From a virus, in the UHGV virus genome UHGV-1421865: a stretch of DNA of 64,000 nucleotides, one strand, 5' to 3'. Shown here one piece after another: positions 1-64,000 of the stretch. The notes under the pieces are model-generated. The model did not search any database, was not told the DNA's origin, and was given only the letters and a program-made list of their open reading frames with translations. The translations under genes and the position numbers were made by a program. Positions within the stretch are counted from its first letter, which is position 1, and the number at the start of each line of letters is the position of its first letter.

Positions 1-44
1 AAATCAAACTATTATTAGACCAACGAGACAGGTCACAATTGAGA

Positions 45-392
45 TTAGAACAACCATAGAACATCTCTGACATAGTGAACCTCGTGAACTTCGGTAAATT
101 GTACATTGGATGTATTCCAAAGAGACAAATCACAGTTAAAATACTTACAATCGTAGAACATGCCGTGCATATCAGTGACATTACTGACATCCCATCCATC
201 GATTTCAATGTACCTTATATTTTTCCTATAAAATAAGCATTCCATATTATCTATTTCAGATACATCAATGAAATTCAAATCAGCATCCGGACCTTGACGT
301 TCCAGTTCTTGTTCTATGATAGTCTTGAGTTCATCTTTTGTCGATGGTTTAACTATACATGATTTTGTTGTAGATGTGATGTGAATTGCCAT
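45..392 (-). CDS. DUF285-repeat protein (family member, N-module type MAIHITS)
   Basis: N-terminal module MAIHITSTTKS...ELKTIIEQELERQGPDADLNFIDVSEI, followed by WDVSNVT.M.GMF repeats. Confidence 0.6.
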   Translation of the reverse strand: MAIHITSTTKSCIVKPSTKDELKTIIEQELERQGPDADLNFIDVSEIDNMECLFYRKNIRYIEIDGWDVSNVTDMHGMFYDCKYFNCDLSLWNTSNVQFTEVHEVHYVRDVLWLF

Positions 393-413
393 TTGTTCAC
401 TGTTTATACTACA

Positions 414-722
414 TCATTTCTCAAAAACACATTCAATACCGTATGCATCTGCAGCCTGGTGTTCAATCACACAACCACGTGCTTTCTCCCAACCTTTACA
501 AAAGTAAACAAGGTCGGCCTGTGCCATCAATTTCAACGACTCTCCCAAGTACAACAATCCTTTGTTCGGTACGTTAGAATTTTCAAAGTCATTACCAAAG
601 TAGGATTCCAGTACAGTCCAACCTATAGACTCATACCGTTCTTTGACACGATTGCGCACCGCACTGATTTCGATATTAGAAAGACCGTTCATCGGTTGAC
701 TGATAAATACTTTCTTTTTCAT
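414..722 (-). CDS. small DUF4406-like protein (nucleoside deoxyribosyltransferase-like fold), inserted after polymerase fragment
   Basis: 102 aa; MKKKVFISQPMNG... with C-terminal W.K..G...E...A...G pattern typical of DUF4406. Confidence 0.4.
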   Translation of the reverse strand: MKKKVFISQPMNGLSNIEISAVRNRVKERYESIGWTVLESYFGNDFENSNVPNKGLLYLGESLKLMAQADLVYFCKGWEKARGCVIEHQAADAYGIECVFEK

Positions 723-2239
723 TTGTTATTTTTTAATTTAATTAGACTATCGATATACGTAAGTAGTTCAGAATCAATACGTTGACCTGTATACTTAAAC
801 TCGTCGCGTTGCTTTTTCATACGACGCTGCATTTTCTTGAACGTATATTCTTTGTCATTTTTGTACACATTCCCGTTCACCGTAACGAAATAATTCGGAT
901 CTTTTCTGAACTTTTCTAGTTCCTCTTCGTCGAACTTTTCGCCATTTTCGTCGATTACAATGTTGTCGAACGACAGATTACAAGTTTGGATCTGTGACGG
1001 GTAAAGTGACGCGAAGTCATAACACACGTTCCATGTGTAGTGTCCGGAGATGCACTCACAGAAAGCACCTTTGTACGGTTTCTTTTCTCGAACGGTATGA
1101 TCCCAGTTGTATACAATTACTTTATTGTTATCGTAAAACTCATAGAACATGTTCGCATTGGTAATGGCTACCTGTCCGAAAGCATCTTTCAACGTAATCA
1201 TTGTACTGGTCGACATAGAACATGGTACTTCCAGTGACTTCAGTTTTCTATGAATCAGCTGTACCAACAAACTGTCGACAGCATTATAGAAATAATACCA
1301 TTCTACATCACGCTCGTAGAGTTGTTGCAACGAACCGTCGTACTTGATCTTATGTGCGTCGACTGCCCTGGACGATACATAATCCAACGAAAACGACTCG
1401 TACGGTACCAAAATTCTGTCGTACTGTTTACAGATTTCCATATAATCCAACACAACACTATGTTGAGGCGCCGGCAGGCTGTACGACGTACCGTCGAGTT
1501 CTTTCCATGCAATCTTAGTGACTTCCCTTGTCGGTGACGCATTATAGATCATGTTCTTGGCTGTAGTAGCACCGAACAGTCGCTTAATGCGTGTCGTAAG
1601 ATACATCCAGTCGAAACGATATGAATTCCACCCTGCAAGTACCGGTGTATTCGGAACTACCTTATTAAAGAATTCCTCTAACAATTCCTCTTCTGAAGAA
1701 AATGCTTTATAATATACTTTAATATAATCTTCTACTTTCTGTCCCGACTGTTCTACAATCGACATTGCAAATTTGTTGTCGCGGATCCATGAAATATATC
1801 GTTCTTTCAGTAAGTTGATAGACTCCTGCGATAGTCGATGTAGACCGTATACGATACAACTCAAATTATGTCCTACTACAGAGATAGCGGTCACTCGTTG
1901 GTCTGCGACTTCGGGGTCAGGGAACTCGTCCGATACCTCTGTTTCAATATCGAATGTATATAGATTAGGATAATTGTTCTCAAACAACGGAGCGAACTCC
2001 TCCTTGTTATTATAAATGTATTCTAATATATCAAACGTATTAGGGTTGTACTCAGATGTCTTCTTATTTACACGTTTTGCCCTTTGTCCGTCCCAGGTAT
2101 CGTACTCCCCGTCCGGGTCATATTCGTACGACGGCATATAACTAAGGTACTTAGTGATAAAGTCGCGTTTACCTTCTTTTGTAATATATGAAATACTGAG
2201 TTTTTTGTCTCGCTTATTCCAGGTTCTATCTAAGATCAT
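719..2239 (-). CDS. family B DNA polymerase, N-terminal/3'-5' exonuclease part with motif A only (gp43-like fragment)
   Basis: Exo I FDIETEV, Exo II GWNSYRFDWMYL, Exo III YNAVDSLLV, pol motif A DFASLYPS near C-terminus; stops about 90 aa later with no motif B (K...NS.YG) or C (DTD). Confidence 0.75.
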   Translation of the reverse strand: MILDRTWNKRDKKLSISYITKEGKRDFITKYLSYMPSYEYDPDGEYDTWDGQRAKRVNKKTSEYNPNTFDILEYIYNNKEEFAPLFENNYPNLYTFDIETEVSDEFPDPEVADQRVTAISVVGHNLSCIVYGLHRLSQESINLLKERYISWIRDNKFAMSIVEQSGQKVEDYIKVYYKAFSSEEELLEEFFNKVVPNTPVLAGWNSYRFDWMYLTTRIKRLFGATTAKNMIYNASPTREVTKIAWKELDGTSYSLPAPQHSVVLDYMEICKQYDRILVPYESFSLDYVSSRAVDAHKIKYDGSLQQLYERDVEWYYFYNAVDSLLVQLIHRKLKSLEVPCSMSTSTMITLKDAFGQVAITNANMFYEFYDNNKVIVYNWDHTVREKKPYKGAFCECISGHYTWNVCYDFASLYPSQIQTCNLSFDNIVIDENGEKFDEEELEKFRKDPNYFVTVNGNVYKNDKEYTFKKMQRRMKKQRDEFKYTGQRIDSELLTYIDSLIKLKNNK

Positions 2240-2316
2240 TGTTTATACTTAATGTTATATATAAGATATAGTACACATCGCGTGATAAATCAGTATTCCG
2301 AAACTAGTCTAATAGT

Positions 2317-2766
2317 TTAATGCCTAGTACGAATCTCAAATTGAGGATAGTATTCCTCTGGCATCTTATAACAAGCTGCAAACATTAGAAGCGCTTCAAC
2401 CTTATTGGATATATACCAACCAGACAAATCACAATTAAAGTTTTCACACATATAGAACATATTAGACGTGTCTGTCACATTCGATACATCCCAACTGGAC
2501 AAATCGCAATTAAACTTCCAACAATTACTGAACATGCCGCTCATGTTTCTAACATTAGAGACGTCCCATTCGTCTATTTTGATATTTCGGATGTCAAGTG
2601 AATTAAATAAATTAGACATGTCCGTGATCTTCGATGTGTCGATGAAATTGAGATCTGCATCTAGACCTTGATGATACAGTTCTTGTTCTATCAACGAACG
2701 TAACTCATCTTTCGTCGCAGGTCTCACTACAAGCGATTTCGTCTGAGATGTGATGTGTATTGACAT
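2317..2766 (-). CDS. DUF285-repeat protein (start corrected to internal MSIHITSQTKSL)
   Basis: Track ORF extends 39 codons upstream into the neighbouring gene; family N-module begins at the ATG at 2766. Confidence 0.55.
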   Translation of the reverse strand: MSIHITSQTKSLVVRPATKDELRSLIEQELYHQGLDADLNFIDTSKITDMSNLFNSLDIRNIKIDEWDVSNVRNMSGMFSNCWKFNCDLSSWDVSNVTDTSNMFYMCENFNCDLSGWYISNKVEALLMFAACYKMPEEYYPQFEIRTRH

Positions 2767-3409
2767 GCTGATCAAATTTAGGATAATATTCAGGTAGCAT
2801 CTTAGTATACTTGTCAAACATGAATTTGTTGTGCTGAACGTTCGATGTGTTCCAACCAGACAAGTCTGATTTGAATTTTTCACAACAGTAGAACATCGCA
2901 GACATATCCCTCACATTGGACACATTCCAATAGGACAGGTTACCGTTGAATTTTCTACAATTAAAGAACATGCACCACATACTACGTACATTAGAAACGT
3001 CCCAATAGATCAGGTCGGAATTGAAGATGCCACAATTGTAAAACATGTGTGACATGTTGGTGACATTGGACACATTCCAACTAGACAAGTCGCTGTTGAA
3101 AAATAAACACCAATCAAACATGTGTGACATATCCGTCACTTTCGATACATCCCATTTAGACAGATTACAATCTAAACAGGTACAATGACAGAACATCCAA
3201 GACATGTTTGTCACGTTGCTGACATCCCACTCGTCGATTTTGATGCTTCTGGGATTGAGTAACCAAAATAAATTAGACATGTCTGTAATCAGCGATGTGT
3301 CGATATGGTTCAAGTCAGCATCCCAACCTTGACGTTCCAGTTCTTGTTTTATGACAGAACGTAACTCGGCTTTTGTAGTTGGTCTCACTGTTTTAGTACT
3401 ACCATTCAT
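2705..3409 (-). CDS. DUF285-repeat protein (about 7 repeats)
   Basis: N-module ...ELRSVIKQELERQGWDADLNHIDTSLITDMSNLF, then repeated WDVSNVTNMSxMF units. Confidence 0.6.
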   Translation of the reverse strand: MNGSTKTVRPTTKAELRSVIKQELERQGWDADLNHIDTSLITDMSNLFWLLNPRSIKIDEWDVSNVTNMSWMFCHCTCLDCNLSKWDVSKVTDMSHMFDWCLFFNSDLSSWNVSNVTNMSHMFYNCGIFNSDLIYWDVSNVRSMWCMFFNCRKFNGNLSYWNVSNVRDMSAMFYCCEKFKSDLSGWNTSNVQHNKFMFDKYTKMLPEYYPKFDQHVNTHHISDEIACSETCDER

Positions 3410-3417
3410 ATATGAAA

Positions 3418-3696
3418 TTAAATAAAAGATGAAAGCTGTGGGTTAAGCTTAGTAAACAATTTTTGATATTCTTGTATATTCTTTTTCCATAATCCTACAG
3501 GTGTATTGTCAAGCCCACGTTCTATTATACCTTTTAATGTTTTCCACTCCTCAACAGTTAATGTTACAGTTTGCTCCGAACTTCTGTTTTCACTTCGTGG
3601 TCCACTACTTGGAGAGGAGAGGTCTTGTAGATCACATCCTGACGTCCTTTGTTCGTTAGAAGTAGGTCTTAAAATCTGCTTATTTGATACGGGCAT
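3418..3696 (-). CDS. hypothetical small protein (paralog of 40835..41071)
   Basis: Shared motif TLT..EW..L.GII..G with ORF 40835..41071. Confidence 0.4.
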   Translation of the reverse strand: MPVSNKQILRPTSNEQRTSGCDLQDLSSPSSGPRSENRSSEQTVTLTVEEWKTLKGIIERGLDNTPVGLWKKNIQEYQKLFTKLNPQLSSFI

Positions 3697-4210
3697 AGTT
3701 TACAAATGTATAAGGTTGTTCGTTGTGCTCGTCGGCTGGATGTGACTCTCTGAATGTACACTCCCAATCATTGTAGTCGACTTTCGGGAAAAAAGTATCG
3801 GCTTCCAGTGCTACCCCTTCAATGTGTGTCAAACATAGTCTGTCTGCCAGGGGCAATGCCGCTTTGTAGATAGACGCGCCACCGATAATGAATACTCGGT
3901 CGTCATCGTACGCTCCTACTAATGCAGTCTCTAAAGAATGAAACAGATGAGTACCGGGCGGTGCTTCACGGAGCGAACGACTAACCACAAAATTACGACG
4001 ATTAGGAAGAGCACCGTTCGGTAGCGACTCGAAAGTCTTCCGTCCCATAATTACAGTGTGTCCCGAAGTGAGTGTTTTGAAACGTTGTAGATCGCCTCGC
4101 AAATGAAAAAGCATGTGACCTTCGAAGCCGATAGCTCTGTTCTCATCGAGAGCGCAAATTATTGTGATCATATTATATAAATTGAATCCACGATGTCGAT
4201 TTATTGACAT
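3680..4210 (-). CDS. dihydrofolate reductase
   Basis: MITIICALDENRAIGFEGHMLFHLRGDLQRFKTLTSGHTVIMGRKTFESLP matches the DHFR N-terminal signature; 176 aa. Confidence 0.8.
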   Translation of the reverse strand: MSINRHRGFNLYNMITIICALDENRAIGFEGHMLFHLRGDLQRFKTLTSGHTVIMGRKTFESLPNGALPNRRNFVVSRSLREAPPGTHLFHSLETALVGAYDDDRVFIIGGASIYKAALPLADRLCLTHIEGVALEADTFFPKVDYNDWECTFRESHPADEHNEQPYTFVNYARIK

Positions 4211-4719
4211 TATTTTTCAAAAACAATATACGCTATTATAGGAATGACTATGGCGCCTATAAATAATAAAACTAAAGTAGCCAGAACCCAATAAAACTCA
4301 TCTTTACTATCATTGCCTGAATTATGATCTAAGTCAACAAAGTCGGTATACCAACGAGGTAGTTTAACAATGGCATTACAATCACGGAACATGTTTGTCA
4401 TTATCGCAACATTGTTAGTGTCCCAATTGTCTAAACCGGCACCCGTAAACCTATCACAACCGTTGAACATGGATTCCATCGTCTGCACATTGCTAACATT
4501 CCAACTGTCGATTTTGATGTCACGTACATCAAGGCAACAGAACAACCAAGACATGTCGGTGATCTCTGATACGTCAATATGATTCAAATCAGCATCCGGA
4601 CCTTGACGTCGTAGTTCCTGACGTATTAGTTCCTTCAATTCATCTCGTGAAGTAGGCCGCCCGTATGCTGGTTCTGGAACATATAAAGGTCTAGTTTTTG
4701 ACGTGATGTGTAGCGCCAT
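4210..4719 (-). CDS. DUF285-repeat protein with C-terminal transmembrane anchor
   Basis: N-module MALHITSKTRPL..., repeats, then hydrophobic tail YWVLATLVLLFIGAIVIPIIAYIVF. Confidence 0.6.
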   Translation of the reverse strand: MALHITSKTRPLYVPEPAYGRPTSRDELKELIRQELRRQGPDADLNHIDVSEITDMSWLFCCLDVRDIKIDSWNVSNVQTMESMFNGCDRFTGAGLDNWDTNNVAIMTNMFRDCNAIVKLPRWYTDFVDLDHNSGNDSKDEFYWVLATLVLLFIGAIVIPIIAYIVFEK

Positions 4720-4734
4720 TGTAAACTACCGAAT

Positions 4735-5064
4735 TTATTGTGCTTTTACCAGATTATCTTTATTTTCTGGCTTAACCGGATTGTTGTGTCTGTCCGTTGC
4801 ATGTACACATGTACCGTCTTCTGACCATCTGTAATCACACAGCTTACCGAACTGACTGACACTACCGACAATCTCGTTGGGTACTTTTTCCATATCGACT
4901 TCTGTGATGATCACTTGTCGACCATCAGCGGTCATCATCGGTCGTTCGTCGTTAACCCATTGCATATCAACAGGTTCACCTCTTCGTTCGCTTACAACAT
5001 GTGCATCGCACCACTGTTCTAAAATGTCTCGCAATCTTCCCATATTTTTACTTAAAAATTTCAA
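4735..5064 (-). CDS. hypothetical protein
   Basis: 109 aa ORF with coding-like composition. Confidence 0.35.
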   Translation of the reverse strand: MKFLSKNMGRLRDILEQWCDAHVVSERRGEPVDMQWVNDERPMMTADGRQVIITEVDMEKVPNEIVGSVSQFGKLCDYRWSEDGTCVHATDRHNNPVKPENKDNLVKAQ

Positions 5065-5476
5065 ACATCGATGCCTTATGACTCTTTACCTTTGCATACT
5101 GCTTAGGGTCGCCGTCGTCGAGCAACAACGTCATATTACGCTTATTATTGTATTCTTCTGTACACGGTACAGTAAATAGTCGGCTCAATTCAGAACACCA
5201 TACTGCGATAAAGTCACATTCACCGACGTAGTTTCTTGTCTTTTCTGTACTACCGGCCCACGATGCGGTGTTGAACTTTATATAGTCTTGTCCGTGGATT
5301 GTTCTTACACGACCGTGTTTTACTTGTACCTTATATAGCTTACCATATTCCGATTCTACGATAAAGTCATAACGTGCGTCACAGCCGTAAGGTACGTTGA
5401 CTGTATATCCTGCCTCTACAAAGCGTGCAAGAACGGCGAGTTCGGCTGCATTGCCGATTTGTTGTTGTTTTGTCAT
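5048..5476 (-). CDS. PD-(D/E)XK family nuclease (Hjc/resolvase-like)
   Basis: GNAAELAVLARFVEAGYTV...DARYDFIVE...KVQVK layout resembles archaeal Hjc-type PD-(D/E)XK nucleases. Confidence 0.4.
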   Translation of the reverse strand: MTKQQQIGNAAELAVLARFVEAGYTVNVPYGCDARYDFIVESEYGKLYKVQVKHGRVRTIHGQDYIKFNTASWAGSTEKTRNYVGECDFIAVWCSELSRLFTVPCTEEYNNKRNMTLLLDDGDPKQYAKVKSHKASMFEIFK

Positions 5477-5612
5477 ATTTTTATAGTTTACAAAAATCTT
5501 ACAAAGTACTATTAAAGTCTTAAATTGATATTAAAGACCACAAGACTTACAAAGTACTACTAAATACTGTTGTAGACTACCGACGTAGACTACTGCTGTC
5601 TATATAAGACTA
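5477..5612. repeat. short-repeat-rich spacer (CTTACAAAGTACTA twice, TAGACTAC three times)
   Basis: Direct repeats visible in 136-nt non-coding stretch; same motif family as 59170..59300. Confidence 0.5.
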
Positions 5613-6371
5613 CTAGAGGCCACAGAGGGATCTCAATACGGTTTTGAATTCACCCGACATATTACATTTGTCACTGAGACACCAGTCGATGTAGCTCGGA
5701 TCGATTTTATGAATTTTTTGTACGTCACAACTCCGATATTTACCGAAATTGAACACCACTGCACCGTCGCGGAATGTCTTCAACGAATTGTCGGTAACGA
5801 TAATCGGTACCATTAAGTTATCGGTTTGCTCTTTTTGTTTATTAAATACTTCAAACGTAGCTTTCACGTCCGAAAGTGCGTCGTGGGCGTTTAGTCCGGA
5901 CTCTTCCATTGAATGGCCTGTGTATTTTTCATAAATACCTTCCAGGTCGGTCGGATTGATTCTGTTGTTAATCAAGAAAGAGTCGAAAATAACACGGTCA
6001 GTGAAATTAATAGACTTACCGTATCGTTTGAGTTCCTCGTTCAAGAATGGAATATCAAAGCTATTGCCATTGAATGTCAATACAGCATTCTCTTTCGGAT
6101 TACCGAAGAATTCAACAATTTGGTCTGCGACTTCTTCAAAATGGGGGTATTGTTCCAATTGTTTCGGTGTGATACCGTGTTTGAAATATGCACCCATACT
6201 AATCTTATAAGGTTGTACAGGTTGGATTTTAAGGTCGAGTTCATCAACTACCTCATTTGTTTTCGCATCGTATTTAATAGCCGAGAACTGGATAATCTGA
6301 TCCGTCTCACGATACAGTCCGGTACATTCAATGTCAAATGCGACGATATACTTGTAATTTTGACTTTTCAT
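5613..6371 (-). CDS. DnaQ-like 3'-5' exonuclease (DEDDh; T4 DexA-like)
   Basis: Exo I VAFDIECTG, Exo III H.A..D (HDALSDV). Confidence 0.7.
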   Translation of the reverse strand: MKSQNYKYIVAFDIECTGLYRETDQIIQFSAIKYDAKTNEVVDELDLKIQPVQPYKISMGAYFKHGITPKQLEQYPHFEEVADQIVEFFGNPKENAVLTFNGNSFDIPFLNEELKRYGKSINFTDRVIFDSFLINNRINPTDLEGIYEKYTGHSMEESGLNAHDALSDVKATFEVFNKQKEQTDNLMVPIIVTDNSLKTFRDGAVVFNFGKYRSCDVQKIHKIDPSYIDWCLSDKCNMSGEFKTVLRSLCGL

Positions 6372-6559
6372 CGTATATGAAAACCTAAATTGTTTAGCTA
6401 AAATAGTTTCACTTCTTGTTTCAACCTATCACTACTAATAGTCCACAAGCGTAAATTCGGTACTACGAATACCTATTTAATTTCTTTATTTATTATGCAA
6501 CATTTATCATACAACCTTCATAGAATAAATGTTGTGTTCTTATCTATATCCTCAATTGA

Positions 6560-6814
6560 CTATTGTAGTTCAATCACTGTTTCATCATGGTCCAATTTAA
6601 GCGCTTTACGATCGCCTGCCATAATAGTACCACATTTAGTACAGGTGAAAACTGACATAGGATAGTTAATATCTTCACCGGCTTTACCTACTACGACGCC
6701 CGGAATCTTCTTTACGACCATCGCAGGCATAAATACATCGTGTCCGCATTTGTCACACTTTACATTAGGATAGTCTCTGGGGTCTACCGACCTATTCAAA
6801 TTTGGTTGTTCCAT
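6560..6814 (-). CDS. zinc-ribbon protein
   Basis: Two CxxC pairs (CDKCGH ... CTKCG). Confidence 0.4.
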   Translation of the reverse strand: MEQPNLNRSVDPRDYPNVKCDKCGHDVFMPAMVVKKIPGVVVGKAGEDINYPMSVFTCTKCGTIMAGDRKALKLDHDETVIELQ

Positions 6815-6828
6815 TTAATATAAGAAAT

Positions 6829-6978
6829 TTAATTGTCATTGTTAAAAACATACGTCGATACAGCTACACATGTCAGTACAAATACACCCATTGCGTTTAC
6901 AACAAAAGAGTCTGCACAGCATAAAAGTACACCGATAGTGATAAAAAGACTCATAAAAAATGATTTGAACTTTTCCAT
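6829..6978 (-). CDS. possible small membrane protein (49 aa)
   Basis: Manually found ORF MEKFKSFFMSLFITIGVLLCCADSFVVNAMGVFVLTCVAVSTYVF; below the ORF-track length cutoff. Confidence 0.25.
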   Translation of the reverse strand: MEKFKSFFMSLFITIGVLLCCADSFVVNAMGVFVLTCVAVSTYVFNNDN

Positions 6979-7083
6979 ATCTTTAATGTATGTTTAATTG
7001 GTTTACTTGTTCGTATATTTGTATTATAGCGAACTTTGTGAGCAAAATCAGTGCAGTTACAATCAACTTGTAATATACATACA

Positions 7084-7230
7084 AAAACTCAAGAAAATCT
7101 CGTCTGTATCGCGTCGAAATCTTCTAGCCTTCACATACCCAGGTAAGTACGTTTGGACGCGACAGAGAGGCTAAAAAGTGCCTCTATGGACGTGTAATAG
7201 TTCAGCATACCGGTACACGCAACATAAACT
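7084..7230 (-). repeat. conserved about 150-nt intergenic element, copy A (candidate structured RNA or regulatory module)
   Basis: Outer inverted repeat TCTGTATCGCGTC/GACGCGACAGAGA around inner hairpin; flank GAGGCTAAAAAGTGCCTCTATGG; contains TAcgTTTG. Confidence 0.6.
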
Positions 7231-7259
7231 CGAGAAATCAACGTAGTTTGTGCACAAAA

Positions 7260-7622
7260 TCAGCCTCTCGCCTCGGCATAAACTATATCCTGTTTTGGTA
7301 CATAACGATTTCCTGAAAGCCTTTTACCTTCAAACGCTACACATTTTTGTTTTCTTACTTCGTCCCATACAGGATCCCAAATATCGGTTGCGTGCACATA
7401 ACATACACCTCGCAGTCCTAAAATACCGTCTTTCAAGTTGTAATACTCAGTACAAACATCGTATCCTTTATATTTTGTTGTATCAATATCACGGGCTAGT
7501 GTATCGTTAAGATTTATTCGTAGCACACCAATTGCCTCTTGTATGGTACTATAACAGTATTCTGAGTCATTTATTGCTTTTATTGCCGTAGTTATACTTA
7601 TGTCAGTAAATGGTTTCATCAT
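7260..7622 (-). CDS. hypothetical protein (paralog of 42080..42709), start corrected to MMKPFTD
   Basis: Track ORF N-terminus (MCKVQQKSCV) is a translation of element copy B; C-terminal motif YNLKDGILGLRGV shared with 42080..42709. Confidence 0.4.
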   Translation of the reverse strand: MMKPFTDISITTAIKAINDSEYCYSTIQEAIGVLRINLNDTLARDIDTTKYKGYDVCTEYYNLKDGILGLRGVCYVHATDIWDPVWDEVRKQKCVAFEGKRLSGNRYVPKQDIVYAEARG

Positions 7623-7674
7623 AATTATTTTTCTATAGTATAGTACATTTGTACAGGACAAATCAAAACCTCTA

Positions 7675-7815
7675 AAAATTTGCTCTCTGACGCACGATTT
7701 TTGTTGGACCTTACACATACTAAGGTCACTACATTTGAGTGTGTTAGAGAGCCTTAAAAGTGCCTTTACGAGGACGTTAGGTATTTACATACCAGTGCGC
7801 AAAACAGAAACTGTC
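7675..7815 (-). repeat. conserved about 150-nt intergenic element, copy B
   Basis: CTCTCTGACGCAC...GTGTGTTAGAGAG stem with two G-T positions; inner hairpin GGACCTTA..TAAGGTC; TAcaTTTG motif. Confidence 0.6.
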
Positions 7816-7884
7816 TAAATCAGTGCATTTTACAGAATCTACACGTACAGATTTTTACATATACAACAAATATAAACCGACACA
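7815..7884 (+). promoter_or_regulatory. candidate promoter region upstream of giant gene (AAATCAGTGCA ... CAGATTTTTACATATA)
   Basis: Motif pair also present upstream of 26151 array. Confidence 0.3.
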
Positions 7885-10800
7885 ATGGCACGATCGTTAA
7901 TGGATACAATACGACAACGAGGAATTAGAACACCGTCTGGAGAAGAACCCGGATCCGAGGAACGCCCGTCGCTTGTAGACTCTATTATTTCCGGTGCGTT
8001 GGTGTCTTTGTTGTACGGCGTCGACGTATCACCCCGTGATGGAGACGACTTGTCTCGTCAAAGTCAGGCTCTTGGATCGAACAGAAACTCGTTATATAGT
8101 CTTATCGCAGATATTAAACGTACTCTGGAAAGTAGAAATGACGGTACACAACCTACTCTCGTTGAATTCAGTCCTACAACACAGTCTAAAATGGACAACA
8201 TCGTTAGATCGTTAGATAGACTAATTGATATTAAAGGTGTATTAGATACAACGGCTGTAGAATTAGAGTTTATACGTCGACTTTTAGAAAATTCTAATGT
8301 ATTATCTACATTGCCAGATAACAGAAACAGTATACAGCAATTAGATATTGTATTAAGATCCGACGGTAACGGTATAGATAAGTTGGTCGAGCTACTTGAT
8401 AAACTTAAAAATTTTAATATAGACGATGAAACAGCACAAAGACAGATTGTCGGTTTAACAGAAGTAGCTCGTGTTGTAAATACACTGAGTGATGTCAATA
8501 TAAATAGAGACGTACAAAATAATGTAAGTGTACTAAACGACATTATAAAAAACTTATCTAGTATACAAATACCGTCATCCGACACTAAACAAAAACAAAA
8601 CGCTACAGATTTCGGCGAAAGAATAACCAACATCATAAAAGCAATAAATAAGATATTTGAAGATGATACTTTTAAGAACTTAGCTAACAATATAAAGTCT
8701 ATAGAAGAAATTAAACATAAAAACGACCGCGACACTTTCGGTATCGGTATGATCGTCGGCTTCTTGGCATCTTTATCGGCCTTTATCGACAATGCAAATG
8801 TTATATCTAAAAAGAAAGTAAATAAAGGATTTAACAAGGTTTTAGTAAGCATGTCCTCTGAAATAGTAGATTCCCTATCAAAAGTAGCGCATAATATGGG
8901 ATCTGCAAAAAATGACATACTTGTCGTATCAGAAATGTTTTCCGGGTATGCTTCTTTTGTAGATACTGCATTGAAAATATCAGATAGATCGTTAGTATCG
9001 TTGTTATTGTTACATGTTAAATTAAAACTATCGTCGTCTGTATTTAATAAGGCATTTCTGGAACTTGTAACGTCTATAAAAGACATATCTATACAAATGG
9101 GTACTATCAGTGCCGTTACTAGAAGTGACTATAGACAACAAATCAATAACATTAAAGAAACATATTCGCAATTTAACGATACTATAGAAGCAATCGGTGA
9201 CGTTATTAGTATACGGTCGATGATAAAGACGATGCTGAAGTTGAAAGCGGCTAAGGGTACTGTCGACAGTGTTAATAAACTACTTACAGAAATGTTCACT
9301 GTTAGTATACCCCCGCGGGATGCTATGCAAGATCGTTTAGACTATTATATAGAACTCGCAACCGGTCTAAAACTAGTATTCGACGAATTACGACTAGTCA
9401 ACGACGCGGGTATCGGTAGACTCGACAAGTCCATAAAGAACCTCGTCGGTGCCGTTAAAGGACTAGATGCACTTGATAAAGTCGTCGGTAAGAAGACGGG
9501 TAAGAATGTAGGTCGTTTCATCCGAGGTTTCATGCACACCTTGTCTACTATCGACGAAAATGCCATCAATAATGCAGAGGAAACAAGTAAGACCTTCGCG
9601 TTGGTCGTCGGTGTCGCAGTCGGTGCATTACTCGTCGTTAGTGCAGCGTCCCTACTAATATCTTGGAAAGCTGTAGTAATGTTCGCTGCGGCGTTACCGT
9701 TGTTTATCTTAGGTGTATCGAAAGCGGCAGCGAAGATGAGCGGTCTTGATATTGACGACAGATCTATGAGTGCTTTTACTGATTTTGTTCTATCGTCTAC
9801 AATAGCGATGGCAGTCGGTAGTTTCTTGATGCGTTTTGTCCAACTTACCGACCTTACAATGTTCGTAGGAGGACTTATTGCTATGACAATCGGTGTCGGT
9901 ACGGCATATCGTATTATCTCCGCTATAGCAAATGCAGATACTATAAAGAATGTTGAAGCATTCAACCAGATGGTCTTGATGTCTGGTACAGTATTAGTTA
10001 TAGGTTCTTATATAACACAATATACCAATAAAGACGGTATATATAAGTTCCTCGGTATGCTCGGTGGCTTTACAGCCGGCGTCTCGTTAATCTATTTAGG
10101 ACTAGCAAAGATACTTAAAGACGACGTACTCAATGTATCAGAGCAATTTGTTGTGTTAGTCGCTGTATCAGGTGCTATTATGTTCGCCGGTGCATTGGTA
10201 TCTAAACTAATCGACCCCGTCGGTCTTATAACATTCACTGCATCGTTAGGTGCATTCTTGTTCGCCGTCAGCGGTATCTACATATTGCTGTCGAAGAAGA
10301 TTGGTAAGGAAGCCGTACAGATCGGTCGTGATTTCATGGTCTTGTTAGTCGTCTCGGGTGCTATCTTATTAGGCGCCGGTATGTTAATGCCTCTTGTTAA
10401 TAAAGAAGGTCTTATAACATTTACTGTGACACTCGGACTGTTCCTCTTAGGGGTCGGACTTGTATATAAGATAATGGGGTCTGTAGTCGACGACGCATTA
10501 AAGCACGCTCGTGACTTTACTATCCTCATCGCAGTGTCCGGTGCTGTACTCTTAGCCGGTGGTGCTATATTAGAAGCAATGGGTCCGAAAGGTATCGCAC
10601 ATGTTATACTGTTCGGTGTACTGTTATTCGGTTTTGTATACGGACTAACATGGATATACAAGAAGAATGCTAAAGATATAACCACTGCATTCGGTGTAGC
10701 GACAGGTCTTGCATTGTTAGTTGCTGTGTCCGGTGCTGTACTGTTAGCCGGTGGTGCTATACTTGAATTGATGGGCAAAGAAGGTGCCTGGTATACCGTC

Positions 10801-13800
10801 TTGTTCGGTGTCATGCTACTGGGCTTTGTCGCTGCACTAACATGGATATATAAGAAGAACGCTACAGATATTGCGATGTCGATACCGACGGCACTAGCAC
10901 TAGGTATACTCGTTGCTATTTCGGGTGCTGTACTACTGGCAGGGGGCAAAGTCATTGCCGATAACAAAGACATGTGGTGGGCAGTTCCTGAATTTGCGGC
11001 GATAACGGTGTTGTTCGTCGGCGGCATGTCGACTGTAATGTACTTATTAAGTCAAATAAAGGGTAATCTAGTCCAAGGTGGTTTAGCGATGTTGGCTATC
11101 GCAGGCATCACATGGTTGATGGGTAAAGCCCTCCAAGAGGTTGCCCTGGTTGCTCGTATCGCATCCGTCGATGAGGTAAAGCAAGTAATGTTGATAGGGG
11201 GTGTCCTAATTACGGGTGTGACGGCTATCGCCGCTGCATTGGGCGCTATCATAACAAGCGGTGTCGGAGCACTACTGTTGGGGGCCGGTGCCGCCGCACT
11301 TGCTGGTGTAATCGGCTTTGTATTCGCTATCAGTGAAATGGTGCGAAATGTCGTAGTGACAGCTACAATACTAAACAATGCACCTGAAATAGACTTTGAT
11401 AAGGTAAATGGTCTCGTCACCGGTATGTTCGGCATCGCTAAAAATATGGTAGAGGCGGCACCGTGGACGCTGATGGTGAAAGCAAAACTTGTGAGTAGTA
11501 CCATAATGGATCTTATCGGATCACTGGGTACTGTTGCTCAAGTAGTAAAAGACTTGGCAGACTTGAAGATTCCTATATATAACGGTACTAAATTATCCGG
11601 TTATATTACAATAGGCGACGAAACATTCGCTACTGTTGCCTCTAATATAGAAAAAATAATAACGGCGGTAACACGACCGCTTGTCGATACGATAAAAAAG
11701 AACCCAGATCTGTTCGGCACAGGTGATTTCTTCTCGAACCCATTTGTCGATACACCGGCTGTAGCCGCTGCGAAGATGGTAGGACATGTCGGTAATTCGT
11801 TAAGTAAGGTGGCACAGGGTGTTAAAGACTTAGCCGAACTTAAGATTCCTGTATATAACGGTACTACATTAACTAAGTATGTTACATTAGGCAACGAGAC
11901 GTTCAGTAAGGTCTCTACAAACGTAAAGAGTCTTATACTGGCAGTAGCTCGTCCGATTGTGTCGACTATTAAAGACAATCCAGATCTATTCAAAGAAGGT
12001 GCATTCAACGACAGTCCGGCTGTGAATGCGGCGAAAGCCGTCGGTGAAATAGGAAAAACGTTGACGCCGTTGGCACAGGGTGTTCAGTTCTGGTCGATGT
12101 TGAAGGTACCCGTTTACGAAGGTGAAAAGATAAAAGAATACATCACATTAGGAGACGATCAATTTGCACAGGTTGCTATAAATATAAAACGTGTAATCGA
12201 AGCTGTTGGCGGCGCACTTGTCACCACAGTAAAAAACAGTACGTTTATATTCGGTAGCTGGAACGGTGGTCTGATTAGTTCAGATGCACCAGCGTTGAAT
12301 GCGTCCAAGTCTATCTTACTGATTTCCAATTCGTTATCTCCAATAGCACAATGTCTGGCATATTATGCGTCTGGTAAATTCCCTATTATAACAGGATATG
12401 ATGCTCATGGCAAACCGATAATCGACTTGTCGACTACGATAACACAGGACACGATGAAGGTTGCACAACAGAACATCAAAGACGTTCTCACAGCTATATT
12501 AGATGTATTAAAAGACGTACAAGGCGATTTCGGAGGCGACTGGTTCGGTAGCGGTTCGGATGTAGAAAGAGCAAGTAAGGCTGTTACAGAAGTAGCGAAT
12601 TCGTTAAAGACAATGGTCGACGTCGTCGGTAATATGAGTAAAACGGACTTTGCAACTGTTAATGCTCAAGTAAATACGACACAGAAAAACATCAAGAGTC
12701 TATTAGAAGGTGTTGTTAGTATATTCACATTATTTAATAGTACAGCTAAAGATGCCGAGGGTAAAGACATGACAAACGGTTGGTTGAGTCGTATTTGGAA
12801 TGGTAAGAATAAGACAATAGAACAATTCTTAAACGACACTGCCGGTGATATTAAGTCGGCTATTGGTGGTATAGTAGATGCTTCTAAGGAAATAAGTAAG
12901 TTATTTACTGAAATAAGTGATCTTCAAAAGACAATTACCGATAACCAGAATTCAGTTACTAGCTTTATTAAACAAACACCTGTTGAGAAGGGTAGTAAAG
13001 AGATGCAATATGTTATTGTCAAGAACATAGGTAATATACTGTCTACGTTCACTGCGATAGTTAGTAGTATAGACAAAGAAGAACTCTCAAGCAACGCTTC
13101 GGATATTAAAACGATTGCTAAAGACGTTGATACATTCACCGACGGGTTCGGAGATATTCTAAAGTCACTTACCAAGGCGATGCAGTCGACCAATAGTTTT
13201 GTGAGTGCCGATCGCAGTGCGTTGGGTAACTTACAAGCGGTATTAAATGAATACAAGAACAGTATGTTGAAAATGGTAACTGTATTTAAGGGTATCGGAT
13301 CTGTTTCGATGCGAGATATTGCAGACACCACAATGTACCAGGACAGAGCGTTTAATCTACTTATAAGAACAGCACAGAACGCTTCGAACGCCGGAGGTAA
13401 CGGTTATTCTATCCTCGCGAAGGGTATTCTCGAGATTGCTGAAGCCGAAGCACAGCTTGGTCAGAACCAGACATTCGCTCAGCACGCCGCTGTCATGGAA
13501 CGGTATGTACAGACTATCAATGCGGTGAAGGTCGGCAACTTAGACAGGCTGAACAGTTTCGCTATCAGCTTAAACAACCTGGCAGAAAAGTTAGGAAATG
13601 TCGATAAACTCACTCATGCGTTAGCTGTGCATTTGACCGGTGTTCTTAATAGACTGGTTAAGGAAATAGAACGTGCCGAAAAGACCATCAATAACGCCGA
13701 TAAGATGCAGGTTCGTCGCTTCGATATGATCAAGAAATCTGTTAAGGACGTACAAAAGATTATGGACAAGAAGCTCGTTGTAGAAGTGAACCAAGGCATG

Positions 13801-14022
13801 GCTGGCGATGCCACATTAGAAGGCGGGGGTGTAGACTACGGTGGTACATCTAATTCAAGCACGACGATGAACGTTTCGGCGCCGTCCGGTTCTAGCACCG
13901 ACACTACTCCTACCACTAATAAAGCAAATAAAAAGAACGGTAGTATAGGTCTTACAGAACTCAACGAAGCACTCAGTGCAAACAACGACGTACTTGTTCG
14001 TAAATTAAAAGGTCGAAAATAG
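7885..14022 (+). CDS. giant 2045-aa membrane-spanning virion protein (tape-measure or ejection-protein candidate)
   Basis: Single 6.1 kb ORF; coiled-coil-like N-terminal third; at least 10 hydrophobic helices with 4 repeats of SGA.LLAGGAILE.MG...LFGV.L.GFV..LTWIYKKNA.DI; three repeats of about 85 aa KDLADLKIPIYNGT... Confidence 0.5.
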   Translation: MARSLMDTIRQRGIRTPSGEEPGSEERPSLVDSIISGALVSLLYGVDVSPRDGDDLSRQSQALGSNRNSLYSLIADIKRTLESRNDGTQPTLVEFSPTTQSKMDNIVRSLDRLIDIKGVLDTTAVELEFIRRLLENSNVLSTLPDNRNSIQQLDIVLRSDGNGIDKLVELLDKLKNFNIDDETAQRQIVGLTEVARVVNTLSDVNINRDVQNNVSVLNDIIKNLSSIQIPSSDTKQKQNATDFGERITNIIKAINKIFEDDTFKNLANNIKSIEEIKHKNDRDTFGIGMIVGFLASLSAFIDNANVISKKKVNKGFNKVLVSMSSEIVDSLSKVAHNMGSAKNDILVVSEMFSGYASFVDTALKISDRSLVSLLLLHVKLKLSSSVFNKAFLELVTSIKDISIQMGTISAVTRSDYRQQINNIKETYSQFNDTIEAIGDVISIRSMIKTMLKLKAAKGTVDSVNKLLTEMFTVSIPPRDAMQDRLDYYIELATGLKLVFDELRLVNDAGIGRLDKSIKNLVGAVKGLDALDKVVGKKTGKNVGRFIRGFMHTLSTIDENAINNAEETSKTFALVVGVAVGALLVVSAASLLISWKAVVMFAAALPLFILGVSKAAAKMSGLDIDDRSMSAFTDFVLSSTIAMAVGSFLMRFVQLTDLTMFVGGLIAMTIGVGTAYRIISAIANADTIKNVEAFNQMVLMSGTVLVIGSYITQYTNKDGIYKFLGMLGGFTAGVSLIYLGLAKILKDDVLNVSEQFVVLVAVSGAIMFAGALVSKLIDPVGLITFTASLGAFLFAVSGIYILLSKKIGKEAVQIGRDFMVLLVVSGAILLGAGMLMPLVNKEGLITFTVTLGLFLLGVGLVYKIMGSVVDDALKHARDFTILIAVSGAVLLAGGAILEAMGPKGIAHVILFGVLLFGFVYGLTWIYKKNAKDITTAFGVATGLALLVAVSGAVLLAGGAILELMGKEGAWYTVLFGVMLLGFVAALTWIYKKNATDIAMSIPTALALGILVAISGAVLLAGGKVIADNKDMWWAVPEFAAITVLFVGGMSTVMYLLSQIKGNLVQGGLAMLAIAGITWLMGKALQEVALVARIASVDEVKQVMLIGGVLITGVTAIAAALGAIITSGVGALLLGAGAAALAGVIGFVFAISEMVRNVVVTATILNNAPEIDFDKVNGLVTGMFGIAKNMVEAAPWTLMVKAKLVSSTIMDLIGSLGTVAQVVKDLADLKIPIYNGTKLSGYITIGDETFATVASNIEKIITAVTRPLVDTIKKNPDLFGTGDFFSNPFVDTPAVAAAKMVGHVGNSLSKVAQGVKDLAELKIPVYNGTTLTKYVTLGNETFSKVSTNVKSLILAVARPIVSTIKDNPDLFKEGAFNDSPAVNAAKAVGEIGKTLTPLAQGVQFWSMLKVPVYEGEKIKEYITLGDDQFAQVAINIKRVIEAVGGALVTTVKNSTFIFGSWNGGLISSDAPALNASKSILLISNSLSPIAQCLAYYASGKFPIITGYDAHGKPIIDLSTTITQDTMKVAQQNIKDVLTAILDVLKDVQGDFGGDWFGSGSDVERASKAVTEVANSLKTMVDVVGNMSKTDFATVNAQVNTTQKNIKSLLEGVVSIFTLFNSTAKDAEGKDMTNGWLSRIWNGKNKTIEQFLNDTAGDIKSAIGGIVDASKEISKLFTEISDLQKTITDNQNSVTSFIKQTPVEKGSKEMQYVIVKNIGNILSTFTAIVSSIDKEELSSNASDIKTIAKDVDTFTDGFGDILKSLTKAMQSTNSFVSADRSALGNLQAVLNEYKNSMLKMVTVFKGIGSVSMRDIADTTMYQDRAFNLLIRTAQNASNAGGNGYSILAKGILEIAEAEAQLGQNQTFAQHAAVMERYVQTINAVKVGNLDRLNSFAISLNNLAEKLGNVDKLTHALAVHLTGVLNRLVKEIERAEKTINNADKMQVRRFDMIKKSVKDVQKIMDKKLVVEVNQGMAGDATLEGGGVDYGGTSNSSTTMNVSAPSGSSTDTTPTTNKANKKNGSIGLTELNEALSANNDVLVRKLKGRK

Positions 14023-14029
14023 TACTTAT

Positions 14030-14070
14030 CAATAACAAAATAAGACGGTCTCTGGAATGAACGAGATCGT
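14030..14070. terminator. hairpin terminator after giant gene
   Basis: AATAAGACGgtctc...gagatCGTCTTATTTCAG; stem then T-run. Confidence 0.5.
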
Positions 14071-14109
14071 CTTATTTCAGTTATATATCGACTAAACTCT
14101 AAACGTCCA

Positions 14110-14258
14110 AAAATCTCCTCTCTAACGCACGATTTTTCTTTGACCTTCACTAGGCTAAGCCTAGTATATTTGAGTGCGTTAGAGAGCCTTAAAAGTGCCT
14201 TTACGGGCTTGTAATGTATTTGTACGTCCCTGCCCAAAACAGAAAACGTACAAATCAG
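14110..14258 (-). repeat. conserved about 150-nt intergenic element, copy C
   Basis: CTCTCTAACGCAC...GTGCGTTAGAGAG perfect stem; inner hairpin CTAGGCTAAGCCTAG; TAtaTTTG motif preceded by TTTG 22 nt upstream. Confidence 0.6.
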
Positions 14259-14322
14259 GACAAAAAGTATGATTTATCATATAAAAACAGCTATTGTAAA
14301 TATACAAATATAGTAAATAAAT

Positions 14323-14883
14323 GTGATAACAATCGGAATCGACCCGAGTATAAACTCTACCGGCATCTGCGTTAACGAACGAGATGTGAACGGAAAACAA
14401 AAAATAAAGTTCTATATTATAAGACCTAATAACCTTACAAAGAAAGAACAAAATATCAAGTTGAGTAACTTTAAGTTCTTATTGTACGATAAGGTATCGA
14501 GTACAGACAAGCATGAAAACGAGGTGTGTAAAACAAGAAATTTATTATATATAACAGATCATATTAAAACAGTACTAAAATCGGCTGTTCGAAAGGTAGG
14601 TACAGAGAACGTAAAAGTATACATGGAAGGTATCTCATACGGTTCGTTACAGACACTTTCGGTGTTTGACTTGGCCGGTCTAAATTATCTTATTCGCGGT
14701 ACTTGTGAATCGCTTAATATATCATATACCATAGTACCGCCGTCGGAAGCAAAGAAGCACGCCACCGGTAAAGGTAACGCATCGAAGGAACTAATATCGA
14801 AAACTTTCTTGACGTTGTATCCTAAAATGGGTGTACTAAAGAAGGTAGACGACATCGCAGATGCCTATTTCATGTCTATCTAG
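14323..14883 (+). CDS. RuvC-like Holliday junction resolvase
   Basis: MITIGIDPSINSTGICV (GIDPS...G), YMEGISYG, C-terminal ADAYFM acidic residue pattern. Confidence 0.55.
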   Translation: MITIGIDPSINSTGICVNERDVNGKQKIKFYIIRPNNLTKKEQNIKLSNFKFLLYDKVSSTDKHENEVCKTRNLLYITDHIKTVLKSAVRKVGTENVKVYMEGISYGSLQTLSVFDLAGLNYLIRGTCESLNISYTIVPPSEAKKHATGKGNASKELISKTFLTLYPKMGVLKKVDDIADAYFMSI

Positions 14884-14904
14884 ATTTTATAGATAAGTTT
14901 TATA

Positions 14905-15270
14905 ATGAAAGAAAAGAAAATTTTATATCTTTCACTCAAGAAAGAATGGTACAACTTAATCGATGACGGTGTAAAGACTGAGGAATATCGTGAGATTAAA
15001 TCGTATTGGGTTAAGAGATTGTTGTATATGACAAATGGTAAAATGGATGCAACCAATGTTGAGGATATTACAAATAGTATTAAAGAATTTGGTGATATTC
15101 CAACCGATATGTGTTTCGTGCCATATACTGATGTTTGTTTCTCTTATGGCTATATGAAAAAACGTATGACGTTTAAGATTGATGGCATTAGTATTTCCAA
15201 TGGGAAGACAGAATGGGGTGCACCTGAGCAGGACAAAGTATTTGTAATTAAATTAGGAGAACGAATTTAA
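14905..15270 (+). CDS. ASCH-like (PUA-fold) domain protein
   Basis: 121 aa; GVKTEEYRE fits the ASCH G.K..E.R motif; noticeably AT-rich codon usage. Confidence 0.4.
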   Translation: MKEKKILYLSLKKEWYNLIDDGVKTEEYREIKSYWVKRLLYMTNGKMDATNVEDITNSIKEFGDIPTDMCFVPYTDVCFSYGYMKKRMTFKIDGISISNGKTEWGAPEQDKVFVIKLGERI

Positions 15271-15507
15271 TGAAAAAAGATACAAAAGTATTTGGAAAAA
15301 TACTCCAAGTAAAGTATAATAGATTTGTAAGTTAAATGTTAAATTAAAAATTAAGGTAATGAGAGTTATGACAGTTAATGAACGTATTACCCAAGATGTA
15401 GTATTTTGGTAATGTCCCCAATTACGATACGTTCCTGGGAGAGGCGGTACATGATGATGTGCAATACCTTATTGATTCTTTGAAAGAACATAAGAAAGAA
15501 AACACGT

Positions 15508-15530
15508 AATGGAGGATTAATAGTCCTCCA
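15508..15530. terminator. hairpin GGAGGA-TTAATAG-TCCTCC in AT-rich spacer
   Basis: Perfect 6-bp stem followed by T-rich run; lies between ASCH and methyltransferase genes. Confidence 0.3.
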
Positions 15531-15627
15531 ACTTACATTTGTTTTAATGTTTACATTACATAATTTTATAAGTTTTGTTGGTTTTAACCAATCATTATAG
15601 TAAAATAAATAAAAAGACTTAAGATAT

Positions 15628-16893
15628 ATGGATATTATTGAAATGTTTGCGGGTGTTGGTGGTTTTAGAGTTGGCTTTGAACGTGTGAATGAAAATCATA
15701 AAGAAGAGCCGAAGTTCTTTAACACAATATGGAGTAATCAATTTGAACCTTCAACAAAAATACAACACGCTTCACGTACATACCAACGAGTTTTTGGCCA
15801 AGACGGTCATTTTAATCAAGATATTGCAACAGTGAAAAGTGATGATATTCCTATTCACGATATGTTGGTCGGTGGTTTTCCTTGTCAGGATTATAGTGTT
15901 GCACGTGTGCTTAGTCAAGCATCGGGTATTGAAGGAAAGAGTGGTGTATTATGGTGGCAAATTGTTAGAATTATTAAAGATAAAGGAGACAAAGGTCCAA
16001 AGATTTTGTTTTTGGAGAATGTAGACAGACTACTAAGTTCTCCTGCCAAACAACGAGGCCGTGATTTTGCCATTATTTTAGAATCATTGAATGATTTAGG
16101 TTATATTGTCGAATGGAGAATAATTAATGCAGCTGAATATGGTATGCCTCAACGAAGAAAACGTACCTACATTCTTGCATACAAGAAAGGAACAACAATT
16201 GCAAAAAAAATAAAAGAACCAACAGAATGGCTGTTTAATGATGGAGTATTTGCAAAAGCCTTTCCTGTTAGTGATTACTGTGAAGAAACACCAATTGTTG
16301 GTATTCCTTTGAAAAGTAACCCTAATTGGGACTTGGTCGATTTATCACAAGAATTCAATAATGGTGGAAAGAAAACGCCATTTCTAAATGCAGGGTTGAT
16401 GATTGATGGTGTCTTTTACACATACAAGACAAACCCATCATATAATGGAAAATTCACATTCTTAGGGGACATTCTTGTAAGTGGTAAAGATAGAGAATTA
16501 ATTACAGAGGATTTTTATATTTCAGAAAATGAGTTACCCAAGTGGAAATACTTAAAAGGTTCAAAACGTGAAATTCGTAAAACGAAAGATGGTAATGAAT
16601 TTACTTACACAGAGGGAGCAATGGTTTTTCCTGACCCACTTGATAAGGCATCAAGAACTATTATAACATCTGAAGGTGGTAAGACACCATCTCGTTTCAA
16701 ACACGTCATTAAAGACCCAATAAACGGAAGATATAGAAGACTTGTTCCATTAGAACTTGAACGATTAGATATGTTTCCTGACAATCACACAGAAGGAGAA
16801 AACGACGTAAAACGAGCATTCTTTATGGGCAATGCGCTTGTTTGTGGTGTAATCACAAAAGTTGGTGAAGAAATACGGAAAAGATTGATATGA
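15628..16893 (+). CDS. DNA (cytosine-5)-methyltransferase
   Basis: Motif I FAGVGGF, motif IV GGFPCQDYS, motif VI LFLENVDRLL, motif VIII QRRKRTYI, motif X FFMGNALV; low GC. Confidence 0.85.
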   Translation: MDIIEMFAGVGGFRVGFERVNENHKEEPKFFNTIWSNQFEPSTKIQHASRTYQRVFGQDGHFNQDIATVKSDDIPIHDMLVGGFPCQDYSVARVLSQASGIEGKSGVLWWQIVRIIKDKGDKGPKILFLENVDRLLSSPAKQRGRDFAIILESLNDLGYIVEWRIINAAEYGMPQRRKRTYILAYKKGTTIAKKIKEPTEWLFNDGVFAKAFPVSDYCEETPIVGIPLKSNPNWDLVDLSQEFNNGGKKTPFLNAGLMIDGVFYTYKTNPSYNGKFTFLGDILVSGKDRELITEDFYISENELPKWKYLKGSKREIRKTKDGNEFTYTEGAMVFPDPLDKASRTIITSEGGKTPSRFKHVIKDPINGRYRRLVPLELERLDMFPDNHTEGENDVKRAFFMGNALVCGVITKVGEEIRKRLI

Positions 16894-17082
16894 TTTGGAT
16901 TATTAACCAACACCGTGGTATAATGATTTAAACTATAATGGTTGATTTATGTTACTCTTCCTTAATAGAACTACCAAAAGGTTCAAAGGTAAAAGGTATA
17001 TGTCAAAACGACACAGGTACAGTAGAGTTCAAATTTACACACAGAGCATCGTTGAGATTATTATTTATAACTAGTATAATAT

Positions 17083-17781
17083 ATGTCAAATTTAGGAACA
17101 GCACATATCCTTGTCGGTGAACTGGCAAAGGATTATAGTAAACTTTCTACAGAAGAAAAAAATAAACTAGCACGTACCTTGTTCGGCATTTCCGATAAGG
17201 CGTCGTCTGAGTCTACACCAAAACCTACACTACCTACTAGTGATCTATCGTCTATCACAGAAATAACATCCGGCGATGCCGTTGCAACTGTTAAACCTGT
17301 AGCAGTTACTGAACCTACAGTTGTAGTAGGAGAAACAAAAGAGATTACCATATCGGCTGTGAAAGTATCTACTTTTTATAGCGATAAAGCGATGAAACTC
17401 CCCGAAGGGATTGTCGCAAACGCCGTAGAGGTCAATAAAGAGAACGGTACAGTCAAACTTAAAGACATCGGTCGTGTAGTACCTGCAAATACCGGTGTTA
17501 TCCTCACAGGAGAGTCCGGAACCTATACACTAACGTCGACTACAGAAGCTGCAAAGGAATTCGGTAAAAACGACCTTAAAGGTTCATTGACAGACATTCC
17601 TGCAAGTGAAGTATCCACATCGTCTGATGTTTATTATGCGCTGGCTGTTAATAAAGGAACTCCTTGTTTCGGTATTGTAGAAACCGATATTCCGGCAGGC
17701 AAAGCTTACTTCACTGTTCCTAAGTCTGATTCGACGGATAGTCGATTCCCCAATGGTTTTACTATTTCAAATCAAGACTAA
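17083..17781 (+). CDS. hypothetical Ser/Thr-rich protein
   Basis: 232 aa ORF. Confidence 0.4.
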   Translation: MSNLGTAHILVGELAKDYSKLSTEEKNKLARTLFGISDKASSESTPKPTLPTSDLSSITEITSGDAVATVKPVAVTEPTVVVGETKEITISAVKVSTFYSDKAMKLPEGIVANAVEVNKENGTVKLKDIGRVVPANTGVILTGESGTYTLTSTTEAAKEFGKNDLKGSLTDIPASEVSTSSDVYYALAVNKGTPCFGIVETDIPAGKAYFTVPKSDSTDSRFPNGFTISNQD

Positions 17782-17797
17782 CTTTGTACACAGAAAA

Positions 17798-17843
17798 AAA
17801 ATAACAGTCGAGCAACTCATTATGAATTGTTCGACTGTTATTA
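17798..17843. terminator. bidirectional hairpin terminator between convergent genes
   Basis: ATAACAGTCGA...TCGACTGTTAT, 11-bp stem flanked by A-run and T-run. Confidence 0.55.
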
Positions 17844-17845
17844 TG

Positions 17846-18958
17846 TTAATACAGTTCTATACGTAGACCTAACTTATTGGCTTTTAACATCTTAGATGAT
17901 GTAGAGTTTATATCACCCGTGAAGAGTACTTTCGCGTCTGACCAACTGTTTGTTTGAACGTACTGTGGATTCTTCTCCAGAAATTCTTTCTTAGACGCAT
18001 ATTTAGACGGACTACCCGTCAACATCACAGGCACTTGTGTAGTCTTGCTTGTACCGACGTGTAAGTTTGTAAGTTGACACATACCAATGCCGTAGTCAGT
18101 AAGTGCGTTAACCAACGCATTGAATTGCAACCATTTAGGTGATTGGTGATTATAGACCCAACTGTACCCTTCCGATGCGACACCACTGAAATCGGCTTGT
18201 CCAGTACCGATGAACTGCGCACATTTCTTAGCGCATGTGGAACCACATTTGTTGAAATTCAACGACTTGATGATGTCTACTAATGTGATTTGTCGTCGGT
18301 AATTCTTAAACGATTCGGCGGCTTTCTGCCCTCGTTTACCTTTCAACGCTTGTTCTATCTGTTCCGGTCTTACTTGGAGTATATTTGTTAAACTCTCGAA
18401 GTTATGTTGTAAAGTGTCGTACAACGCAGCCGCTACAGACGGACCGATGTTAGGTATCTTCAGAGTTTGTGCAGACGCGATGAACTGCCCACGGTTACTC
18501 ACAAGACCCACCAGATGACAACCTTCTACAACAGCATCATTTGGTAAACTACCGAGGTCCTTTGATGGATTGTCAAGTACAGAATAAAGAAACGGAATAA
18601 TGTCACCGGCTAAGGAAACTTCAATCTCCGTACCTATACCTACTTGATTATCAATAAGATAGCCGTAGTTATGTCCAGAACATTTAGTGACTATTTTATC
18701 AAGTAGTACAACAGGTTCAAAGACAATCACCGGTGTATACTCTCCGGTCTTACCTTGGTTCCATACAATATCTACTACCTTCGTCTTTTGAATTTCCGGA
18801 ACAAATTTCACAGCAACGCAGTCCGACGGTCGAACTTTATCGGTATTCTGTTCTCTGACAGGGAGTATAGGCTTGATAACAAACCCGTCCAGAGCATATT
18901 CACACTCTTCGGTACGGTATTTGTTAAAGTCGTTATATAGTTCTTGTAAGGTACTCAT
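17846..18958 (-). CDS. NAD-dependent DNA ligase, C-terminal polypeptide (NTase motifs IV-V, OB, HhH and BRCT-like regions)
   Basis: Begins inside adenylation domain: LDGFVIKP (motif IV), VAVKF (motif V); start ATG overlaps stop of upstream TS-like gene (TAATG). Confidence 0.7.
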   Translation of the reverse strand: MSTLQELYNDFNKYRTEECEYALDGFVIKPILPVREQNTDKVRPSDCVAVKFVPEIQKTKVVDIVWNQGKTGEYTPVIVFEPVVLLDKIVTKCSGHNYGYLIDNQVGIGTEIEVSLAGDIIPFLYSVLDNPSKDLGSLPNDAVVEGCHLVGLVSNRGQFIASAQTLKIPNIGPSVAAALYDTLQHNFESLTNILQVRPEQIEQALKGKRGQKAAESFKNYRRQITLVDIIKSLNFNKCGSTCAKKCAQFIGTGQADFSGVASEGYSWVYNHQSPKWLQFNALVNALTDYGIGMCQLTNLHVGTSKTTQVPVMLTGSPSKYASKKEFLEKNPQYVQTNSWSDAKVLFTGDINSTSSKMLKANKLGLRIELY

Positions 18959-19926
18959 TATACTGCGATAGGTGCTTTAATAACAGGGGGTGTATAAGAA
19001 CCGTCGAAATGTTTCTTTACCTTTATCTGTCGGCTTTCGTACATCTCCAAAATATAACACAAATAAGCGTCTAAGGACATCGGTACATTCACAGTAGACA
19101 TGGTCATATCCAAGGTGCATTCTACGGTATGATAACATTGCGTCACATAGTCATCGGTATTAGTAAAGAACGAATCGATATATTCCTGTACAGCATCTTT
19201 ATGATTGTCGTAGATATGGAAATTATCGGCGGTATAGTATATATTTCCGCATTTTACTTTATCGATACCATATTTCTTTTTGAACCATTCATGGTTGACC
19301 TTAAAATAGCCGTTTATAAACCAGTTGAACCAAGAACAGAATATGAAATTATACGGCGCACCCAAGAACGCGTCGTTACTGCGAATATGAGCATGTAGGT
19401 TGTGTGTAAGTACTGTATTCCCAGCGTCGTCTGTGTCCAACTGAAATGTAACGTTATATTCGAACATACAAGGTGCCAGTGCCATTTCCGGTAGGTCGTT
19501 CACATTCCAAAGTGAGATAATATGTCGGCGCGAGAATAAATTGTTATTGAAACCTTCAAATAGTTGTTTCAACTGATCAATACCGTTAAAGTTTCGAAAC
19601 TGATAACCGTACGCCTTACCGATAGTACCATCTTCCTGTACCCATTCATCCCAATAGGTAACACCGTGGTCGCGAAGCCACTGTACGTCGGTCCGTCCTT
19701 GCAGCATCCAGAGTAGTTCGGTGAGTGCCATTCGAGGATAAACACGTTTTCCGTTCACCACCATCAGTCGAACTTCGTCGGACGGTGAAGGAGACTGTTC
19801 AAATACAAAGTTGATACCGTAAGAGTTCAACGTACTGATGTCGGTTCTATTCGACATTTTCTGTGTGACAGTCGACAATATGTTAGTAAGCTGTCTTACA
19901 TAGTCTGTTTCAAATAGTTGTGTCAT
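18958..19926 (-). CDS. thymidylate synthase family enzyme (ThyA or dUMP-hydroxymethylase-like) with about 100-aa C-terminal extension
   Basis: LTELLWMLQGRTDV, RRHIISLWNVNDL, MALAPCM (catalytic Cys), PYN (Asn, uracil-specific); 322 aa versus about 260 typical. Confidence 0.75.
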   Translation of the reverse strand: MTQLFETDYVRQLTNILSTVTQKMSNRTDISTLNSYGINFVFEQSPSPSDEVRLMVVNGKRVYPRMALTELLWMLQGRTDVQWLRDHGVTYWDEWVQEDGTIGKAYGYQFRNFNGIDQLKQLFEGFNNNLFSRRHIISLWNVNDLPEMALAPCMFEYNVTFQLDTDDAGNTVLTHNLHAHIRSNDAFLGAPYNFIFCSWFNWFINGYFKVNHEWFKKKYGIDKVKCGNIYYTADNFHIYDNHKDAVQEYIDSFFTNTDDYVTQCYHTVECTLDMTMSTVNVPMSLDAYLCYILEMYESRQIKVKKHFDGSYTPPVIKAPIAV

Positions 19927-20602
19927 TGTTTAATGGATATTCTAGTTTATAAAATTTAGGTGTCTTGGGAAGTCCGTACCATTCTCGTTCTGTCCACTTA
20001 CCGTTTTCTAATACTCTATAATCGTATATGATAATGTCTAAATCATCGTCGTATTCGTGAGATGTACTATTCAAGACACCCGATACCATCGAACGAGGAC
20101 TCGAGAACTTATCTTTGTATTTCTCTTCAAATGTCTTCAGTTTTACCAGCACCTCACCACGTATAACTGCCTGTGCACCATATACATAGTAGTCTGGATA
20201 AACCGATCGAATTTGCTTAATAAGGTGGCTACGCAAGTCTTTACCGTAATTCCCGTCGCCCCGAGACGATATGCTGCCAACAGTACCGTTCGCATTGATA
20301 ACACATTCGAAAGAACAACCGTCGAATTTCGGGGTCACTTCTATGGCATTATCACCGACATATTTTTTAATATCTTCTGTATAATTAGAAAAATCATCTA
20401 AGCTATGAACTTGGACCTTGTAGAGGGATCCCATTATAAACGGATGCCGTACAGTATATGTTGTACTGGATTTAGTACCGATATAAGACTTGTTCTCGAG
20501 ACCTAGCTCTTTCTCTAACGCGTCAAATTCTGTGTCAGACATTATCTCCTGCCCATTGTAGTATGCTTCTTTTGCTTTATGGTATAATTCTTCTTTTGTC
20601 AT
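19910..20602 (-). CDS. NAD-dependent DNA ligase, N-terminal polypeptide (domain Ia plus NTase motif I)
   Basis: YYNGQEIMSDTEFDALEKEL (domain Ia), HPFIMGSL, KxDG lysine motif TPKFDGCSF; ends 17 nt after start of TS-like gene. Confidence 0.7.
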   Translation of the reverse strand: MTKEELYHKAKEAYYNGQEIMSDTEFDALEKELGLENKSYIGTKSSTTYTVRHPFIMGSLYKVQVHSLDDFSNYTEDIKKYVGDNAIEVTPKFDGCSFECVINANGTVGSISSRGDGNYGKDLRSHLIKQIRSVYPDYYVYGAQAVIRGEVLVKLKTFEEKYKDKFSSPRSMVSGVLNSTSHEYDDDLDIIIYDYRVLENGKWTEREWYGLPKTPKFYKLEYPLNNDTTI

Positions 20603-20684
20603 CTTATCATCATATAGTTTATACTTTATATAGTATAGTTTACAAGAAAAATCAGCTACTTAAAACATTGTTTTGGGTCTACTT

Positions 20685-20835
20685 TGACAGTTTCTATTTC
20701 GTGTACCGACGTGTACAAATCTAGAATCGTCATAAAGGCACTTTAGAGCTCCTGTATCGCGTCGAAATTATCTAGCCTTACTACAACCAAGGTCAACTAA
20801 TTTGTACGCGATACAGGAGAGATTTTTATTGAGTT
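20685..20835 (+). repeat. conserved about 150-nt intergenic element, copy D (core inverted relative to flanks)
   Basis: Flanks in the same orientation as copies E-H, but the core CCTGTATCGCGTC-gaaattatctagcctt...-CGCGATACAGGA matches copy A core as read on the opposite flank orientation. Confidence 0.55.
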
Positions 20836-20924
20836 TCAAATGGGTACACTGACGCCGTGTGGGACACGTTGTGTGTACCGTCTTGATGCTTTGCATCAAA
20901 TTGTTCACAAAGTGAACATAATTA

Positions 20925-20965
20925 AGACCTCAGTAGACTTATAACAATCTACTGAGGTCTCTAAC
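20925..20965. terminator. hairpin AGACCTCAGTAGA...TCTACTGAGGTCT
   Basis: 13-bp perfect stem. Confidence 0.45.
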
Positions 20966-21039
20966 TATGACTACTAAATCAATTTATAAATCAATCAAAT
21001 TTCGGCAGTTTATAAGTCAGTAGGGACCTTGGTTTTTAA

Positions 21040-21172
21040 TCTCTTGCTCTATTAGTACACGCAACTCGTTGTAAGTAGCAGGTTTTAATTTAGCCGATTT
21101 CGTATTCGATGTGATCTTTAGACGTTCGTTAATGAAATTTTGTAGACTCATTTATTCGCTAGTATTGTTTAT
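21040..21172 (-). pseudogene. DUF285 N-module remnant (truncated after about 44 codons)
   Basis: Translates MSLQNFINERLKITSNTKSAKLKPATYNELRVLIEQEIKNQGPY then stop; no repeats follow. Confidence 0.4.
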
Positions 21173-21810
21173 CAGTCTTTGAATTTTGGTTGAAGTTGTG
21201 GATTAGTTCCCATATTAGGACATTTATCAAATGTCATATAATACTTGATTACTTTCGACACATCCCACTCAGACAAGTCACAATTGAAACGTTCGCAAAA
21301 ATAGAACATATAACTCATATTTTTAACATTGGTGACATTCCAAGAACTTAAATCTACATTTAGCTTTTTACACCAAGAGAACATATCTTCCATGTTTTCT
21401 ACTTTACTAACGTTCCAATTTTCTATACCTTTGCCTTCAAATTTTTTACATTCATAAAACATGAAAGACATGTTCGTTACATTAGAGGTGTTCCAATTTT
21501 CTACTCCATCGCCTCTGAAGTTATCTTGACCTACAAACATGTTTTGCATAGTAGTTACATTTGATGTATTCCACTGGTCAATTTTGATATTTCCGATGTT
21601 TAATTTATAAAACAAACTAACCATATCTGTAATCTCCGATGTATCTATAAAGTTCAAATCGGCGTTCGGACCTTGTTCTTTTAGTTCTTGTTCTATAATA
21701 GATCTGAGTTCGTCTTTTGTTTTAGGTCTCAATCTTAATGGTTGGGTATCGGGCGTAATCTTTAATCGTTCTGTGATTAAACTATCGTGAATGTATCGTG
21801 AAAGTGACAT
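21172..21810 (-). CDS. DUF285-repeat protein; C-terminal 71 aa identical to 26151..26696
   Basis: N-module MSLSRYIHDSLITERLKITPD...; 3' 214 bp identical in inverted orientation to 26478..26694. Confidence 0.6.
   Translation of the reverse strand: MSLSRYIHDSLITERLKITPDTQPLRLRPKTKDELRSIIEQELKEQGPNADLNFIDTSEITDMVSLFYKLNIGNIKIDQWNTSNVTTMQNMFVGQDNFRGDGVENWNTSNVTNMSFMFYECKKFEGKGIENWNVSKVENMEDMFSWCKKLNVDLSSWNVTNVKNMSYMFYFCERFNCDLSEWDVSKVIKYYMTFDKCPNMGTNPQLQPKFKD
21177..21392. repeat. left arm of perfect 214-bp inverted repeat
   Basis: Reverse complement identical to 26478..26694. Confidence 0.8.
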
Positions 21811-21827
21811 TGAAGTAAATATGTATG

Positions 21828-23525
21828 TTAAACACCAGTACCGTCTAAAATCTTTCTAGCAACGTCATTTATTATTAAATGTTGGTTATTAGGAAACATT
21901 TGAAGTACTTCGCTTAAGTTGTCGACATAGTAGTCGTACACTTTGATATTTGTTATATTGCCAGGAAATGAATACAATACTATCTCCGATTTCTGTAATA
22001 TAGGAATATCCATGGTATATTGTTCGTGAAGCGTACTATTATCGCCGGCGGCATTGTCCATATCGAAGAAATAATGAACCGGTGCTAACTTATATATCGG
22101 TAATCGTTTATCGAAAGTGTATTTATAAGATGAAAACTCTACTGTTTTCAAATCGGGACAACATCTAAACACGACAAACCAGGTATCGCCTGTTTCCAAT
22201 TTAAGACCGCCGCTCTTCATTTTGTTTACCTTTAACGTACCGTTTTTGATATTGAATTTGAAGTCTCCAATAGAAAATAAAGGACCGTCATAGAGGTCGT
22301 CTGTCATACTGACAATAAATGATATAGTAAAAGCCTGCCCACAGAACTTTCGTTGGTATATCGTCGACGGTCGACCGAAGATCTTACTCATGTCGACATT
22401 CGGATCTTGTATATAATTAGACGAACGAACAAAATTGTACTGTGAGTCTGCGATTAAGGTTCCTTTATAATAGAGATTTTCACCCGTATTGATGTGTGTC
22501 GTTACGGTATCAACATATTTTCGTATCGCATCGCTTTCGTATACCGGTGTTAGGGTATTCGGTGCAGGTAACGGTGCTGATAATGTCTGGGTACCGGCGT
22601 CAACAGTGTCGTCGTATTCTGTAAACAAGTCCTCGTATTTCTTAGTAACAAAACTGTCTACCATCACCGAAAACTCGTCTTTCATATTAACACTGTCTTT
22701 CTCTTGGTATTTTACCAGTGCTAATTTGAACGTTGTGCCTATCCACATCAGCCCTTCCGATTTCTCTTCGTACGCACCGTTTACCATCCACATTCTCTTT
22801 GTTAACGGTATATAAATAAGATCACCTTCCATAGGTTGCACAGTATCACCAAAAGCCGTTGCAAAAGCCTCTTTTGTGACTTCTGTTTCCCAGTCGAGTT
22901 GAAAGTCCATTCCGAAGTCGGCAAATTCTGGTTTCGACGACGGCATCCTACCTTCCGGAACGACGAGTTTAATCATCTTAACACTTTCGACGTCCATCAA
23001 GGCGTATTCTTTGAATGTAAGATCCTTCGAACCGACATTGGGACTGAGTTTGAAATAGTAAACGGGAATACCGAAAAGGTCCCCTACCATATTCACCAGT
23101 TTGTTCTGTAATGCGACAGCGCCGTCGAGATTAGAATAAGGATTGAAATTGGCAGGTGTTGATTTACCGTACAAGAACTCAAAACATGACTCTTGACTAG
23201 TATTGTAGTCAATAACGTCTTCGCTGTTTATCTTTATTCCGCTAACAAGGCCTTTTATTTTAATACGAACATACAGGTCTTGACCTACTGCATTGATACC
23301 TGACAAGAACTCTTCCCACGACATATAGCACGACCAGGTAACAGTATCTAACGAATAAGCATATTCTAAACATGTCTCGTCGTACTGTGCTCCTTTATCG
23401 TCATACAAGTATATAGACGACAATTTTGACGGTGACAGCGGGAGATTGATGTTGATCACCTGGGGTACCGTCAAACATCCGGTGGCTGCATTTGTCGTTA
23501 CATCTTCCGGAATCGTAGAAATCAT
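21828..23525 (-). CDS. large hypothetical protein, probably virion-associated (adjacent to and overlapping CHAP lysin)
   Basis: 565 aa; ATGA-type overlap with upstream CHAP gene. Confidence 0.35.
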   Translation of the reverse strand: MISTIPEDVTTNAATGCLTVPQVININLPLSPSKLSSIYLYDDKGAQYDETCLEYAYSLDTVTWSCYMSWEEFLSGINAVGQDLYVRIKIKGLVSGIKINSEDVIDYNTSQESCFEFLYGKSTPANFNPYSNLDGAVALQNKLVNMVGDLFGIPVYYFKLSPNVGSKDLTFKEYALMDVESVKMIKLVVPEGRMPSSKPEFADFGMDFQLDWETEVTKEAFATAFGDTVQPMEGDLIYIPLTKRMWMVNGAYEEKSEGLMWIGTTFKLALVKYQEKDSVNMKDEFSVMVDSFVTKKYEDLFTEYDDTVDAGTQTLSAPLPAPNTLTPVYESDAIRKYVDTVTTHINTGENLYYKGTLIADSQYNFVRSSNYIQDPNVDMSKIFGRPSTIYQRKFCGQAFTISFIVSMTDDLYDGPLFSIGDFKFNIKNGTLKVNKMKSGGLKLETGDTWFVVFRCCPDLKTVEFSSYKYTFDKRLPIYKLAPVHYFFDMDNAAGDNSTLHEQYTMDIPILQKSEIVLYSFPGNITNIKVYDYYVDNLSEVLQMFPNNQHLIINDVARKILDGTGV

Positions 23526-24037
23526 GCGAAACGAAATATATTACAAACACCGTCACCGGAATACGGCCACATTTTGTTCTGAATAAAATCGCTAATCCAT
23601 CGCTTTCCTGTCCACATACAGATATGACCGTGTTGACCGTGGTTCATTACGGCAATATCACCGGGCACGGCGCTGGTATTCGTCCATTCCGCCTGTTTTG
23701 TGACACCGGACAGCATAGCAACGTGTTTGAAACCGATCTTGGGTAAGAATTCGGTGTATTTATACGCCGACGTAGGACGACCTGCGGTAGAAAGACCTCC
23801 GGCTTCTATTGCCTGACGAACATACATCGCACACCGCCCTACAGAAGACACATTCGCCGCAGATGTTAGGTGTGTTAGCGCTTTACGAATATCCCATCCT
23901 GTTTTCGACGGAATATAATTTCCTATAAGACTATTTCCTGACATAGATACATTTTGTCCTAAATTTATAGACGAGAGTATTCCGGATAGGATACCCTCTT
24001 TTGTATAACCTTCCATATACTTAAAAATCAGATACAA
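23522..24037 (-). CDS. CHAP-domain peptidoglycan hydrolase
   Basis: Catalytic Cys in GRCAMYVRQAIE and His in GDIAVMNHGQHGHICMW; 171 aa. Confidence 0.65.
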   Translation of the reverse strand: MYLIFKYMEGYTKEGILSGILSSINLGQNVSMSGNSLIGNYIPSKTGWDIRKALTHLTSAANVSSVGRCAMYVRQAIEAGGLSTAGRPTSAYKYTEFLPKIGFKHVAMLSGVTKQAEWTNTSAVPGDIAVMNHGQHGHICMWTGKRWISDFIQNKMWPYSGDGVCNIFRFA

Positions 24038-24135
24038 TCTGATTCAACATTTCAATTTATTGAAATCAAAAATCCATCGCATGTGGATTTCACAATTAGG
24101 CTCTACAGAAATCTACTTCGTAGTTATTTAGTATA
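24038..24135. promoter_or_regulatory. spacer with three consecutive palindromes (TCAGAtacaaTCTGA, TTCAATttaTTGAA, AAATCCAtcgcatgTGGATTT)
   Basis: Between topoisomerase gene end and CHAP gene start; terminator and/or promoter. Confidence 0.35.
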
Positions 24136-25998
24136 TCACACAGAAGCAGATCGTCTGTCGGAGATATTGTCTTTATCGAACCATAATGTAATAGCGGCAT
24201 CCGCAGCGTCGTCTTTTGTGAAATAGAGATAGTTCTTACTTCGCATCATCTCTTTGTACTGTGCCGTATTCTGTCCACCGAGACCTTTGATGTGTTTGAT
24301 GTCGCAGCCTTTCAATTTTGACGGATACTTCTTTTGGAAATCCCTAAATTCGTCTAATGTATAGAAATTATAACTATCTTTCTTCGACGATGCGATGATA
24401 ATAGGACTGATAACACGGCAGATTAGTTTCTGTTCGAACAGTTCGGGGAAATGATTAAAGAACACTAACAACAGCGACGCAATCTTATCCCCGTCATAGT
24501 CCATATCGGTAGAGATAACGATACGAGAGAACTTTAGATCTTTTTTATTATTGTATTTGCCCCATTGTAGACCTATCACTTTTACGATGTCGTTAAAGAC
24601 TTGGTTCGTCATCACCTTGGTTGGTTTAAGCCCATAGGTATTGAGGGGAACACCGCGCATTAGATAACCGGCTTGATTATCCGGATTTCTACCGGCTCTG
24701 AATCCCGATGCCGCGGAATCGCCTTCGAAAATCCATAGTTCGTTGTCCTGAGTCTTTTTAGAGTTACAGTTGATGAACTTGTCGTTACGAAGTAGCTTAC
24801 CGGCGTCTTTATTTAGTTTTCGTAGCTTCTTTGCGTCTTCGGCTTGCTCTTTCTTGGTATACCAGTCTAAGATGTTGTCGATAATCTCAGACTTCAGAAC
24901 TTTGTTTATAACATCTTGCGATAGTTCGTAATTGGGGTCCTTCGACAGGTTGTTGGTAAGACATTCTTTCGTCTGTGAGTCGTAAGTCGGATTATATACG
25001 GTGAATTTACAAAACAAGCTATACTGTGCGTCTATGGACTGCAATGTCGTTTGTATTTTCTTCTTTTTAAGTAAGAACTCTTGAATAGCCTTATTAAGTA
25101 CGCTCTTAATAGACTGAATGTGTGTGCCTCTGGAACATTCTACACCGTTTACAAAGCCTACTGTTACTTGTTTATCGTCCGACGGCAGTATGGTGTATTC
25201 TTTAATTGTATCCTTATATGATACTACTTTATTAGATACATCAAGACCGTACAGTTTAATATAGTCGTCAAAGTTGCCGAATTTGAATTTGTGGTGCTCG
25301 GTATTGTCGTTATAAGTCACTTCGAGACCTGGATTCGCAGCGGCGGCGTCGGCACATCGTTTGATAATAAGCGGTACAATGTCTTTAATAGAGAAAGCTT
25401 CGAATCTACTGTCGTCGATAACAAATATCGTCCGCATATAATGTTTCTTAGACGGCTTTACTTTTAGATCGTCGCAGAGCTCCCGCATATTGTTCTTCCA
25501 TGTACGATGGTATGCTTTCTTGCCGTCGGCACATTCGATAACAAATTCTTTAGAGAAGATATTGGCCAGCGACGCACCGACACCGTTTGTTCCGACAACA
25601 TTGCGGGACTCATCGTCGTTATAATTAGAAGATGTACGAAGTCGACCGAAAATGAACTCGGGAAGATAACAACCGGCGGTGCTGTGCTTTTGAACGGCGA
25701 TACCCCCGTTGTCTTCTACCGTTACCTTGTTTGTCTTCAAGTCGATTGTAACATTGATTTTATTAAGCCCCATATTAGAATCGCGACGGTATTCGTCGCA
25801 CGAGTTTGAGATAACTTCGTCGATAATCTTCAACACACCCGGTACGTAACTAATTTCCGACTGAACTATTACGTCACCCGACCAATGATAGGTATTAGAC
25901 TGCGTTAGTTTAGTCGATCCGATGTACATACCCGGACGGAGGAGGATATGATCTAGTTCGTCTAATTCTTTATATATATCTTCAATTTTCTTTTTCAT
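24136..25998 (-). CDS. type II DNA topoisomerase large subunit (GyrB-like ATPase plus Toprim; T4 gp39/gp60-like)
   Basis: HILLRPGMYIGS ATPase N-terminus, GTNGVGAS, Toprim EGDSAASG. Confidence 0.85.
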   Translation of the reverse strand: MKKKIEDIYKELDELDHILLRPGMYIGSTKLTQSNTYHWSGDVIVQSEISYVPGVLKIIDEVISNSCDEYRRDSNMGLNKINVTIDLKTNKVTVEDNGGIAVQKHSTAGCYLPEFIFGRLRTSSNYNDDESRNVVGTNGVGASLANIFSKEFVIECADGKKAYHRTWKNNMRELCDDLKVKPSKKHYMRTIFVIDDSRFEAFSIKDIVPLIIKRCADAAAANPGLEVTYNDNTEHHKFKFGNFDDYIKLYGLDVSNKVVSYKDTIKEYTILPSDDKQVTVGFVNGVECSRGTHIQSIKSVLNKAIQEFLLKKKKIQTTLQSIDAQYSLFCKFTVYNPTYDSQTKECLTNNLSKDPNYELSQDVINKVLKSEIIDNILDWYTKKEQAEDAKKLRKLNKDAGKLLRNDKFINCNSKKTQDNELWIFEGDSAASGFRAGRNPDNQAGYLMRGVPLNTYGLKPTKVMTNQVFNDIVKVIGLQWGKYNNKKDLKFSRIVISTDMDYDGDKIASLLLVFFNHFPELFEQKLICRVISPIIIASSKKDSYNFYTLDEFRDFQKKYPSKLKGCDIKHIKGLGGQNTAQYKEMMRSKNYLYFTKDDAADAAITLWFDKDNISDRRSASV

Positions 25999-26019
25999 AC
26001 ATTTATTTATAGCGATTTT

Positions 26020-26150
26020 TGTGAACTGAATCAGTGCATATCATGTAGTGAATCAACATGTTTACATACAAAAAATCAATGTAGCCAATATAATTAAAAT
26101 GTGAAATCCGTTATACACTGATTTTTACATATAAGAACAAAAGAATTCTA
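26020..26150 (+). promoter_or_regulatory. candidate promoter region for the plus-strand DUF285 array
   Basis: AATCAGTGCA at about 26027 and CTGATTTTTACATATA about 30 nt before ATG. Confidence 0.3.
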
Positions 26151-26696
26151 ATGTCACTTTCAACATTCATCACAGAACGATTAAAGATTACATCTAACTC
26201 TAAATCAGCTATACACAAACCATCGTCGAGAGACGAACTCAAATCTATTATAGAACAAGAACTGGAACGTCAAGGTCCGGATGCCGATTTGAACCATATT
26301 GACGTATCTTACATTACAGATATGTCTTATTTATTTTACAAATTAAACATCGAAAACATTAAAATCGACCAGTGGGACGTTTCCAATGTCACTAATATGG
26401 AAGGGATGTTTTATGAATGTAGTAATTTTGAAGGCAACGGCCTAGAAAACTGGGACGTATCGAACGTCACTACTATGGAAGATATGTTCTCTTGGTGTAA
26501 AAAGCTAAATGTAGATTTAAGTTCTTGGAATGTCACCAATGTTAAAAATATGAGTTATATGTTCTATTTTTGCGAACGTTTCAATTGTGACTTGTCTGAG
26601 TGGGATGTGTCGAAAGTAATCAAGTATTATATGACATTTGATAAATGTCCTAATATGGGAACTAATCCACAACTTCAACCAAAATTCAAACAGTAA
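26151..26696 (+). CDS. DUF285-repeat protein (N-module type MSLS.FITERLKITS)
   Basis: N-module plus repeats; 3' 214 bp identical in inverted orientation to 21177..21392. Confidence 0.6.
   Translation: MSLSTFITERLKITSNSKSAIHKPSSRDELKSIIEQELERQGPDADLNHIDVSYITDMSYLFYKLNIENIKIDQWDVSNVTNMEGMFYECSNFEGNGLENWDVSNVTTMEDMFSWCKKLNVDLSSWNVTNVKNMSYMFYFCERFNCDLSEWDVSKVIKYYMTFDKCPNMGTNPQLQPKFKQ
26478..26694. repeat. right arm of perfect 214-bp inverted repeat
   Basis: Reverse complement identical to 21177..21392. Confidence 0.8.
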
Positions 26697-26702
26697 TCAA
26701 CA

Positions 26703-27299
26703 ATGGCAATACACATCACATCAAATACAAAATCTCTCAGAGTAAAACCTACGGACGAAACAGAATTACGTGACATTGTCGAACAAGAGTTAGACAGTCA
26801 AGGTCCAGATGCCGACCTGAACTTCATTGATACGTCTCTTATAACAGATATGAGGGGGCTATTTTATAGTTTTAGAGGTATTAGAAATATCAAGATAGAC
26901 AAGTGGGACACTTCAAATGTTTTGGACATGCGTTCTATGTTCGGCAAATGTTACGAATTAAACACTGATCTATCTAAGTGGGACGTTTCAAATGTTAAAA
27001 ATATGTCACACATGTTCATCGAATGTTATAAATTCAATTCGGACCTATCCGGTTGGGACACATCAAGTGCGGTTAACATGGAATCTATGTTCGACAGCTG
27101 TACAATTTTTGAATCCGACTTATCCGAATGGAATACCAGTAAAGTTACCCACATGTCTAGTATGTTTCAAAAATGCTCTAAATTCGAGTCTGACCTATCC
27201 GCTTGGGATGTATCGAATGTCAAAAAGAACGGTGGGATGTTTTATATGTGTACTAAAATGATGGGTAAAAAACATCTACAACCTAAATTTAATATATAA
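26703..27299 (+). CDS. DUF285-repeat protein (N-module type MAIHITS)
   Basis: MAIHITSNTKSLRVKPTDETELRDIVEQELDSQGPDADLNFIDTSLITDM plus about 6 repeats. Confidence 0.6.
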   Translation: MAIHITSNTKSLRVKPTDETELRDIVEQELDSQGPDADLNFIDTSLITDMRGLFYSFRGIRNIKIDKWDTSNVLDMRSMFGKCYELNTDLSKWDVSNVKNMSHMFIECYKFNSDLSGWDTSSAVNMESMFDSCTIFESDLSEWNTSKVTHMSSMFQKCSKFESDLSAWDVSNVKKNGGMFYMCTKMMGKKHLQPKFNI

Positions 27300-27304
27300 A
27301 TAAT

Positions 27305-28081
27305 ATGTCACTTTCAAAATACATCACAGAACGGTTAAAGATTACGTCGAATACAAAATCGGCCAATAACCAACATACATTGTTTCCTAAAGATTTAAAG
27401 GAGCTCCTACCGATATTAGAAGATGAAATTAAAAAACAAGGTCCAGATGCTGACTTGAATCACATTGACGTATCGCAAATTACAGAAATGCACGATTTAT
27501 TTTATAGAATTTACATTAGAAACATCAAAGTCGACAAATGGGACGTGTCGAATGTAGTGAATATGCGTAAAGCGTTTACTGGTCATAAAGACTTTAACGC
27601 TGACCTATCATCCTGGGATGTATCAAATGTAGAGAATATGCGTAGTATGTTTGAAGGATGCCCGAACTTCAATGCTGACCTGTCAGAATGGGATGTATCT
27701 AAGTGTAGAGATTTCTGTAACGTATTTAATGGATGTGAAAAATTCAACCATGATCTGTCTAATTGGGATGTTTCTAAGGCTTGGATTACAGCAGGTATGT
27801 TTCAGGATTGTAATAGTTTTGAATCAGATTTATCTTCTTGGAATGTATCTAATGTAAAGGACATGAATAGGATGTTCCAAAACTGTTGGAAATTCAATTC
27901 CGATCTGTCTGGTTGGAATGTATCAAAAGTTGAAACAGTATCACAAATGTTCGAGAATTGTACAAGATTTAGAAGTAATTTATCTAAATGGGATGTAAAT
28001 CGTGTAAAAACTTGGTATAAGTTCAGTGCTGAGTGTCCAAATTTTAATGATAAGAGTAATTTGCCTGAAAAACTTAGATAG
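27305..28081 (+). CDS. DUF285-repeat protein
   Basis: MSLSKYITERLKITSNTKSA... plus about 8 repeats. Confidence 0.6.
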   Translation: MSLSKYITERLKITSNTKSANNQHTLFPKDLKELLPILEDEIKKQGPDADLNHIDVSQITEMHDLFYRIYIRNIKVDKWDVSNVVNMRKAFTGHKDFNADLSSWDVSNVENMRSMFEGCPNFNADLSEWDVSKCRDFCNVFNGCEKFNHDLSNWDVSKAWITAGMFQDCNSFESDLSSWNVSNVKDMNRMFQNCWKFNSDLSGWNVSKVETVSQMFENCTRFRSNLSKWDVNRVKTWYKFSAECPNFNDKSNLPEKLR

Positions 28082-28113
28082 ATTTAAACAATACTAACTA
28101 TATTTAATACACT

Positions 28114-28965
28114 ATGTCACTTTCAAAATACATCACAGAACGATTAAAAATTACGTCAAATAGCAAATCGGCTACTAGACTAAAACCTAAAACAAGATAT
28201 GAGCTTAGTTCGTTGATAGGGGAAGAATTAGAACGTCAAGGTCCCGATGCCGATTTGAACTTTATCGACACATCGGATATTACAGACATGTCTGAGTTGT
28301 TTTCTGGGTTTAACATAGAAAACATCAAAATAGACCAGTGGGACGTTTCTAATGTCGATAATATGTATCGTATGTTTAATTTATGTACTAGCTATAATGG
28401 TGACTTGAGCAATTGGGACGTTTCTAATGTTGAGAACATGTATGGTATGTTTAACGGTTGTATGTCATTTACCGGAGAAGGTATAGGAAATTGGAATGTC
28501 TTAAATGTTACTAATATGTCGACAATGTTTATGGGTTGTAAAGTATTGAATCCTGACCTATCTGGATGGGACGTTTCTAATGTCAATGACATGCGCGCTA
28601 TGTTCGATATGGCAAATTCTTTTGAAGGGAAAGGTTTAGATAAATGGCGTACCACCAAGCTTACTGATACAAAACAGATGTTTTATGGTTGTGATAATTT
28701 CAATTGTGACTTGTCTGACTGGGATGTGTCTAACGTAACAACCATGTTATCTATGTTTGAGTCTTGTTATAAATTTGATTCTAATTTGGGTAAGTGGGAC
28801 GTTAGCAATGTGACGGATATGAAATTTATGTTCAGAAACTGTTATAATTTCAAAGGCATCGGTTTGGAAATGTGGAATACTTCAAATGTAATTACAATGA
28901 ATTCAATGTTCGACGGTTGTAAGAAATTAAATGTCGATTTAAGTTCTTGGAATGTTTGTTTCTAA
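28114..28965 (+). CDS. DUF285-repeat protein
   Basis: MSLSKYITERLKITSNSKSA... plus about 10 repeats; first 45 nt nearly identical to 27305 start. Confidence 0.6.
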   Translation: MSLSKYITERLKITSNSKSATRLKPKTRYELSSLIGEELERQGPDADLNFIDTSDITDMSELFSGFNIENIKIDQWDVSNVDNMYRMFNLCTSYNGDLSNWDVSNVENMYGMFNGCMSFTGEGIGNWNVLNVTNMSTMFMGCKVLNPDLSGWDVSNVNDMRAMFDMANSFEGKGLDKWRTTKLTDTKQMFYGCDNFNCDLSDWDVSNVTTMLSMFESCYKFDSNLGKWDVSNVTDMKFMFRNCYNFKGIGLEMWNTSNVITMNSMFDGCKKLNVDLSSWNVCF

Positions 28966-29044
28966 AGTAGGACCTTATAATACATTTAAGCTAAAATCTG
29001 GCACCCACCCAAATTCAATATCTAAAAATAACACAGTTTCACTA

Positions 29045-29506
29045 ATGTCACTTTCACAATACATCACAGAACGACTAAAGATTACATCTAATAGTAAATC
29101 TGCAACAGTGACACCAAAGTCAAGAGACGAACTCAGATCTCTTATAGAAAAAGAATTAGAACACCAAGGCCCAGATGCTGATCTAAATTTCATTGATACA
29201 TCTGAGATTACCGATATGTCATACCTGTTCGAAGACTGTAATATCAGAAACATCAAAATAGACGAATGGGATGTCAGCAATGTAACTGATATGCGCGGCA
29301 TGTTTGTTTGGCGTAAAGATTTCAATTGTGACTTGTCTCGTTGGGACGTATCTAACGTCACAAACATGACTGATATGTTCAACACCTGTAAAGAATTTAA
29401 CTGTGACTTATCCGGTTGGGATGTATCTAATGTTGTTAAGCATTTTAGTGTATTTTTTAACTGTGATAAGATACAAGATAACATGACTCCTAAATTCAAT
29501 AAATAA
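29045..29506 (+). CDS. DUF285-repeat protein (start corrected to MSLSQYITERLK)
   Basis: Track ORF extended 31 codons upstream; family N-module begins at 29045. Confidence 0.55.
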   Translation: MSLSQYITERLKITSNSKSATVTPKSRDELRSLIEKELEHQGPDADLNFIDTSEITDMSYLFEDCNIRNIKIDEWDVSNVTDMRGMFVWRKDFNCDLSRWDVSNVTNMTDMFNTCKEFNCDLSGWDVSNVVKHFSVFFNCDKIQDNMTPKFNK

Positions 29507-29523
29507 ATAAATAAATCAAAAAT

Positions 29524-30051
29524 ATGAGTTTACAAAAATACATCAAAGAAGCACTGTCGCCCGGTAGCTTTAATAACAAACCTACTACGACACAAGAACT
29601 CAGAGATCTTATAAAAGAGGTGTTTGATAAACAAGGACACAATGCCGACCTGAACTTCATCGATACGTCGTTGATTACTGATATGTCCGAACTATTCAGA
29701 GACCTTTATCCCCAAAACATCAAAATCGACAAATGGGATGTCTCTAATGTGACGAAGATGAACCACATGTTTGTCGATTGTATGTATCTTAAAACAGATA
29801 TTTCTGATTGGGACACCAGCAATGTTACAGATATGCAATATATGTTCTGTAATTGTAGTTACTTCAACGGTGACTTGTCCGGTTGGGACGTATCTAACGT
29901 TACTAACATGGATTTGATGTTCAAAGGTTGTGCGCGACTGGAATGCGACTTATCCTATTGGGATGTCGACAATGTAGAAACTCACTTCGACGCTTTTGAA
30001 GGTTGTGAAAAGATGACCGATGAAATGCTACCGAAATTTGAATTTTCATAA
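29524..30051 (+). CDS. DUF285-repeat protein (divergent N-module)
   Basis: MSLQKYIKEALSPG...ELRDLIKEVFDKQGHNADLNFIDTSLITDMS plus repeats. Confidence 0.55.
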   Translation: MSLQKYIKEALSPGSFNNKPTTTQELRDLIKEVFDKQGHNADLNFIDTSLITDMSELFRDLYPQNIKIDKWDVSNVTKMNHMFVDCMYLKTDISDWDTSNVTDMQYMFCNCSYFNGDLSGWDVSNVTNMDLMFKGCARLECDLSYWDVDNVETHFDAFEGCEKMTDEMLPKFEFS

Positions 30052-30840
30052 ATGAAACTACAAAAATTCATCACAGAACGGTTAAAGATTACGTCTAAGT
30101 CAAGACCACTCAAACTAACAGAACGTACATTGTTTCCGACTAACTCCGGGCAACTTAAAGCTGTAATAAAACATGAATTGAAACATCAAGGTCCGGATGC
30201 CGATTTGAACCATATCGATACTTTTAAGATCACCGATATGTCTAAATTATTTGAATCTCTACAAATCGGAAACATCAAAATCAACGAATGGGACGTCAGT
30301 AATGTCACTAATATGAGGTTCATGTTTAGCGGGCGTACTAAATTCAATTGCGACTTGTCCGGTTGGGACGTCAGTAATGTAACAGATATGGGGTTCATGT
30401 TTAGTAGTTGTACGTTATTTGAGGGTGGTGGTTTAGATCATTGGGATACGTCCAACGTGGCAGATATGGAACAGATGTTTTACGGTTGTGAGAATTTCAA
30501 TTGTGACCTATCTAGTTGGTCTTCGCGTGTCTCTAATGTGACAAATATGAACGGTATGTTTTCTGGAGCTGATAAATTTGAAGGTAATGGTTTAGATCAT
30601 TGGGATACGTCCAACGTGACACGCATGCGTGCTATGTTTAAGGGTTGTAAGGTTTTTGAAAGCGACATATCCGGTTGGGATACGTCAAATGTTGAGGACA
30701 TGTCGTATATGTTTATGGACTGCGGTAAGTTCAAATCAAATCTATCAGGCTGGAACGTATCTAAATTAGGCGGTCCTCAGATTAATATATTCAAAAATTG
30801 TCCTAAGATGATACCTCCGTTGAGACCTCGATTTGAATAG
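30052..30840 (+). CDS. DUF285-repeat protein
   Basis: MKLQKFITERLKITSKSRPL... plus about 8 repeats. Confidence 0.6.
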   Translation: MKLQKFITERLKITSKSRPLKLTERTLFPTNSGQLKAVIKHELKHQGPDADLNHIDTFKITDMSKLFESLQIGNIKINEWDVSNVTNMRFMFSGRTKFNCDLSGWDVSNVTDMGFMFSSCTLFEGGGLDHWDTSNVADMEQMFYGCENFNCDLSSWSSRVSNVTNMNGMFSGADKFEGNGLDHWDTSNVTRMRAMFKGCKVFESDISGWDTSNVEDMSYMFMDCGKFKSNLSGWNVSKLGGPQINIFKNCPKMIPPLRPRFE

Positions 30841-30868
30841 TGAAATCTAACTTAGCTGATTTTCATAT

Positions 30869-31381
30869 ATGAAACAGGAATTCATATATAACCGAAACAC
30901 AATGCCCGCGTCGTTTAAGGATATTATTTCTGAACGACGCGGTCGTCTTTATACACAGTATCTCGATATTTGTCTGTATCGGTACTTTTTAGACTCGAAA
31001 CAACTACGGGCTATTATAACCAGTACAAATCCGGACATCAAGACCGACAAAGACTATATTAAGGAGATATATAACAAGTTTACTATAATAAACCGTTCTA
31101 AAGCGAACTATGTCGAATGCCCAAGAATTCTACTGATGCCGAAAGACGTTCGTATATCGTCACCTATCGACGTCGACTTGACAGATTATTGGAACGACGT
31201 GATTGAGATAGAACCCAGCAAGCTGACTGCACAGGAGATAGGTCATAAAGAATTAGTGTATCTTGATTATGTTAACGGGCAAGCGCGACTGCGAGACAAG
31301 ATAGAACAGGACATTACTAATTACGATTTTGACGTGATACCCGACGAGCTGCACATTGCAGACGAATATAAACTTAATTAA
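30869..31381 (+). CDS. hypothetical protein
   Basis: 170 aa ORF. Confidence 0.4.
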   Translation: MKQEFIYNRNTMPASFKDIISERRGRLYTQYLDICLYRYFLDSKQLRAIITSTNPDIKTDKDYIKEIYNKFTIINRSKANYVECPRILLMPKDVRISSPIDVDLTDYWNDVIEIEPSKLTAQEIGHKELVYLDYVNGQARLRDKIEQDITNYDFDVIPDELHIADEYKLN

Positions 31382-31387
31382 AACAAT

Positions 31388-33907
31388 ATGAGCTTATTTA
31401 GTAGTTTAGGCGGTGCGTTGCGGAACGGACTGCGTCTCGGTGTCGCACAAGGTATCAAAGACGGGCTCAAATTAGCGACTAACGAATCGGCCGGTGGTAA
31501 TGGGTACGAATACTATAAACATGCCGATTCTATACCAGTTAACTTGTATTCGCTACGCAGTGCAGGTATTTCGGCTAATGATAAGTCTACAGTAGAAAAC
31601 GACGACAGCACCAATCCTGGTATGAAACCCGTCAATGCACAAAACATAAAAGAAAACGGTGATGTACTTGTTACAAAGTATATTAAAAACGATGCGTACA
31701 GAGATTCCGATAAAATGGACATCGCCGTTCCTTCTTGGGGGTACGATGACTTTATAAATACCCGGGCTATATTCCAAAAAGGGATTCACTCGCCGTTTTC
31801 TTTGCCTGGCTTCTTTTATTTTAAGGTATTCTTTAAGTTCGATACACAGCACGGTCTTTTCGGCGGCATCTTAAATAATGGCAACTCAAAAAGCGATCAC
31901 AATTATACAACACAAAACGTAGAGCAAGACAAAGACGGTAATAAAAAAATAGTAGATAAAAAGCACACGGAAAGTGTAGATGGTATTTATGTCGGCACAA
32001 ATACGGCTGCGAAATACCTCAGTGTCTTACATCATTCTAAAAGATACAAGATGTCGGCACCCGGTGAACGATTGAACGCGTTGGTGAAATTTACCAAGAT
32101 GCTTTCTCATATATCTTGTAAAGAACCGTGGTACATTAAATCTATCAAGGGACTAGGACAGGCCGATTCTATTAAATTAGAAGATATGTCTAAAGAGAAG
32201 GTGATAGAAATCGGCATGGGAATGGAGGCTGTCGATATGCGTCTTACCACGATGTTCGACCTGTATCGCTTCGCATGTTATGATATGGCGAACTGTAGAG
32301 AGATTATCCCTGATAACCTACGGAAGTTCGAAATGCAGGTCGTCGTGTTCAATGTACCGTTGAAGAATTTCCACCAGGCGTTAAAGACCAACAGGGAGAC
32401 CTTTAAGTACAAACGGCTGGAAGGAGACGAAAAGATGTCTTATAAAGTATATACCTTCCAAAACTGCGAATTCGACCCGGAATCGTTCGGTTCCGGAATG
32501 CCGGATTTAGATGTAGAAAAAGCCGGTGAATTAGGACATCATACAATTAAGATAAAATACGACAGAGTCTATACGACAACCAGTGCAGAGTTTTATAATC
32601 TGTTGCTGTCACCGACCGGCTTCATTCCTAGTTACAACAACAAACATGTCGCTCGAATGAAGGCGATACAAGACGCTGTATTAAATAACAAATATCACGA
32701 CAAAAACGGCGAATACTCTAAAGACGTTATCTGTGCGTCGGAAGCGATAGCACAAAACGCACTATCAGAGCAAGCGGGACGTACTTTGTTGGGAAATATA
32801 TACGCTGAAGATGCCGTACCCGGGTTTAGAACAAAGAAATACGACAATGCACAGGTTAGTATCGCGAAAGGCGGTAAGCTTGGGTCTTATTATAAAACTA
32901 AATTAAAATATCTTAAAACAAGAGGTATGGAATCGTCTTTTATGACAGACGGTTTTAATATATTACTGAACAAGATACTCGGCGGTCGGGGTATGTCAAT
33001 CACGTCGCTGGGGAACATCTACGGATCTATCGGTAACAACGGTAATTATATTAAAGACAAAATAAAGAATCTAAAACGTGGTACACTGTATACGGGCTAT
33101 TCTTGGACACCTCCGTCGGAAGCCGACTTGCGAAGCCAAGAATTCGATAGATTCCGAAGCGGTGGTTACCGAGTCAATAAAACAACAAGCTCCGAAACGA
33201 TACTACCGTCGGCACCGAAAGAACGTCGTACCGATGCTCAACAGAAAGAACGTATTAGAAATAAGACATCCGATATTAAGAAGGGTTGGCAGAACGAAGT
33301 CGTCGGTATACCCGGTAACAATACAACTACAATGACTGTTTCGGAACATCAGTATAATATGGCTGAGTCAATCAAAGACGGTACTATTTCAAGTACGAAC
33401 GACACCGACCATGTTGCATATAAGACTAAATTAGAACAGATGACCGAACGTGTTAAGAACGGCAACGGTGACGTATTAAGTACAGTTGAGGCTGATCATG
33501 CAGCATACAAGGCTAAGATGTCTACTATGGTCGAGAAAGTCAAACAAGGAAACGGTGAAATTGTAGCTAACATACAAGCTGATCATCAAAACTACTTGGA
33601 CGAAATACAACAAATGACCGAACGTGTTAAGAACGGTAATGGTGACGTGTTAAGTACAGTCGAAGCTGATCATGTTGTATATAAGAACAAATTACAACAA
33701 ATGACCGAGCGTGTCAAACAAGGCAATGGTGATATAACAACTAACGTACAAGCTGATCATCAAAATTACTTAGATGAAATACAACAGATGACTGAACACA
33801 TAAAGAACGGCGATGAAAGTATAACATCTGGTACATCAACTGACGCTATCAGTGAACGAGGAAATCTAAAAGCTAAATTAGAAGCACTCAAAAACGGCAC
33901 TTTATAA
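31388..33907 (+). CDS. large hypothetical virion protein with C-terminal tandem coiled-coil-like repeats
   Basis: 839 aa; five repeats of about 30 aa (TVEADH..YK.KL.QMTERVKNGNGDVLS alternating with N.QADHQNYLDEIQQMTE.VK.GNG); DNA-level tandem repeats near 33400..33800. Confidence 0.45.
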   Translation: MSLFSSLGGALRNGLRLGVAQGIKDGLKLATNESAGGNGYEYYKHADSIPVNLYSLRSAGISANDKSTVENDDSTNPGMKPVNAQNIKENGDVLVTKYIKNDAYRDSDKMDIAVPSWGYDDFINTRAIFQKGIHSPFSLPGFFYFKVFFKFDTQHGLFGGILNNGNSKSDHNYTTQNVEQDKDGNKKIVDKKHTESVDGIYVGTNTAAKYLSVLHHSKRYKMSAPGERLNALVKFTKMLSHISCKEPWYIKSIKGLGQADSIKLEDMSKEKVIEIGMGMEAVDMRLTTMFDLYRFACYDMANCREIIPDNLRKFEMQVVVFNVPLKNFHQALKTNRETFKYKRLEGDEKMSYKVYTFQNCEFDPESFGSGMPDLDVEKAGELGHHTIKIKYDRVYTTTSAEFYNLLLSPTGFIPSYNNKHVARMKAIQDAVLNNKYHDKNGEYSKDVICASEAIAQNALSEQAGRTLLGNIYAEDAVPGFRTKKYDNAQVSIAKGGKLGSYYKTKLKYLKTRGMESSFMTDGFNILLNKILGGRGMSITSLGNIYGSIGNNGNYIKDKIKNLKRGTLYTGYSWTPPSEADLRSQEFDRFRSGGYRVNKTTSSETILPSAPKERRTDAQQKERIRNKTSDIKKGWQNEVVGIPGNNTTTMTVSEHQYNMAESIKDGTISSTNDTDHVAYKTKLEQMTERVKNGNGDVLSTVEADHAAYKAKMSTMVEKVKQGNGEIVANIQADHQNYLDEIQQMTERVKNGNGDVLSTVEADHVVYKNKLQQMTERVKQGNGDITTNVQADHQNYLDEIQQMTEHIKNGDESITSGTSTDAISERGNLKAKLEALKNGTL
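33400..33800 (+). repeat. intragenic tandem DNA repeats (period about 180 bp)
   Basis: Near-identical segments gaccgaacgtgttaagaacggYaaYggtgacgtRttaagtacagtYgaRgctgatcatg. Confidence 0.6.
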
Positions 33908-33920
33908 CATACTTTATATA

Positions 33921-33958
33921 TTAAAAGACGATCTCAGCTATTTTGGGTCGTCTTTTTT
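33921..33958. terminator. hairpin terminator AAAAGACGATCtcagctattttgggTCGTCTTTTTTGT (left inverted-repeat arm)
   Basis: Stem plus T-run immediately after plus-strand gene stop; inverted copy at 34449..34492. Confidence 0.6.
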
Positions 33959-33982
33959 GTATCATTTTACATCGATTTGTAT

Positions 33983-34130
33983 GATTTCTGTTTTGTGTAC
34001 TGGTATACCAAACTATAACAAGCCCGTAAAGGCACTTTTTAGCCTCTCTAACGCACTCAAATGTACTTACCTTGGTACTACCAAGCCTCAACAAAAATCG
34101 TGCGTTAGAGGGGAGATTTTTGTGTGTTTT
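33983..34130 (+). repeat. conserved about 150-nt intergenic element, copy E
   Basis: GTTTCTGTTTTGTGTACTGGTAT...CGTAAAGGCACTTTTTAGCC-TCTCTAACGCAC-[CCTTGGTAgTACCAAGG]-GTGCGTTAGAGG-GGAGATTTTTGTG. Confidence 0.65.
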
Positions 34131-34296
34131 CAAAATCAACCTACCTATTATGATGTTGGTTGTGTCACAACGTATAATAAAATACATATAAAGCGTACTT
34201 TACGTATATTATATGATACCTTATGGAAAATCACATTAACTTTATTAGTACAGTATCTTTAGTACTGTTTGGTAGCAGTTTAGTGTGATTTTGTCG

Positions 34297-34445
34297 GTTT
34301 CTGTTTTGTGTACTGGTATACCAAACTATAACAAGCCCGTAAAGGCACTTTTTAGCCTCTCTAACGCACTCAAATGAAGTGACCTTAGTAGTACCAAGGT
34401 CAAAGAAAAATCGTGCGTTAGAGGGTAAATTTTGTAGGTTTTTGA
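34297..34445 (+). repeat. conserved about 150-nt intergenic element, copy F (tandem with E)
   Basis: Same architecture; inner hairpin GACCTTaGTAgTACcAAGGTC. Confidence 0.65.
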
Positions 34446-34448
34446 TTT

Positions 34449-34492
34449 AGCAAAAAAAAAGACGACCTCAAAATAACTGAGATCGTCTTTTC
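34449..34492. terminator. hairpin terminator (right inverted-repeat arm)
   Basis: AAAAAGACGAcctcaaaataactgagaTCGTCTTTT; reverse complement matches 33921..33958 including the loop. Confidence 0.6.
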
Positions 34493-34502
34493 TTATATGG
34501 TA

Positions 34503-34859
34503 TTAGTGTGGTAGCGACTTATAGTTTTTATCAAATGACCTACCGACCTGTGTTAGTACAGGACCGTAACTAGTGCCGATAGTGTCACCTAAATGGTCTA
34601 TTTCACCTGTACCGTATTCCATGTATACGGAAAAGTCGCGGTCTTCAAATTCCTTATTTACAGCATCGACTAAATTGTCTACTGTGTCCGGTGCTGTAAT
34701 TATCTGAAAACAACATTGCTGAAATACCTCATAGTCGAACGTATACAACTTTTGTAGTCTTTTCAATATATTGTTAATATACCATGAACGAGGCATTTGT
34801 GTATACATCACTTTATCAGACTTAACAAGACCGCCTAAGATTACACTGTATTCTTTCAT
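34503..34859 (-). CDS. hypothetical protein
   Basis: 118 aa ORF, ATGA overlap with next gene. Confidence 0.4.
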   Translation of the reverse strand: MKEYSVILGGLVKSDKVMYTQMPRSWYINNILKRLQKLYTFDYEVFQQCCFQIITAPDTVDNLVDAVNKEFEDRDFSVYMEYGTGEIDHLGDTIGTSYGPVLTQVGRSFDKNYKSLPH

Positions 34860-35260
34860 AATTTCTTAAATTGTGAGTTATATAATGAAAAATCTGGTTT
34901 ATGTCTATCTAAGATATAACAGCCGAAGAACATTAATGCCGCACTTTTTACATTCGATACGTCCCAACTAGCTAAATCACAATCGAAATCTTTACACAAA
35001 GTAAACATACCGTGCATGTCAGTGACGTTGCTGACGTCCCACTCGTCGATTTTGATGTTTCGAGGGTATAAATTTAGAAATAAATCAGACATGTCTGTTA
35101 TTTTGGATGTGTCGATGAAATTTAGATCTGCATCTGGTCCTTGGCGTTCTAATTCTTTTTCTATAATAGATCTGAGTTCGTCTTTTGTTGTTGATTTTAT
35201 ACTGAGTAATTTAGACTTAGATGTAATACGCAGTCTACTGGGTCTATTATGTATCGCCAT
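34856..35260 (-). CDS. DUF285-repeat protein (N-module type MAIHNRPSRLRITS)
   Basis: N-module plus 3 repeats. Confidence 0.6.
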   Translation of the reverse strand: MAIHNRPSRLRITSKSKLLSIKSTTKDELRSIIEKELERQGPDADLNFIDTSKITDMSDLFLNLYPRNIKIDEWDVSNVTDMHGMFTLCKDFDCDLASWDVSNVKSAALMFFGCYILDRHKPDFSLYNSQFKKL

Positions 35261-35269
35261 AATAACATA

Positions 35270-36628
35270 CTAAAACTGTTTTGTTAATACTGTATTAAGT
35301 CTCTTCAAATCGGCGATGTACATTTCTTCGATTGTTTGTTTCTTAATACGTTTTATTTCTGCTTCTAGTTCTTTGTTGTCTTTTAATAGCTTGTCGTACT
35401 CTTCTTTTGTACACCGCACCATGGAGGTATGAACAAGTTCCCAGAGTAGCTTGTGCTTGTCCATATCGACCTTAATGTCTTTCTGTGGACGGTTGTTGAT
35501 CTTCAATTTGTTCTTTATAATAAGATCTATAAAACGAGCGAGGTCTGTATTCTTGTTGAGTTTCTTATTTAAGATGTCCAACAACAATGTTTTACGCTTC
35601 TTATAAATAGACAACCGCCAGTTTACAAAGTATTCTGTCAATTCATAGATGTTATTGAAATAACGAATTTTCTTGTTCTCGTCTAAGACGTACAACTGGT
35701 CGGACGGTACTTGTTTCGTCAGCTTCAGTGTCGTTCCAACGTATTTGTCGACTTGCTTGTCTGTCAATTTAGCCTTACCGGTACTGGTGAACTTGATTTT
35801 GTAGCTAATGTTAGAACCACTACTATTATTGACATAGTCCTTAACGATACCTTTCTCAATTTGTTTATTAAGGATACTTTCGAAATCGTCGAAGTCTATA
35901 TTATACGGCAACTCTGTTATTTCTAGTGTTGTCGAATTTAGTACTTTGTAAGTACCAGAACACAACCATGTGTTGTTTTCTTTATCGAACAACCATGCCG
36001 ACTTAGGAATATCTCTTATATAAGGACTAATCGTCGGTTTCTTCTTCGATTTTTCCAGGACGGCGATACAGTATTTTGTAACGTCGACAGGATTGTACGA
36101 CATACAGTAGAATCTATACCCCGGCGCCATTCCTTCTTGCATATTACAAATCACAGTCGGAATAATAGGAAGAAAACATTCCGGTTCGACATACTGTCCT
36201 TCGTCGTAGATATATTCCAACAACTCGCTGTCTGTTTTCCATATATCGGCATATTCTGATAACGACACATAAAGATAACGCGGTGCAGAAATTGCCTTCG
36301 GTGTTCGTAGCGTTCCGTTTTGTCCGTCGACGTACAGCGGATTTAGATTGAATCTAAACTGTTGCGACAGGGTGATGATAGTACCGTTCAGTGAGGCGTC
36401 ACCGTGAGGGTATAACGACAGGTTGAGTGTATCGCCCGACAGGTTGAGTAGTTTTTTCGAAGCACCGGATTTTAATCCACCGTTAAACGCAGCGTGCATG
36501 ATCTTTCGAGCACCCGTCTTTAAGCCGTCTCGTAGGTCGGGAAGGGCTCTGTTCTGGAGCACATAAAATACGTACCCTTTGTATTCTTCTGAAAGGAATT
36601 TAGATATATCTTTAGATTGTTTTGTCAT
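35270..36628 (-). CDS. type II DNA topoisomerase medium subunit (GyrA-like N-terminus; T4 gp52-like)
   Basis: RALPDLRDGLKTGARK and LYPHGDASL signatures of the topo II A subunit. Confidence 0.8.
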   Translation of the reverse strand: MTKQSKDISKFLSEEYKGYVFYVLQNRALPDLRDGLKTGARKIMHAAFNGGLKSGASKKLLNLSGDTLNLSLYPHGDASLNGTIITLSQQFRFNLNPLYVDGQNGTLRTPKAISAPRYLYVSLSEYADIWKTDSELLEYIYDEGQYVEPECFLPIIPTVICNMQEGMAPGYRFYCMSYNPVDVTKYCIAVLEKSKKKPTISPYIRDIPKSAWLFDKENNTWLCSGTYKVLNSTTLEITELPYNIDFDDFESILNKQIEKGIVKDYVNNSSGSNISYKIKFTSTGKAKLTDKQVDKYVGTTLKLTKQVPSDQLYVLDENKKIRYFNNIYELTEYFVNWRLSIYKKRKTLLLDILNKKLNKNTDLARFIDLIIKNKLKINNRPQKDIKVDMDKHKLLWELVHTSMVRCTKEEYDKLLKDNKELEAEIKRIKKQTIEEMYIADLKRLNTVLTKQF

Positions 36629-36906
36629 ACTTTACTTCTATTGTGCCGTCTGTGATCATAAAACATGTTGTGTAGGTATCTTACGCTACTAGTGTCCCAT
36701 TTATCTATTTTGATGTTACCGACACAAAGACCTTCGAATAAGTAAGACATGTCTGTGATCTTAGATGTGTCGATAAAGTTCAAATCGGCATCGGGACCTT
36801 GAAGTTCCAACTCATGTTTTATAAGAATCTTCAATGCTAATTTTGACGTCGGTCTAGGTCTATACAGCTTTGTAGATGAAGTGATGTGTATTGCCATATA
36901 AATCAA
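36625..36906 (-). CDS. short DUF285-family protein (N-module plus one repeat)
   Basis: MIYMAIHITSSTKLY...DADLNFIDTSKITDMSYLF...WDTSSV. Confidence 0.5.
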   Translation of the reverse strand: MIYMAIHITSSTKLYRPRPTSKLALKILIKHELELQGPDADLNFIDTSKITDMSYLFEGLCVGNIKIDKWDTSSVRYLHNMFYDHRRHNRSKV

Positions 36907-37343
36907 ATAATAGGTCTATTATTAGGTTCTAATTTATGTGCACCAAAGAACATTCCTGCTTTAGATCTTAATTTAGAAAGATTCCAGTTTGATAGATCAC
37001 AATTGAATTCACTACAGTTACGGAACATTTGGTGTGTATCTTCCAGATTCGATACGTCCCATCTTGAGATGTTACTATTGAAATGTCGACAATCGTGAAA
37101 CATATAGCGCATGTTTTTCACATTAGAGACATCCCAGTATTCGATTTTGATGTTTCTGATTTGAAGATTTTCAAATAAATAACACATGTCTGTCATCTCT
37201 GATGTGTCGATAAAGTTCAAATCAGCATCCGGACCTTGACGTTCAATTTCTTGTAATATAAGCGCCTTTAATGTATATCGTGATAATACTTTAACTTTGT
37301 ATAGTTTTGAAGATGACGTAATATGTAGTGCCATATAAATCAA
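36903..37343 (-). CDS. DUF285-repeat protein
   Basis: MIYMALHITSSSKLY...; C-terminal HKLEPNNRPII identical to next gene; 50-bp junction repeat. Confidence 0.6.
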   Translation of the reverse strand: MIYMALHITSSSKLYKVKVLSRYTLKALILQEIERQGPDADLNFIDTSEMTDMCYLFENLQIRNIKIEYWDVSNVKNMRYMFHDCRHFNSNISRWDVSNLEDTHQMFRNCSEFNCDLSNWNLSKLRSKAGMFFGAHKLEPNNRPII

Positions 37344-37780
37344 ATAATAGGTCTATTATTAGGTTCTAATTTATGTGCGTACAATAACATACCGTCTGAG
37401 TATTTTAGATTAGACAAGTTCCAACTCGATAGATCACAATTGAATTGTTTACAGCCGTAAAACATCTCTGTCATGTCTGTTACATTCGACACGTCCCAAT
37501 CACCTATACCGGCGCAATTTAAGTCGGTACAGTCATAAAACATGTGTGACATATTTTTGACATTTGAAACGTCCCACTCGTCGATTTTGATGTTTCCTAT
37601 TTCATAGCCTGTATTCTCAAACAAACCACACATATCGGTGACAAGTGATACGTCAATATGGTTCAAATAGGCATCCGGACCTTGTGTACGTAGTTCTTGT
37701 TCTATTATAGCCCGTAATTCCCCCCAAAGTATAGGTTTTATAACGAGATGTTTAGTCTTTGAAGTAATCTTGATTGCCAT
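37340..37780 (-). CDS. DUF285-repeat protein
   Basis: MAIKITSKTKHL... plus repeats; tandem duplicate of 36903..37343. Confidence 0.6.
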   Translation of the reverse strand: MAIKITSKTKHLVIKPILWGELRAIIEQELRTQGPDAYLNHIDVSLVTDMCGLFENTGYEIGNIKIDEWDVSNVKNMSHMFYDCTDLNCAGIGDWDVSNVTDMTEMFYGCKQFNCDLSSWNLSNLKYSDGMLLYAHKLEPNNRPII

Positions 37781-38325
37781 TATACTTTGAATTTTGGTCT
37801 AAACTTCTTCGGTAGCGCACTACATTTTTCAAAAATGTTATTTATGCGTTTTACTTTTGATACATTCCATCGTGATATGTCTGCATTAAATATCTTACAA
37901 CAATAAAACATATTACTCATCCAAATTACGTTCGAGACATCCCATTCTGAAATATGTGCATTAAATTGTTTACAGCAATAAAACATTGCGCTCATTTCTG
38001 CCACTTTTGATACATTCCAGTTTGACAGATCTGAATTGAACTGTGTACAGCCATAAAACATGTACGACATATTCGTTACGTTTGAAGTGTCCCAGTAGTC
38101 GATTTTGATGTTTCTAGGTTTAAGTTTATTAAATAACGAAGACATGTCTTCAATCAACGACGTGTCGATGAAATTTAGATCTGCATCGGGACCTTGCTGT
38201 TCTAACTCTTGTTCTATCAACAAATGTAACTCCTCTTTCGATGTAGGTCTCTGTATCGCAGATCTAGACTTTGATGTGATTCGTATACGCATAAATTTAG
38301 ATATTATACATAATAATACAATCAA
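37780..38325 (-). CDS. DUF285-repeat protein
   Basis: N-module ...ELHLLIEQELEQQGPDADLNFIDTSLIEDMSSLF plus about 6 repeats. Confidence 0.6.
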   Translation of the reverse strand: MIVLLCIISKFMRIRITSKSRSAIQRPTSKEELHLLIEQELEQQGPDADLNFIDTSLIEDMSSLFNKLKPRNIKIDYWDTSNVTNMSYMFYGCTQFNSDLSNWNVSKVAEMSAMFYCCKQFNAHISEWDVSNVIWMSNMFYCCKIFNADISRWNVSKVKRINNIFEKCSALPKKFRPKFKV

Positions 38326-38870
38326 ACCAACGACAGTAATCCGTTGACGATACCTTCATCTATTACCGAATTTACACATTTAGATAATACATCAATAGTA
38401 GCTCTGTATATCTTGTTCCTTTTCGGTGTAAATCCAGCATGCTTAGGTTTGTTCTTATTATCAAATGAACTACAAATAGCGAACATAAACCGTACATCGG
38501 TGACCTTACTCATGTTCCAACTGCGTAGGTTACAGTTGAAGTTATGACAATTCATAAACATCCCGTACATATTCCGCACGTTGTGGACGTCCCAATTAGA
38601 TAAGTCACAGTTGAAACTAGGACAGTTATAAAACATGTTCGACATATCCCTCACATTAGAAACGTCCCAGTAGTCGATTTTGATATTTCTAATGTAAAAG
38701 TGATGAAATAAAAAAGTCATGTCTTCAATATCGGACACGTCGATAAAGTTCAAATCGGCATCTGGACCTTGACGTTCTAATTCCTGACGTATCAGTTCTT
38801 GTAGCTCTTCTTTCGTAGTCGGCTTGGGTATTTTTAAGACTCTAGAACTAGATGTGATATGTAGTGCCAT
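38322..38870 (-). CDS. DUF285-repeat protein with distinct C-terminal tail
   Basis: MALHITSSSRVL...; C-terminal about 45 aa (DNKNKPKHAGF...LLSLV) shared with 39510..40052. Confidence 0.6.
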   Translation of the reverse strand: MALHITSSSRVLKIPKPTTKEELQELIRQELERQGPDADLNFIDVSDIEDMTFLFHHFYIRNIKIDYWDVSNVRDMSNMFYNCPSFNCDLSNWDVHNVRNMYGMFMNCHNFNCNLRSWNMSKVTDVRFMFAICSSFDNKNKPKHAGFTPKRNKIYRATIDVLSKCVNSVIDEGIVNGLLSLV

Positions 38871-38883
38871 AGTTGTATTTTTT

Positions 38884-39489
38884 TTATAACATAAACATAA
38901 ACAGTTGTGGTTTATGATCTGGTTCTATACCACAATTAAGAAATGTACCTGTACAATTTGCACTGTTACATGTAATAAACCAGCTGGAAAGGTCGCCGTT
39001 GAAAATTGTACAACCTTCAAATGTATTATTTAGGGATCTGACATTGGACACTTGTGGTCCCCATTCAGACAAACTACAGTTTAATTTGAAACACTCGTAA
39101 AATGTATTATCTAAGTTCTGTACGTTTGATACATTCCAAAAGTCAAGACCAATACCTTCGAAGTTGTGGCAACCGGAAAACATAGAATCCATCTTTGTGA
39201 CATTGGATACGTCCCACTTAGAAAGATCACAATTCAGTCCAGAACATCCCAAAAACATACCCTCCATATCGGTCACATTGCTGACGTCCCATTCATCGAT
39301 TTTGATATTTCGAATGTAAAATTGGTGAAACAAATACGTCATGTTGGTGATCAAAGATGTGTCTATGAAATTAAGATCAGCATCCGTACCTTGACGTTCT
39401 AGTTCATGAAATATCAACGTAATTAGTTCACGTTTGGTTTCAGGTCTTATTTTGAGTGCTCTTGTCTTAGATGTTATGTGAATTGCCAT
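38884..39489 (-). CDS. DUF285-repeat protein
   Basis: MAIHITSKTRAL... plus about 7 repeats. Confidence 0.6.
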   Translation of the reverse strand: MAIHITSKTRALKIRPETKRELITLIFHELERQGTDADLNFIDTSLITNMTYLFHQFYIRNIKIDEWDVSNVTDMEGMFLGCSGLNCDLSKWDVSNVTKMDSMFSGCHNFEGIGLDFWNVSNVQNLDNTFYECFKLNCSLSEWGPQVSNVRSLNNTFEGCTIFNGDLSSWFITCNSANCTGTFLNCGIEPDHKPQLFMFML

Positions 39490-39509
39490 AATAATAACAA
39501 TTATAAGAA

Positions 39510-40052
39510 TTACATTAGTCCTAGTATTTTACTAGCAATAGCGTTATCAATAGATTTATTGATAGTTGTAGTCATTTCATCGACTATTTCTTTATCTATA
39601 CTTCCGAGTAACTTTATACCTGGATGATTCGGCTTGTTATTTTCGTCAAAAGATTTACACATCGATAACATAAAGTTTACATTCCTTACACTTGACATGT
39701 CCCAACGTGATAAATCACAATTGAATTCATAACAATTCATAAACATAGCTTGCATGTTTGTCACTTTCGATACATCCCAATATGATAAATCACAGTTGAA
39801 TTTGGTGGCACCGCTAAACATCCCTTCCATTGTTGTCACGTTTGAAGTGTCCCAACTCTCTATCCCGATGTTCCTTATATCGAAATAATAGAATAACCAA
39901 GACATATCGGTAATCAACGACGTATCGATAAAGTTCAAGTCAGCATCCGGACCTTGCTTATATAGTTCTTTATCTATAAGTTGCCTAAGTTCTTTTCTGG
40001 TGGTAGGTCTAAATACCGCCAATTTAGAATCTGATGTGATGTGTATTGCCAT
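39510..40052 (-). CDS. DUF285-repeat protein with C-terminal tail like 38322..38870
   Basis: MAIHITSDSKLAV...; tail DENNKPNHPGIKLL...ILGLM. Confidence 0.6.
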   Translation of the reverse strand: MAIHITSDSKLAVFRPTTRKELRQLIDKELYKQGPDADLNFIDTSLITDMSWLFYYFDIRNIGIESWDTSNVTTMEGMFSGATKFNCDLSYWDVSKVTNMQAMFMNCYEFNCDLSRWDMSSVRNVNFMLSMCKSFDENNKPNHPGIKLLGSIDKEIVDEMTTTINKSIDNAIASKILGLM

Positions 40053-40055
40053 AGA

Positions 40056-40835
40056 TCAATAAACTGTGTAAGACCAACCACCACGATCCCCGAAACGTCG
40101 GTACATATCGAGTAGGACAAATTTAGTGTTGTTATACATTGTCGTTTGTGAACCGTGATAGTGACCGTAGTACCATTCTTTTATAGTATATTTTCTAATC
40201 AGTTTGTCGTGCAGCTTGTTTAGACCTTCACGTTCTGCCTTTATATCGTCTTCCAATCTGTCGTCTTGTTCGTACCACTCTTTTAGGTTTATATCACTGT
40301 AAGGGTACACATAATACGGGCTTGAATGTGTGACGACAGTGTCTATATCGAAGTCGGATTTCAGAATCTCGTCTAATACTTCTGGTTTATATACAAAAGC
40401 CTCACCAGGCCAGTAGGTTTTATATACACTATCTTTATCACAACCTATACGCATCTTCCTGTCAATAGACACAGCCCCACCGACAAACAGAAACGTTCTA
40501 TTTTGTGTTTTAATAACAGTATAGTCCGGTACAAACAGTATGTGACCGAAATCGTATGTTAGACGAAACCAAGAAGGATCGTCGTGGTTACCTCGGATAG
40601 CGACAACAGTGCAATCTCGTTCTTCAAGTGTTTTATTAAGGTTGTTTATTCGGATCATCGTGTTTTGAAAGTCACCGAATCCTACACCGAAATCCCCTAC
40701 TTGAACAAGTAGCGTATTTGTTATATCGTTATCTTGAACAAACTTAGAGATAGCTTCGAATTCACCGTGGATGTCACCCAACATTATCACGCTATCGTAG
40801 TCCAGTTTAATTTTGCTTAGTATTTTATAGTCCAT
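40056..40835 (-). CDS. calcineurin-like metallophosphoesterase
   Basis: GDIHG, GDFGVG, RGNHD motifs. Confidence 0.7.
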   Translation of the reverse strand: MDYKILSKIKLDYDSVIMLGDIHGEFEAISKFVQDNDITNTLLVQVGDFGVGFGDFQNTMIRINNLNKTLEERDCTVVAIRGNHDDPSWFRLTYDFGHILFVPDYTVIKTQNRTFLFVGGAVSIDRKMRIGCDKDSVYKTYWPGEAFVYKPEVLDEILKSDFDIDTVVTHSSPYYVYPYSDINLKEWYEQDDRLEDDIKAEREGLNKLHDKLIRKYTIKEWYYGHYHGSQTTMYNNTKFVLLDMYRRFGDRGGWSYTVY

Positions 40836-41071
40836 TATTCATTATTAAAATTAGCAAATTGCTCGTTCATTTTATCAAACAGGTCAATGTATTGATCATG
40901 GTACTTTTCTCGACGCTCTTGTGACATATTAAGAATACCTGTTTGAATAATACCATCTAATAAGCGCCATTCTTGTCTAGTTAATGTAAGAGAATAATTT
41001 TGTGATGACGGTACGCTCCTTTTACATATACGTCTTACTCGTTTAATTATATCTTTAATGAAGTCTAACAT
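40835..41071 (-). CDS. hypothetical small protein (paralog of 3418..3696)
   Basis: SLTLTRQEWRLLDGIIQTG motif shared. Confidence 0.4.
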   Translation of the reverse strand: MLDFIKDIIKRVRRICKRSVPSSQNYSLTLTRQEWRLLDGIIQTGILNMSQERREKYHDQYIDLFDKMNEQFANFNNE

Positions 41072-41074
41072 ATT

Positions 41075-41506
41075 CTAATTTATGTTTTGATGTATCTTAA
41101 ATAGAATTTTTACATTATTGTTTTCTACAATCTCCAACACAGACCAGTAGGTATCGTACTCGTACACAGTAACGACGACCTTGTCTCCGGTATATGTATT
41201 TAGACCTTTCATGATAAGTTTTTTGAGCCGCTTGCCGTCCCGCTTATAATATGTTTTCTTATAAGACTCAAATGTATAAAAGTATTGGTCTCCTTCGTTG
41301 TCTTCCATCGCCATTCTGGGATAGTCGAGTTCCATATACAGCTTAATCTGTGACTCTCTGTACTCGGACCAACGTTCACCTTCATTGTTCGATACGTAAA
41401 CAGTTCCACATTTATAAGTGCGTATAGGGCCGGCACCCACACTACTTGCATTGAATAACAAAGCCATTAATACTGTGATTATTCCATATTTGAGATAGAT
41501 ACCCAT
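41075..41506 (-). CDS. secreted hypothetical protein
   Basis: N-terminal signal peptide MGIYLKYGIITVLMALLFNASSVGA. Confidence 0.45.
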   Translation of the reverse strand: MGIYLKYGIITVLMALLFNASSVGAGPIRTYKCGTVYVSNNEGERWSEYRESQIKLYMELDYPRMAMEDNEGDQYFYTFESYKKTYYKRDGKRLKKLIMKGLNTYTGDKVVVTVYEYDTYWSVLEIVENNNVKILFKIHQNIN

Positions 41507-41867
41507 GTTGATTAAATAGTTGATTTGTGTATTATATAGTCTATTTTATGCTGAGAATCAGTGCATGTGACGTCCAGATTATTAACTATATTTTTGATAC
41601 AGATATGGACATCAAAAACGCACCGAAAAGTAAAATGTCGTTATATAAAGAAAAATATGAATACAACGGTAGTAACAAGTACGACTATGCCGCGAACGGG
41701 GTACTCACCAAAACACTTCCGAAGATACTATTTAAGGGCAATTCCTTGTTCGTTACATTCTTACAACTCATTGACCTTCGTATTATCAACCTACTAAAAT
41801 ACATCGACGAACTTAAAAACTTCAAGTCTGTTTGATACTATTTTGCTCGCATTTTGGTCTGATTTGC

Positions 41868-42020
41868 GCGGTTTCTGTTTTGTGTACTGGTATGCAAATA
41901 CCCAACGTCCACGTAAAGGCACTTTTTAGGCTCTCTGGCGCACTCAAATTAGTTGGGCTTAGTATGTGTAAGGTCCAACAAAAATCGTGCGTTACAGGGC
42001 AAATTTTCTTAGGTTTGGAC
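41868..42020 (+). repeat. conserved about 150-nt intergenic element, copy G
   Basis: Stem GCTCTCTGGCGCAC/GTGCGTTACAGGGC with G-T positions; inner hairpin TTGGgCTTA...TAAGgtCCAA. Confidence 0.6.
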
Positions 42021-42029
42021 TTTAGAAAA

Positions 42030-42075
42030 TAAACAAGACGATCTTATTCACTTAGGATCGTCTTGTTTATTGTGT
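42030..42075. terminator. hairpin AAACAAGACGATC...GATCGTCTTGTTT
   Basis: 13-bp stem sharing the AAGACGATC core with terminators at 33921 and 34449. Confidence 0.55.
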
Positions 42076-42079
42076 GTTA

Positions 42080-42709
42080 TTATTTCGAAGTGCCATAGAA
42101 ATATAGCACTTCGTCTTCTTTTTGGTCTTGAAGGTACTTATAATATCTCATTGTAATGAATACTCTATCGTCGTGACGTGTAACCTCACAAATCCGAACA
42201 ACACCGTCATCGGAGCGAACAAGATAAAGATCTTTGTTTGTAGTCACGTCAAACGACTTGCCCAGGATAAGCAACGTTTCCTTACCTCGTTTTAGGATGT
42301 ACTCGTCTTCTACGGTGTACACACCAGCGTATATCGTAGTGTACTTTGTTTTCTGGTGGACGATACTATTATATAAGCGTTTTATAAATTGCGTCAAAGT
42401 ATCAAACACATTCATATTATATTGTTTTTTATTTGTACATTGGCTGACTACGAAAGCGCGACACGGAATTCCCACATCATAGAATGTAACGTAGTCTTCG
42501 TTGTCGAAAATTCTAGTAACACCGCGTAGTTCTAAGATACCGTCTTCTAACTGATAATAAAACGAACTGATTTCATACCAACCGCTATCGCTATTAGTTA
42601 TAGTTGTCAATGTTGGTGTTCCTAACTTTAACAGAGCTGCCGCTTCATGTATGCTATAACAAGGTCTCTCTTTGTTATTGATGAGTTCAATTGCTTCTTT
42701 CACTTTCAT
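42080..42709 (-). CDS. hypothetical protein (paralog of 7260..7622)
   Basis: YQLEDGILELRGV motif shared. Confidence 0.45.
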   Translation of the reverse strand: MKVKEAIELINNKERPCYSIHEAAALLKLGTPTLTTITNSDSGWYEISSFYYQLEDGILELRGVTRIFDNEDYVTFYDVGIPCRAFVVSQCTNKKQYNMNVFDTLTQFIKRLYNSIVHQKTKYTTIYAGVYTVEDEYILKRGKETLLILGKSFDVTTNKDLYLVRSDDGVVRICEVTRHDDRVFITMRYYKYLQDQKEDEVLYFYGTSK

Positions 42710-42974
42710 AGTCCAACCAAATCCATTTATTCAAGATACAATGATATGCGAACGCTAAACCGGAGTTTGCCACTAAGTAATTCACTTGCTCGTCCGTAAC
42801 GTCGGTAATATAACATACAGGATTAAAATCCCACCAGTCAATTGTTTTAGGTAAACCAACGGCACTTTCGTCAATAAAATACTCATCAAGTTCTAAAAGA
42901 ACACGTAAGTCAATTTGTACTTTTTGAAACTGTTGCATCGTTATAGTTTTTGAATTACAGAAAGGACTTTCCAA
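42687..42974 (-). CDS. hypothetical protein
   Basis: 95 aa ORF in a co-oriented operon. Confidence 0.35.
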   Translation of the reverse strand: MESPFCNSKTITMQQFQKVQIDLRVLLELDEYFIDESAVGLPKTIDWWDFNPVCYITDVTDEQVNYLVANSGLAFAYHCILNKWIWLDYESERSN

Positions 42975-43273
42975 TAGTCGAATACAGAAAACAGTTCGGC
43001 CATTTCTTTCATTGCTTCGTCTGATGTTATAGCCAATATATGTAGGTTAGTAATATGCTCGGTGTCCAACCCGTGTGCAGAAATAAAATTCAGTACGTCA
43101 TCAACACTTGAAATTCTGTATTTTACCAAATCAGAAGGTGTAATGTCTAAGGTGTATTCATCCTTGTCCGTAGAGAATTGACATTCTAGTGCCAATTTAT
43201 CGTCGTATTTGTCATATCTAGACACATAGTAGTTGTGTTTATGATAGAACGTCATGTTAATTTGTTGCGACAT
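42941..43273 (-). CDS. hypothetical protein
   Basis: 110 aa ORF. Confidence 0.35.
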   Translation of the reverse strand: MSQQINMTFYHKHNYYVSRYDKYDDKLALECQFSTDKDEYTLDITPSDLVKYRISSVDDVLNFISAHGLDTEHITNLHILAITSDEAMKEMAELFSVFDYWKVLSVIQKL

Positions 43274-43467
43274 AAATACTGTTTTACACTGTTCAAATCA
43301 AAACTGGCGTGATGAATGGCGCGCCATGCCCCGTAGAGGTACGTTTGTTCATATTGCCCAAGCGAATTTACGATGTTAGGCTCTAATATCTGTCTTAGTC
43401 GCTCATCAGCTTTGTTTATAATTTTACTTAATTCGACTATTTCGTTGTAAAATTCTTTTGTATTCAT
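43252..43467 (-). CDS. hypothetical protein
   Basis: 71 aa ORF. Confidence 0.3.
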   Translation of the reverse strand: MNTKEFYNEIVELSKIINKADERLRQILEPNIVNSLGQYEQTYLYGAWRAIHHASFDLNSVKQYLCRNKLT

Positions 43468-43522
43468 GTGCGTTTAAGTTCAATGAATAAATATATAAGT
43501 CCTCCAACAAATACGATACCGA

Positions 43523-43855
43523 TTACATAAGCAATACAACCGGAAGGACATAGTTGTTATCGTTGGCAACTCTCTGCCTCGTATGCAACGGAATGCTTAC
43601 ACCACCACCGTAAGTCTGGTAAGTCGAGAAACTGACCGGCATGTTATAAGGCATATAATCAGGATAATATGGCTTGATGTTCATATACAAGTCATCATCA
43701 CCCATTATTTCGTCACAGTCATTTTGAGTCATTTCTATACCAGCTACAATACCGGTACAGTTTTCTTCGGTAAGATTCCAACCATAAAGTGCGCACAGTC
43801 CAGAAACAACAATTGCTACAACAACGATGGTTTTGAGATTCATCAACTTAGTCAT
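43523..43855 (-). CDS. putative lipoprotein
   Basis: Signal peptide with VSGLC lipobox-like cysteine. Confidence 0.4.
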   Translation of the reverse strand: MTKLMNLKTIVVVAIVVSGLCALYGWNLTEENCTGIVAGIEMTQNDCDEIMGDDDLYMNIKPYYPDYMPYNMPVSFSTYQTYGGGVSIPLHTRQRVANDNNYVLPVVLLM

Positions 43856-43872
43856 GATTTATTACCTTTTAA

Positions 43873-44058
43873 TTACAATACGAAATTCAAAAGTCCGAAA
43901 CCGACGACCATCAAGATAATACCACCGATCATACCTACAACAGAAAGACCGTGCACAAACTGGTCCTTCTTACTGAGAAACGGTACAGGACGAATGGAGC
44001 TGAGTGACAGAACTGCCAACAAGGCAATTGCAAACAACGGGAAAATCATAATCATCAT
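43873..44058 (-). CDS. small two-TM membrane protein (family member 1)
   Basis: 61 aa; two hydrophobic helices; upstream mini-ORF ATGTTTCACCGCTCG... Confidence 0.45.
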   Translation of the reverse strand: MMIMIFPLFAIALLAVLSLSSIRPVPFLSKKDQFVHGLSVVGMIGGIILMVVGFGLLNFVL

Positions 44059-44144
44059 GATAAAATAGAATTTGTGCTCTTGTACGAGCGGTGAAACATA
44101 GTTGATTCAATGCAGATATAAAGCGTTACTATGAATTGTCATGT

Positions 44145-44315
44145 TCAGAAAATTACATATACAAAACAGAAACCTACACCCACAGTACCGAGGATAATGC
44201 CAAGACCGGAGAGGACGTACAGGAACACTTCTTCATTTTTGAGGAATTCCGACATACGAACAAAACCAAGTACCAGAGATACCAACAAACCGATTACAAA
44301 CAGAATGAGTGTCAT
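44145..44315 (-). CDS. small two-TM membrane protein (family member 2; 56 aa, manually found)
   Basis: MTLILFVIGLLVSLVLGFVRMSEFLKNEEVFLYVLSGLGIILGTVGVGFCFVYVIF; preceded by conserved cassette. Confidence 0.4.
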   Translation of the reverse strand: MTLILFVIGLLVSLVLGFVRMSEFLKNEEVFLYVLSGLGIILGTVGVGFCFVYVIF

Positions 44316-44520
44316 GATAGAATGTATTTTGTGCTCTTTTTAAGAGCGGTGAAACATTGTCTTTTTGATTACAATACAAAGATAGCAATTTATTTTGAAC
44401 TGTAAAACATTAAGGCAGTTTTTATTTCACCTTTAACGTCTTTTGACGTTTGACTCAATCAGTGTATCGACTGTACTACCGTAGATGGTTCAAGACACAG
44501 TAAATAAATTACTATCGTCT
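44316..44520 (-). repeat. conserved upstream cassette (copy 1) of small membrane-protein genes
   Basis: ACGTC..GACGT hairpin, then GTTCAAAATAAATTGCTATCTTTGTATTGTAATC, then ATGTTTCACCGCTCTTAA. Confidence 0.55.
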
Positions 44521-44649
44521 TCATCTTCGTTACGAGACTTAAAATAGTCCCAACTCGAAACATCAATATCGTCTGTTAATGGTTTATAATGACCCAGTTC
44601 TTGACATTTTATTTCAATCTGAATGTCTTTGAATGTTACCATAATAGAG

Positions 44650-44841
44650 TTATTTTGACAATAACAAAACTACGAGACAAGTGAAGATGATAAGAGGACC
44701 GGCAATTATACCGACACGAGACAGAACGTCCATCCAAAAGTCTTTCTTTAGAAGTGTTTCTTTGGGCAGAACAGAAATCGAAATCAAAAAGAGACCGACG
44801 AAAAATCCAAAGAACACGGACATAATCATAACCATAAGCAT
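44650..44841 (-). CDS. small two-TM membrane protein (family member 3; start at MLMVMIM)
   Basis: 63 aa; upstream CTCTATTATATC-ATG context like other members. Confidence 0.4.
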   Translation of the reverse strand: MLMVMIMSVFFGFFVGLFLISISVLPKETLLKKDFWMDVLSRVGIIAGPLIIFTCLVVLLLSK

Positions 44842-44854
44842 GATATAATAGAGT

Positions 44855-45040
44855 TTACGTGTTAAACACAAAAATAAGGAGATAGAAGAGGATAGCGCAG
44901 AGCGTCCCAAAACCACCCAACATAAAAATTTCAGTCTTGCTGAACATGTTGTTTCCATATTTGATGTTACCATGAATCCAAATGATGCAAGGGGTAAAAC
45001 CAAGAATAACGGCACTGATAAACAAAACAATTTGGTCCAT
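44855..45040 (-). CDS. small two-TM membrane protein (family member 4)
   Basis: 61 aa; preceded by cassette GTTCAAAATAAATTGCTATCTTTATATTGTAATC. Confidence 0.45.
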   Translation of the reverse strand: MDQIVLFISAVILGFTPCIIWIHGNIKYGNNMFSKTEIFMLGGFGTLCAILFYLLIFVFNT

Positions 45041-45171
45041 AATAGAATAACGTCTTTTTGATTACAATATAAAGATAGCAATTTGTTTTTTACACAGAAA
45101 AATTATGTAACTGTTTTAACGTCAGTTCACTGACGTAGTCAGTTTAATGTCAATTAACTAACGTAGATGGT
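45041..45171 (-). repeat. conserved upstream cassette (copy 2, partial)
   Basis: TTAACGTCAGTtcaCTGACGT hairpin plus GTTCAAAATAAATTGCTATCTTTATATTGTAATC. Confidence 0.5.
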
Positions 45172-45387
45172 TCAATTGCAGTTACAAAGTTCAGCACCAT
45201 AAAAAATAACCACAAATCCGACAATCGTAAAACAAAGTCCCAAAATAGTAACAAAACCAATCCAGAAGTTGCTGAAGACCTTACCACCATTTACCTTGTC
45301 CACATTATCGGAAAGCATAAGAGGAAGCGGTGAAAATGAAATCATAAGCCACATGATAAACAAAACAACCTTAAGAAGCATTGTCAT
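45172..45387 (-). CDS. small two-TM membrane protein (family member 5)
   Basis: 71 aa; two hydrophobic segments. Confidence 0.45.
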   Translation of the reverse strand: MTMLLKVVLFIMWLMISFSPLPLMLSDNVDKVNGGKVFSNFWIGFVTILGLCFTIVGFVVIFYGAELCNCN

Positions 45388-45600
45388 AATAGAATAGAGT
45401 TATGCTCTTGTAAGAGCGGTGAAACATTATCTTTTTTGATTACAATATAAAGATAGCAATTTATTTTGAACAAATCACCTGTTATATAGACTTTAACGCT
45501 AGTTAGACTACCGTGAGGTATCTTAACACCAGTAAATCAACTATGTCGATTCATTGACATTAAACCAGTGTAGTTGGTTCAACGTCACTCGACTCTGTCT
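45388..45600 (-). repeat. conserved upstream cassette (copy 3)
   Basis: ATGTTTCACCGCTCTTACAAGAGC (GCTCTTgtaAGAGC hairpin) plus GTTCAAAATAAATTGCTATCTTTATATTGTAATC. Confidence 0.55.
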
Positions 45601-45663
45601 GACGACTACATAATAAAAATAAGACACCTCAAATTGAAGCATCTTATTTTTGTAGACTGATAG

Positions 45664-46494
45664 TCATCGTTTGATATTCCACATCGGTACTTCTGAACCA
45701 CCTACAAGTACATCAATGTTAGCACCGTCCTTCTTTTCAATTACGTCCCATTGGCGAAGTTGGATAAACTGTGAAGGTGACAGATTCATTGCGTTCATAT
45801 AGGCCTTGTCGGCAATAGCACGGGCATTTTCTGCCTTGGCGCGGGCATTTTCCATCTCAACTCGTTTCTCTTGAGTCTGCTTGGCCTGGATAGCCGCGGC
45901 CGTCTTGTTCATCTCGTGGAGCTGCTCCGAATTCGGCATCACACGGTCGGTAACAACTTGATTGATTGTAATAGGGAACTCGCCTTGTTTCTTGGACAAT
46001 TCCTTAATATAATTGTCCATACTTGTCTTCAGCGTATTGTCGAACTTGGCAAGTACCTCACGGTTACTCATCAAATCAAAAGGAGAATAAGTCGATACCA
46101 ATTCACGGACCTTGTTGCGAAAATATGGCTCGATGAATGTATTATAATAGTCCGCTCCGTAATTCCTCAACAACTGCGGCGTATGCCCTTTCTTGATTTG
46201 ATAAACAAGATACATGTTCACATCCAAAGGGGTGTTGTCGTTACTGAGCAAGTCGTCGAACTTAAATTCCTTCTTTTGAGGTAGGATGTTAAACTTCACC
46301 GCCTGGGTCGTAGGTGCATACATTGTGAAATTATTAGCCGGCTCGTCGAGGACCTTTGTATCGCCGAAGAAAATAGGTCGTGCCTTAAAGGCTACTTCTT
46401 CGTCATATTCTGGGTTCGTACAACTTACTGTTACGAGGCTAAGTGCCGCTAGTGCCATCGCACCGACACTGAAAATAATTTGTTTGATGTTCAT
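45664..46494 (-). CDS. lipoprotein with C-terminal coiled coil (possible SPFH/band-7-like)
   Basis: Signal MNIKQIIFSVGAMALAALSLVTVSC; C-terminal QAKQTQEKRVEMENARAKAENARAIADKAY. Confidence 0.35.
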   Translation of the reverse strand: MNIKQIIFSVGAMALAALSLVTVSCTNPEYDEEVAFKARPIFFGDTKVLDEPANNFTMYAPTTQAVKFNILPQKKEFKFDDLLSNDNTPLDVNMYLVYQIKKGHTPQLLRNYGADYYNTFIEPYFRNKVRELVSTYSPFDLMSNREVLAKFDNTLKTSMDNYIKELSKKQGEFPITINQVVTDRVMPNSEQLHEMNKTAAAIQAKQTQEKRVEMENARAKAENARAIADKAYMNAMNLSPSQFIQLRQWDVIEKKDGANIDVLVGGSEVPMWNIKR

Positions 46495-46501
46495 TTTTGT
46501 T

Positions 46502-46717
46502 TTATTTATAAATTCTAATATAACCGTCTCCGTCACATCGCGAGCATTCTTCGTGGTACATATTATCGTCGGGATAGAGATAACCCAGTCCTAACGTAAT
46601 CACCGCTGCGAAATAATTTGTATGGTAACCTTTACCACCACACTTTGGACATTTTACAATTTTACTACTCATCTGTTTCTTTGAAATTACAAAATTTATA
46701 CGAATTAGCCATTTCAC
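46502..46717 (-). CDS. DnaJ-type zinc-finger small protein
   Basis: CPKCGGKG ... CSRCDGDG (CxxCxGxG twice). Confidence 0.4.
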   Translation of the reverse strand: MKWLIRINFVISKKQMSSKIVKCPKCGGKGYHTNYFAAVITLGLGYLYPDDNMYHEECSRCDGDGYIRIYK

Positions 46718-46910
46718 TCAATGTCATACAAGCAACTCTCAAACTATGGTGAGATCCACACAACATGACTTGTTCAAGCTTTTGAAGTTTATCAAAATGA
46801 TCAGGTTGTCCTTCTTGACCTTCCCAAATAATATCCTTCAACAACTTCTGGGCTTCTTCAATCAAATGCAAAGCATCGTCAACACGTTTAATACGTTCTT
46901 CTTTTTTCAT
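46665..46910 (-). CDS. hypothetical protein
   Basis: 81 aa ORF. Confidence 0.3.
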   Translation of the reverse strand: MKKEERIKRVDDALHLIEEAQKLLKDIIWEGQEGQPDHFDKLQKLEQVMLCGSHHSLRVACMTLSEMANSYKFCNFKETDE

Positions 46911-46920
46911 GCGATTTCAT

Positions 46921-47280
46921 TTACTTAAAACTATACTTTTCAAATACTGCTTCGATTTGTTGTCTGTCGAACTCGTTGATTCCGTCTTTAATTTTATTAT
47001 AGAATTCTACAGCACTAAGTGGTTTAGATTCTTTAGTGAATCGTGCAGATTCCCAGTCTACCACCATTGATACGTAATCTTTAGGTCCGTATTTGTACTC
47101 TAAATGGTGTGCACTATGTTTTCGATGAAATTTCTGTACTGTTTTGTCAGACAAAAAACACAGAAGAAACGGCTTCTCAATGTCATGAAACAAATGCCTG
47201 AATCCCCAACACTTATGATTCATTGCTGTCATATTAAACGCGCACCAGTGGCTGAACCACCATGTAAAATTTTCTTTCAT
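46921..47280 (-). CDS. hypothetical His-rich protein
   Basis: 119 aa ORF. Confidence 0.35.
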   Translation of the reverse strand: MKENFTWWFSHWCAFNMTAMNHKCWGFRHLFHDIEKPFLLCFLSDKTVQKFHRKHSAHHLEYKYGPKDYVSMVVDWESARFTKESKPLSAVEFYNKIKDGINEFDRQQIEAVFEKYSFK

Positions 47281-47312
47281 ATTTATATTATAGCATTATT
47301 CGCCCGTATAAA

Positions 47313-48029
47313 TCAGTAAGGCATCGTCGGAAATTGTTTATAAAATACTGTATAAACATCTAACTTCGTATTGTCAAATATGCCGTCCATTCTCTTGATA
47401 TTCGATATATCCCAATTTTCAAGACCCTTACCTCTAAACAGTATTGCACCTTCAAACATCCAACGCATGTCCACTACTTTTGATACATTCCATCTTGAGA
47501 TATTACCGTTAAATACCTTCGCTTTGTTGAACATCATGTACATGTACATTACATTACCGGTATCCCAATTTTCAACACAGATTCCAGTGAACGATACTGC
47601 GCTACAAAACATACGAGACATATTCGTCACATTACCGACGTCCCATTTTGAAAGATCACCGTTGAATGACATTGCATCCTCAAACATCTGACTCATGTTC
47701 CATACATTACCGACGTCCCAAGTTGAGATGTTACCAATAAACATGTCACAACCATGGAACATTCCACTCATGTCTTCAACATTCGAAGTGTCCCACTCGT
47801 CGATTTCGACATTTCTAACACCAAGCCCCTTGAACAACTCAGACATATCGGTGATCAACGACGTATCGATGAAATTAAGATCGGCATCCGGCCCTTCCCT
47901 CACCAGTTCACATATTATCAACTCACGTAGTTCAAGTTTCGATGTTGGTTGGGATCGCTGTAAAGATTTAGACTGTGATGTAATACGCAGTCTACTGGGT
48001 CTATTATGTATAGCCATGTCAAACAGCAC
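47313..48029 (-). CDS. DUF285-repeat protein (N-module type MAIHNRPSRLRITS)
   Basis: N-module plus about 8 repeats. Confidence 0.6.
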   Translation of the reverse strand: MLFDMAIHNRPSRLRITSQSKSLQRSQPTSKLELRELIICELVREGPDADLNFIDTSLITDMSELFKGLGVRNVEIDEWDTSNVEDMSGMFHGCDMFIGNISTWDVGNVWNMSQMFEDAMSFNGDLSKWDVGNVTNMSRMFCSAVSFTGICVENWDTGNVMYMYMMFNKAKVFNGNISRWNVSKVVDMRWMFEGAILFRGKGLENWDISNIKRMDGIFDNTKLDVYTVFYKQFPTMPY

Positions 48030-48516
48030 AGAACATAATAATTGTTTTCAAATCTTTTTCTTCAAGCCAATCTGCTAGCACATCAATGTATTCAGTTTGT
48101 ATAGATTTCAAGAACTTATCCAATGTCAGATTATCGTCCAAATCGTAGTAGTCGACAATACCTTCAAAGTCACGTTCGATAAGGGCCTTGAGTATAATAA
48201 AAAAGTCATTTGTTGTAGCGGGATCTGCATACAGTTTGTTAACTTGTTTTACTAGTTCTCCTTTACTATAACCGAAAAGCCGTTCGTTAAAAAACTGAGC
48301 ATCGTAAACCCCGTCGAGGATTCTATGATACAGTTTGATCATCGGGTGATCGTCGGTATAATCCGGAAAGGAATTACTCAACTTTCGTTCGATTTCACTG
48401 TCTGTTCTCTTAGAGTCGTTGAACCAGTCAATCGATTCTTCTGTCAGATACGTAAGAATATCGATGTCTGTTTCATTGAGACGAGAAAGGTTCTCTTTAA
48501 GTTTGTTGCGATTCAT
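48019..48516 (-). CDS. hypothetical protein
   Basis: 165 aa ORF. Confidence 0.4.
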   Translation of the reverse strand: MNRNKLKENLSRLNETDIDILTYLTEESIDWFNDSKRTDSEIERKLSNSFPDYTDDHPMIKLYHRILDGVYDAQFFNERLFGYSKGELVKQVNKLYADPATTNDFFIILKALIERDFEGIVDYYDLDDNLTLDKFLKSIQTEYIDVLADWLEEKDLKTIIMFCAV

Positions 48517-48539
48517 AATGTTTACTTTTGAGTTGTCTT

Positions 48540-48920
48540 CTAAATCATATTATAGTACTCTTTATAAGACGAATCTTCATCATTGGCATTTTCGTAATAT
48601 ATAAGACCGTAAAATCGATAATTGAAGATCTCTGTCAACGTACGATACCGTTTACACGGCTTTACTGTTTTCTTTTCTTTGTCGATTTCAAATACAAATA
48701 ATGTATTATCGATTTCTTTTAGTACAACTAAATGTGATTTTACCTGGTTCACATTCGCACACTTTTCCGTTCTTTTCTTATACTTGTCCTTTTCGTTTCG
48801 TAAGATACAAACACCGAGTACATCACCGTCCCGTGGGTACGGACACGTCAGTACAGTCGTCTTAGGAAAAAGAATGTAATCCTTATAGTTAATTTGAGTG
48901 TAGTCTGTATGTTGTGTCAT
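48540..48920 (-). CDS. hypothetical protein
   Basis: 126 aa ORF. Confidence 0.4.
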   Translation of the reverse strand: MTQHTDYTQINYKDYILFPKTTVLTCPYPRDGDVLGVCILRNEKDKYKKRTEKCANVNQVKSHLVVLKEIDNTLFVFEIDKEKKTVKPCKRYRTLTEIFNYRFYGLIYYENANDEDSSYKEYYNMI

Positions 48921-49087
48921 TGTCTACTTTGCTTAAACAAAATTATGTAGTCTGGAAAAGTAGGCCCGATGTCGTTTAGATAAGCCCACTCTTTATATTC
49001 CTTCTCAAGCACCTCTTTCAGTGTGTTTTCTAAATAACACCGTAGTTGGTTTAGATACGTCTTATTCATCACCACTTTGTTTTTATA

Positions 49088-49372
49088 TTAAAATTCTTCT
49101 ACCACTTCAACATCGCAATAGATTAAATCACCGGCTTCTGTCTCTACCTTGATTCTGTTTGTATCCTCAGTAATAATAAAAGCATCTTCGAGAAGGCCTC
49201 CGTCGGTATAGCCCCACTCATCCATCCACTTGTTAATGCAATCACAAATTGTTTTTCTTTGCATCTTACGAGCCTTTGTTTCATCACCGATTACCACACC
49301 ATGATGAGTGATGATAGGATCTTCAAAGGCAATGATTTCAACCAAGGTGATAAGATAAATCTTCTTGTCCAT
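49088..49372 (-). CDS. hypothetical protein
   Basis: 94 aa ORF. Confidence 0.35.
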   Translation of the reverse strand: MDKKIYLITLVEIIAFEDPIITHHGVVIGDETKARKMQRKTICDCINKWMDEWGYTDGGLLEDAFIITEDTNRIKVETEAGDLIYCDVEVVEEF

Positions 49373-49384
49373 AACGTCGAGAGT

Positions 49385-49849
49385 TTACCAAGGTAAGCTA
49401 CAATCTAATTCGGTAATTTCAACCCCATCATAGAGTATAGAGCTATAGCTACCTCCACCGTCATCTGAATCACAATAATGCGTCTTCGTAGCCAGTTTGT
49501 CTTGTACACGAGCGTCGATTACCGAATTGATTTGCTCTTCCAATTCCGAAACAAACAACTTACGGTTGTCAGAAAGGAGCGTCTTAATAAGGCCCTTAGA
49601 CCAGTTGTCGGTTTCTTTCTTGTACTCTTCGAGTGCTGCCAACTTAGTCGATTTCTCTTCTACTTCAGTCTTGCACGACTTCAAATCGCCTTCACACTTA
49701 GCCAATTGTTCTTCGAGCTTGATAACACGTTCAATCAGCTGGTCTTTCTTAAACTTCTTGTAAAATTCTTCGTTGGTCATTTTCTTGTTCTTTTTTTTAT
49801 TACAATACAAAGATAGCACTTTATTTTGAAGAAGACAAGTATTATACAT
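49385..49849 (-). CDS. coiled-coil hypothetical protein
   Basis: 154 aa; heptad-like LEEQLAKCEGDLKSCKTEVEEKSTKLAALEEYKKE; preceded by partial cassette at 49790..49870. Confidence 0.4.
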   Translation of the reverse strand: MYNTCLLQNKVLSLYCNKKKNKKMTNEEFYKKFKKDQLIERVIKLEEQLAKCEGDLKSCKTEVEEKSTKLAALEEYKKETDNWSKGLIKTLLSDNRKLFVSELEEQINSVIDARVQDKLATKTHYCDSDDGGGSYSSILYDGVEITELDCSLPW

Positions 49850-49870
49850 CTTTTAACGTCAGTATTAGTA
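49790..49870 (-). repeat. partial copy of conserved upstream cassette
   Basis: TTCAAAATAAAGTGCTATCTTTGTATTGTAAT plus TTTAACGTC motif. Confidence 0.45.
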
Positions 49871-49956
49871 TCTTTTAACGATATACATACATAAATCAAA
49901 AAAGTACCGTCTGTTATAATATATAATAACAAACGATACTTTGTAGTATCACTGAG

Positions 49957-50991
49957 TCACTGAGTAATCACAATAGCTACTCGATTAGACGTTTCATTTA
50001 AGGCACCGTAACCTACGACTTCCTTTACCGTAACACCTTGTGCTTTCAGGAATCGCGCAACAACCTCTGCACGGCGATATGAAAGCATATCATTGTGTTC
50101 CTTCTTACCTTCAGGGGAGGCATAGCCGTATACATTCACCGTACCTACGATGTTCTTCAATACGTTCTGTACCTCTTCAGTAAGGTCATAACTGTTCTTT
50201 GCGAAGAACACGACGTGCTCTGTCGTGGTTTGTACTGTCACGGTTTGTACCACTGTGTCTTTTACTGACAAGTCCTTTACCACCTCTCGTACTTGTACTT
50301 CCTGGTGACGTAGTTGTTCACGAAGACGTGCAATAGTCGACTCGTAGGTTTCAATGTTGTATTCCTTGAAATAATGCGTACCGTTGCTCGTCTTAAAATG
50401 ATAGGTATAACCCACCGTCAGTAGATACTGGCTCCCATGTCGGTTAAAAGCAAGCTGCGAGTAACGATTACCAGGCTCCGAAAGGTTCCAGAAAATCTCA
50501 GGACGGACATTGATAGTATGTTTCTTACTCTGCCCGAGATTAAAAGCGATGTCAAGACCGGTCTTCGCCCCCAAATAATTGTTGTACTTATCGCTTTGAT
50601 GAGGCGTATAGTTGTGGATCCACCCGGTACCGGCAACGGCGCTTACTTCGAAAGTACGCGGCTTGTTATTATAACCGCAGAATAGGTTATTGAGATTAAC
50701 AAGACCGTTAAGTCCCAAATACGACGTCTTCACTGTATTATCGCTCTTGTTAGTACTGAAGAAGGCGAGACCTTCGATTTCTGCACTATAAACAGGAGAG
50801 AATTGCTTGCCCACCCGTAGAGACAACACAGGACTATCGGGTGATACTGTATTTAGACCTTTGTCAGTGGCGACACCACCGTTAAGACCTACATAAACAT
50901 TATCAAAAGGCTTTGTAGTCTGGAGTGACGTCTGAGCGCTCGCACCGAGCATCGTCATCAAACCCAAAGCAAAAATAAACATTTTCTTCAT
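49957..50991 (-). CDS. OmpA-family outer membrane protein (signal peptide, beta-barrel, OmpA C-terminal domain)
   Basis: MKKMFIFALGLMTMLGASAQ signal; C-terminal FAKNSYDL...GYASPEGKKEHNDMLSYRRAEVVARFL peptidoglycan-binding motif. Confidence 0.7.
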   Translation of the reverse strand: MKKMFIFALGLMTMLGASAQTSLQTTKPFDNVYVGLNGGVATDKGLNTVSPDSPVLSLRVGKQFSPVYSAEIEGLAFFSTNKSDNTVKTSYLGLNGLVNLNNLFCGYNNKPRTFEVSAVAGTGWIHNYTPHQSDKYNNYLGAKTGLDIAFNLGQSKKHTINVRPEIFWNLSEPGNRYSQLAFNRHGSQYLLTVGYTYHFKTSNGTHYFKEYNIETYESTIARLREQLRHQEVQVREVVKDLSVKDTVVQTVTVQTTTEHVVFFAKNSYDLTEEVQNVLKNIVGTVNVYGYASPEGKKEHNDMLSYRRAEVVARFLKAQGVTVKEVVGYGALNETSNRVAIVITQ

Positions 50992-51125
50992 ATAATATAC
51001 TTTATTTCTAATCAATTTGTTTTGGTACACTTGTACAACATCTTGTTCAGTATAATCAATTATCACAACTTAAATCACTGTAGACTGTAAACCTATGATA
51101 AAGGTTGCACAATATATCTGAATGA

Positions 51126-51668
51126 TCACGAAATCATCATTGCCAAAGTTTTCTTACGTCGCTCTACATGTCCCGTAGACCGTACAGCATGCGACCGAAC
51201 TGCAGCGCAAACATATTTCATTTCTTTATCGTTACGGCAACGACTGAGCCGAGCATAGAATTTAGACCGACGGACAGAACCTTCGCCGCAGTTGAACAAC
51301 AGATCACCAAGACCGTCGATAAATTTCTGTGAGAACTTGTGAGTTTTATTCTTCAGTAGCTTATTGATCGTCATGTTCACAATTGCCATATCCTCCACAA
51401 AGTAGCGTTCTGCTTGTGCCTTAGAAATCACTTGTCCTGGTCGTACCGATTTACTATGGTGACCGTAACCGATAGACCAACCACCTGCATCGCGATACGC
51501 TTTCAACGACAGTCCTTCGTTGCGTTTAATGAACGATTCACCCTGTGCCGACACTTTGTATGTTGCATAGGTAGGTACTGTACTGACCACCAACAAGAGT
51601 ACTGTCAAAATAACTGTCCAAAAACTTTTAAGATTCATGTCAAATTGTTTGTTAATGGTGACTGACAC
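51126..51668 (-). CDS. T4-type (GH24) lysozyme with N-terminal hydrophobic segment
   Basis: ESFIKRNEGLSLKAYRDAGGWSIGYGH catalytic region; N-terminal TM-like WTVILTVLLLVVSTV. Confidence 0.75.
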   Translation of the reverse strand: MSVTINKQFDMNLKSFWTVILTVLLLVVSTVPTYATYKVSAQGESFIKRNEGLSLKAYRDAGGWSIGYGHHSKSVRPGQVISKAQAERYFVEDMAIVNMTINKLLKNKTHKFSQKFIDGLGDLLFNCGEGSVRRSKFYARLSRCRNDKEMKYVCAAVRSHAVRSTGHVERRKKTLAMMIS

Positions 51669-51714
51669 ATTACCATGCCAGCCACCATAGTTATAAACTA
51701 GGCTAAACTAGACC

Positions 51715-52764
51715 TTAGAAAGGCAAGTCGTCAAGATTAGGCTCGGTCGTCGGCTTAGCCTGTTCTGCATTCGCCGTCACCTCTGTACTACCGACCTGAG
51801 CTGTAGCCTGAACGGTGCCTGCAAGAGGATTACCACCGCTCATAACAACATCCAACCAACGTTGAACACGTTCCTTTTGGTTATCCGACCACTCATGGTA
51901 GCTCAATTCGTTGAGGTCGGGGACGATTTCCTTCATACGAGCCAGTACCGTGTTGTAGATCTGTTTCAGAGCCACCGTATTGGGGTCTGCATTGATCTCT
52001 GCCATCATCTCGGCACGCTTTTCGGGGTCTTTGAGCTTCCATACCGGCATCATTGCCTCGATGTACTTGTCGAGAACCGCTTGTTCGTCACCGGTGAGAA
52101 GAGGACTGCCGTCGACATTCGTGTTCGATACACATTCGTCGGAGATTTCACACATATAAGAGATTTCTCGTGTCTTACGCTCAGGAGCACTCTTGTCGTC
52201 GGGGCCGGGATTAACCTCAAGCTCGATAGAACGACCGAACAAGAAGTCCATCACAGGAATCGGTGTACGACCGCTTTCTTCGGAAGGCTTCATCTTCGCG
52301 TTCACCACGTCGAGAACCGACTTCGGGAGCTTCCAGAAGAGGTATTTACCGACTAGGTCAGGTTGGTTCTTGTCTTCGAGGACCTGAACGATGCACCAGC
52401 GAGCGAAACGCTTTTCGAAGTACTTCTCTTGTTCTTTGAGCATATCCCCTTCCTTTGCATAGTGGCATTTCTTCCATGCAGTGAAGATAGGACAGCTGCG
52501 ATCGTTTACGGTGAGTGAAGATACCACCGAGAAGAAACCGTCGGTATCTTGCATCGCATAGTTTTGCTGCTCGAGAATCGAGTTCTTGAGGTCGAACGGA
52601 TTGTACACCATCTTAATGGTTGCACGGTACACACCGTCCTTACTTACGCTCTCTGAAGGACGAGTACGATAGATCTTCGAATCAGCGTACGATTGCTGGT
52701 CGTTTTCCGAAAAGGCCGTGAGGTCCGACGGATTGAAGTTAAGCGGATCAAAATTTTCTGTCAT
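51715..52764 (-). CDS. gp32-like single-stranded DNA-binding protein
   Basis: Cys/His cluster (C..C.H), GKYLFWKLPKSV resembles T4 gp32 core, acidic C-terminus ending LDDLPF. Confidence 0.55.
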   Translation of the reverse strand: MTENFDPLNFNPSDLTAFSENDQQSYADSKIYRTRPSESVSKDGVYRATIKMVYNPFDLKNSILEQQNYAMQDTDGFFSVVSSLTVNDRSCPIFTAWKKCHYAKEGDMLKEQEKYFEKRFARWCIVQVLEDKNQPDLVGKYLFWKLPKSVLDVVNAKMKPSEESGRTPIPVMDFLFGRSIELEVNPGPDDKSAPERKTREISYMCEISDECVSNTNVDGSPLLTGDEQAVLDKYIEAMMPVWKLKDPEKRAEMMAEINADPNTVALKQIYNTVLARMKEIVPDLNELSYHEWSDNQKERVQRWLDVVMSGGNPLAGTVQATAQVGSTEVTANAEQAKPTTEPNLDDLPF

Positions 52765-52886
52765 AATACTGTTAAGTTAATTACTGTTAAAAATTGTCAA
52801 ATTGGTGTGTGTACCCCCTGTCACACCGTCTTGTTAGGTTATATTAAATAAGTCTGTATTAGGGTACGTATACAGACGCTGTACAG

Positions 52887-53063
52887 TCACTGTCTGATGA
52901 CGGTCAACCAGTTGCTATGAATGCGATCTTCTGGGACATGTTGTCCGTCTTCAAATTCGAAATAACCACCTCTGTAGTAGGCCATTCCCCAGTCGACACC
53001 GTCGGCACTCATACGAACCAGGCTGTCACCTTTGATTTCGACGTTGTTTTTATCGTACATCAT
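52887..53063 (-). CDS. possible small protein (58 aa, manually found)
   Basis: MMYDKNNVEIKGDSLVRMSADGVDWGMAYYRGGYFEFEDGQHVPEDRIHSNWLTVIRQ; ATGA overlap with upstream stop. Confidence 0.3.
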   Translation of the reverse strand: MMYDKNNVEIKGDSLVRMSADGVDWGMAYYRGGYFEFEDGQHVPEDRIHSNWLTVIRQ

Positions 53064-53341
53064 TCTTCGTTTACACGGTTAAGGACGTCCGTAAATGTAT
53101 CTTCCAAGATTTCAGTCATATCCTCAAGATACCGAAGCGCCGGTTTATCGTCGGTGTACAAATCGGGGTGGTTGGTAAGCATACCGTTAGCCACGTCGAT
53201 CAAGAACCGTTGAACTTTGATAACGAGTTCAAATTCGTCCTCTGTCATCACGTCATTGTAAATTCGGACAGTATTGTTAACAACATTGATAACGGTCTGC
53301 ATGTTGTCAAGGCACTGGTCATATTCTTTAATTCCAAACAT
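53060..53341 (-). CDS. hypothetical protein
   Basis: 93 aa ORF. Confidence 0.4.
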   Translation of the reverse strand: MFGIKEYDQCLDNMQTVINVVNNTVRIYNDVMTEDEFELVIKVQRFLIDVANGMLTNHPDLYTDDKPALRYLEDMTEILEDTFTDVLNRVNEE

Positions 53342-53363
53342 AGTCTTTTATTGTTTTGATTGT

Positions 53364-53603
53364 TTATACATGTGACGTTACGTACTGGTCACGGAGCTTT
53401 TCGAGTTGCGTCAAGGCCTCACTTACTGTGATGGTATCGTCCAAAGCGATAGCCGGAAAGTCGTCGAATGTGACGTACAGCTTACCCTTATTGTCCGAAA
53501 TGTAGATTCTATGCTTAGCGTCGTGACGTACTCTTTTAAGTAGTTTCTCTTTAGAACGGTCGTCCCGAAGAGTAAACCAGTCTTTAATTGCTTTGATAAT
53601 CAT
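53364..53603 (-). CDS. hypothetical protein
   Basis: 79 aa ORF; upstream direct repeats. Confidence 0.35.
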   Translation of the reverse strand: MIIKAIKDWFTLRDDRSKEKLLKRVRHDAKHRIYISDNKGKLYVTFDDFPAIALDDTITVSEALTQLEKLRDQYVTSHV

Positions 53604-53625
53604 TGTTGTTGTTGTGAACTAACTA

Positions 53626-53747
53626 ACTTACATATATAATATAGACTGTTATGGTAACAAAATCAGTCTACACCAGTAGTAAAATCAGTGAGTTGTTTGT
53701 TGCTTACATATATAATATAGCGGACTTTGTGAGATAAATCAGTACAA
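53626..53747. repeat. two direct repeats of about 45 bp (CTTACATATATAATATAG...AAATCAGT) in upstream region
   Basis: Copies at about 53626 and about 53702; related to TATAGCGAACTTTGTGAGCAAAATCAGTGCA at 7020. Confidence 0.5.
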
Positions 53748-53753
53748 CTGAGA

Positions 53754-54116
53754 TCAAAATGTCAACGACGCTGTACTTTTGTATCTTAGAAAGTCCTCCG
53801 ACGATACTGTGCATTCACGAACAAGACCTTGTACTACGCAATTATAGTTATAAATAAGGTGGAAATAATAAGACTTACCGTTCGTTATATGAATGAACCA
53901 TGTGTTTTTGTTGAAATGATAAATGAATTCTACCGGACCTTCATTGATATTGTTTATATACAAGTCGTGAACAGCATCGGGGCGAAGATCTACCCAACTA
54001 TAATTAGAGGCTTTCTTTATAATGTACGAAAATTCCTCGGCGTGCTTGTTCATTCTCTCGACTGTGAAGTAAATACCCAGTACTATTAGTAGTATAATTA
54101 CTATAAGACCTGTCAT
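53754..54116 (-). CDS. membrane protein (N-terminal TM)
   Basis: MTGLIVIILLIVLGIYFTV. Confidence 0.4.
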   Translation of the reverse strand: MTGLIVIILLIVLGIYFTVERMNKHAEEFSYIIKKASNYSWVDLRPDAVHDLYINNINEGPVEFIYHFNKNTWFIHITNGKSYYFHLIYNYNCVVQGLVRECTVSSEDFLRYKSTASLTF

Positions 54117-54129
54117 GATGTTATGTTGT

Positions 54130-54639
54130 TTATATACCTGCCGGTTTTAACGGACGTGTCATTTTTCTACATTTATAGAACATGTCATCTGATATAATCA
54201 AATTAGGCATTTTCCAATTAGATAGATCTGATTTGAATATCGTACAATGTGAAAACATGCCTATTGTATCTATTACACTCTCAGGTCGCCACGACGACAG
54301 ATCAGAATTAAATAAATTACAATCGTAAAACATGTGAGACATAGATTCTACGTTTGAAACGTCCCAACCAGACAGATCACAGTTGAATGCAGCATGTTCA
54401 AAAAACATACTCGTCATGTTCTTCACATTGCTGGTGTTCCACTGGTCGATTTTGATGTTGTGAATAATTAAATATGCAAATAAGTTAGACATGTCTGTGA
54501 TGAGAGACGTGTCGATAAAATTTAGATCTGCATCTGGGCCTTGTTTACTCAATTCGCTAAATACCAAAGATCTAAGTTCGTCTTTTGTTGTGGGTCTTAA
54601 TGTTAATGATTTCGAATTTGATGTGATGTGTATACTCAT
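54130..54639 (-). CDS. DUF285-repeat protein
   Basis: MSIHITSNSKSLTLRPTTKDELRSLVFSELSKQGPDADLNFIDTSLITDMS plus about 5 repeats. Confidence 0.6.
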   Translation of the reverse strand: MSIHITSNSKSLTLRPTTKDELRSLVFSELSKQGPDADLNFIDTSLITDMSNLFAYLIIHNIKIDQWNTSNVKNMTSMFFEHAAFNCDLSGWDVSNVESMSHMFYDCNLFNSDLSSWRPESVIDTIGMFSHCTIFKSDLSNWKMPNLIISDDMFYKCRKMTRPLKPAGI

Positions 54640-54769
54640 TTTACTTTGATATTAGGTATTTTATCATGCGTTTTGAACTACACGTTATTATAATAACTAA
54701 GTATAATAAAAGTGACTTCGATGTTTCCATCAAAGCCACCAAATAATCCACAATTTACACCGTGTATTA

Positions 54770-55780
54770 TCAAGCAAACTCAAACACAACTCTTGTGTTG
54801 CATCGTTTGATCTTACCACTATTGGCGATTTCAAATCCAGGACGTCCCTTTGCGACTTCAAACTCCTTTACTTTAACCTTTACAGGCTGACCGGGTTTGT
54901 AGTTCACGAGGTCGTACGAGGATACTTCCAAAAAGCCGGTGATACAGCGTTCTTCCAACTCAACGAAGATACCACACTTCTTTTGTGACTTGATAACACC
55001 ACTCACCTTACCTTCGATAACAGCACGCGGCTTCTTTGCTTTGTCGTCGGCTTTCGTAGACTCTACCAGTTTGTACATTTCCAACATACCGTTGTACTGA
55101 AGCAATTTCTTTCGAGAACAGAGTAGTACGTTCGTCATCACACCGTCGATACGGTATTCAGAGAAGCTGTCGCTGAGTACATCGACGTACTGTCCTACCC
55201 ACCGTGCGAAGTCGCTTTCTATGTTCAACACAATTTGTGAACCGGGAACAAAGATAGGCTGCGTGTAGACGTTATCGCTGAGCGGTTCGAGACTGTCGAT
55301 AAGCATACTGCCGATATAACCACCGCGAACAAGACGGTCCAGGCGAACAGTGCGCATTGCACTGTAGTCGAAATGTTCCAGCCAGTACTTGTAGTACGCA
55401 TTCTTGATCGATACGTTGTACTGACCATGTACATTACTAAACGAACGAACCTCAAACATCACTTCACCGTCCGTCGTTTCGAGATAGTGCTTAAACTTCT
55501 CCTGACCGTAGAAATTATCGTTAGCAAAGATGATCTCTGAAACACCGGGTACTTCCAGAATAACACCGGACTTGTTGATCTCTTTAACCTTACCGGTATA
55601 AACCTGCCCCATTTCCAACGTAACAGGATTTACTACCCGTACATTTTTAAGCTTAATAGAATAAGCATCACAAAAAGCCTCGTTAATGGACTTTTTAGCA
55701 TACTTTTTTGTGTTTGACTTGATACGATCTAAGTCGTTGGCACAAAAATCATCATTTGGTGTTGCTGTTACAACTGCCAT
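54770..55780 (-). CDS. S1 RNA-binding domain protein
   Basis: Two S1-like OB segments (GQVYTGKVKEINKSGVILEV; IEGKVSGVIKSQKKCGIFVELEE...GFLEVSS). Confidence 0.45.
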   Translation of the reverse strand: MAVVTATPNDDFCANDLDRIKSNTKKYAKKSINEAFCDAYSIKLKNVRVVNPVTLEMGQVYTGKVKEINKSGVILEVPGVSEIIFANDNFYGQEKFKHYLETTDGEVMFEVRSFSNVHGQYNVSIKNAYYKYWLEHFDYSAMRTVRLDRLVRGGYIGSMLIDSLEPLSDNVYTQPIFVPGSQIVLNIESDFARWVGQYVDVLSDSFSEYRIDGVMTNVLLCSRKKLLQYNGMLEMYKLVESTKADDKAKKPRAVIEGKVSGVIKSQKKCGIFVELEERCITGFLEVSSYDLVNYKPGQPVKVKVKEFEVAKGRPGFEIANSGKIKRCNTRVVFEFA

Positions 55781-55931
55781 ATATTTTTTATTATGCTATA
55801 TGATAACTATTGTAAGGTACCGACGTCTATAAATACCTTAACATAGCTATCATATAACGGATTGAAATTAAAAACTATTGTGTAGACGTCTAAGCTATAT
55901 ATATAATATATTAAAACAATAAATTGACACA

Positions 55932-56401
55932 TCAGAACGGTCTCAATTGCGGCCAATTTAATTTGCTTGTATCTAATGCACGGCAGTTGTCAAACATACC
56001 AGTTATACCAATCAAATTCCTCGTGTCCCAAACAGACAGGTCACATTTGAAATCAAAACAACAACCGAACATTCTATTCATTCTCCTCACATTCTTTGTG
56101 TTCCAAGTAGATATATCAGTCATAAGCATATCACAACCCATAAACATCCCGTCCATATCAGTGACATTGCTAACGTCCCACTCGTCGATTTTGATGTTCC
56201 GAATATCCAGTTTGTGAAATAATCCGAACATGTCTGTGATCTCTGATGTATCAATTACATATAACACGGTAGTGTTATTAAGTTCAAGTCGGCATCCGGA
56301 CCTTGACGTTCTAATTCAGATCTTATTATAGACTGTAATTGTTCTCTCGATGTAGGTCTCACATAAAGTGATCTTGTATTAGATGTTATGTGAATTGACA
56401 T
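55932..56401 (-). pseudogene. DUF285-family gene disrupted by about 23-bp palindromic insertion
   Basis: N-module MSIHITSNTRSL...QGPDADLN then frame broken by TACATATAACACGGTAGTGTTAT; repeats resume in another frame (track ORF 55932..56267). Confidence 0.5.
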
Positions 56402-56414
56402 AGCTATTTTAATA

Positions 56415-56903
56415 TCATAAAAAGAACCAAACATATATGAAAGTGGCCCAAGTAAGTATACCGATAATCGACTGAACGATAGACATAAACAATGACGTTT
56501 TGTTGGTCGGCTTTATCAGACTGGGTAGTACTAATTGATTACCTTTATACCATTCAGGTAGTTTGTCAAGCGAACAACAAAGATCGAACATGTTACTCAT
56601 GTCTTTCACATTGGATGTGTTCCAAGAACTCAAATCACAATTGAACTCTGTACGAAAAGCAAACATACAAGACATGTTCGTCACATTAGAGACATTCCAC
56701 TGGTCTATCTTGATGTTTCTGACACTGATATACGGATTACAAAACAAAAACGACATGTCGCTGATCTCTTCTGTGTCGATATGATTCAGATCAGCATCTG
56801 GTCCTTGACGTTTCAGTTCTTGTTCTATTATAGACTGTAGTTGTTCTTTCGATGTAGGTCTTATAACAGACGACTTCGCCTGTGAAGTGATGTGTAATGC
56901 CAT
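56415..56903 (-). CDS. DUF285-repeat protein with C-terminal TM anchor
   Basis: MALHITSQAKSS...; tail MSIVQSIIGILTWATFIYVWFFL. Confidence 0.6.
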   Translation of the reverse strand: MALHITSQAKSSVIRPTSKEQLQSIIEQELKRQGPDADLNHIDTEEISDMSFLFCNPYISVRNIKIDQWNVSNVTNMSCMFAFRTEFNCDLSSWNTSNVKDMSNMFDLCCSLDKLPEWYKGNQLVLPSLIKPTNKTSLFMSIVQSIIGILTWATFIYVWFFL

Positions 56904-56937
56904 TATTTGTAGTCGGCTTATACATTCTTATAAAAAT

Positions 56938-57903
56938 TTAACAACCTCTACCACCACAATTGCCCAGAATAGGTTCTGCACTGTAACATTTCGGTTCTCG
57001 TTTCGGTTTGCTGGTTATAGTTACTGTAGTTCGATTGTCTAAATCACGAATCTTTTTAAGATCGATAGACGGGCTGTCCCAATCCAGTTTTATATCACCG
57101 TCTGGGAATATAATGACATCATTCACTTCAAAATAAGTAGAATTGTCTATCAACGTAAACCTTACACCTTTATGAAAGGAGATGGTATTATATCCGTTGT
57201 AGATAACAAGTACTGAATTGCACACATTACAACCGCTTATGTGTACATTTGTACCATATTTATTTCCGTAAGTATCAATTAGATAGCGCGATGTCTTATC
57301 GTCGTTATCCTTCAATGTAAATGTAGACCGTGTACCCGTCGATGTCTTCAGATAGTTTGCACGCAACTGAATATCGAAGTAATCGTAACGTTTAATGTCT
57401 TCGATATATGACAAGAACTTATCGCTATCGACCAAATCCTGAATATGGTCGTTGAGTAAGATATTGATTCGCACCCGCGCATTTGAAGTGACCGCTGCGA
57501 TAATCTCGTCGAAGGTACTAAAATCGGCGTAGTTATGTCCGTAATGACGAGATACATTAAATCCGTCTACAATACCTAAAATCTCATGAAAGATCTCACT
57601 GTCTGGATCGACCTTAGGAAACGACGTGTTTACGTATACATTGTATTTAGTCTTGTCGATACCTTTAATGATTTGGTACAGACTATCCAGATTGTCCAAC
57701 GGTTCGCCACCGGAGATAACAATGTCTTTAATAGACGATACCTTAGAAAGGACACTCTTGATTCGGCTCTTGATCTTTCGAACAGATGCCAGCTCTTTCT
57801 TGTACAGCGACTTTGTCGTACAAAAACTACAATTTTTCGTACAATCCCAAGGTACGAATACCGTCAATGCGAGATTAACTCTACCTGATTTGATGTCAAT
57901 CAT
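56938..57903 (-). CDS. radical SAM enzyme (QueE or activase-like core with about 120-aa C-terminal extension)
   Basis: CTKNCSFC (CX3CX2C) at residues about 21-28, SGGEP SAM-binding motif; Cys-rich C-terminal region. Confidence 0.65.
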   Translation of the reverse strand: MIDIKSGRVNLALTVFVPWDCTKNCSFCTTKSLYKKELASVRKIKSRIKSVLSKVSSIKDIVISGGEPLDNLDSLYQIIKGIDKTKYNVYVNTSFPKVDPDSEIFHEILGIVDGFNVSRHYGHNYADFSTFDEIIAAVTSNARVRINILLNDHIQDLVDSDKFLSYIEDIKRYDYFDIQLRANYLKTSTGTRSTFTLKDNDDKTSRYLIDTYGNKYGTNVHISGCNVCNSVLVIYNGYNTISFHKGVRFTLIDNSTYFEVNDVIIFPDGDIKLDWDSPSIDLKKIRDLDNRTTVTITSKPKREPKCYSAEPILGNCGGRGC

Positions 57904-57906
57904 AAC

Positions 57907-58467
57907 TTAGCACATTTCGAGTTCTTCGAAGATTCTTTCGTAGTCTGTTTTATCTTTAAGACTAGATACGTTCCAATTACGGATAGTATTTACGTCAAAA
58001 CAATAGTTTTCTTCACAAAAAATACCGTCCATGTATTCTACTTTGGACACGTCCCAGTGGCACAAATTAGAATCAAACAGTCCACAGCAATAAAACATAC
58101 TGCGCATGTCCTTCACGTTGCTGACATTCCAGTCGTACAAGTCGGCTCTAAATTCAACATCCTGGAACATACCTTGCATATTCGTGACGTTACTGACGTC
58201 CCACTTATCAATCAGTAGATAGAAACCTTGAAAGTCGTCGAATTTGATAACAAGATCCTTATTCTCCCACGAAATCGCCTGATTGAACACATAAGACATG
58301 TCCGTGATCTTCGATACATCGATGAAGTTGAGATCGATAGTTACAAGACCATATCTGTCATCGTCCTCTTCGATATAGTCATACGCCTCATCGAGTTGAC
58401 GTTGCGTTTCATCTTTGATGATTTGAATGAGCTCTTCTCTGGTTTGTGGTTGATACTTAAATTCCAT
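57907..58467 (-). CDS. divergent DUF285-family protein
   Basis: Degenerate N-module (DLNFIDVSKITDMSYVF) plus 3 repeats WDVSNVTNMQGMF. Confidence 0.5.
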   Translation of the reverse strand: MEFKYQPQTREELIQIIKDETQRQLDEAYDYIEEDDDRYGLVTIDLNFIDVSKITDMSYVFNQAISWENKDLVIKFDDFQGFYLLIDKWDVSNVTNMQGMFQDVEFRADLYDWNVSNVKDMRSMFYCCGLFDSNLCHWDVSKVEYMDGIFCEENYCFDVNTIRNWNVSSLKDKTDYERIFEELEMC

Positions 58468-58563
58468 TGTCGTACATTACTTTAGGCGTTCTCACTTTGT
58501 TTTCTTATATTATATATAGCTTACTTGTACGTACAAATCAATGTGGCAGACTAAAGATCTACA

Positions 58564-59145
58564 TCAGAGATTTAGTTGTTTACAAGCATCGGCTAGAATT
58601 GAGTTGATTCTACTTCGAACCGACGAGCATTCAGCATTAGACACCGCTCGTTCCATTGTACGCAATAAGGATTCGACTTCGGAACACGTCTTGTTGAATA
58701 GATGCTCTACATCGTCGTCGTTTTGAATGTTCTCGTCTAGATCGTAGTATTTGTTCAAAAACTCGTCGTAATCGTCTTCGGCTTTATTATAAAGCAATAT
58801 ATTTTGTGGACTGTATACAATAGCCGTATTTCGTATATGCTCAGCTACCGGATCCAGTTCATCGCCGCTAATAGTGTACGAATCGTTCAACTTAGCGAAG
58901 TCAACTACATTGTATTCTACCTCAAATGCCGCATTAGAACGACGCAGGTCGATAAACGACTCACAAAATACATCCTCGTCGTCGACATCGCAACAAAGAT
59001 GATATATGTAATCTCCGAACTTAAAGTATACATCGTTTTTGAGCAAATAGTCAACACCGTCGACATGAACCAAGATACCACGATACTTATATTGAACAGT
59101 TTTCTCCTCCTTGTCGGTGAGATACCTAAATGTAATCGTACTCAT
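58564..59145 (-). CDS. hypothetical acidic protein
   Basis: 193 aa ORF. Confidence 0.4.
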   Translation of the reverse strand: MSTITFRYLTDKEEKTVQYKYRGILVHVDGVDYLLKNDVYFKFGDYIYHLCCDVDDEDVFCESFIDLRRSNAAFEVEYNVVDFAKLNDSYTISGDELDPVAEHIRNTAIVYSPQNILLYNKAEDDYDEFLNKYYDLDENIQNDDDVEHLFNKTCSEVESLLRTMERAVSNAECSSVRSRINSILADACKQLNL

Positions 59146-59169
59146 ATTTTTACTTTTTACACGTTATAA

Positions 59170-59300
59170 CACTATTTTAGACACTACTGTAGACTACACA
59201 AGACAATACAGTAGACCCAACAAGACTGTACAAGACAATACAGTAGACCCAACAAGACTGTACAAGACTCGACAAGACTACACAAGATCAAAAAATATCT
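59170..59300. repeat. iteron-like cluster: ACAAGAC(T/A) repeated at least 7 times, including a perfect 31-bp tandem duplication
   Basis: caagacaatacagtagacccaacaagactgta occurs twice in tandem; motif TAGACTAC also present. Confidence 0.7.
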
Positions 59301-59374
59301 GCCAAGCAAAATAAATAATAGAATTTACTTTACCGTAAAACACAGCTATTTCTTGTCCATCAACTACAGCTCTA

Positions 59375-59430
59375 TATAATGTCAATAAATTGACATAGTC
59401 AATTCAATGTCAATAAATCGACATCGTGAT
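59375..59430. promoter_or_regulatory. two copies of palindrome ATGTCAATAAAT(T/C)GACAT
   Basis: Perfect 18-bp palindrome plus imperfect second copy 22 bp away, in a 450-nt non-coding region. Confidence 0.5.
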
Positions 59431-59598
59431 TCAATGAACTATCGTCGGTACCGGATAATTCGTTCAAATCTTGTAATGACGATTCCATAGTCTCCAAGAA
59501 CTCGTCTACGTCCGAACATGTTCTATTAAACAAATTCTCAAATTGTTTCTGAAAATTATTGTAGTACTCTTTAATAAATATAATCGATAGTTCTCATA

Positions 59599-59994
59599 TC
59601 ACAGGAAATAATCGTTTATCACTAAGTCATAATAATCTGGATAAACACAAATTTGTCTGAAGGTATCATTATGACCAACTTGTTCGCCGCTTTCATCAAA
59701 AATCAAATAGCTGAAATCTTCATCGCTATATACTAGCTTACAATCCATGTAATTACCATCGTGTTTAATATAAAAATTGATAGTATCATTGGAGTAAATT
59801 TCCCTACCGTCTTCTAATTCCGATACTAGTATACCAATAGTTTTGTTGTCGTTTACGTCAACTACAACATCTAATCCATTGTATTTATCTTCAATGAAAT
59901 GATATTCGTATTCAGTTTCAGAACTGTATACCTTAACTATTTGACCAAAGTAACTTTTGGAAAAATCACTATAACGATATTTGATATGTAACAT
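59599..59994 (-). CDS. hypothetical protein
   Basis: 131 aa ORF. Confidence 0.4.
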   Translation of the reverse strand: MLHIKYRYSDFSKSYFGQIVKVYSSETEYEYHFIEDKYNGLDVVVDVNDNKTIGILVSELEDGREIYSNDTINFYIKHDGNYMDCKLVYSDEDFSYLIFDESGEQVGHNDTFRQICVYPDYYDLVINDYFL

Positions 59995-60077
59995 AATTAG
60001 GCTGTTTTATGCTGTATAAATAGCAACATTTACAGACAAAATCAGTGTACCGTATAGATTCCTACACATATTTCTAC

Positions 60078-60228
60078 AGTTTCTATTTCGCGTACTGGTA
60101 TATACAAACATAGAATCGACGTAAAGGTACTTTTTAGCCTCTCTGACGCACTCAAATGCACTGACCTTGGTACTACTAAGGTCAAACAAAAATCGTGCGG
60201 TACAGGGCAAATTTTTGTACGTTTTGAA
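60078..60228 (+). repeat. conserved about 150-nt intergenic element, copy H
   Basis: CAGTTTCTATTTCGCGTACTGGTAT...CGTAAAGGTACTTTTTAGCC-TCTCTGACGCAC-[GACCTTgGTAcTACtAAGGTC]-GTGCGGTACAGGG-CAAATTTTTGT. Confidence 0.6.
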
Positions 60229-60240
60229 CAGCACAACAAG

Positions 60241-60612
60241 TTACTTGAAATTCGGACGGAACTTAGGTTGCATTTTATAACAACCCAAAAACGCATACTC
60301 ATGTTTTGTAACATTACTAACGTCCCATTTAGATAGGTCGCAACTGAATTTATCTTGATTCATAAACATAAAAGACATATCTGTAACATTACTAACGTCC
60401 CACTCGTCGATTTTAATGTTTTCGATATGAAGTAGGTCGAACAACTTCGACATATCTGTGATCTCTGATGTATCAATGAAATTTAAGTCGGCATCCAGCC
60501 CCTGTCGTTTTAGTTCTTTGTCTATGATGACTTTCAGTTCGCTATACGATGTAGGACGTACACTTAGGGATTTGCTCTTAGATGTTATTTTAAGCCGTTC
60601 GTTGATGTACAT
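60241..60612 (-). CDS. DUF285-repeat protein (short)
   Basis: MYINERLKITSKSKSL... plus 2 repeats. Confidence 0.55.
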   Translation of the reverse strand: MYINERLKITSKSKSLSVRPTSYSELKVIIDKELKRQGLDADLNFIDTSEITDMSKLFDLLHIENIKIDEWDVSNVTDMSFMFMNQDKFSCDLSKWDVSNVTKHEYAFLGCYKMQPKFRPNFK

Positions 60613-60617
60613 TGAAA

Positions 60618-61400
60618 TTAGTTTTTTATTTTAGGACGGAATCGTTGAGGTTGATTATCACAACCGTAGAACATTTTCTTTTTACTATCTCTATGTATTT
60701 TTGATAAGTCCCAATGTGATAAATTACATCTAAATTTTTTACAGCCGTAGAACATCAATAATGTATCACGAACATTGGTCGCAATCGTTCCCCATTTACT
60801 TAAATCTACATTTAGATTTTCACAGTTTTCAAACATTCTAGACATGTTTTCTACATTGGACACGTCCCAATTTTCTAGTCCTTTGCCTTCAAAGTTTTTA
60901 CAAATAGCAAACATACTGGACATGTTTTCAACATTTGATACATTCCATTTATCTAAACTAATACCTGCAAATTTTGAACAACCATTAAACATACTGGACA
61001 TGTTTTCAACATTTGATACATTCCATTTATCTAAACCAATACCTTCGAATGCTGAACACTTAAAAAATATAATTGACATATCCTTAACCTTAGACACATC
61101 CCAACCGGACAAGTCACAATTGAAGTCACTACAAAGTTTGAACATGCCGCGCATATTTGTCACATTAGATGTGTCCCATTTGTCTATCTTAATGTTTCCA
61201 ATCTTATTCCACCAAAACAGCATAGACATATCTGTAATACGCGATGTATCAATATGATTCAAATCGGCATCCGGACCCTGACGTTCTATTTCGTCTTTTA
61301 TTATATCTATAAGCTCCTCTTTTGTAGTAGGCGTTTTTGTTATTGATTTAGTATTAGACGTAATCTTTAATCGTTCATTTATGAAATGTGAAAATGACAT
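60618..61400 (-). CDS. DUF285-repeat protein
   Basis: MSFSHFINERLKITSNTKSI... plus about 8 repeats. Confidence 0.6.
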   Translation of the reverse strand: MSFSHFINERLKITSNTKSITKTPTTKEELIDIIKDEIERQGPDADLNHIDTSRITDMSMLFWWNKIGNIKIDKWDTSNVTNMRGMFKLCSDFNCDLSGWDVSKVKDMSIIFFKCSAFEGIGLDKWNVSNVENMSSMFNGCSKFAGISLDKWNVSNVENMSSMFAICKNFEGKGLENWDVSNVENMSRMFENCENLNVDLSKWGTIATNVRDTLLMFYGCKKFRCNLSHWDLSKIHRDSKKKMFYGCDNQPQRFRPKIKN

Positions 61401-61409
61401 AATATAGTG

Positions 61410-62186
61410 TTATTTTGTTTTCGCTCTAAATCGTTGCGGTTGATTATCACAACCATAGAACACTTTCTTTTTATTATTCGGATTTATTTTAGATAAGTCC
61501 CAGTGTGATAAATTACATCTAAGTTTTCTACAATTATAGAACATCGATGATATGTTTCTAACATTAGAGACGTCCCATTTTGAAAGATCTGTATCGAGAT
61601 TTTCACATACGTTGAACATATTCTCCATATTAGTCACATTAGATACGTTCCAATTTCCTAATCCGTCACCGACAAGATTTTCACAACCATCGAACATACC
61701 TAACATATTTTTAACGTTAGAAACGTCCCACTTACCTAAACTATTACCTTCAAAAATGTCACAATCTAAAAACATATAAGCCATATTAGTCACATTAGAG
61801 ACGTCCCAACCAGATAACTCACCATTAAAGTTCTTACAACTGTCGAACATTGAGTTCATCTTGGTTACTTTTGAAGTGTCCCATTTAGATAACGCAGTTT
61901 GTCCTGTAAATTCCTCACAACCATAAAACATCGATGCCATATCTGTAACATTAGATGTGTCCCACTTGTCAACTTGGATATTTCTTATATCGAGATCCTC
62001 AAATAACGCAGACATGTCTGTTATATTCGACGTATCGATGCAGTTCAAATCGGCATCTGGACCCTGACGTTTTAGTTCTTGTTCTATAATAGATCTAAGT
62101 TCGTCTTTTGTTTCAGCTGTTCGTGTAGCTGACTTGCTATTAGATGTTATTTTAAGCCGTTCTGTCACGAAATTTTGTAGGTCCAT
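61410..62186 (-). CDS. DUF285-repeat protein
   Basis: MDLQNFVTERLKITSNSKSA... plus about 8 repeats; C-terminus similar to 60618..61400. Confidence 0.6.
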   Translation of the reverse strand: MDLQNFVTERLKITSNSKSATRTAETKDELRSIIEQELKRQGPDADLNCIDTSNITDMSALFEDLDIRNIQVDKWDTSNVTDMASMFYGCEEFTGQTALSKWDTSKVTKMNSMFDSCKNFNGELSGWDVSNVTNMAYMFLDCDIFEGNSLGKWDVSNVKNMLGMFDGCENLVGDGLGNWNVSNVTNMENMFNVCENLDTDLSKWDVSNVRNISSMFYNCRKLRCNLSHWDLSKINPNNKKKVFYGCDNQPQRFRAKTK

Positions 62187-62237
62187 ACAGTAATAAAACT
62201 TGTTATATATCTAAAAATCAAAAATCAACTCACAAGC

Positions 62238-63278
62238 CTACAAGAAGCTCGTGAGTTGATCTATATTATTTCTCGTACCTATAACATCGTTCATTGCATT
62301 CTCTAGTCTGTCTCTTAACGTACCGTCCAGGGATTCTGTGAAAGTGTCCGGCAAGTCGTAATCGTCAAGCACTCTTAAGATATTCTCCGGATAGTTTCGT
62401 CTGTCGAGATAAACAAGACGACGATTGTACTTATAATGCTCTAAGGCATCGTCGACACTACCGACTACATTAGTACTATATTTGTCGTACATCCGTTTAA
62501 TGTAATTAGTATAGTCGTCTGGGTTAAAGACGTCTATGTCCAAGACCATGTCCCCCTTAGAGATCTTATAGTTCCGGTCTTTCTTCCGTCGAACAAGAAT
62601 AGGTAATATATTATCCGATACATCACCGTGAAGTATCTTATCGACGACTACCTCGTACGGATTGATTCGTTTCTCCCCCGCTACACCGAACAGGCTGTTG
62701 TAGATATTAAACGTATCTTCTGCACTCGAAAAGAAGAAATCCATCTCATCGTACTTGTACGTTCCGTCCACGATGATGTTCTTTCCGTTGTAACATACTG
62801 TAAATGAGTCCTTTGTAGACCGAACAAGTTGTGTTAAGTCCTTGTCGGTACTCCATATCATACAGTTGTTACCCTTCTCGTTCAATTTTGTCGACCAAAA
62901 CCAACACCAGTCGTCACCTTCTATACCGTATTCTTTGTACGTCGGAATATACCTGGACATCTGGTCTTGCCATTTGTCATATACTTTATATAACTTCGAC
63001 CAGTCAAATTCATCGGTATGTACTCTGTTCGATTTGTAAACCTCCTCAGATAGATAATTAGGCTTCGGTAATTTCTTTCGCCAGCTACCACCGTCACAGA
63101 CTAAGATACATTCTGTAAATTCGAATGTATTCACCATTTGACGTATCGAATTCGTCAGCAACTGCGGTAACTCTGCAAAGACTCGGTTTTGATCGTTTTT
63201 GTACTTCGATCGTAAGACGGAAACACGACTCATCAAGAGCCAGTTTCCATCCACGACTAACGTTAGTCTATAATTCAT
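62238..63278 (-). CDS. T4 RNase H-like 5'-3' exonuclease (FEN family)
   Basis: LVVDGNWLLM, ILVCDGGSWRKK, YKSNR aligning with T4 rnh (CLIDFS.., CIDNAKSGYWRRDF, YKKNR). Confidence 0.65.
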   Translation of the reverse strand: MNYRLTLVVDGNWLLMSRVSVLRSKYKNDQNRVFAELPQLLTNSIRQMVNTFEFTECILVCDGGSWRKKLPKPNYLSEEVYKSNRVHTDEFDWSKLYKVYDKWQDQMSRYIPTYKEYGIEGDDWCWFWSTKLNEKGNNCMIWSTDKDLTQLVRSTKDSFTVCYNGKNIIVDGTYKYDEMDFFFSSAEDTFNIYNSLFGVAGEKRINPYEVVVDKILHGDVSDNILPILVRRKKDRNYKISKGDMVLDIDVFNPDDYTNYIKRMYDKYSTNVVGSVDDALEHYKYNRRLVYLDRRNYPENILRVLDDYDLPDTFTESLDGTLRDRLENAMNDVIGTRNNIDQLTSFL

Positions 63279-63280
63279 AT

Positions 63281-63451
63281 TTACTGAACTACAGAGTCAC
63301 AAAGTACGGTATCACATTGTACACTGTCGAGACTGTCGACTTGTACAGTGTCAATAGAATCAACGTCAGTAGTTTTCTTCGCGGTGCCGTTGCATGCCAC
63401 GAATGATGATGCCATTACCATAGCAATGGCTGCGATAACTAAACTTTTCAT
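63281..63451 (-). CDS. possible small lipoprotein (56 aa, manually found)
   Basis: MKSLVIAAIAMVMASSFVAC signal with lipobox-like FVAC. Confidence 0.35.
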   Translation of the reverse strand: MKSLVIAAIAMVMASSFVACNGTAKKTTDVDSIDTVQVDSLDSVQCDTVLCDSVVQ

Positions 63452-63615
63452 TTTTGTTTTTATTATAGATTTGTTAAAAATTTTGATACTTACTTGTATA
63501 TTCTTGAACAGACTGTATAAGACTGTTAAATTTGAAGTAGTTATATATAGATGACTATTAAAGCCTATCGACTAAATTGTGCTTATGAAGACTGTAGTAG
63601 TGTGTGTAGACTAGA

Positions 63616-63987
63616 CTATTTCCGACTATTAAAAACGTCGACGAGGATTTTCCCTAATCTAACCGCCTTGTTAGCGACGTCTCTGTAATACTTTTCGTCG
63701 TTCAGTCGATCTTTGTCCGCTAAATTCGTAAATATAGTAGCTGCGACCTGCAGGGGCTTATCTATATTCGGATTTAAAGATTTAATAGCCTGTACGATTT
63801 CTTCTGAACTTGTGTCGGACGTTGTTGTACTGCTTTTATCAGAAGAATCAGTCGAACTTTGTCCTTTTGTGTCGATAGAGCGTACAATGTCGCCTAATTT
63901 ATTTACCAATTCGTCTAATTTGTCAACTATAGGTGCTATATCGACCGGATCGTGTTGTTGTATTACTAGTTTGTTTGCTGTCGGCAT
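63616..63987 (-). CDS. hypothetical Ser/Thr-rich protein
   Basis: 123 aa ORF. Confidence 0.35.
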   Translation of the reverse strand: MPTANKLVIQQHDPVDIAPIVDKLDELVNKLGDIVRSIDTKGQSSTDSSDKSSTTTSDTSSEEIVQAIKSLNPNIDKPLQVAATIFTNLADKDRLNDEKYYRDVANKAVRLGKILVDVFNSRK

Positions 63988-64000
63988 TTGTTCAGATCAT

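What the first reader, a model, noticed from the sequence alone, without database searches (positions are those of the whole stretch)
17846..20602. NAD-dependent DNA ligase encoded as two polypeptides with a thymidylate-synthase-family gene inserted inside the adenylation domain
ORF 19910..20602 carries LigA domain Ia (YYNGQEIMSDTEFDALEKEL) and the KxDG lysine motif (KFDG). ORF 17846..18958 begins with nucleotidyltransferase motif IV (DGFVIKP) and motif V (VAVKF) and continues through the OB and HhH regions. Between them, overlapping both (by 17 nt at the upstream end and by TAATG at the downstream end), is a complete TS-family ORF. The ligase catalytic domain is therefore split between motifs III and IV by a gene insertion, yet all three ORFs are intact and translationally coupled. 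This implies either a functional two-subunit ligase or a recent insertion. The TS-family protein has the catalytic Cys and the uracil-specifying Asn plus a C-terminal extension of about 100 aa, so it may be a true ThyA (DHFR is also encoded) or a dUMP-modifying variant.
Basis: partly seen in the sequence, partly recalled or inferred. Interest (0 to 1): 0.75.

Follow-up and report, generated by a model that had tools for sequence, protein, structure and literature searches.

The report
Split phage DNA ligase enclosing thyA
A family of large phages from the human mouth and gut encodes its NAD-dependent DNA ligase as two separate proteins, cut in the middle of the catalytic domain by a complete thymidylate synthase gene, and selection has kept all three genes intact, so the ligase most likely works as a two-piece enzyme.

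Summary
On the minus strand, LigN (19910-20602), a thymidylate synthase gene (18958-19926) and LigC (17846-18958) are three intact, overlapping ORFs. LigN carries domain Ia and motifs I, III and IIIa. LigC carries motifs IV and V, the OB fold, a helical region and a BRCT-like end.

This is neither an artefact nor a recent accident. The same layout occurs in seven diverged lineages from independent assemblies. All three genes have dN/dS of 0.05-0.18 with dS up to about 2. In the five other lineages with complete LigC, 104-107 of 107 ligase-invariant residues are kept.

Every relative at or below about 54% identity that I inspected has one uninterrupted ligase ORF, or one broken only by in-frame TAG. 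One contig with an in-frame TAA is the exception. No intron, intein or flanking repeat was found. An AlphaFold model places the cut in a low-confidence loop.

The best reading is a non-covalent two-subunit LigA with a composite active site, co-translated with a nested thyA. The thymidylate synthase has no C-terminal extension. It has internal insertions and the canonical ThyA tail.

T5-type phages already have a heterodimeric LigA, but theirs is cut after the OB domain. This is therefore a new variant of a known kind, and its function is untested.

The parts
19910..20602 (-). LigN: the N-terminal ligase polypeptide (230 aa). It holds domain Ia (YYNG...D..FD), motif I (K92-F-D-G), the SRGDG motif, motif III (R148-G-E150) and motif IIIa (Y193).
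   Evidence: It matches PF01653, phrog_3869 positions 14-225 and TIGR00575 positions 5-219. It aligns to 9hu3, 3pn1 and 2owo. The listed residues are invariant in alignment A3.
18958..19926 (-). Nested thymidylate synthase gene (322 aa, ThyA-type). It keeps C153, R27, R133, R134, R182, S183, D185, N193, H237 and Y239, and the C-terminal tail VIKAPIAV. It has internal insertions of about 57 aa in total.
   Evidence: It matches PF00303 with E 1e-46. It aligns to E. coli and other ThyA structures. The subfamily alignment is A1. NCBIfam gives only ThyA models, all below their equivalog cut-offs.
17846..18958 (-). LigC: the C-terminal ligase polypeptide (370 aa). It holds the last helix and the strands of the NTase domain with motif IV (D24-G-F-V-I-K29) and motif V (K51). 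These are followed by the OB fold, a helical HhH-like region and a BRCT-like end. There is no C4 zinc finger.
   Evidence: It matches PF03120, phrog_3869 positions 254-643, phrog_3498 and TIGR00575 positions 253-379. It aligns to 1v9p and 2owo. Secondary structure comes from the AF2 model.
19910..19926 (-). Junction 1: the TS ATG lies 17 nt inside the end of LigN, whose stop is TGA.
   Evidence: In sister lineages this junction is ATGA, TAATG, or TAA followed by 4 nt.
18956..18960 (-). Junction 2: TAATG, where the TS stop and the LigC start share one base.
   Evidence: In sister lineages there is a 1-nt gap or a spacer of 36-51 nt.
20924..20961 (-). Terminator-like hairpin (16 bp stem) that closes the upstream gene and marks the 5' limit of the three-gene unit.
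   Evidence: This is a consensus match only.
20767..20796 (-). Sigma-70-like promoter match (TTGACC-18-GATAAT), about 165 nt upstream of the LigN ATG.
   Evidence: The evidence is weak, because the number of such matches in the region is not above the shuffled expectation.
17795..17847 (.). Inverted repeat with 26-nt arms at the LigC stop, between convergent genes. It probably acts as a bidirectional terminator.
3680..4210 (-). Dihydrofolate reductase, the metabolic partner of a ThyA-type enzyme.
   Evidence: It matches PF00186 with E 2e-54.

Best explanation
In the ancestor of a clade of roughly 200-230 kb phages from human oral and gut samples, a ThyA-type gene with its own start and stop codons became inserted into the phage's LigA gene. 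The insertion falls at a surface loop of the nucleotidyltransferase domain, between motif IIIa and the helix that precedes motif IV. No ligase residues were lost.

The three ORFs are most likely transcribed as one unit. They are probably translated by termination-reinitiation coupling, given the junctions ATGA, TAATG and 1-nt gaps.

LigN supplies domain Ia and motifs I, III and IIIa. LigC supplies motifs IV and V, the OB fold, the helical region and the BRCT-like end. After synthesis the two associate non-covalently and rebuild the NTase beta-sheet. The result is a composite active site in which the adenylylated lysine comes from one chain and the motif IV and V lysines come from the other.

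The nested enzyme in this window most likely makes dTMP from dUMP, with the phage DHFR recycling the folate.

What is shown: the anatomy, its conservation, the selection on all three genes, and the absence of splicing signals.

What is inferred: association of the two halves, ligase activity, translational coupling, and the TS substrate.
For: 1. Motif and domain split. LigN aligns to E. coli LigA residues 114-234 and LigC to residues 281-391. The two halves cover phrog_3869 positions 14-225 and 254-643.

2. Clean cut. Contiguous homologues read ...FYQ(E/I)YP(L/K)LN(E/A)(A/Q)TFERIYNDF..., while the split clade has ...FYKLxxxLK* followed by M(N/S)(K/T)LQELYNDF.

3. Seven lineages keep LigN(225-231)-TS(321-322)-LigC(370-398), although their flanks and junction spacers differ.

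4. Purifying selection, with dS of 0.18-2.8:
- LigN dN/dS 0.06-0.18
- TS dN/dS 0.05-0.13
- LigC dN/dS 0.08-0.17

5. Of 107 columns invariant in the window plus 39 contiguous homologues, 104-107 are kept in the five other split lineages with complete LigC. These include K92, D94, G95, E150, Y193, D254, G255, K259 and K281.

6. The split is a single event:
- All LigC relatives at 72-100% identity are LigC-only, and those at 45% identity or below are overwhelmingly 603-644 aa.
- All 30 IMG/VR relatives checked for in-frame stops have one uninterrupted ORF.
- The Lak phage ligase is a single 702-aa ORF.
- The split clade forms one 50%-identity cluster among 1.8 billion representatives.

7. An AF2 model of the concatenated halves has pLDDT 81. 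The junction residues 221-230 score 59 and sit between a strand and a long helix. Its best structural matches are full-length LigA.

8. No Rfam intron was found, and no direct repeats flank the TS.

9. The genetic code is standard, with dense ORFs and all three stop codons in use.

10. There is a precedent for a heterodimeric phage LigA: T5 ligA/ligB (PMC3632103) and PDB entries 9hu3 and 9i5i.
Against: - There are no biochemical, transcript or protein data.
- The AF2 model was built from a covalent fusion, so it cannot show that the separate chains associate.
- Unlike the split NrdA of phage Aeh1, there are no added interaction tails. Assembly would have to rely on fold complementarity alone.
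- Only 64 kb of a genome of roughly 200-220 kb was available. A second, intact ligase elsewhere in the genome cannot be excluded.
- Lineage L093 has two changes in otherwise invariant LigN residues, D116N and D122G.
Confidence: 0.78

Rival explanations
1. The insertion inactivated the ligase recently, and the two halves are decaying pseudogene fragments.
For: A catalytic domain cut in two is what gene disruption looks like. One distant relative (L004) carries an in-frame TAA at nearly the same place.
Against: Seven diverged lineages keep both halves intact, with dN/dS of 0.06-0.18 and dS up to about 2. In the five lineages tested, 104-107 of 107 invariant residues are retained. The start and stop codons at the junctions are conserved.
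Confidence: 0.03
2. A single ligase polypeptide is restored by RNA splicing, protein splicing or ribosomal bypass. The TS gene would sit inside an intron, or a split intein would be present.
For: In the window, LigN and LigC are in the same reading frame, 1644 nt apart. Phage replication genes often carry introns and inteins.
Against: - No group I or II intron was found, even with permissive thresholds.
- The TS ORF overlaps both flanking ORFs, which leaves no room for ribozyme elements.
- The frame relation differs between lineages: L005 is at +1 and L006 at +2.
- The junction spacers vary from -17 to +51 nt.
- Neither half has extra residues that could form an intein. LigN ends and LigC begins at adjacent homologous positions.
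- A 969-nt bypass is far beyond the 50-nt hop of T4 gene 60 (my own knowledge).
Confidence: 0.04
3. Both halves are functional but no longer form a ligase together. For example, LigC could act as a DNA- or nick-binding factor, and LigN as an NAD-binding or NAD-consuming protein.
For: Purifying selection alone does not show that the two proteins act together. T5-type LigB is a stand-alone DNA-binding module.
Against: The residues kept are exactly the ligase catalytic set on both sides, including motif IV and V residues in LigC that are useless without motif I. The two genes have stayed linked in one translationally coupled unit in all seven lineages.
Confidence: 0.1
4. The arrangement is an assembly or chimera artefact.
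For: The window is apparently metagenome-derived.
Against: The identical LigN protein occurs on eight contigs from different samples and sources, the longest 223 kb. Six further diverged versions have the same layout.
Confidence: 0.01

Closest known systems
Heterodimeric NAD+-dependent DNA ligase of T5-like phages (T5 ligA/ligB; PDB 9hu3 and 9i5i, 'PR1 phage heterodimeric DNA ligase')
   Same: It is a phage LigA encoded as two adjacent genes whose products work together on nicked DNA (PMC3632103).
   Different: - In T5 and PR1 the cut is at a domain boundary. Subunit A holds the whole NTase domain plus the OB fold, and subunit B holds the Zn finger, HhH and BRCT.
- Here the cut lies inside the NTase domain, between motifs IIIa and IV, so the active site itself would be composite.
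- In T5 the gap holds about 200 nt with promoters, not a gene.
Contiguous LigA of Lak megaphages and other large gut phages
   Same: These are the closest sequence relatives, at 38-54% identity. They share the architecture of Ia, NTase, OB, helical region and BRCT-like end, with no C4 zinc finger.
   Different: They have one uninterrupted ORF of about 600-700 aa and no ThyA nearby. Some have ThyX about 3 kb upstream.
Genes in pieces created by gene insertion: Aeromonas phage Aeh1 nrdA-a / mobE / nrdA-b (PMC3045599); T4 gene 39 / gene 60 (my own knowledge)
   Same: An essential DNA-metabolism enzyme is cut inside a catalytic region by an inserted ORF, and the fragments reassemble non-covalently.
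   Different: - The inserted gene here is a metabolic enzyme (ThyA), not a homing endonuclease.
- No new interaction tails were created. In Aeh1 such tails are essential (PMC3045599).
- The target is a ligase.
Thymidylate synthase ThyA (PF00303) and its phage relatives, dCMP and dUMP hydroxymethylases
   Same: The fold and catalytic residues match, and the TS C-terminal tail that closes over the folate is present (PMC5175136).
   Different: It has about 57 aa of internal insertions. It scores below the NCBIfam equivalog cut-offs. Close sister lineages carry Asp instead of Asn at the base-specifying position.

Membership tests
NAD+-dependent DNA ligase (LigA) | Domain Ia with NMN-binding residues | tested here: met
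   LigN residues 10-33 (AKEAYYNG..D..FD.LE) align to domain Ia of 9hu3. Y14, Y15, D23 and D27 are invariant or nearly so in A2 and A3.
NAD+-dependent DNA ligase (LigA) | Nucleotidyltransferase motifs I, III, IIIa, IV and V | tested here: met
   All five motifs are present, but they are divided between two ORFs. Motifs I, III and IIIa are in LigN. Motifs IV and V are in LigC.
NAD+-dependent DNA ligase (LigA) | OB-fold domain | tested here: met
   PF03120 matches with E 5e-15 and 55.6 bits, above the 32.9-bit cut-off.
NAD+-dependent DNA ligase (LigA) | C4 zinc finger | tested here: not met
   PF03119 gives no hit at E<=1. There is only one Cys between the OB fold and the helical region. My reading of the Lak ligase and of the A3 consensus shows no C4 cluster there either.
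NAD+-dependent DNA ligase (LigA) | HhH and BRCT C-terminal modules | tested here: inconclusive
   The Pfam HhH models hit only weakly (E 0.08-0.26), and there is no BRCT hit. On the other hand, phrog_3869 is covered to position 643 of 656, and phrog_3498 matches with E 2e-9. AF2 shows a helical region at 385-527 and a beta-alpha-beta module at 539-599.
NAD+-dependent DNA ligase (LigA) | Single polypeptide | tested here: not met
   There are two ORFs separated by a 969-nt gene.
T5-type heterodimeric LigA | Cut after the OB domain, with subunit A carrying a complete NTase plus OB | tested here: not met
   9hu3 chain A aligns to both LigN and LigC. T5 ligA is annotated with the adenylation and OB domains, and ligB with the Zn finger and BRCT.
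Thymidylate synthase ThyA | Catalytic Cys, phosphate-binding Arg residues, and Asn at the uracil-specifying position | tested here: met
   C153, R27, R133, R134, R182 and N193 align to E. coli C146, R21, R126, R127, R166 and N177.
Thymidylate synthase ThyA | C-terminal tail that closes over the folate. It is absent in T4 dCMP hydroxymethylase. | tested here: met
   The protein ends IKAPIAV, compared with KAPVAI in E. coli (my own knowledge) and ALKAPVAV in bacterial ThyA P0139. The role of the tail is described in PMC5175136.
Thymidylate synthase ThyA | Scores above curated family thresholds | tested here: inconclusive
   Pfam PF00303 scores 159.7 bits against a 24.3-bit cut-off. All NCBIfam equivalog models fall below their cut-offs, for example TIGR03284 at 100.3 bits against 108.35.
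Thymidylate synthase ThyA | dUMP to dTMP activity with dihydrofolate as product | not testable with these tools
   The only support is indirect: DHFR is encoded at 3680-4210.
Group I/II intron or intein-mediated restoration | Ribozyme core or intein blocks at the junctions | tested here: not met
   Rfam finds no intron at E<=1. There are no extra residues at either terminus.
Homing-endonuclease 'genes in pieces' | The inserted ORF is a homing endonuclease | tested here: not met
   The inserted ORF matches only thymidylate synthase families in Pfam, PHROGs and NCBIfam.

The most novel reading that the evidence does not exclude
The ligase would be an obligate heterodimer whose catalytic nucleotidyltransferase fold is assembled from two chains, with the lysine nucleophile on one chain and the motif IV and V lysines on the other. 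It would be made by coupled translation around a nested nucleotide-synthesis gene.

In addition, the nested TS-family enzyme toggles between Asn and Asp at the base-specifying residue in sister lineages. This suggests that some of these phages make 5-methyl-dCMP rather than dTMP from the same locus.
Probability: 0.3. Interest if true: 0.7.

Novelty: new variant of a known kind. Interest (0 to 1): 0.55.

Why it matters
If the two halves really form an active enzyme, this would be a natural case of fragment complementation inside the covalent nucleotidyltransferase fold. It would show where LigA tolerates a backbone break, which could be useful for engineered split ligases.

It would also extend the 'genes in pieces' phenomenon from homing-endonuclease insertions to insertion of an ordinary metabolic gene.

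There is a practical point for annotation of these phages. Pipelines will call two partial ligases, or a pseudogene, where a complete enzyme probably exists.

The Asn/Asp switch in the nested TS offers a simple, testable marker for possible differences in DNA base composition between closely related uncultured phages.

Tried and rejected
- A DNA-level search of GenBank phages found no close relative. The only hit was a 63-nt TS match to Enterococcus phages.
- A single-protein scan of IMG/VR with LigC found nothing.
- Among 80 IMG/VR loci with TS homologues, none has a ligase within 6 kb. A TS next to or inside a ligase is therefore not a general feature of this TS subfamily.
- Single-sequence AlphaFold of the fused halves was useless, with pLDDT 32. 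The alignment-based run was used instead.
- The short LigN-like and LigC-like proteins from distant lineages that I followed up gave no further split. P0206/L099 is a low-coverage contig with no room for an N-terminal half. P0378/L131 is a LigA interrupted by a transposase-like sequence.
- Literature searches for a described split or heterodimeric LigA paper found only the T5 annotation.
- Stop-codon recoding was considered as an explanation and rejected. The window uses all three stop codons with dense ORFs, and the TS lies in a different frame.
- The genes flanking the cassette in Asp-type lineages gave no informative Pfam hits.
Full report
**1. Observation**

On the minus strand of the window there are three intact ORFs:
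- 19910-20602 (230 aa, 'LigN')
- 18958-19926 (322 aa, TS)
- 17846-18958 (370 aa, 'LigC')

Family matches:
- LigN matches the LigA adenylation domain (PF01653, E 5e-13), positions 14-225 of the 656-position phage LigA profile phrog_3869, and positions 5-219 of TIGR00575.
- LigC matches the LigA OB fold (PF03120), phrog_3869 positions 254-643 and TIGR00575 positions 253-379.

Against solved structures, LigN aligns to E. coli LigA residues 114-234, with TPKFDG over the motif I KLDG of LigA chains. LigC aligns to residues 281-391, with DGFVIK and VAVKF over motifs IV and V. The cut is therefore inside the nucleotidyltransferase domain, after motif IIIa and before motif IV.

The TS ATG lies 17 nt inside LigN, whose stop is TGA. 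The TS stop and the LigC start form TAATG. The window uses the standard code, with dense ORFs and all three stop codons (38 TAA, 31 TGA, 14 TAG). The split is therefore not a recoding illusion.

**2. One correction**

The TS has no C-terminal extension. It ends VIKAPIAV, which is the canonical ThyA tail. Its roughly 57 extra residues are internal insertions shared by a subfamily of 300-340 aa found mostly on large metagenomic contigs.

It keeps the equivalents of E. coli R21, E58, W80, W83, Y94, R126, R127, C146, R166, S167, D169, N177, H207 and Y209. PMC5175136 states three relevant points:
- Uracil-using members of the family have Asn at this position, and cytosine-using members have Asp.
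- The TS C-terminal tail is missing in T4 dCMP hydroxymethylase.
- Hydroxymethylases do not need DHFR.

The window has Asn, has the tail, and has a DHFR gene at 3680-4210. A true ThyA is therefore the best reading for this genome.

**3. Is the arrangement real and old?**

The identical LigN protein is on eight contigs from different samples and sources, including a human oral metagenome. The longest contig is 223 kb.

Six further lineages have the same order LigN(225-231 aa)-TS(321-322)-LigC(370-398). These are L002, L005, L006, L093, L095 and L097, with 73-96% amino-acid identity to one another. Some have different flanking genes.

The junction details differ between lineages:
- LigN/TS: a 17-nt overlap, ATGA, TAATG, or TAA followed by 4 nt.
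- TS/LigC: TAATG, a 1-nt gap, or spacers of 36 and 51 nt.

The stop after ...FYKLxxxLK and the ATG of M(S/N)(T/K)LQELYN are always present.

Pairwise dN/dS values are as follows, with dS of 0.18-2.8:
- LigN: 0.06-0.18
- TS: 0.05-0.13
- LigC: 0.08-0.17

Of the 107 alignment columns invariant in the window plus 39 contiguous homologues, the five other split lineages with complete LigC keep 104-107. These include the motif I lysine K92, E150, Y193, D254, G255, K259 and K281. Both halves have therefore been maintained as working ligase parts long after the split.

**4. Is the split confined to this clade?**

- All LigC relatives at 72-100% identity are LigC-only proteins (19 clusters, on contigs up to 228 kb).
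- Those at 45% identity or below are overwhelmingly 603-644 aa with both the adenylation and OB domains. The short exceptions are P0206 and P0210.
- All 30 IMG/VR relatives checked for in-frame stops carry one uninterrupted ORF across the junction and have no ThyA nearby. Seven have ThyX about 3 kb upstream.
- The Lak megaphage ligases are the closest GenBank relatives, at 38-43% identity. The one read through (Lak-A1) is a single 702-aa ORF.
- In a search of 1.8 billion cluster representatives, the split clade is a single 50% cluster. Nearly all next relatives are 600-690 aa.

Comparison with contiguous homologues shows a clean cut with no loss of residues.

**5. Other ways to restore one protein**

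- A permissive Rfam scan of 17000-21500 finds no intron.
- No direct repeats flank the TS.
- The TS ORF overlaps both neighbours, so there is no room for ribozyme elements.
- The reading-frame relation of LigN and LigC differs between lineages: 0, +1 and +2.
- There are no extra residues that could form a split intein.

**6. Structure**

AlphaFold on the concatenated halves, using 39 contiguous homologues as the alignment, gives mean pLDDT 81. Residues 221-230 score only 59. They lie between a short strand (219-222) and a long helix (230-247) that leads into the motif IV strand.

Foldseek matches full-length LigA structures (2owo, 4glx, 5tt5, E about 1e-28). It also matches the 'PR1 phage heterodimeric DNA ligase' (9hu3, 9i5i).

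The model is a covalent fusion, so it shows only that the cut is in a loop. It does not show that the chains associate.

**7. Mechanism**

The shown and inferred steps are kept separate here.

Shown:
- three co-oriented ORFs that overlap or nearly abut, bracketed by hairpins at 20924-20961 and 17795-17847;
- all catalytic motifs present, but divided between two chains;
- long-term purifying selection.

Inferred:
- one transcript;
- termination-reinitiation coupling that gives near-equimolar LigN, TS and LigC;
- non-covalent assembly of LigN and LigC into a LigA with a composite active site;
- a nested ThyA that works with DHFR.

From my own knowledge of LigA enzymology (Sriskanda, Zhu and Shuman), the motif IV and V residues D285, K290 and K314 of E. 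coli LigA are essential. LigN alone should therefore be inactive.

**8. Comparison with known systems**

T5 encodes LigA as subunits A and B (PMC3632103). A heterodimeric ligase from phage PR1 has been solved, and its chain A (339 aa) contains the whole NTase domain plus the OB fold, like T5 subunit A. There the cut is at a domain boundary after the OB fold, and no gene is inserted.

Phage Aeh1 nrdA is cut inside the enzyme by the homing endonuclease gene mobE. It needs new tail sequences for function (PMC3045599). Here the insert is a metabolic gene, and no tails were added.

This case is therefore a new variant of a known kind: genes in pieces, and heterodimeric phage LigA. It is not a new category.

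**9. Limits**

- There is no experimental evidence.
- Only 64 kb of a genome of roughly 200-220 kb was available, so a second ligase cannot be excluded.
- The order of events (split first or insertion first) cannot be resolved, because every split genome also has the TS.

**10. Side observations**

These are listed in full under 'noticed in passing'. The main one is that the base-specifying residue of the TS is Asn in the window, L006 and L097, but Asp in L005, L002, L093 and L095. Asp appears to be the ancestral state in the clade, and it is the majority state in the wider subfamily.

Noticed in passing
window 19348-19350 (TS codon N193); L002, L005, L093 and L095 at the same codon: The residue equivalent to E. 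coli ThyA N177 is Asn in the window, L006 and L097, but Asp in L005, L002, L093 and L095, even though the TS proteins are 78-96% identical. Identity groups the lineages as {window, L006, L097, L005} and {L002, L093, L095}, so Asp looks ancestral with one change to Asn. Among 120 TS homologues, 66 have Asp and 49 have Asn, and most keep the ThyA C-terminal tail. Asp marks cytosine-using enzymes of this family (PMC5175136). Some of these phages may therefore methylate dCMP rather than dUMP.
   Followed up: partly
window 719-2239 (-): A family B DNA polymerase ORF of only 506 aa has the exonuclease domain and the start of the polymerase domain, up to motif A (DFASLYPS). No YGDTDS motif occurs anywhere in the window, and the downstream ORFs are DUF4406 and DUF285. 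The polymerase is probably also encoded in pieces, with the rest elsewhere in the genome.
   Followed up: partly
window 45-392, 2705-3409, 4210-4719, 21172-21810, 26151-30840 (seven in tandem), 37780-40052 (four in tandem), 47313-48017, 60618-61400: At least 17 paralogous ORFs carry DUF285 (PF03382) repeats. This is a large expansion for a 64-kb stretch, and sister lineages also have DUF285 genes beside the ligase cassette.
   Followed up: no
L004 1156-1176: A relative with 54% identity and no TS insertion has an in-frame TAA. A close homologue (P0008) has Glu at that position, which is three codons upstream of the position of the window's LigC Met. An ATG follows five codons later. It could be an independent split at the same loop, a pseudogene or a sequencing error. 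Only one contig carries it.
   Followed up: partly
L003 3659-3661 and 3713-3715: Another relative, at 53% identity, has two in-frame TAG codons in an otherwise contiguous ligase. This suggests TAG recoding (code 15), as in Lak and crAss-like phages. It also has a ThyX gene immediately upstream of the ligase.
   Followed up: partly
window 15628-16893 (+); L097 7160-8575: A C5-cytosine DNA methyltransferase (PF00145) lies two genes beyond LigC in the window. In L097, which also has an Asn-type TS, an N6_Mtase/Eco57I gene is in the equivalent neighbourhood. The four Asp-type lineages show no methyltransferase within the sequence held beyond LigC (about 3.4-5 kb). The sample is very small, and the link is speculative.
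   Followed up: partly
window 7885-14022 (+): A 2045-aa ORF has no Pfam match at E<=0.001.
   Followed up: no
L093, L095 and L097 LigC ends: From the conserved ATG, LigC is 370 aa in the window, L002 and L005, but 384-398 aa in L093, L095 and L097. The C-terminal end after the BRCT-like module is therefore variable.
   Followed up: no
L005 1787-1837; L006 1869-1904: The spacer between the TS and LigC in these two lineages contains repeated ACTGTAA units (TATGAGCTATAACTGTAAGAGTTATTTTACTGTAA...). This looks like a small insertion or duplication that uncouples the two ORFs.
   Followed up: no
window 24136-25998 (-), 35270-36628 (-), 51715-52764 (-), 56938-57903 (-), 62238-63278 (-): The replication-module context includes a GyrB-like and a GyrA-like type II topoisomerase subunit encoded about 9 kb apart, a weak gp32-like SSB match, a radical SAM protein and a 5'-3' exonuclease. 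There are no tRNA genes in the window.
   Followed up: no

What the first reader, a model, noticed from the sequence alone, without database searches (positions are those of the whole stretch)
20685..20835. One element copy has its hairpin core inverted relative to its flanks
Copy D at 20685-20835 has the flanks of the E/F/G/H orientation: ...CATAAAGGCACTTT upstream and GAGATTTTTATTG downstream. Its core, CCTGTATCGCGTC-gaaattatctagccttactacaaccaaggtcaac-taatttgta-CGCGATACAGGA, matches the core of copy A as copy A reads with oppositely oriented flanks (TCTGTATCGCGTC-gaaatcttctagccttcacatacccaggtaag-tacgtttg-GACGCGACAGAGA). So the segment between the 12-13 bp inverted repeats is flipped in one of eight copies. 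This could come from inversion between the inverted arms or from a template-switch across the hairpin. It reverses the orientation of the TAnnTTTG-like motif carried in the core. The element may therefore behave as a small invertible or variable regulatory cassette.
Basis: seen in the sequence. Interest (0 to 1): 0.7.

Follow-up and report, generated by a model that had tools for sequence, protein, structure and literature searches.

The report
Flipped hairpin core in phage repeat
One copy of a repeated intergenic hairpin cassette in an uncultured huge phage really does carry its 45-base centre backwards, but it looks like a fixed, passive "hairpin flip" mutation and not a working genetic switch.

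Summary
The window, a Lak-related huge phage from human oral metagenomes, has exactly eight copies of a ~167-nt intergenic element. At least four more lie just outside the window and about 15 in three related phages.

In copy D, perfect 13-bp inverted arms (20749-20761 and 20807-20819) enclose a 45-nt interior (20762-20806). That interior is the reverse complement of what its flanks predict. D is the only one of 18 aligned copies whose core fits the family profile better backwards. Its interior shares an exact 16-mer and 32/43 bases with a sister copy only when inverted.

The "invertible cassette" reading is not supported as an active switch:
- four assemblies show the same orientation;
- about 27 other copies are canonical;
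- no recombinase gene lies next to any copy;
- 45 nt is very short for enzymatic inversion.

The best explanation is a fixed hairpin-mediated small inversion, either template switching or exchange between the arms. Plastid "flip-flop" inversions are the known parallel.

The element itself is directional and co-oriented with neighbouring genes. Canonical terminators often precede it. It most resembles the composite terminator/promoter stem-loop cassettes (PeSLs) of T4-like phages, but its function is unproven.

The parts
20672..20838 (-). Element copy D. The strand given is the 'P' orientation, in which the core is followed by the conserved ~95-nt flank and which runs with the neighbouring genes.
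   Evidence: nhmmer 130 bits; alignments A1 and A3
20749..20761 (.). D outer arm CTCCTGTATCGCG, a perfect inverted repeat of 20807-20819
   Evidence: sequence; 14-bp stem in the fold
20762..20806 (.). D interior, 45 nt, inverted relative to the flanks. It contains the inner hairpin TAGCCTT/AAGGTCA and the box CTAATTTG, which now points to +.
20807..20819 (.). D outer arm CGCGATACAGGAG
7083..7247 (+). Copy A. Its core (7104-7168) has imperfect arms CTGTATCGCGTC/GACGCGACAGAG and is the closest in-window relative of D's interior. It is co-linear with the family.
7662..7828 (+). Copy B, in a divergent intergenic region, 57 nt upstream of the 2045-aa gene
14098..14264 (+). Copy C, between the 2045-aa gene and a RuvC-like resolvase gene
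33966..34132 (-). Copy E, in tandem with F in a convergent intergenic region
34279..34445 (-). Copy F. Its inner 21-mer GACCTTGGTACTACTAAGGTC is the exact reverse complement of the one in H.
41852..42019 (-). Copy G
60062..60227 (-). Copy H, 68 nt upstream of a 131-aa gene. Its inner 21-mer is GACCTTAGTAGTACCAAGGTC.
14042..14073 (.). AAGACGRYC...GRTCGTCTT terminator-like hairpin, 25 nt before C
   Evidence: 7 strand-matches at 4 sites against 0 expected; all 4 sites lie next to element copies
33925..33954 (.). Hairpin of the same terminator type, 12 nt from E
34459..34489 (.). Hairpin of the same terminator type, 14 nt before F
42035..42064 (.). Hairpin of the same terminator type, 16 nt before G
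20924..20961 (-). Intrinsic-terminator-like hairpin (16 bp plus a T-rich tail) ending the gene unit upstream of D
20843..20890 (-). Mini hairpin GGTACACACAACGTGTCCCACACGG abutting D. The same ~30-nt unit is inserted inside two element copies of the related phage.

Best explanation
What the element is (inferred function). D belongs to a family of directional intergenic cassettes in a Lak-related huge phage. The family has at least 12 copies in this phage and at least 11 in a relative with 80-91% nucleotide identity. Read with the neighbouring genes, each copy has:
- an A-tract;
- a ~70-nt quasi-palindromic core, with 11-14-bp outer arms, an internal loop carrying TTTG/TTGACC on the left and a TAnnTTTG-like box on the right, and a 7-10-bp inner hairpin;
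- a ~95-nt conserved flank, with blocks AAAGTGCCTTTAYG and GTACRCRAAAYAGAAAC.
A canonical intrinsic terminator often sits just before it, and a gene start often follows 57-70 nt after it. I read it as a composite terminator/promoter-type regulatory boundary cassette, functionally like the PeSLs of T4-like phages. Copies exchange sequence by recombination.

What happened at D (shown). The 45-nt interior between perfect 13-bp arms is reverse-complemented relative to the flanks.

How it happened (inferred). It was a one-off mutational event driven by the palindrome itself. The mechanism was either a double template switch across the hairpin during replication or an exchange between the two arms in an extruded hairpin or cruciform. 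The same class of event produces the 'flip-flop' small inversions at plastid hairpins. The state is fixed in the sampled population and is not a programmed switch. Both orientations fold equally well. Because D's interior is quasi-symmetric, the flipped copy still shows TTGACC-N18-GATAAT and TAATTTCG toward the ligase gene, so the flip may be nearly neutral.
For: Inversion:
- Orientation tests.
- Exact 16-mer and 32/43 identity to sister copy x4 only when inverted.
- Copy s1 in a related phage has arms and proximal flanks identical to D's but a canonical interior.

Fixed state:
- The D locus is 100% identical in L050-L053. No other strains were found.

Palindrome-driven process:
- In D and s1 the right arm is a perfect complement of the left. 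In most copies the arms differ in a consistent way (CTGTAAC... on the left...GTCAGAG on the right).
- D is isoenergetic in both orientations, -33.5 and -33.9 kcal/mol.
- The inner 21-mer occurs as exact reverse complements in H/r6/r9 versus F/r1.
- Plastid small inversions have the same anatomy (PMC6824564).

Cassette role:
- Orientation follows the genes in about 10 of 10 tandem contexts, and the upstream gene's end faces the element in 14 of 18.
- All four AAGACG-type terminators in the window abut copies.
- One copy fills a whole 176-nt gap between two genes.
- Outer-stem pairs are kept through compensatory changes.
- The E/F locus has two copies here and one in the relative.
- Cores and flanks are mosaics between paralogues, and the D orthologue carries a different core.
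- The PeSL description comes from PMC2839356.
Against: - No read-level data were available, so a minority orientation could be hidden under the consensus assemblies.
- The comparison is with paralogues and a positional non-orthologue. The only readable orthologous D locus (L056) has a different, canonical-arm core, so the ancestral state at this locus is not directly observed.
- Against canonical-arm copies alone the orientation call is weak, 14.9 vs 12.0 bits.
- Promoter function is unproven. TAnnTTTG is not clearly enriched upstream of genes in the window. The -33/-7 spacing is 22-26 nt. Canonical cores are not flagged by the sigma-70 scan.
- Seven of 18 copies face a convergent gene end and not a gene start.
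- The strand of any RNA-level hairpin is ambiguous.
Confidence: 0.6

Rival explanations
1. Ectopic patch conversion, not in-situ inversion. The D core was overwritten from a paralogue lying in the opposite genomic orientation. A, B and C are opposite to D-H, and A's core is co-linear with D's on the + strand. The palindromic arms would give homology in either orientation, so the donor interior arrives 'backwards' relative to D's flanks.
For: - D's core matches A's on the same genomic strand (79% over 67 nt).
- Copies are clearly mosaics. D has an H-like flank and an A/x4-like interior, and the orthologous locus in L056 carries a different core.
- D-type arms occur at several loci in phage S.
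Against: - Present-day A is only 34/45 identical to D's interior.
- The best match, x4, has the same genomic orientation as D. In L072 the window is reversed, so x4's + call there corresponds to window -. This makes the donor geometry uncertain.
- 11-13 bp of homology is short for recombination.
- The end product cannot be told apart from an in-situ flip.
Confidence: 0.2
2. Programmed invertible promoter ('mini-inverton'). The arms are recombination sites, and the core flips at appreciable frequency to turn the downstream gene on or off.
For: - Inverted arms bracket a segment with promoter-like boxes.
- One copy is found in the other state.
- The inner tip is seen in both orientations among copies.
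- Contigs of relatives break at the cores.
Against: - The same orientation appears in four assemblies.
- About 27 of 28 copies are canonical.
- None of the ten adjacent genes is a recombinase.
- The interior is only 45 nt.
- The arms are imperfect in most copies.
- The contig breaks lie at the outer edge of the arms, as expected from repeats and not from inversion bubbles.
Confidence: 0.07
3. No inversion. D's interior is a diverged, highly palindromic core, and its better fit in reverse is a by-product of symmetry.
For: - D has the highest self-complementarity of the eight copies (score 23).
- Against canonical-only copies the difference is 2.9 bits.
- Three comparisons do not favour inversion: co-linear is better for C and r5, and E ties.
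Against: - The asymmetric markers swap sides together. TAGCCTT and AAGGTCA are exchanged relative to A, s1 and x4.
- There is an exact 16-mer with x1 and x4 and a 16/18 match to A's other half, both only in reverse.
- None of 136 control pairs behaves like this.
Confidence: 0.06
4. The element is a small-RNA gene read on the opposite strand. It would consist of a conserved 5' part followed by a long terminal hairpin and a U-run (GGGCAAAUUUUU). The flip would then alter the RNA's terminal hairpin and not a promoter.
For: - An invariant T-run follows the hairpin on that strand.
- The hairpin is on average about 1.8 kcal/mol more stable as RNA on that strand, and by 8-10 kcal/mol in five copies.
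- E and F have no gene downstream in the P direction.
Against: - Strand preference is inconsistent. B, A, s1 and F favour the other strand.
- The T-run begins 3-7 nt after the stem.
- No promoter motif was found upstream on that strand.
- There is no Rfam match.
- Orientation is tied to the direction of neighbouring genes, with terminators immediately upstream in the P direction.
Confidence: 0.15

Closest known systems
PeSLs (promoter-early stem-loops), the composite terminator/promoter cassettes of T4-like phages (PMC2839356, PMC4122927)
   Same: Both are repeated ~100-170-bp intergenic motifs present in many copies per genome. Both have an AT-rich tract, promoter-like boxes and a stem-loop that lies between or over the boxes. 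Both are co-oriented with the genes they flank. In both, direct repeats flank small genes, copy number differs between close relatives, and copies are chimeric, which implies recombination between them.
   Different: There is no sequence similarity. The host lineage differs (a Lak-related huge phage, presumably on Bacteroidota). This hairpin is much larger and two-tiered. It carries a ~95-nt conserved flank that PeSLs lack. Promoter and terminator activity are untested here. No PeSL has been reported with an inverted core.
Small 'flip-flop' inversions at hairpins in plastid non-coding DNA (e.g. PMC6824564; Kim and Lee 2005, cited there)
   Same: The inverted segment is exactly the loop or interior between short inverted-repeat stems. 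The flanks are untouched. The two states have equal folding energy. No recombinase is involved. The sites are intergenic and near gene ends. There are signs of recurrence, since the inner 21-mer is found in both orientations.
   Different: Here the inverted segment (45 nt) is itself structured and may carry regulatory boxes. The comparison is among paralogous copies in a phage genome, not orthologous loci across species.
Invertons, the invertible promoters of Bacteroides and other gut bacteria (own knowledge: Jiang et al. 2019, PhaseFinder; the Mpi-type systems of B. fragilis)
   Same: Inverted repeats bracket a segment with Bacteroidota-style promoter boxes, and one copy is in the opposite state.
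   Different: Known invertons span roughly 100-750 bp, depend on a serine or tyrosine recombinase, and show both orientations within populations. None of these features is seen here.
Quasipalindrome template-switch mutagenesis (own knowledge: Ripley 1982; work from the Lovett laboratory)
   Same: D and s1 have arms converted to a perfect complement where sister copies carry consistent mismatches. Clustered multi-base changes are explained by a single event.
   Different: The classic events perfect a palindrome. A full interior inversion needs two switches.

Membership tests
PeSL-type composite promoter/stem-loop cassette | Repeated conserved intergenic motif in many copies per phage genome | tested here: met
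   8 copies in the window, 4 more within 10 kb outside it, and 11-12 in the related phage
PeSL-type composite promoter/stem-loop cassette | Contains a host-consensus promoter (-35/-10 or equivalent) with an upstream AT-rich tract | tested here: inconclusive
   An A-tract, TTTG/TTGACC and a TAnnTTTG-like box are present in the P orientation. However, the spacing is 22-26 nt, the first two bases of the box vary, TAnnTTTG is not clearly enriched upstream of genes, and canonical cores are not flagged by the sigma-70 scan.
PeSL-type composite promoter/stem-loop cassette | Stem-loop overlapping or adjacent to the promoter boxes | tested here: met
   Outer stem of 11-14 bp with compensatory changes, plus an inner 7-10-bp hairpin between the boxes
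PeSL-type composite promoter/stem-loop cassette | Co-oriented with, and just upstream of, the genes it serves | tested here: met
   About 10 of 10 tandem contexts are co-directional, with gene starts 57-70 nt downstream for B, C (GTG start at 14323), D and H. Seven of 18 copies lie in convergent contexts.
PeSL-type composite promoter/stem-loop cassette | Demonstrated promoter and terminator activity | not testable with these tools
   Needs reporter assays or transcript-end mapping
PeSL-type composite promoter/stem-loop cassette | Sequence homology to the T4-like PeSL motifs | tested here: not met
   No match in 50,697 phage records in near or distant mode. The resemblance is functional and architectural only.
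Inverton (recombinase-driven invertible promoter) | Inverted repeats flanking the invertible segment | tested here: met
   13-bp perfect arms in D; 11-14 bp imperfect arms elsewhere
Inverton (recombinase-driven invertible promoter) | Both orientations coexist in a population | tested here: inconclusive
   Four consensus assemblies show one orientation only.
Inverton (recombinase-driven invertible promoter) | Cognate serine or tyrosine recombinase encoded nearby | tested here: not met
   The ten genes flanking the copies have no recombinase domain, only a RuvC-like resolvase after C. The rest of the genome was not screened.
Inverton (recombinase-driven invertible promoter) | Segment long enough for synapsis (typically 100 bp or more) | tested here: not met
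   The interior is 45 nt
Hairpin-bounded small inversion (plastid 'flip-flop' type) | The inverted tract is exactly the sequence between the two stem arms, with flanks unchanged | tested here: met
   D's arms and proximal flanks are identical to s1's, and the interior is reverse-complemented relative to A, s1 and x4
Hairpin-bounded small inversion (plastid 'flip-flop' type) | The two orientations are energetically equivalent | tested here: met
   -33.5 vs -33.9 kcal/mol
Hairpin-bounded small inversion (plastid 'flip-flop' type) | Recurrent occurrence at the same kind of hairpin | tested here: inconclusive
   The inner 21-mer occurs as exact reverse complements in H/r6/r9 versus F/r1. Intermediate states (E, r5, s1) also allow a substitution path.
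Curated RNA family (Rfam 15) | Covariance-model match | tested here: not met
   No hit at gathering threshold in the window. Only chance-level hits outside the element at E<=1.
IS200/IS605-derived palindromic element | Adjacent to, or derived from the ends of, a TnpA/TnpB unit | tested here: not met
   A TnpB-like gene lies about 4-5 kb left of the window (L070:15989-17128). The nearest copies are 3.7 kb from it, and no copy abuts it.

The most novel reading that the evidence does not exclude
The core is a recombinase-independent 'mini-inverton'. A promoter built inside a hairpin would flip at a measurable rate through cruciform or template-switch chemistry during the phage's intense replication. 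This would give a huge phage a cheap way to vary expression of individual cassette-linked genes, here the split NAD-ligase/thymidylate-synthase operon. D would be a copy caught in, or selected for, the alternative state.
Probability: 0.07. Interest if true: 0.75.

Novelty: new variant of a known kind. Interest (0 to 1): 0.35.

Why it matters
The result gives a clean, checkable case of a hairpin-bounded micro-inversion inside a repeated regulatory-looking cassette of an uncultured huge phage.

It also defines the cassette family itself: terminator, A-tract, two-tier hairpin and a 95-nt conserved flank, at 12 or more copies per genome. This family is not in Rfam or in any deposited phage record.

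Practical consequences:
- Such flips create clustered multi-base differences from one event. They mislead alignments and strain typing.
- The cores break metagenomic assemblies.

If the cassettes are promoters or terminators, they are a handle on the unknown transcription programme of Lak-like phages. If flipping were frequent, it would be a new, enzyme-free form of phase variation, but present evidence is against that.

Tried and rejected
- Rfam at gathering and E<=1 thresholds found nothing on the element. There are no tRNA or tmRNA genes.
- megablast and blastn of the locus and of the element against 50,697 phage records found no match.
- IMG/VR scans gave only chance hits with a 15-mer and nothing with the degenerate flank pattern. 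The GTDB genome scan found nothing.
- The G-U/A-C strand test and per-strand RNA folding, meant to decide which strand, if any, acts as RNA, gave inconsistent results across copies.
- The Bacteroidota-promoter reading was tested by TAnnTTTG enrichment upstream of genes. The excess in intergenic DNA is only about 1.8-fold and can be explained by AT-richness.
- The sigma-70 scan flags only the flipped D core (TTGACC-18-GATAAT), at a rate no higher than in shuffles.
- Orthologous D loci in relatives: one has no element (L054), one has a canonical core (L056/L057), and one contig starts exactly at the core edge, so the core is unreadable (L055).
- A second look-up through the neighbouring 44-aa gene returned the same contigs.
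- A small conserved ORF in the flank was rejected, because the ATG is present in only some copies.
- A link to the nearby TnpB gene was rejected on distance.

Full report
**Source of the window.** The window encodes:
- a split family-B DNA polymerase;
- a C5 methylase;
- T4-type topoisomerase II subunits;
- an NAD-ligase split around a thymidylate synthase gene;
- dozens of DUF285/BspA-like repeat proteins.

Its topoisomerase subunit is closest (46-47% aa) to the Prevotella Lak megaphages. Exact-protein look-ups place the sequence in human oral metagenome contigs of up to about 200 kb. No deposited phage record matches at the DNA level.

**The repeat family.** blastn of the D region and an nhmmer profile find exactly eight ~167-nt copies:

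| Copy | Coordinates |
|---|---|
| A | 7083-7247 |
| B | 7662-7828 |
| C | 14098-14264 |
| D | 20672-20838 |
| E | 33966-34132 |
| F | 34279-34445 |
| G | 41852-42019 |
| H | 60062-60227 |

A, B and C lie in the opposite genomic orientation to D-H. A degenerate pattern from the conserved flank hits 7 copies against 0 expected in shuffles.

The same pattern found a related phage, R (ERZ651108 NODE-4 and NODE-28, 80-91% nt identity), with 11-12 copies. Walking 10 kb beyond each window edge in the same phage gave four more copies, x1-x4. Two further relatives, found through the ligase gene, gave copies t1 (L056) and s1 and s2 (L055). In all, about 28 copies were examined.

**Anatomy.** I use 'P orientation' for the strand on which the core is followed by the long conserved flank. 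On that strand a copy reads:
- AAAAC..AAAAAT;
- left arm (consensus CCCTGTAACGCAC);
- GATTTTT(C/G)TTTGACC;
- inner hairpin (for example GACCTTAGTAGTACCAAGGTC);
- a box (T/C)(A/G)CATTTGAG;
- right arm (GTGCGTCAGAGAGCC);
- flank TTAAAAGTGCCTTTAYG - ~24 variable nt - GTACRCRAAAYAGAAAC - AAATCAG.

The outer stem is maintained by compensatory changes between sub-families (AU<->GC, CG<->UA, GC<->CG). The RNAalifold consensus is otherwise weak, at -9.4 kcal/mol. In most copies the two arms differ in a consistent way: CTGTA on the left against CTCTG for the complement of the right arm. They are perfect palindromes only in C/E/F and in the D/s1 type.

**Checking the observation.** D has perfect 13-bp arms (20749-20761, 20807-20819) and a 45-nt interior (20762-20806).
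- Whole-core scores: D against A is 15 co-linear and 32 inverted. A is clearly co-linear with the other six copies.
- Leave-one-out profiles with 8 copies: D is the only copy that fits better in reverse, 35.4 vs 20.9 bits.
- Leave-one-out profiles with 18 copies: D scores -9.7 bits forward minus reverse. All the others score +13 to +52.
- Interior only, excluding the uninformative arms: all 136 non-D pairs favour co-linearity. D favours inversion against 14 of 17 copies, most strongly A (34/45 vs 24/45) and s1 (33/45 vs 25/44).
- Copy x4 is decisive. It comes from the same phage, has the same ATCGCG-type arms and a D-like flank, and has a canonical interior. Inverted D matches it 32/43 without gaps and shares the exact 16-mer AAGGTCAACTAATTTG. 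Co-linear D shares at most 6 nt.
- D's other half matches the opposite half of A 16/18 as a reverse complement (sequence).

Both halves have therefore swapped sides and strands, which is a true inversion and not an artefact of the palindromic stem. The caveat is that D is nearly ambiguous against canonical-arm copies alone (14.9 vs 12.0 bits), because its interior is unusually symmetric.

**Is it a switch?**
- The whole D intergenic region is 100% identical, core included, in four assemblies. A second look-up returned the same contigs.
- Every other copy in four phages is canonical.
- The orthologous locus in the 89%-aa relative carries a majority-type core in canonical orientation. An 80% relative has no element there. 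In the 86% relative the contig begins exactly at the outer edge of a D-type arm.
- Copy s1 of that 86% relative has arms and proximal flanks identical to D's, with a canonical interior.
- The ten genes flanking the copies include no recombinase. The only DNA enzyme is a RuvC-like resolvase after C.
- A 45-nt interior is implausibly short for looping between recombinase sites (own knowledge).

I conclude that the flip is a fixed evolutionary event.

**Likely mechanism of the flip (inferred).** Three features point to palindrome-driven mutation.
- First, in D and s1 the right arm and its junction have been rewritten as the exact complement of the left arm. The canonical ...CAGAGAGCCTTAAAAG has become ...ACAGGAGCTCTAAAG. 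This is the signature of quasipalindrome template switching (own knowledge).
- Second, the two orientations of D are isoenergetic, -33.5 and -33.9 kcal/mol.
- Third, a smaller version of the same event seems to recur. The inner 21-mer GACCTTAGTAGTACCAAGGTC (H, r6, r9) is the exact reverse complement of GACCTTGGTACTACTAAGGTC (F, r1), so three asymmetric positions change together. The intermediates in E, r5 and s1 also permit a stepwise substitution path.

This matches the 'flip-flop' small inversions described at plastid hairpins. Those are bounded by the stem, energetically neutral and recurrent (PMC6824564).

An alternative I cannot exclude is an ectopic conversion patch copied from an oppositely oriented paralogue through the palindromic arms. 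The copies are demonstrably mosaic.

**What the element does (inferred, unproven).**
- Orientation is tied to transcription. In about 10 of 10 tandem-gene contexts the P orientation runs with the genes. The upstream gene's end faces the element in 14 of 18 cases. Gene starts follow 57-70 nt after B, C, D and H. In R, one copy fills the whole 176-nt gap between two large genes.
- A terminator-like hairpin of the form AAGACGRYC...GRTCGTCTT occurs at exactly four sites in the window. Each lies 12-25 nt from a copy (C, E, F, G). D has a different terminator 85 nt upstream.
- The unit therefore looks like a transcription-unit boundary: terminator, then an A-tract, then a hairpin that contains TTTG/TTGACC and a TAnnTTTG-like box pointing toward the flank and the next gene.
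- This is the architecture of PeSLs in T4-like phages. PeSLs combine an AT-rich tract, a promoter and a stem-loop between or over the boxes, and they act as recombination points for modular shuffling (PMC2839356; PMC4122927).
- Consistent with that, the E/F locus has two copies here and one in R. A and B, and r10 and r4, flank small genes as direct repeats.

Evidence against a simple promoter:
- the spacing between the boxes is 22-26 nt;
- the first two bases of the box vary;
- TAnnTTTG is only about 1.8-fold enriched in intergenic DNA;
- canonical cores are not picked up by a sigma-70 scan;
- seven of 18 copies sit in convergent gene contexts;
- a more gene-proximal motif (CTATACTATA[GT]AAA; TATATAAAGTATAAAC in ligase orthologues) could be the real promoter.

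An sRNA read on the other strand, with a terminal hairpin plus a U-run, remains possible. Per-strand folding does not settle it.

**Consequence of the flip at D.** The CTAATTTG box now points away from the ligase operon. Because the interior is quasi-symmetric, the gene-facing strand still offers TTGACC-N18-GATAAT and TAATTTCG at the usual positions. The flip may therefore be close to neutral.

**Verdict.** The finding is a new variant of known kinds: a PeSL-like cassette family in a Lak-related phage, with a plastid-style hairpin micro-inversion in one copy. Interest is modest unless read-level data reveal active flipping.

Noticed in passing
window 14042-14073, 33925-33954, 34459-34489, 42035-42064: Four terminator-like hairpins share the same stem sequence (AAGACGRYC...GRTCGTCTT, against 0 expected by chance). 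Every one lies 12-25 nt from an element copy, which suggests a terminator module that travels with the cassette.
   Followed up: partly
window 20843-20890; L064:12717-12731; L066:2002-2016; L059:10921-10935: A ~30-nt mini hairpin (GGTACACACAACGTGTCCCACACGG, 9-bp stem, CCC loop) abuts D. In the related phage it is inserted at different positions inside two element copies and next to a third, which looks like a tiny insertion element that targets the cassettes.
   Followed up: partly
window 17846-20602 (- strand): The NAD-dependent DNA ligase is encoded as two ORFs: the adenylation domain at 19910-20602 and the OB-fold part at 17846-18958. A thymidylate synthase gene (18958-19926) lies between them. 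The layout is conserved in three relatives (L054-L056).
   Followed up: no
window 21164-21495 and 26373-26704: A 332-nt inverted repeat, 89% complementary and formed by DUF285 paralogues, brackets a 4.9-kb segment. That segment carries the GyrB-like topoisomerase subunit and two other genes. It could be a substrate for a large inversion.
   Followed up: no
window-wide, e.g. 26151-30840 (+), 34856-40052 (-), 60241-62186 (-): Dozens of small genes are made of 75-nt-period DUF285/BspA-like repeats (WDVSNVxxMxxMF...). They dominate the repeat content of the window.
   Followed up: no
window 7630-7643 and 20625-20638 (- strand); L055-L057 upstream of the ligase gene: A gene-proximal motif, CTATACTATA[GT]AAA / TATATAAAGTATAAAC, lies 10-40 nt before start codons and is conserved in ligase orthologues. 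It is a candidate phage-specific promoter or translation signal.
   Followed up: partly
L055:1 and L055:6341; L057:1: Metagenomic contigs of related phages begin or end exactly at the element cores, so these cassettes fragment assemblies.
   Followed up: partly
L070:15989-17128 (about 4-5 kb left of window position 1): An IS605 OrfB/TnpB-like gene, called as two ORFs of 284 and 93 aa, sits in the same phage genome. It is not adjacent to any element copy.
   Followed up: partly
window 719-2239 (-) and 5613-6371 (-): Family-B DNA polymerase domains are spread over separate ORFs: a 506-aa exo plus partial pol ORF, and a separate 252-aa exonuclease-like ORF. This may be another split replication gene.
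   Followed up: no

What the first reader, a model, noticed from the sequence alone, without database searches (positions are those of the whole stretch)
21177..26694. Perfect 214-bp inverted repeat brackets a 5.1-kb segment holding the structural, CHAP, topoisomerase and promoter genes
The 3' ends of two convergent-outward DUF285 genes (21172..21810 minus, 26151..26696 plus) are identical at the DNA level over about 214 bp, giving identical C-terminal 71 aa, but in inverted orientation. Homologous recombination between them would invert everything between 21392 and 26478. That includes the promoter region feeding the seven-gene plus-strand DUF285 array, and it would leave both bracketing genes intact. 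This arrangement recalls invertible segments such as Mu G and P1 C. Perfect identity within otherwise diverged paralogs argues for very recent gene conversion or ongoing exchange.
Basis: seen in the sequence. Interest (0 to 1): 0.7.

Follow-up and report, generated by a model that had tools for sequence, protein, structure and literature searches.

The report
Paralog inverted repeat flanking a phage module
Two copies of a repeated phage gene that face away from each other share an identical 216-base tail around a 5-kb block of core genes; related phages carry that block in the opposite orientation, so ordinary recombination between gene copies, not a programmed switch, reshuffles this genome.

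Summary
The repeat is real. Positions 21178-21393 and 26475-26690 are perfect reverse complements: 216 bp, or 72 codons. They are the 3' ends of two divergent DUF285 genes that bracket 5,081 bp holding a topoisomerase II large subunit, a CHAP-like peptidase and a head-closure (neck) gene. The next longest exact repeat in the window is 79 bp.

Three other assemblies of the same phage match the window perfectly over up to 20.7 kb, except for 11 substitutions packed into 36 bp of the left arm (21224-21259). In those assemblies the repeat is 134 + 46 perfect bp around a diverged patch. The window's perfect identity is therefore either a short gene-conversion tract copied from the right arm or an assembler artefact.

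Three assemblies from two related lineages carry the same module inverted between collinear flanks, with breakpoints inside or beside the flanking DUF285 genes. A second 1.7-kb inversion between DUF285 genes separates two of those relatives.

No invertase was found among the ORFs of 100 aa or more in the 64-kb window, and inversion would change neither protein. The best reading is general homologous recombination and gene conversion among at least 27 DUF285 paralogs. It resembles repeat-mediated module inversion in Campylobacter T4-like phages and does not fit a Mu G / P1 C switch. Whether it flips within one population was not tested.

The parts
21178..21393 (-). Left arm of the perfect inverted repeat, forming the last 72 codons but one of the left DUF285 gene
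   Evidence: 216/216 complementary to 26475-26690.
26475..26690 (+). Right arm of the perfect inverted repeat, forming the 3' end of the right DUF285 gene
   Evidence: It is identical in L010, L013 and L014.
21224..21259 (-). 36-bp patch inside the left arm that differs at 11 positions (7 amino acids) in three other assemblies of the same phage. In the window it matches the right arm.
   Evidence: L010, L011 and L012 differ from the window only here over up to 20.7 kb.
21172..21810 (-). Left DUF285 gene (212 aa), last gene of the minus-strand run topoisomerase > CHAP-like > neck > DUF285
   Evidence: PF03382, E = 2.6e-49; mosaic, with a 5' part like the neck-adjacent gene of relatives and a 3' part like their right-array gene.
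26151..26696 (+). Right DUF285 gene (181 aa), first of seven plus-strand DUF285 genes
   Evidence: PF03382, E = 5e-45; looks like a fusion of two adjacent genes of relatives.
21394..26474 (.). 5,081-bp interior that recombination between the arms would invert
   Evidence: independent short-read assemblies give contigs of 5,081, 5,319 (+2x119) and 5,335 bp (+2x127) that stop in both arms; most of this interior (window 21622-26392) lies inverted in L018, L022 and L023.
21828..23525 (-). 565-aa head-closure / T4-neck-like protein
   Evidence: phrog_679 'head closure Hc2', E = 1.4e-8. PF11649, E = 0.0018, below the curated cut-off.
23522..24037 (-). 171-aa CHAP-like / endolysin-domain protein
   Evidence: phrog_38472, E = 7.9e-13. 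CHAP, E = 0.006, below the cut-off.
24136..25998 (-). DNA topoisomerase II large subunit (620 aa)
   Evidence: phrog_543, E = 8.5e-150. DNA_gyraseB, Toprim, TOPRIM_C.
25999..26150 (.). Divergent intergenic gap between the topoisomerase gene and the right DUF285 gene. It lies inside the invertible interior and is a presumed promoter region.
   Evidence: sequence; no promoter signal above chance; it travels with the module in the inverted relatives.
21017..21151 (-). 44-aa remnant of a DUF285 N-terminus (MSLQNFINERLKITSNT...QGPY*) just outside the left arm, probably a scar of an earlier rearrangement
   Evidence: It is called as a 44-aa gene in L010, L011 and L012.
20924..20961 (-). Hairpin with a 16-bp stem after the remnant, terminator-like
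26703..30840 (+). The other six DUF285 genes of the plus-strand array, whose upstream context would change on inversion
14323..14883 (+). RuvC-like Holliday-junction resolvase, part of the phage's general recombination machinery
   Evidence: phrog_159, E = 2.5e-26.

Best explanation
The window comes from an uncultivated jumbo phage of roughly 200-228 kb found in human oral metagenomes. Its replication genes are interspersed with at least 27 paralogous DUF285 (BspA-like repeat) genes. Two of these paralogs point away from each other on either side of a three-gene module: topoisomerase II large subunit, CHAP-like peptidase and head-closure protein.

General homologous recombination between these inverted paralogs has two outcomes.

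1. Without crossover it copies a stretch of one gene into the other (gene conversion). This has made the last 216 bp identical here. In sibling assemblies the result is 134 + 46 identical bp around an unconverted 36-bp patch.
2. With crossover it inverts the 5.1-kb module. That has happened at least once in the history of this phage group, because related lineages carry the module in the opposite orientation between unchanged flanks.

The enzymes are inferred to be the phage's own recombination and replication machinery, as in T4-type phages. A RuvC-like resolvase and a gp32-like single-strand-binding protein are encoded in the window. No dedicated invertase is needed.

Inversion changes no protein sequence. 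It only swaps which flank lies downstream of the module and which lies downstream of the divergent intergenic gap.

Shown here: the repeat, the allelic patch, the inverted arrangement in relatives and the mosaic make-up of the paralogs. Inferred: the enzymes involved, that the patch difference is biological, and any effect on transcription.
For: - Repeat: 216 bp perfect, with identity falling sharply to paralog level (about 70-78%) beyond it.
- Same-strain assemblies: L010 (200-kb scaffold), L011 and L012 match the window at every base over up to 20.7 kb except 11 substitutions at 21224-21259. All 11 change the left arm to the right-arm state. The right arm is invariant.
- Relatives of the closest clades (L006, L008, L020, L024; 84-87% nt identity) have no such repeat. 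Their longest exact inverted matches are 61 and 32 bp, so the tract is recent and lineage-specific.
- Inversion: L018 aligns to the window as + (17847-20584), - (26043-21622), + (30856-31399). L022 and L023 align as +, - (26392-21826), +. These are three assemblies from three samples. They have no N gaps at the junctions and no long repeat that could mislead an assembler.
- Breakpoints: module homology runs into the 5' parts of the flanking DUF285 genes (to 26392 and 21622).
- A second inversion of 1.7 kb between DUF285 genes separates L018 from L022. In L018 it is bounded by a 65-nt, 97% inverted repeat.
- Both bracketing genes are mosaics of the relatives' genes.
- No resolvase/invertase or integrase domain was found in the 50 ORFs of 100 aa or more that were scanned with Pfam.
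- The window encodes a RuvC-like resolvase and a gp32-like protein.
- Precedents: repeat-flanked module inversion in Campylobacter group II phages (PMC4546147) and recombination at repeated PeSL motifs in T4-like phages (PMC4122927).
Against: - No reads were available, so neither flipping within a population nor the reality of the fully converted allele was tested.
- The inverted lineages are only 75-83% identical to the window in core genes and now lack a long repeat. The inversion could therefore be old and unrelated to the present arms.
- The direction of the patch change is inferred by parsimony. A donor for the sibling patch elsewhere in the roughly 160 kb not seen cannot be excluded.
- Only 64 kb of the genome was screened for recombinases.
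- The orientation in this strain rests on two assemblies that had to bridge a 134-216-bp repeat.
Confidence: 0.7

Rival explanations
1. The perfect 216-bp identity is an assembly artefact. The real left arm carries the diverged 36-bp patch, as in the other assemblies, and the assembler or polisher of the 223-kb contig collapsed the two nearly identical arms. The true repeat would be 134 + 46 bp.
For: - Three assemblies from at least two pipelines (MEGAHIT k127, MEGAHIT k119, and a scaffolder) agree on the patch.
- There are zero other differences over 27.4 kb (9910-37299). This suggests that all assemblies, perhaps including the window's, derive from the same sample or strain.
- The window's left protein occurs on only one contig in a collection of 15 billion proteins.
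Against: - The 11 changes end cleanly inside the two shared stretches, as a biological conversion tract would.
- My own reasoning about assemblers, not a test: at the large k values such assemblers finish with, the 46-bp shared stretch is shorter than k, so the two variants form a fork and not a simple bubble. This makes an accidental swap less likely.
- A mixed population holding both alleles would also explain the disagreement between assemblies.
Confidence: 0.3
2. The segment flips back and forth at appreciable frequency in present populations through homologous recombination between the arms, so that both isomers coexist, as in herpesvirus or plastid genome isomers.
For: - 134-216 bp of perfect homology is, from general knowledge of T4-type phages, ample for their recombination systems.
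- Inversion costs no coding sequence.
- Both orientations are viable, because both exist in related lineages.
- Short-read assemblers stop at both arms, although any repeat longer than k causes that.
Against: - The two assemblies that bridged the repeat (the window and L010) chose the same orientation.
- Proteins expected from a crossover in the sibling background (left 5' part with right tail, and the reverse) are absent from the protein collection, though the sample is tiny.
- The recombinant junction was not found in the JGI or GTDB scans. Those collections do not hold this phage at all, so that result carries no weight.
Confidence: 0.2
3. It is a programmed invertible segment operated by a site-specific invertase, like Mu G/Gin or P1 C/Cin, that switches expression of the DUF285 array.
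For: - The geometry fits: an inverted repeat brackets a segment that contains a divergent intergenic gap next to a gene array.
- About 160 kb of the genome was not seen.
Against: - No Resolvase or integrase domain was found in the 50 ORFs of 100 aa or more that were scanned across the 64 kb.
- The arms are 216 bp of coding sequence at the 3' ends of genes, so no alternative protein arises.
- The closest relatives lack the repeat, so it is not a conserved device.
Confidence: 0.03
4. The arms are the remains of a recent inverted duplication of one DUF285 gene, not of conversion between pre-existing paralogs.
For: Identical sequence in inverted orientation is what a fresh inverted duplication would leave.
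Against: - Identity covers only the last 216 bp and then drops abruptly to about 70-78%.
- The left gene has an extra repeat unit.
- Both positions are already occupied by DUF285 genes in every relative.
- The sibling allele shows a patchwork, not a decaying duplicate.
Confidence: 0.04

Closest known systems
Module inversion between repeat regions in Campylobacter group II (T4-related) phages, CP21 versus CP220/CPt10 (PMC4546147)
   Same: Both are large T4-related lytic phages. Blocks of genes are inverted between close relatives, the breakpoints lie in repeated sequences built from units of about 72-86 bp (75/78 bp here), and homologous recombination is the proposed cause. The repeats also break short-read assemblies in both cases.
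   Different: In those phages the modules are tens of kb and the repeats are long arrays described as repeat regions. Here the module is 5 kb and the repeats are the coding 3' ends of small DUF285 genes. I did not show that the Campylobacter repeat regions encode DUF285. The one DNA match I found in phage IBB_35 is a single isolated BspA-family gene.
PeSL-mediated modular shuffling in T4-like phages (PMC2839356, PMC4122927)
   Same: Short dispersed homologous sequences serve as exchange points for the phage's general recombination system and generate differences between close relatives.
   Different: PeSLs are non-coding promoter/terminator cassettes, and the described outcomes are insertions, deletions and replacements. 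Here the exchange points are protein-coding paralogs and the outcomes are conversion and inversion.
Invertible segments Mu G (Gin) and P1 C (Cin)
   Same: An inverted repeat brackets a segment of a few kb in a phage genome.
   Different: Those need a dedicated serine invertase and short crossover sites, and they swap alternative tail-fibre C-termini onto a constant N-terminus. Here no invertase was found, the arms are 216-bp 3' coding ends, and flipping changes no protein.
PARCEL / DUF285 repeat genes of Mollicutes and other microbes (PMC2996958) and the DUF285-rich genome of Aureococcus virus AaV, with 38 DUF285 proteins (PMC10720644)
   Same: The same 25-26-residue repeat family, expanded into many paralogs and thought to be shuffled within genomes.
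   Different: Those cases are bacteria and a giant eukaryotic virus. Here the family is expanded in a tailed phage and scattered among its replication genes as small proteins whose N-termini do not look like signal peptides by eye (not tested).

Membership tests
Site-specific invertible segment (Din family: Gin/Cin/Hin/Pin) | A serine invertase gene next to the segment | tested here: not met
   Pfam scans of 50 ORFs of 100 aa or more in the 64-kb window (10 in the region around the segment and 40 further non-DUF285 ORFs) found no Resolvase or integrase domain. The rest of the roughly 220-kb genome was not seen.
Site-specific invertible segment (Din family: Gin/Cin/Hin/Pin) | Inversion exchanges alternative coding ends on a constant gene part, or moves a promoter relative to a gene | tested here: not met
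   The arms are the identical 3' ends of both genes, so both proteins are unchanged by inversion. A promoter effect is possible but no promoter was demonstrated.
Site-specific invertible segment (Din family: Gin/Cin/Hin/Pin) | Short (about 26 bp) crossover sites, with strand exchange at a fixed dinucleotide | not tested
   No systematic search for gix/hix-like sites was run. With no recombinase found, it would not be decisive.
Homologous-recombination-mediated inversion between dispersed inverted repeats | Long, highly identical inverted repeats at both ends of the segment | tested here: met
   216 bp perfect in the window and 134 + 46 bp perfect in L010.
Homologous-recombination-mediated inversion between dispersed inverted repeats | Both orientations found among related genomes, with breakpoints in the repeated genes and collinear flanks | tested here: met
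   The window and L010 have one orientation; L018, L022 and L023 have the other. Module homology ends inside the flanking DUF285 genes.
Homologous-recombination-mediated inversion between dispersed inverted repeats | Both isomers detectable within one population | not testable with these tools
   No read data were available. The scans for the recombinant junction were uninformative because the collections lack this phage.
Gene conversion within a multigene family | A tract of identity with sharp edges inside otherwise diverged paralogs | tested here: met
   Identity is 100% over 216 bp and about 70-78% just beyond it. Other paralog pairs are 60-89% identical, with exact matches of 50 bp or less.
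Gene conversion within a multigene family | One-way replacement seen between alleles: one copy changes to match the other, which stays constant | tested here: inconclusive
   The pattern is exactly this: 11 of 11 changes go towards the right-arm state and the right arm is invariant. An assembly artefact cannot be excluded without reads.
DUF285 / PARCEL repeat proteins (the bracketing genes) | Significant match to PF03382 and tandem units of about 25 residues | tested here: met
   E = 2.6e-49 and 5e-45. Unit spacing is 75/78 nt.

The most novel reading that the evidence does not exclude
The dispersed DUF285 genes could be a recombination-driven variation system. Frequent gene conversion among more than 27 paralogs would continually create new mosaic proteins, in the manner of cassette-based antigenic variation. 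Inversions between oppositely oriented copies, such as the one at this module and the 1.7-kb one in relatives, would re-assign gene bodies and whole arrays to different promoters. The phage population would then carry a standing mixture of isomers and alleles that is under selection, for example against host defences.
Probability: 0.1. Interest if true: 0.75.

Novelty: new member of a known kind. Interest (0 to 1): 0.45.

Why it matters
This is a concrete case, supported by comparison, of how an expanded gene family reshapes a large phage genome. The same paralogs that evolve by patchy conversion also act as breakpoints that flip blocks of essential genes.

It has a practical side. Repeats like this break short-read assemblies at predictable points (contigs of exactly interior + 2k), and they can leave the orientation, and even the sequence, of the repeat arms dependent on the assembler. 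That affects how metagenome-derived jumbo-phage genomes are compared.

It also draws attention to a group of oral jumbo phages in which about a third of the predicted genes in this region belong to one family of unknown function.

Tried and rejected
- Public collection scans for the arm or for the predicted recombinant junction found nothing: IMG/VR, JGI metagenomes and GTDB genomes. The arm itself is absent from all three, so the negative junction result carries no weight.
- Exact look-ups of the two bracketing proteins in the contig index returned 'not on record'. The cluster table does hold them, so that index is incomplete and those negatives were discarded.
- GenBank phages have no DNA relative. 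The only hit was 156 bp at 71% to one BspA-family gene of Campylobacter phage IBB_35. The closest topoisomerase is 49% identical, in Lak megaphages.
- The sigma-70 promoter scan gave 22 sites against 24.8 expected, so it says nothing about the divergent gap.
- The motif GATTTCACATTT, conserved upstream of the topoisomerase gene in relatives, is not repeated in the window.
- A search for a donor of the sibling 36-bp patch, allowing up to 6 mismatches, found none in the window or in six relatives.
- Five hypothetical crossover or conversion proteins are absent from the protein collection. Only two full-length assemblies of this strain exist there, so the test is weak.
- Rfam and tRNA scans of the window found nothing.
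- Orthology of individual DUF285 genes between the window and the inverted lineages could not be resolved (65-70% identity). The exact crossover points of the old inversion are therefore only bracketed.
Full report
**Observation**

An ungapped base-by-base comparison shows that window 21178-21393 is the exact reverse complement of 26475-26690. That is 216 bp with no mismatch. Similarity continues more weakly to 332 nt at 89%.

The arms are the last 72 codons but one of two DUF285 genes, 21172-21810 on the minus strand (212 aa) and 26151-26696 on the plus strand (181 aa). Both match PF03382 strongly (E = 2.6e-49 and 5e-45). The genes point away from each other, so their 3' ends face outward.

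The next longest exact repeats anywhere in the 64 kb are 79, 50 and 50 bp. The other DUF285 copy pairs reported are 60-89% identical. The repeat is therefore real and is a strong outlier.

**Content of the segment and its setting**

The interior holds:
- a topoisomerase II large subunit (24136-25998; phrog_543, E = 8.5e-150);
- a 171-aa CHAP-like or endolysin-domain protein (phrog_38472, E = 7.9e-13; the Pfam CHAP match is below its cut-off);
- a 565-aa head-closure or T4-neck-like protein (phrog_679, E = 1.4e-8);
- a 152-bp divergent gap.

Outside the left arm lie a 44-aa remnant of a DUF285 N-terminus, a strong hairpin, and then ligase and thymidylate synthase genes. Outside the right arm lie six more DUF285 genes and an 839-aa gene.

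The window as a whole is the replication region of a T4-like jumbo phage. It encodes family B DNA polymerase, DHFR, thymidylate synthase, NAD-dependent ligase, both topoisomerase II subunits, a gp32-like protein, a RuvC-like resolvase and a flap endonuclease. At least 27 DUF285 paralogs are scattered among these genes on both strands.

Its topoisomerase is only 49% identical to the nearest GenBank phage, the Lak megaphages. Near-identical and 94-97% identical copies sit on contigs of 135-228 kb from metagenome assemblies, those of this strain being labelled human oral metagenome.

**Other assemblies of the same phage**

Contigs carrying the identical topoisomerase are 5,335, 5,319 and 5,081 bp long. 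They match the window perfectly from inside one arm to inside the other. These lengths equal the interior plus 2 x 127, plus 2 x 119, and plus nothing, where 127 and 119 are the k values in the MEGAHIT contig names. This shows that de Bruijn assemblers stop at the repeat. It does not show that both orientations exist.

A 200,430-bp scaffold (L010) spans the whole region in the same orientation as the window.

L010 and two further contigs that enter the left arm from outside (L011, L012) are identical to the window at every base over up to 20.7 kb, with one exception. Eleven substitutions lie within 21224-21259. They change the left protein tail from ...SNVTNYYEIFKR... in the siblings to ...SKVIKYYMTFDK... 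in the window. The window version is exactly the right-arm sequence, and the right arm is the same in every assembly. In the siblings the repeat is therefore 134 perfect bp, a 36-bp patch at 69% identity, and 46 perfect bp.

That patchwork is itself the mark of earlier conversion. The window differs by one further short tract, at least 36 and at most 216 bp long, with both ends inside shared sequence.

I cannot tell whether this last step is biological or was produced by the assembler of the 223-kb contig. The window's left protein is on that one contig only, and the sibling version is on the 200-kb scaffold only. No donor for the sibling patch was found in the sequences available. The simplest direction of change is therefore copying of the right arm into the left.

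**Relatives**

Four lineages at 84-87% nucleotide identity (L006, L008, L020, L024) keep the module in the window's orientation relative to the right flank. They have no long repeat around it; their longest exact inverted matches are 61 and 32 bp. On the other side they have about ten DUF285 genes leading, in L006, to a prohead protease gene (Peptidase_S77), where the window has the ligase block. The perfect arms are thus recent and specific to the window's lineage.

The ligase/thymidylate synthase block and the 839-aa-gene block are collinear with the window, and the topoisomerase/CHAP/neck module between them is reversed:
- L018 aligns as + 17847-20584, - 26043-21622, + 30856-31399.
- L022 and L023 align as +, - 26392-21826, +.

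There are no N gaps at these junctions, and no long repeat is present that could have misled an assembler. Module homology runs into the 5' parts of the flanking DUF285 genes, which places the breakpoints inside or beside those genes.

Within this pair of lineages a second inversion is visible. It covers 1.7 kb holding the bodies of two DUF285 genes: L018 7590-9295 against L022 9816-8131, at 90.6% identity on the opposite strand. In L018 it is bounded by a 65-nt, 97% inverted repeat at the 5' ends of the two genes.

Protein comparison shows that both bracketing genes of the window are mosaics. The left gene has a 5' part like the relatives' neck-adjacent gene and a 3' part like their second right-array gene. 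The right gene looks like a fusion of their first and second right-array genes.

**Mechanism**

The evidence fits general homologous recombination between inverted paralogs. Non-crossover events give conversion tracts, and crossover events give inversions.

No resolvase/invertase or integrase domain was found in any of the 50 ORFs of 100 aa or more that were scanned. The window does encode a RuvC-like resolvase and a gp32-like protein. That T4-type phages recombine efficiently at short homologies is general knowledge and was not tested here.

Because the arms are the identical 3' ends of both genes, inversion changes no protein. It would place the remaining six-gene array downstream of the module instead of downstream of the divergent gap, and it would place the right gene with that gap next to the ligase block. 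Whether this alters expression is unknown, since the promoter scan was at chance level.

**Comparison with known systems**

The arrangement works like the repeat-flanked module inversions described between Campylobacter group II phages CP21 and CP220 (PMC4546147). More loosely, it resembles PeSL-mediated shuffling in T4-like phages (PMC2839356, PMC4122927).

It fails the defining tests of a Gin/Cin-type invertible segment, as set out in the membership table.

The bracketing genes belong to the DUF285/PARCEL family. Intragenomic shuffling has been proposed for that family in Mollicutes (PMC2996958), and it is also expanded in the giant virus AaV (PMC10720644).

**Verdict**

The finding is a new example of a known process in a poorly known phage group. 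Its main open points are whether the perfect identity is real and whether the segment flips in living populations. Both could be settled by read mapping.

Noticed in passing
window 7136-7245, 7660-7823, 14095-14258, 20715-20860, 33955-34146, 34268-34459, 41842-42033, 60050-60241: A second repeat family of about 150 nt in eight copies, in gaps between genes, on either strand and in either orientation relative to neighbouring genes. It has a conserved leader (…CGTAAAGGCACTTTTTAG…), a 14-bp stem with compensatory changes (7 of 18 predicted pairs covary), an inner hairpin and a T run. One copy lies just outside the left arm, and two tandem copies share 79 exact bp. There is no Rfam match. It could be a terminator/promoter cassette of the PeSL kind or a small RNA.
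   Followed up: partly
L018 7539-9318 versus L022 8096-9840: A second, independent inversion of 1.7 kb holding the bodies of two DUF285 genes, between two related phages. In L018 it is flanked by a 65-nt, 97% inverted repeat at the 5' ends of the two convergent genes, so the gene bodies swap promoters and N-termini.
   Followed up: yes
window 17846-20602, minus strand: The NAD-dependent DNA ligase appears split. An adenylation-domain ORF (19910-20602) and an OB-fold ORF (17846-18958) are separated by a complete thymidylate synthase gene (18958-19926), and the three ORFs overlap or abut. The same order is found in relatives L018 and L022.
   Followed up: no
window 1-64000: At least 27 DUF285 paralogs of 93-283 aa lie in 64 kb, on both strands and between core replication genes. 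Those inspected share a conserved N-terminal region of about 45 aa (MSLS.YITERLKITSN…QGPDADLN) that does not look like a signal peptide by eye. Their arrays turn over much faster than the core genes between relatives.
   Followed up: partly
window 21017-21151 (-), and L022 8901-9068: Truncated DUF285 fragments of 44 aa and 55 aa sit next to the rearranged junctions. The window fragment stops at the conserved QGP codons. They are probably scars of earlier deletions or rearrangements. Relatives of the closest clades have about ten DUF285 genes at this position.
   Followed up: partly
window 44357-44399, 45050-45092, 45428-45470, 49788-49830: A 43-nt motif occurs four times upstream of minus-strand genes. 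Its reverse complement contains TATCTTTG, which fits the TAnnTTTG -7 box that I recall for Bacteroidota promoters. This is a possible hint at the host phylum.
   Followed up: no
window 28975-29499 (-) opposite 28952-29506 (+); also 21190-21351 (+) and 26517-26678 (-): Long open reading frames run antisense through DUF285 genes, one of them 174 aa. This fits the dyad symmetry reported for PARCEL coding repeats (PMC2996958) and is a likely source of false gene calls.
   Followed up: no
window 33429-33772: Three copies of an 83-nt unit, spaced 174 and 87 nt apart and 69-86% identical, lie inside the 839-aa gene. The gene's length varies among relatives (839, 868, 897, 984 and 1,013 or more aa).
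   Followed up: no
window 719-2239 (-): The family B DNA polymerase ORF (506 aa) covers the exonuclease domain and only the first quarter of the polymerase domain. The polymerase may therefore be split, with DUF285 genes nearby.
   Followed up: no
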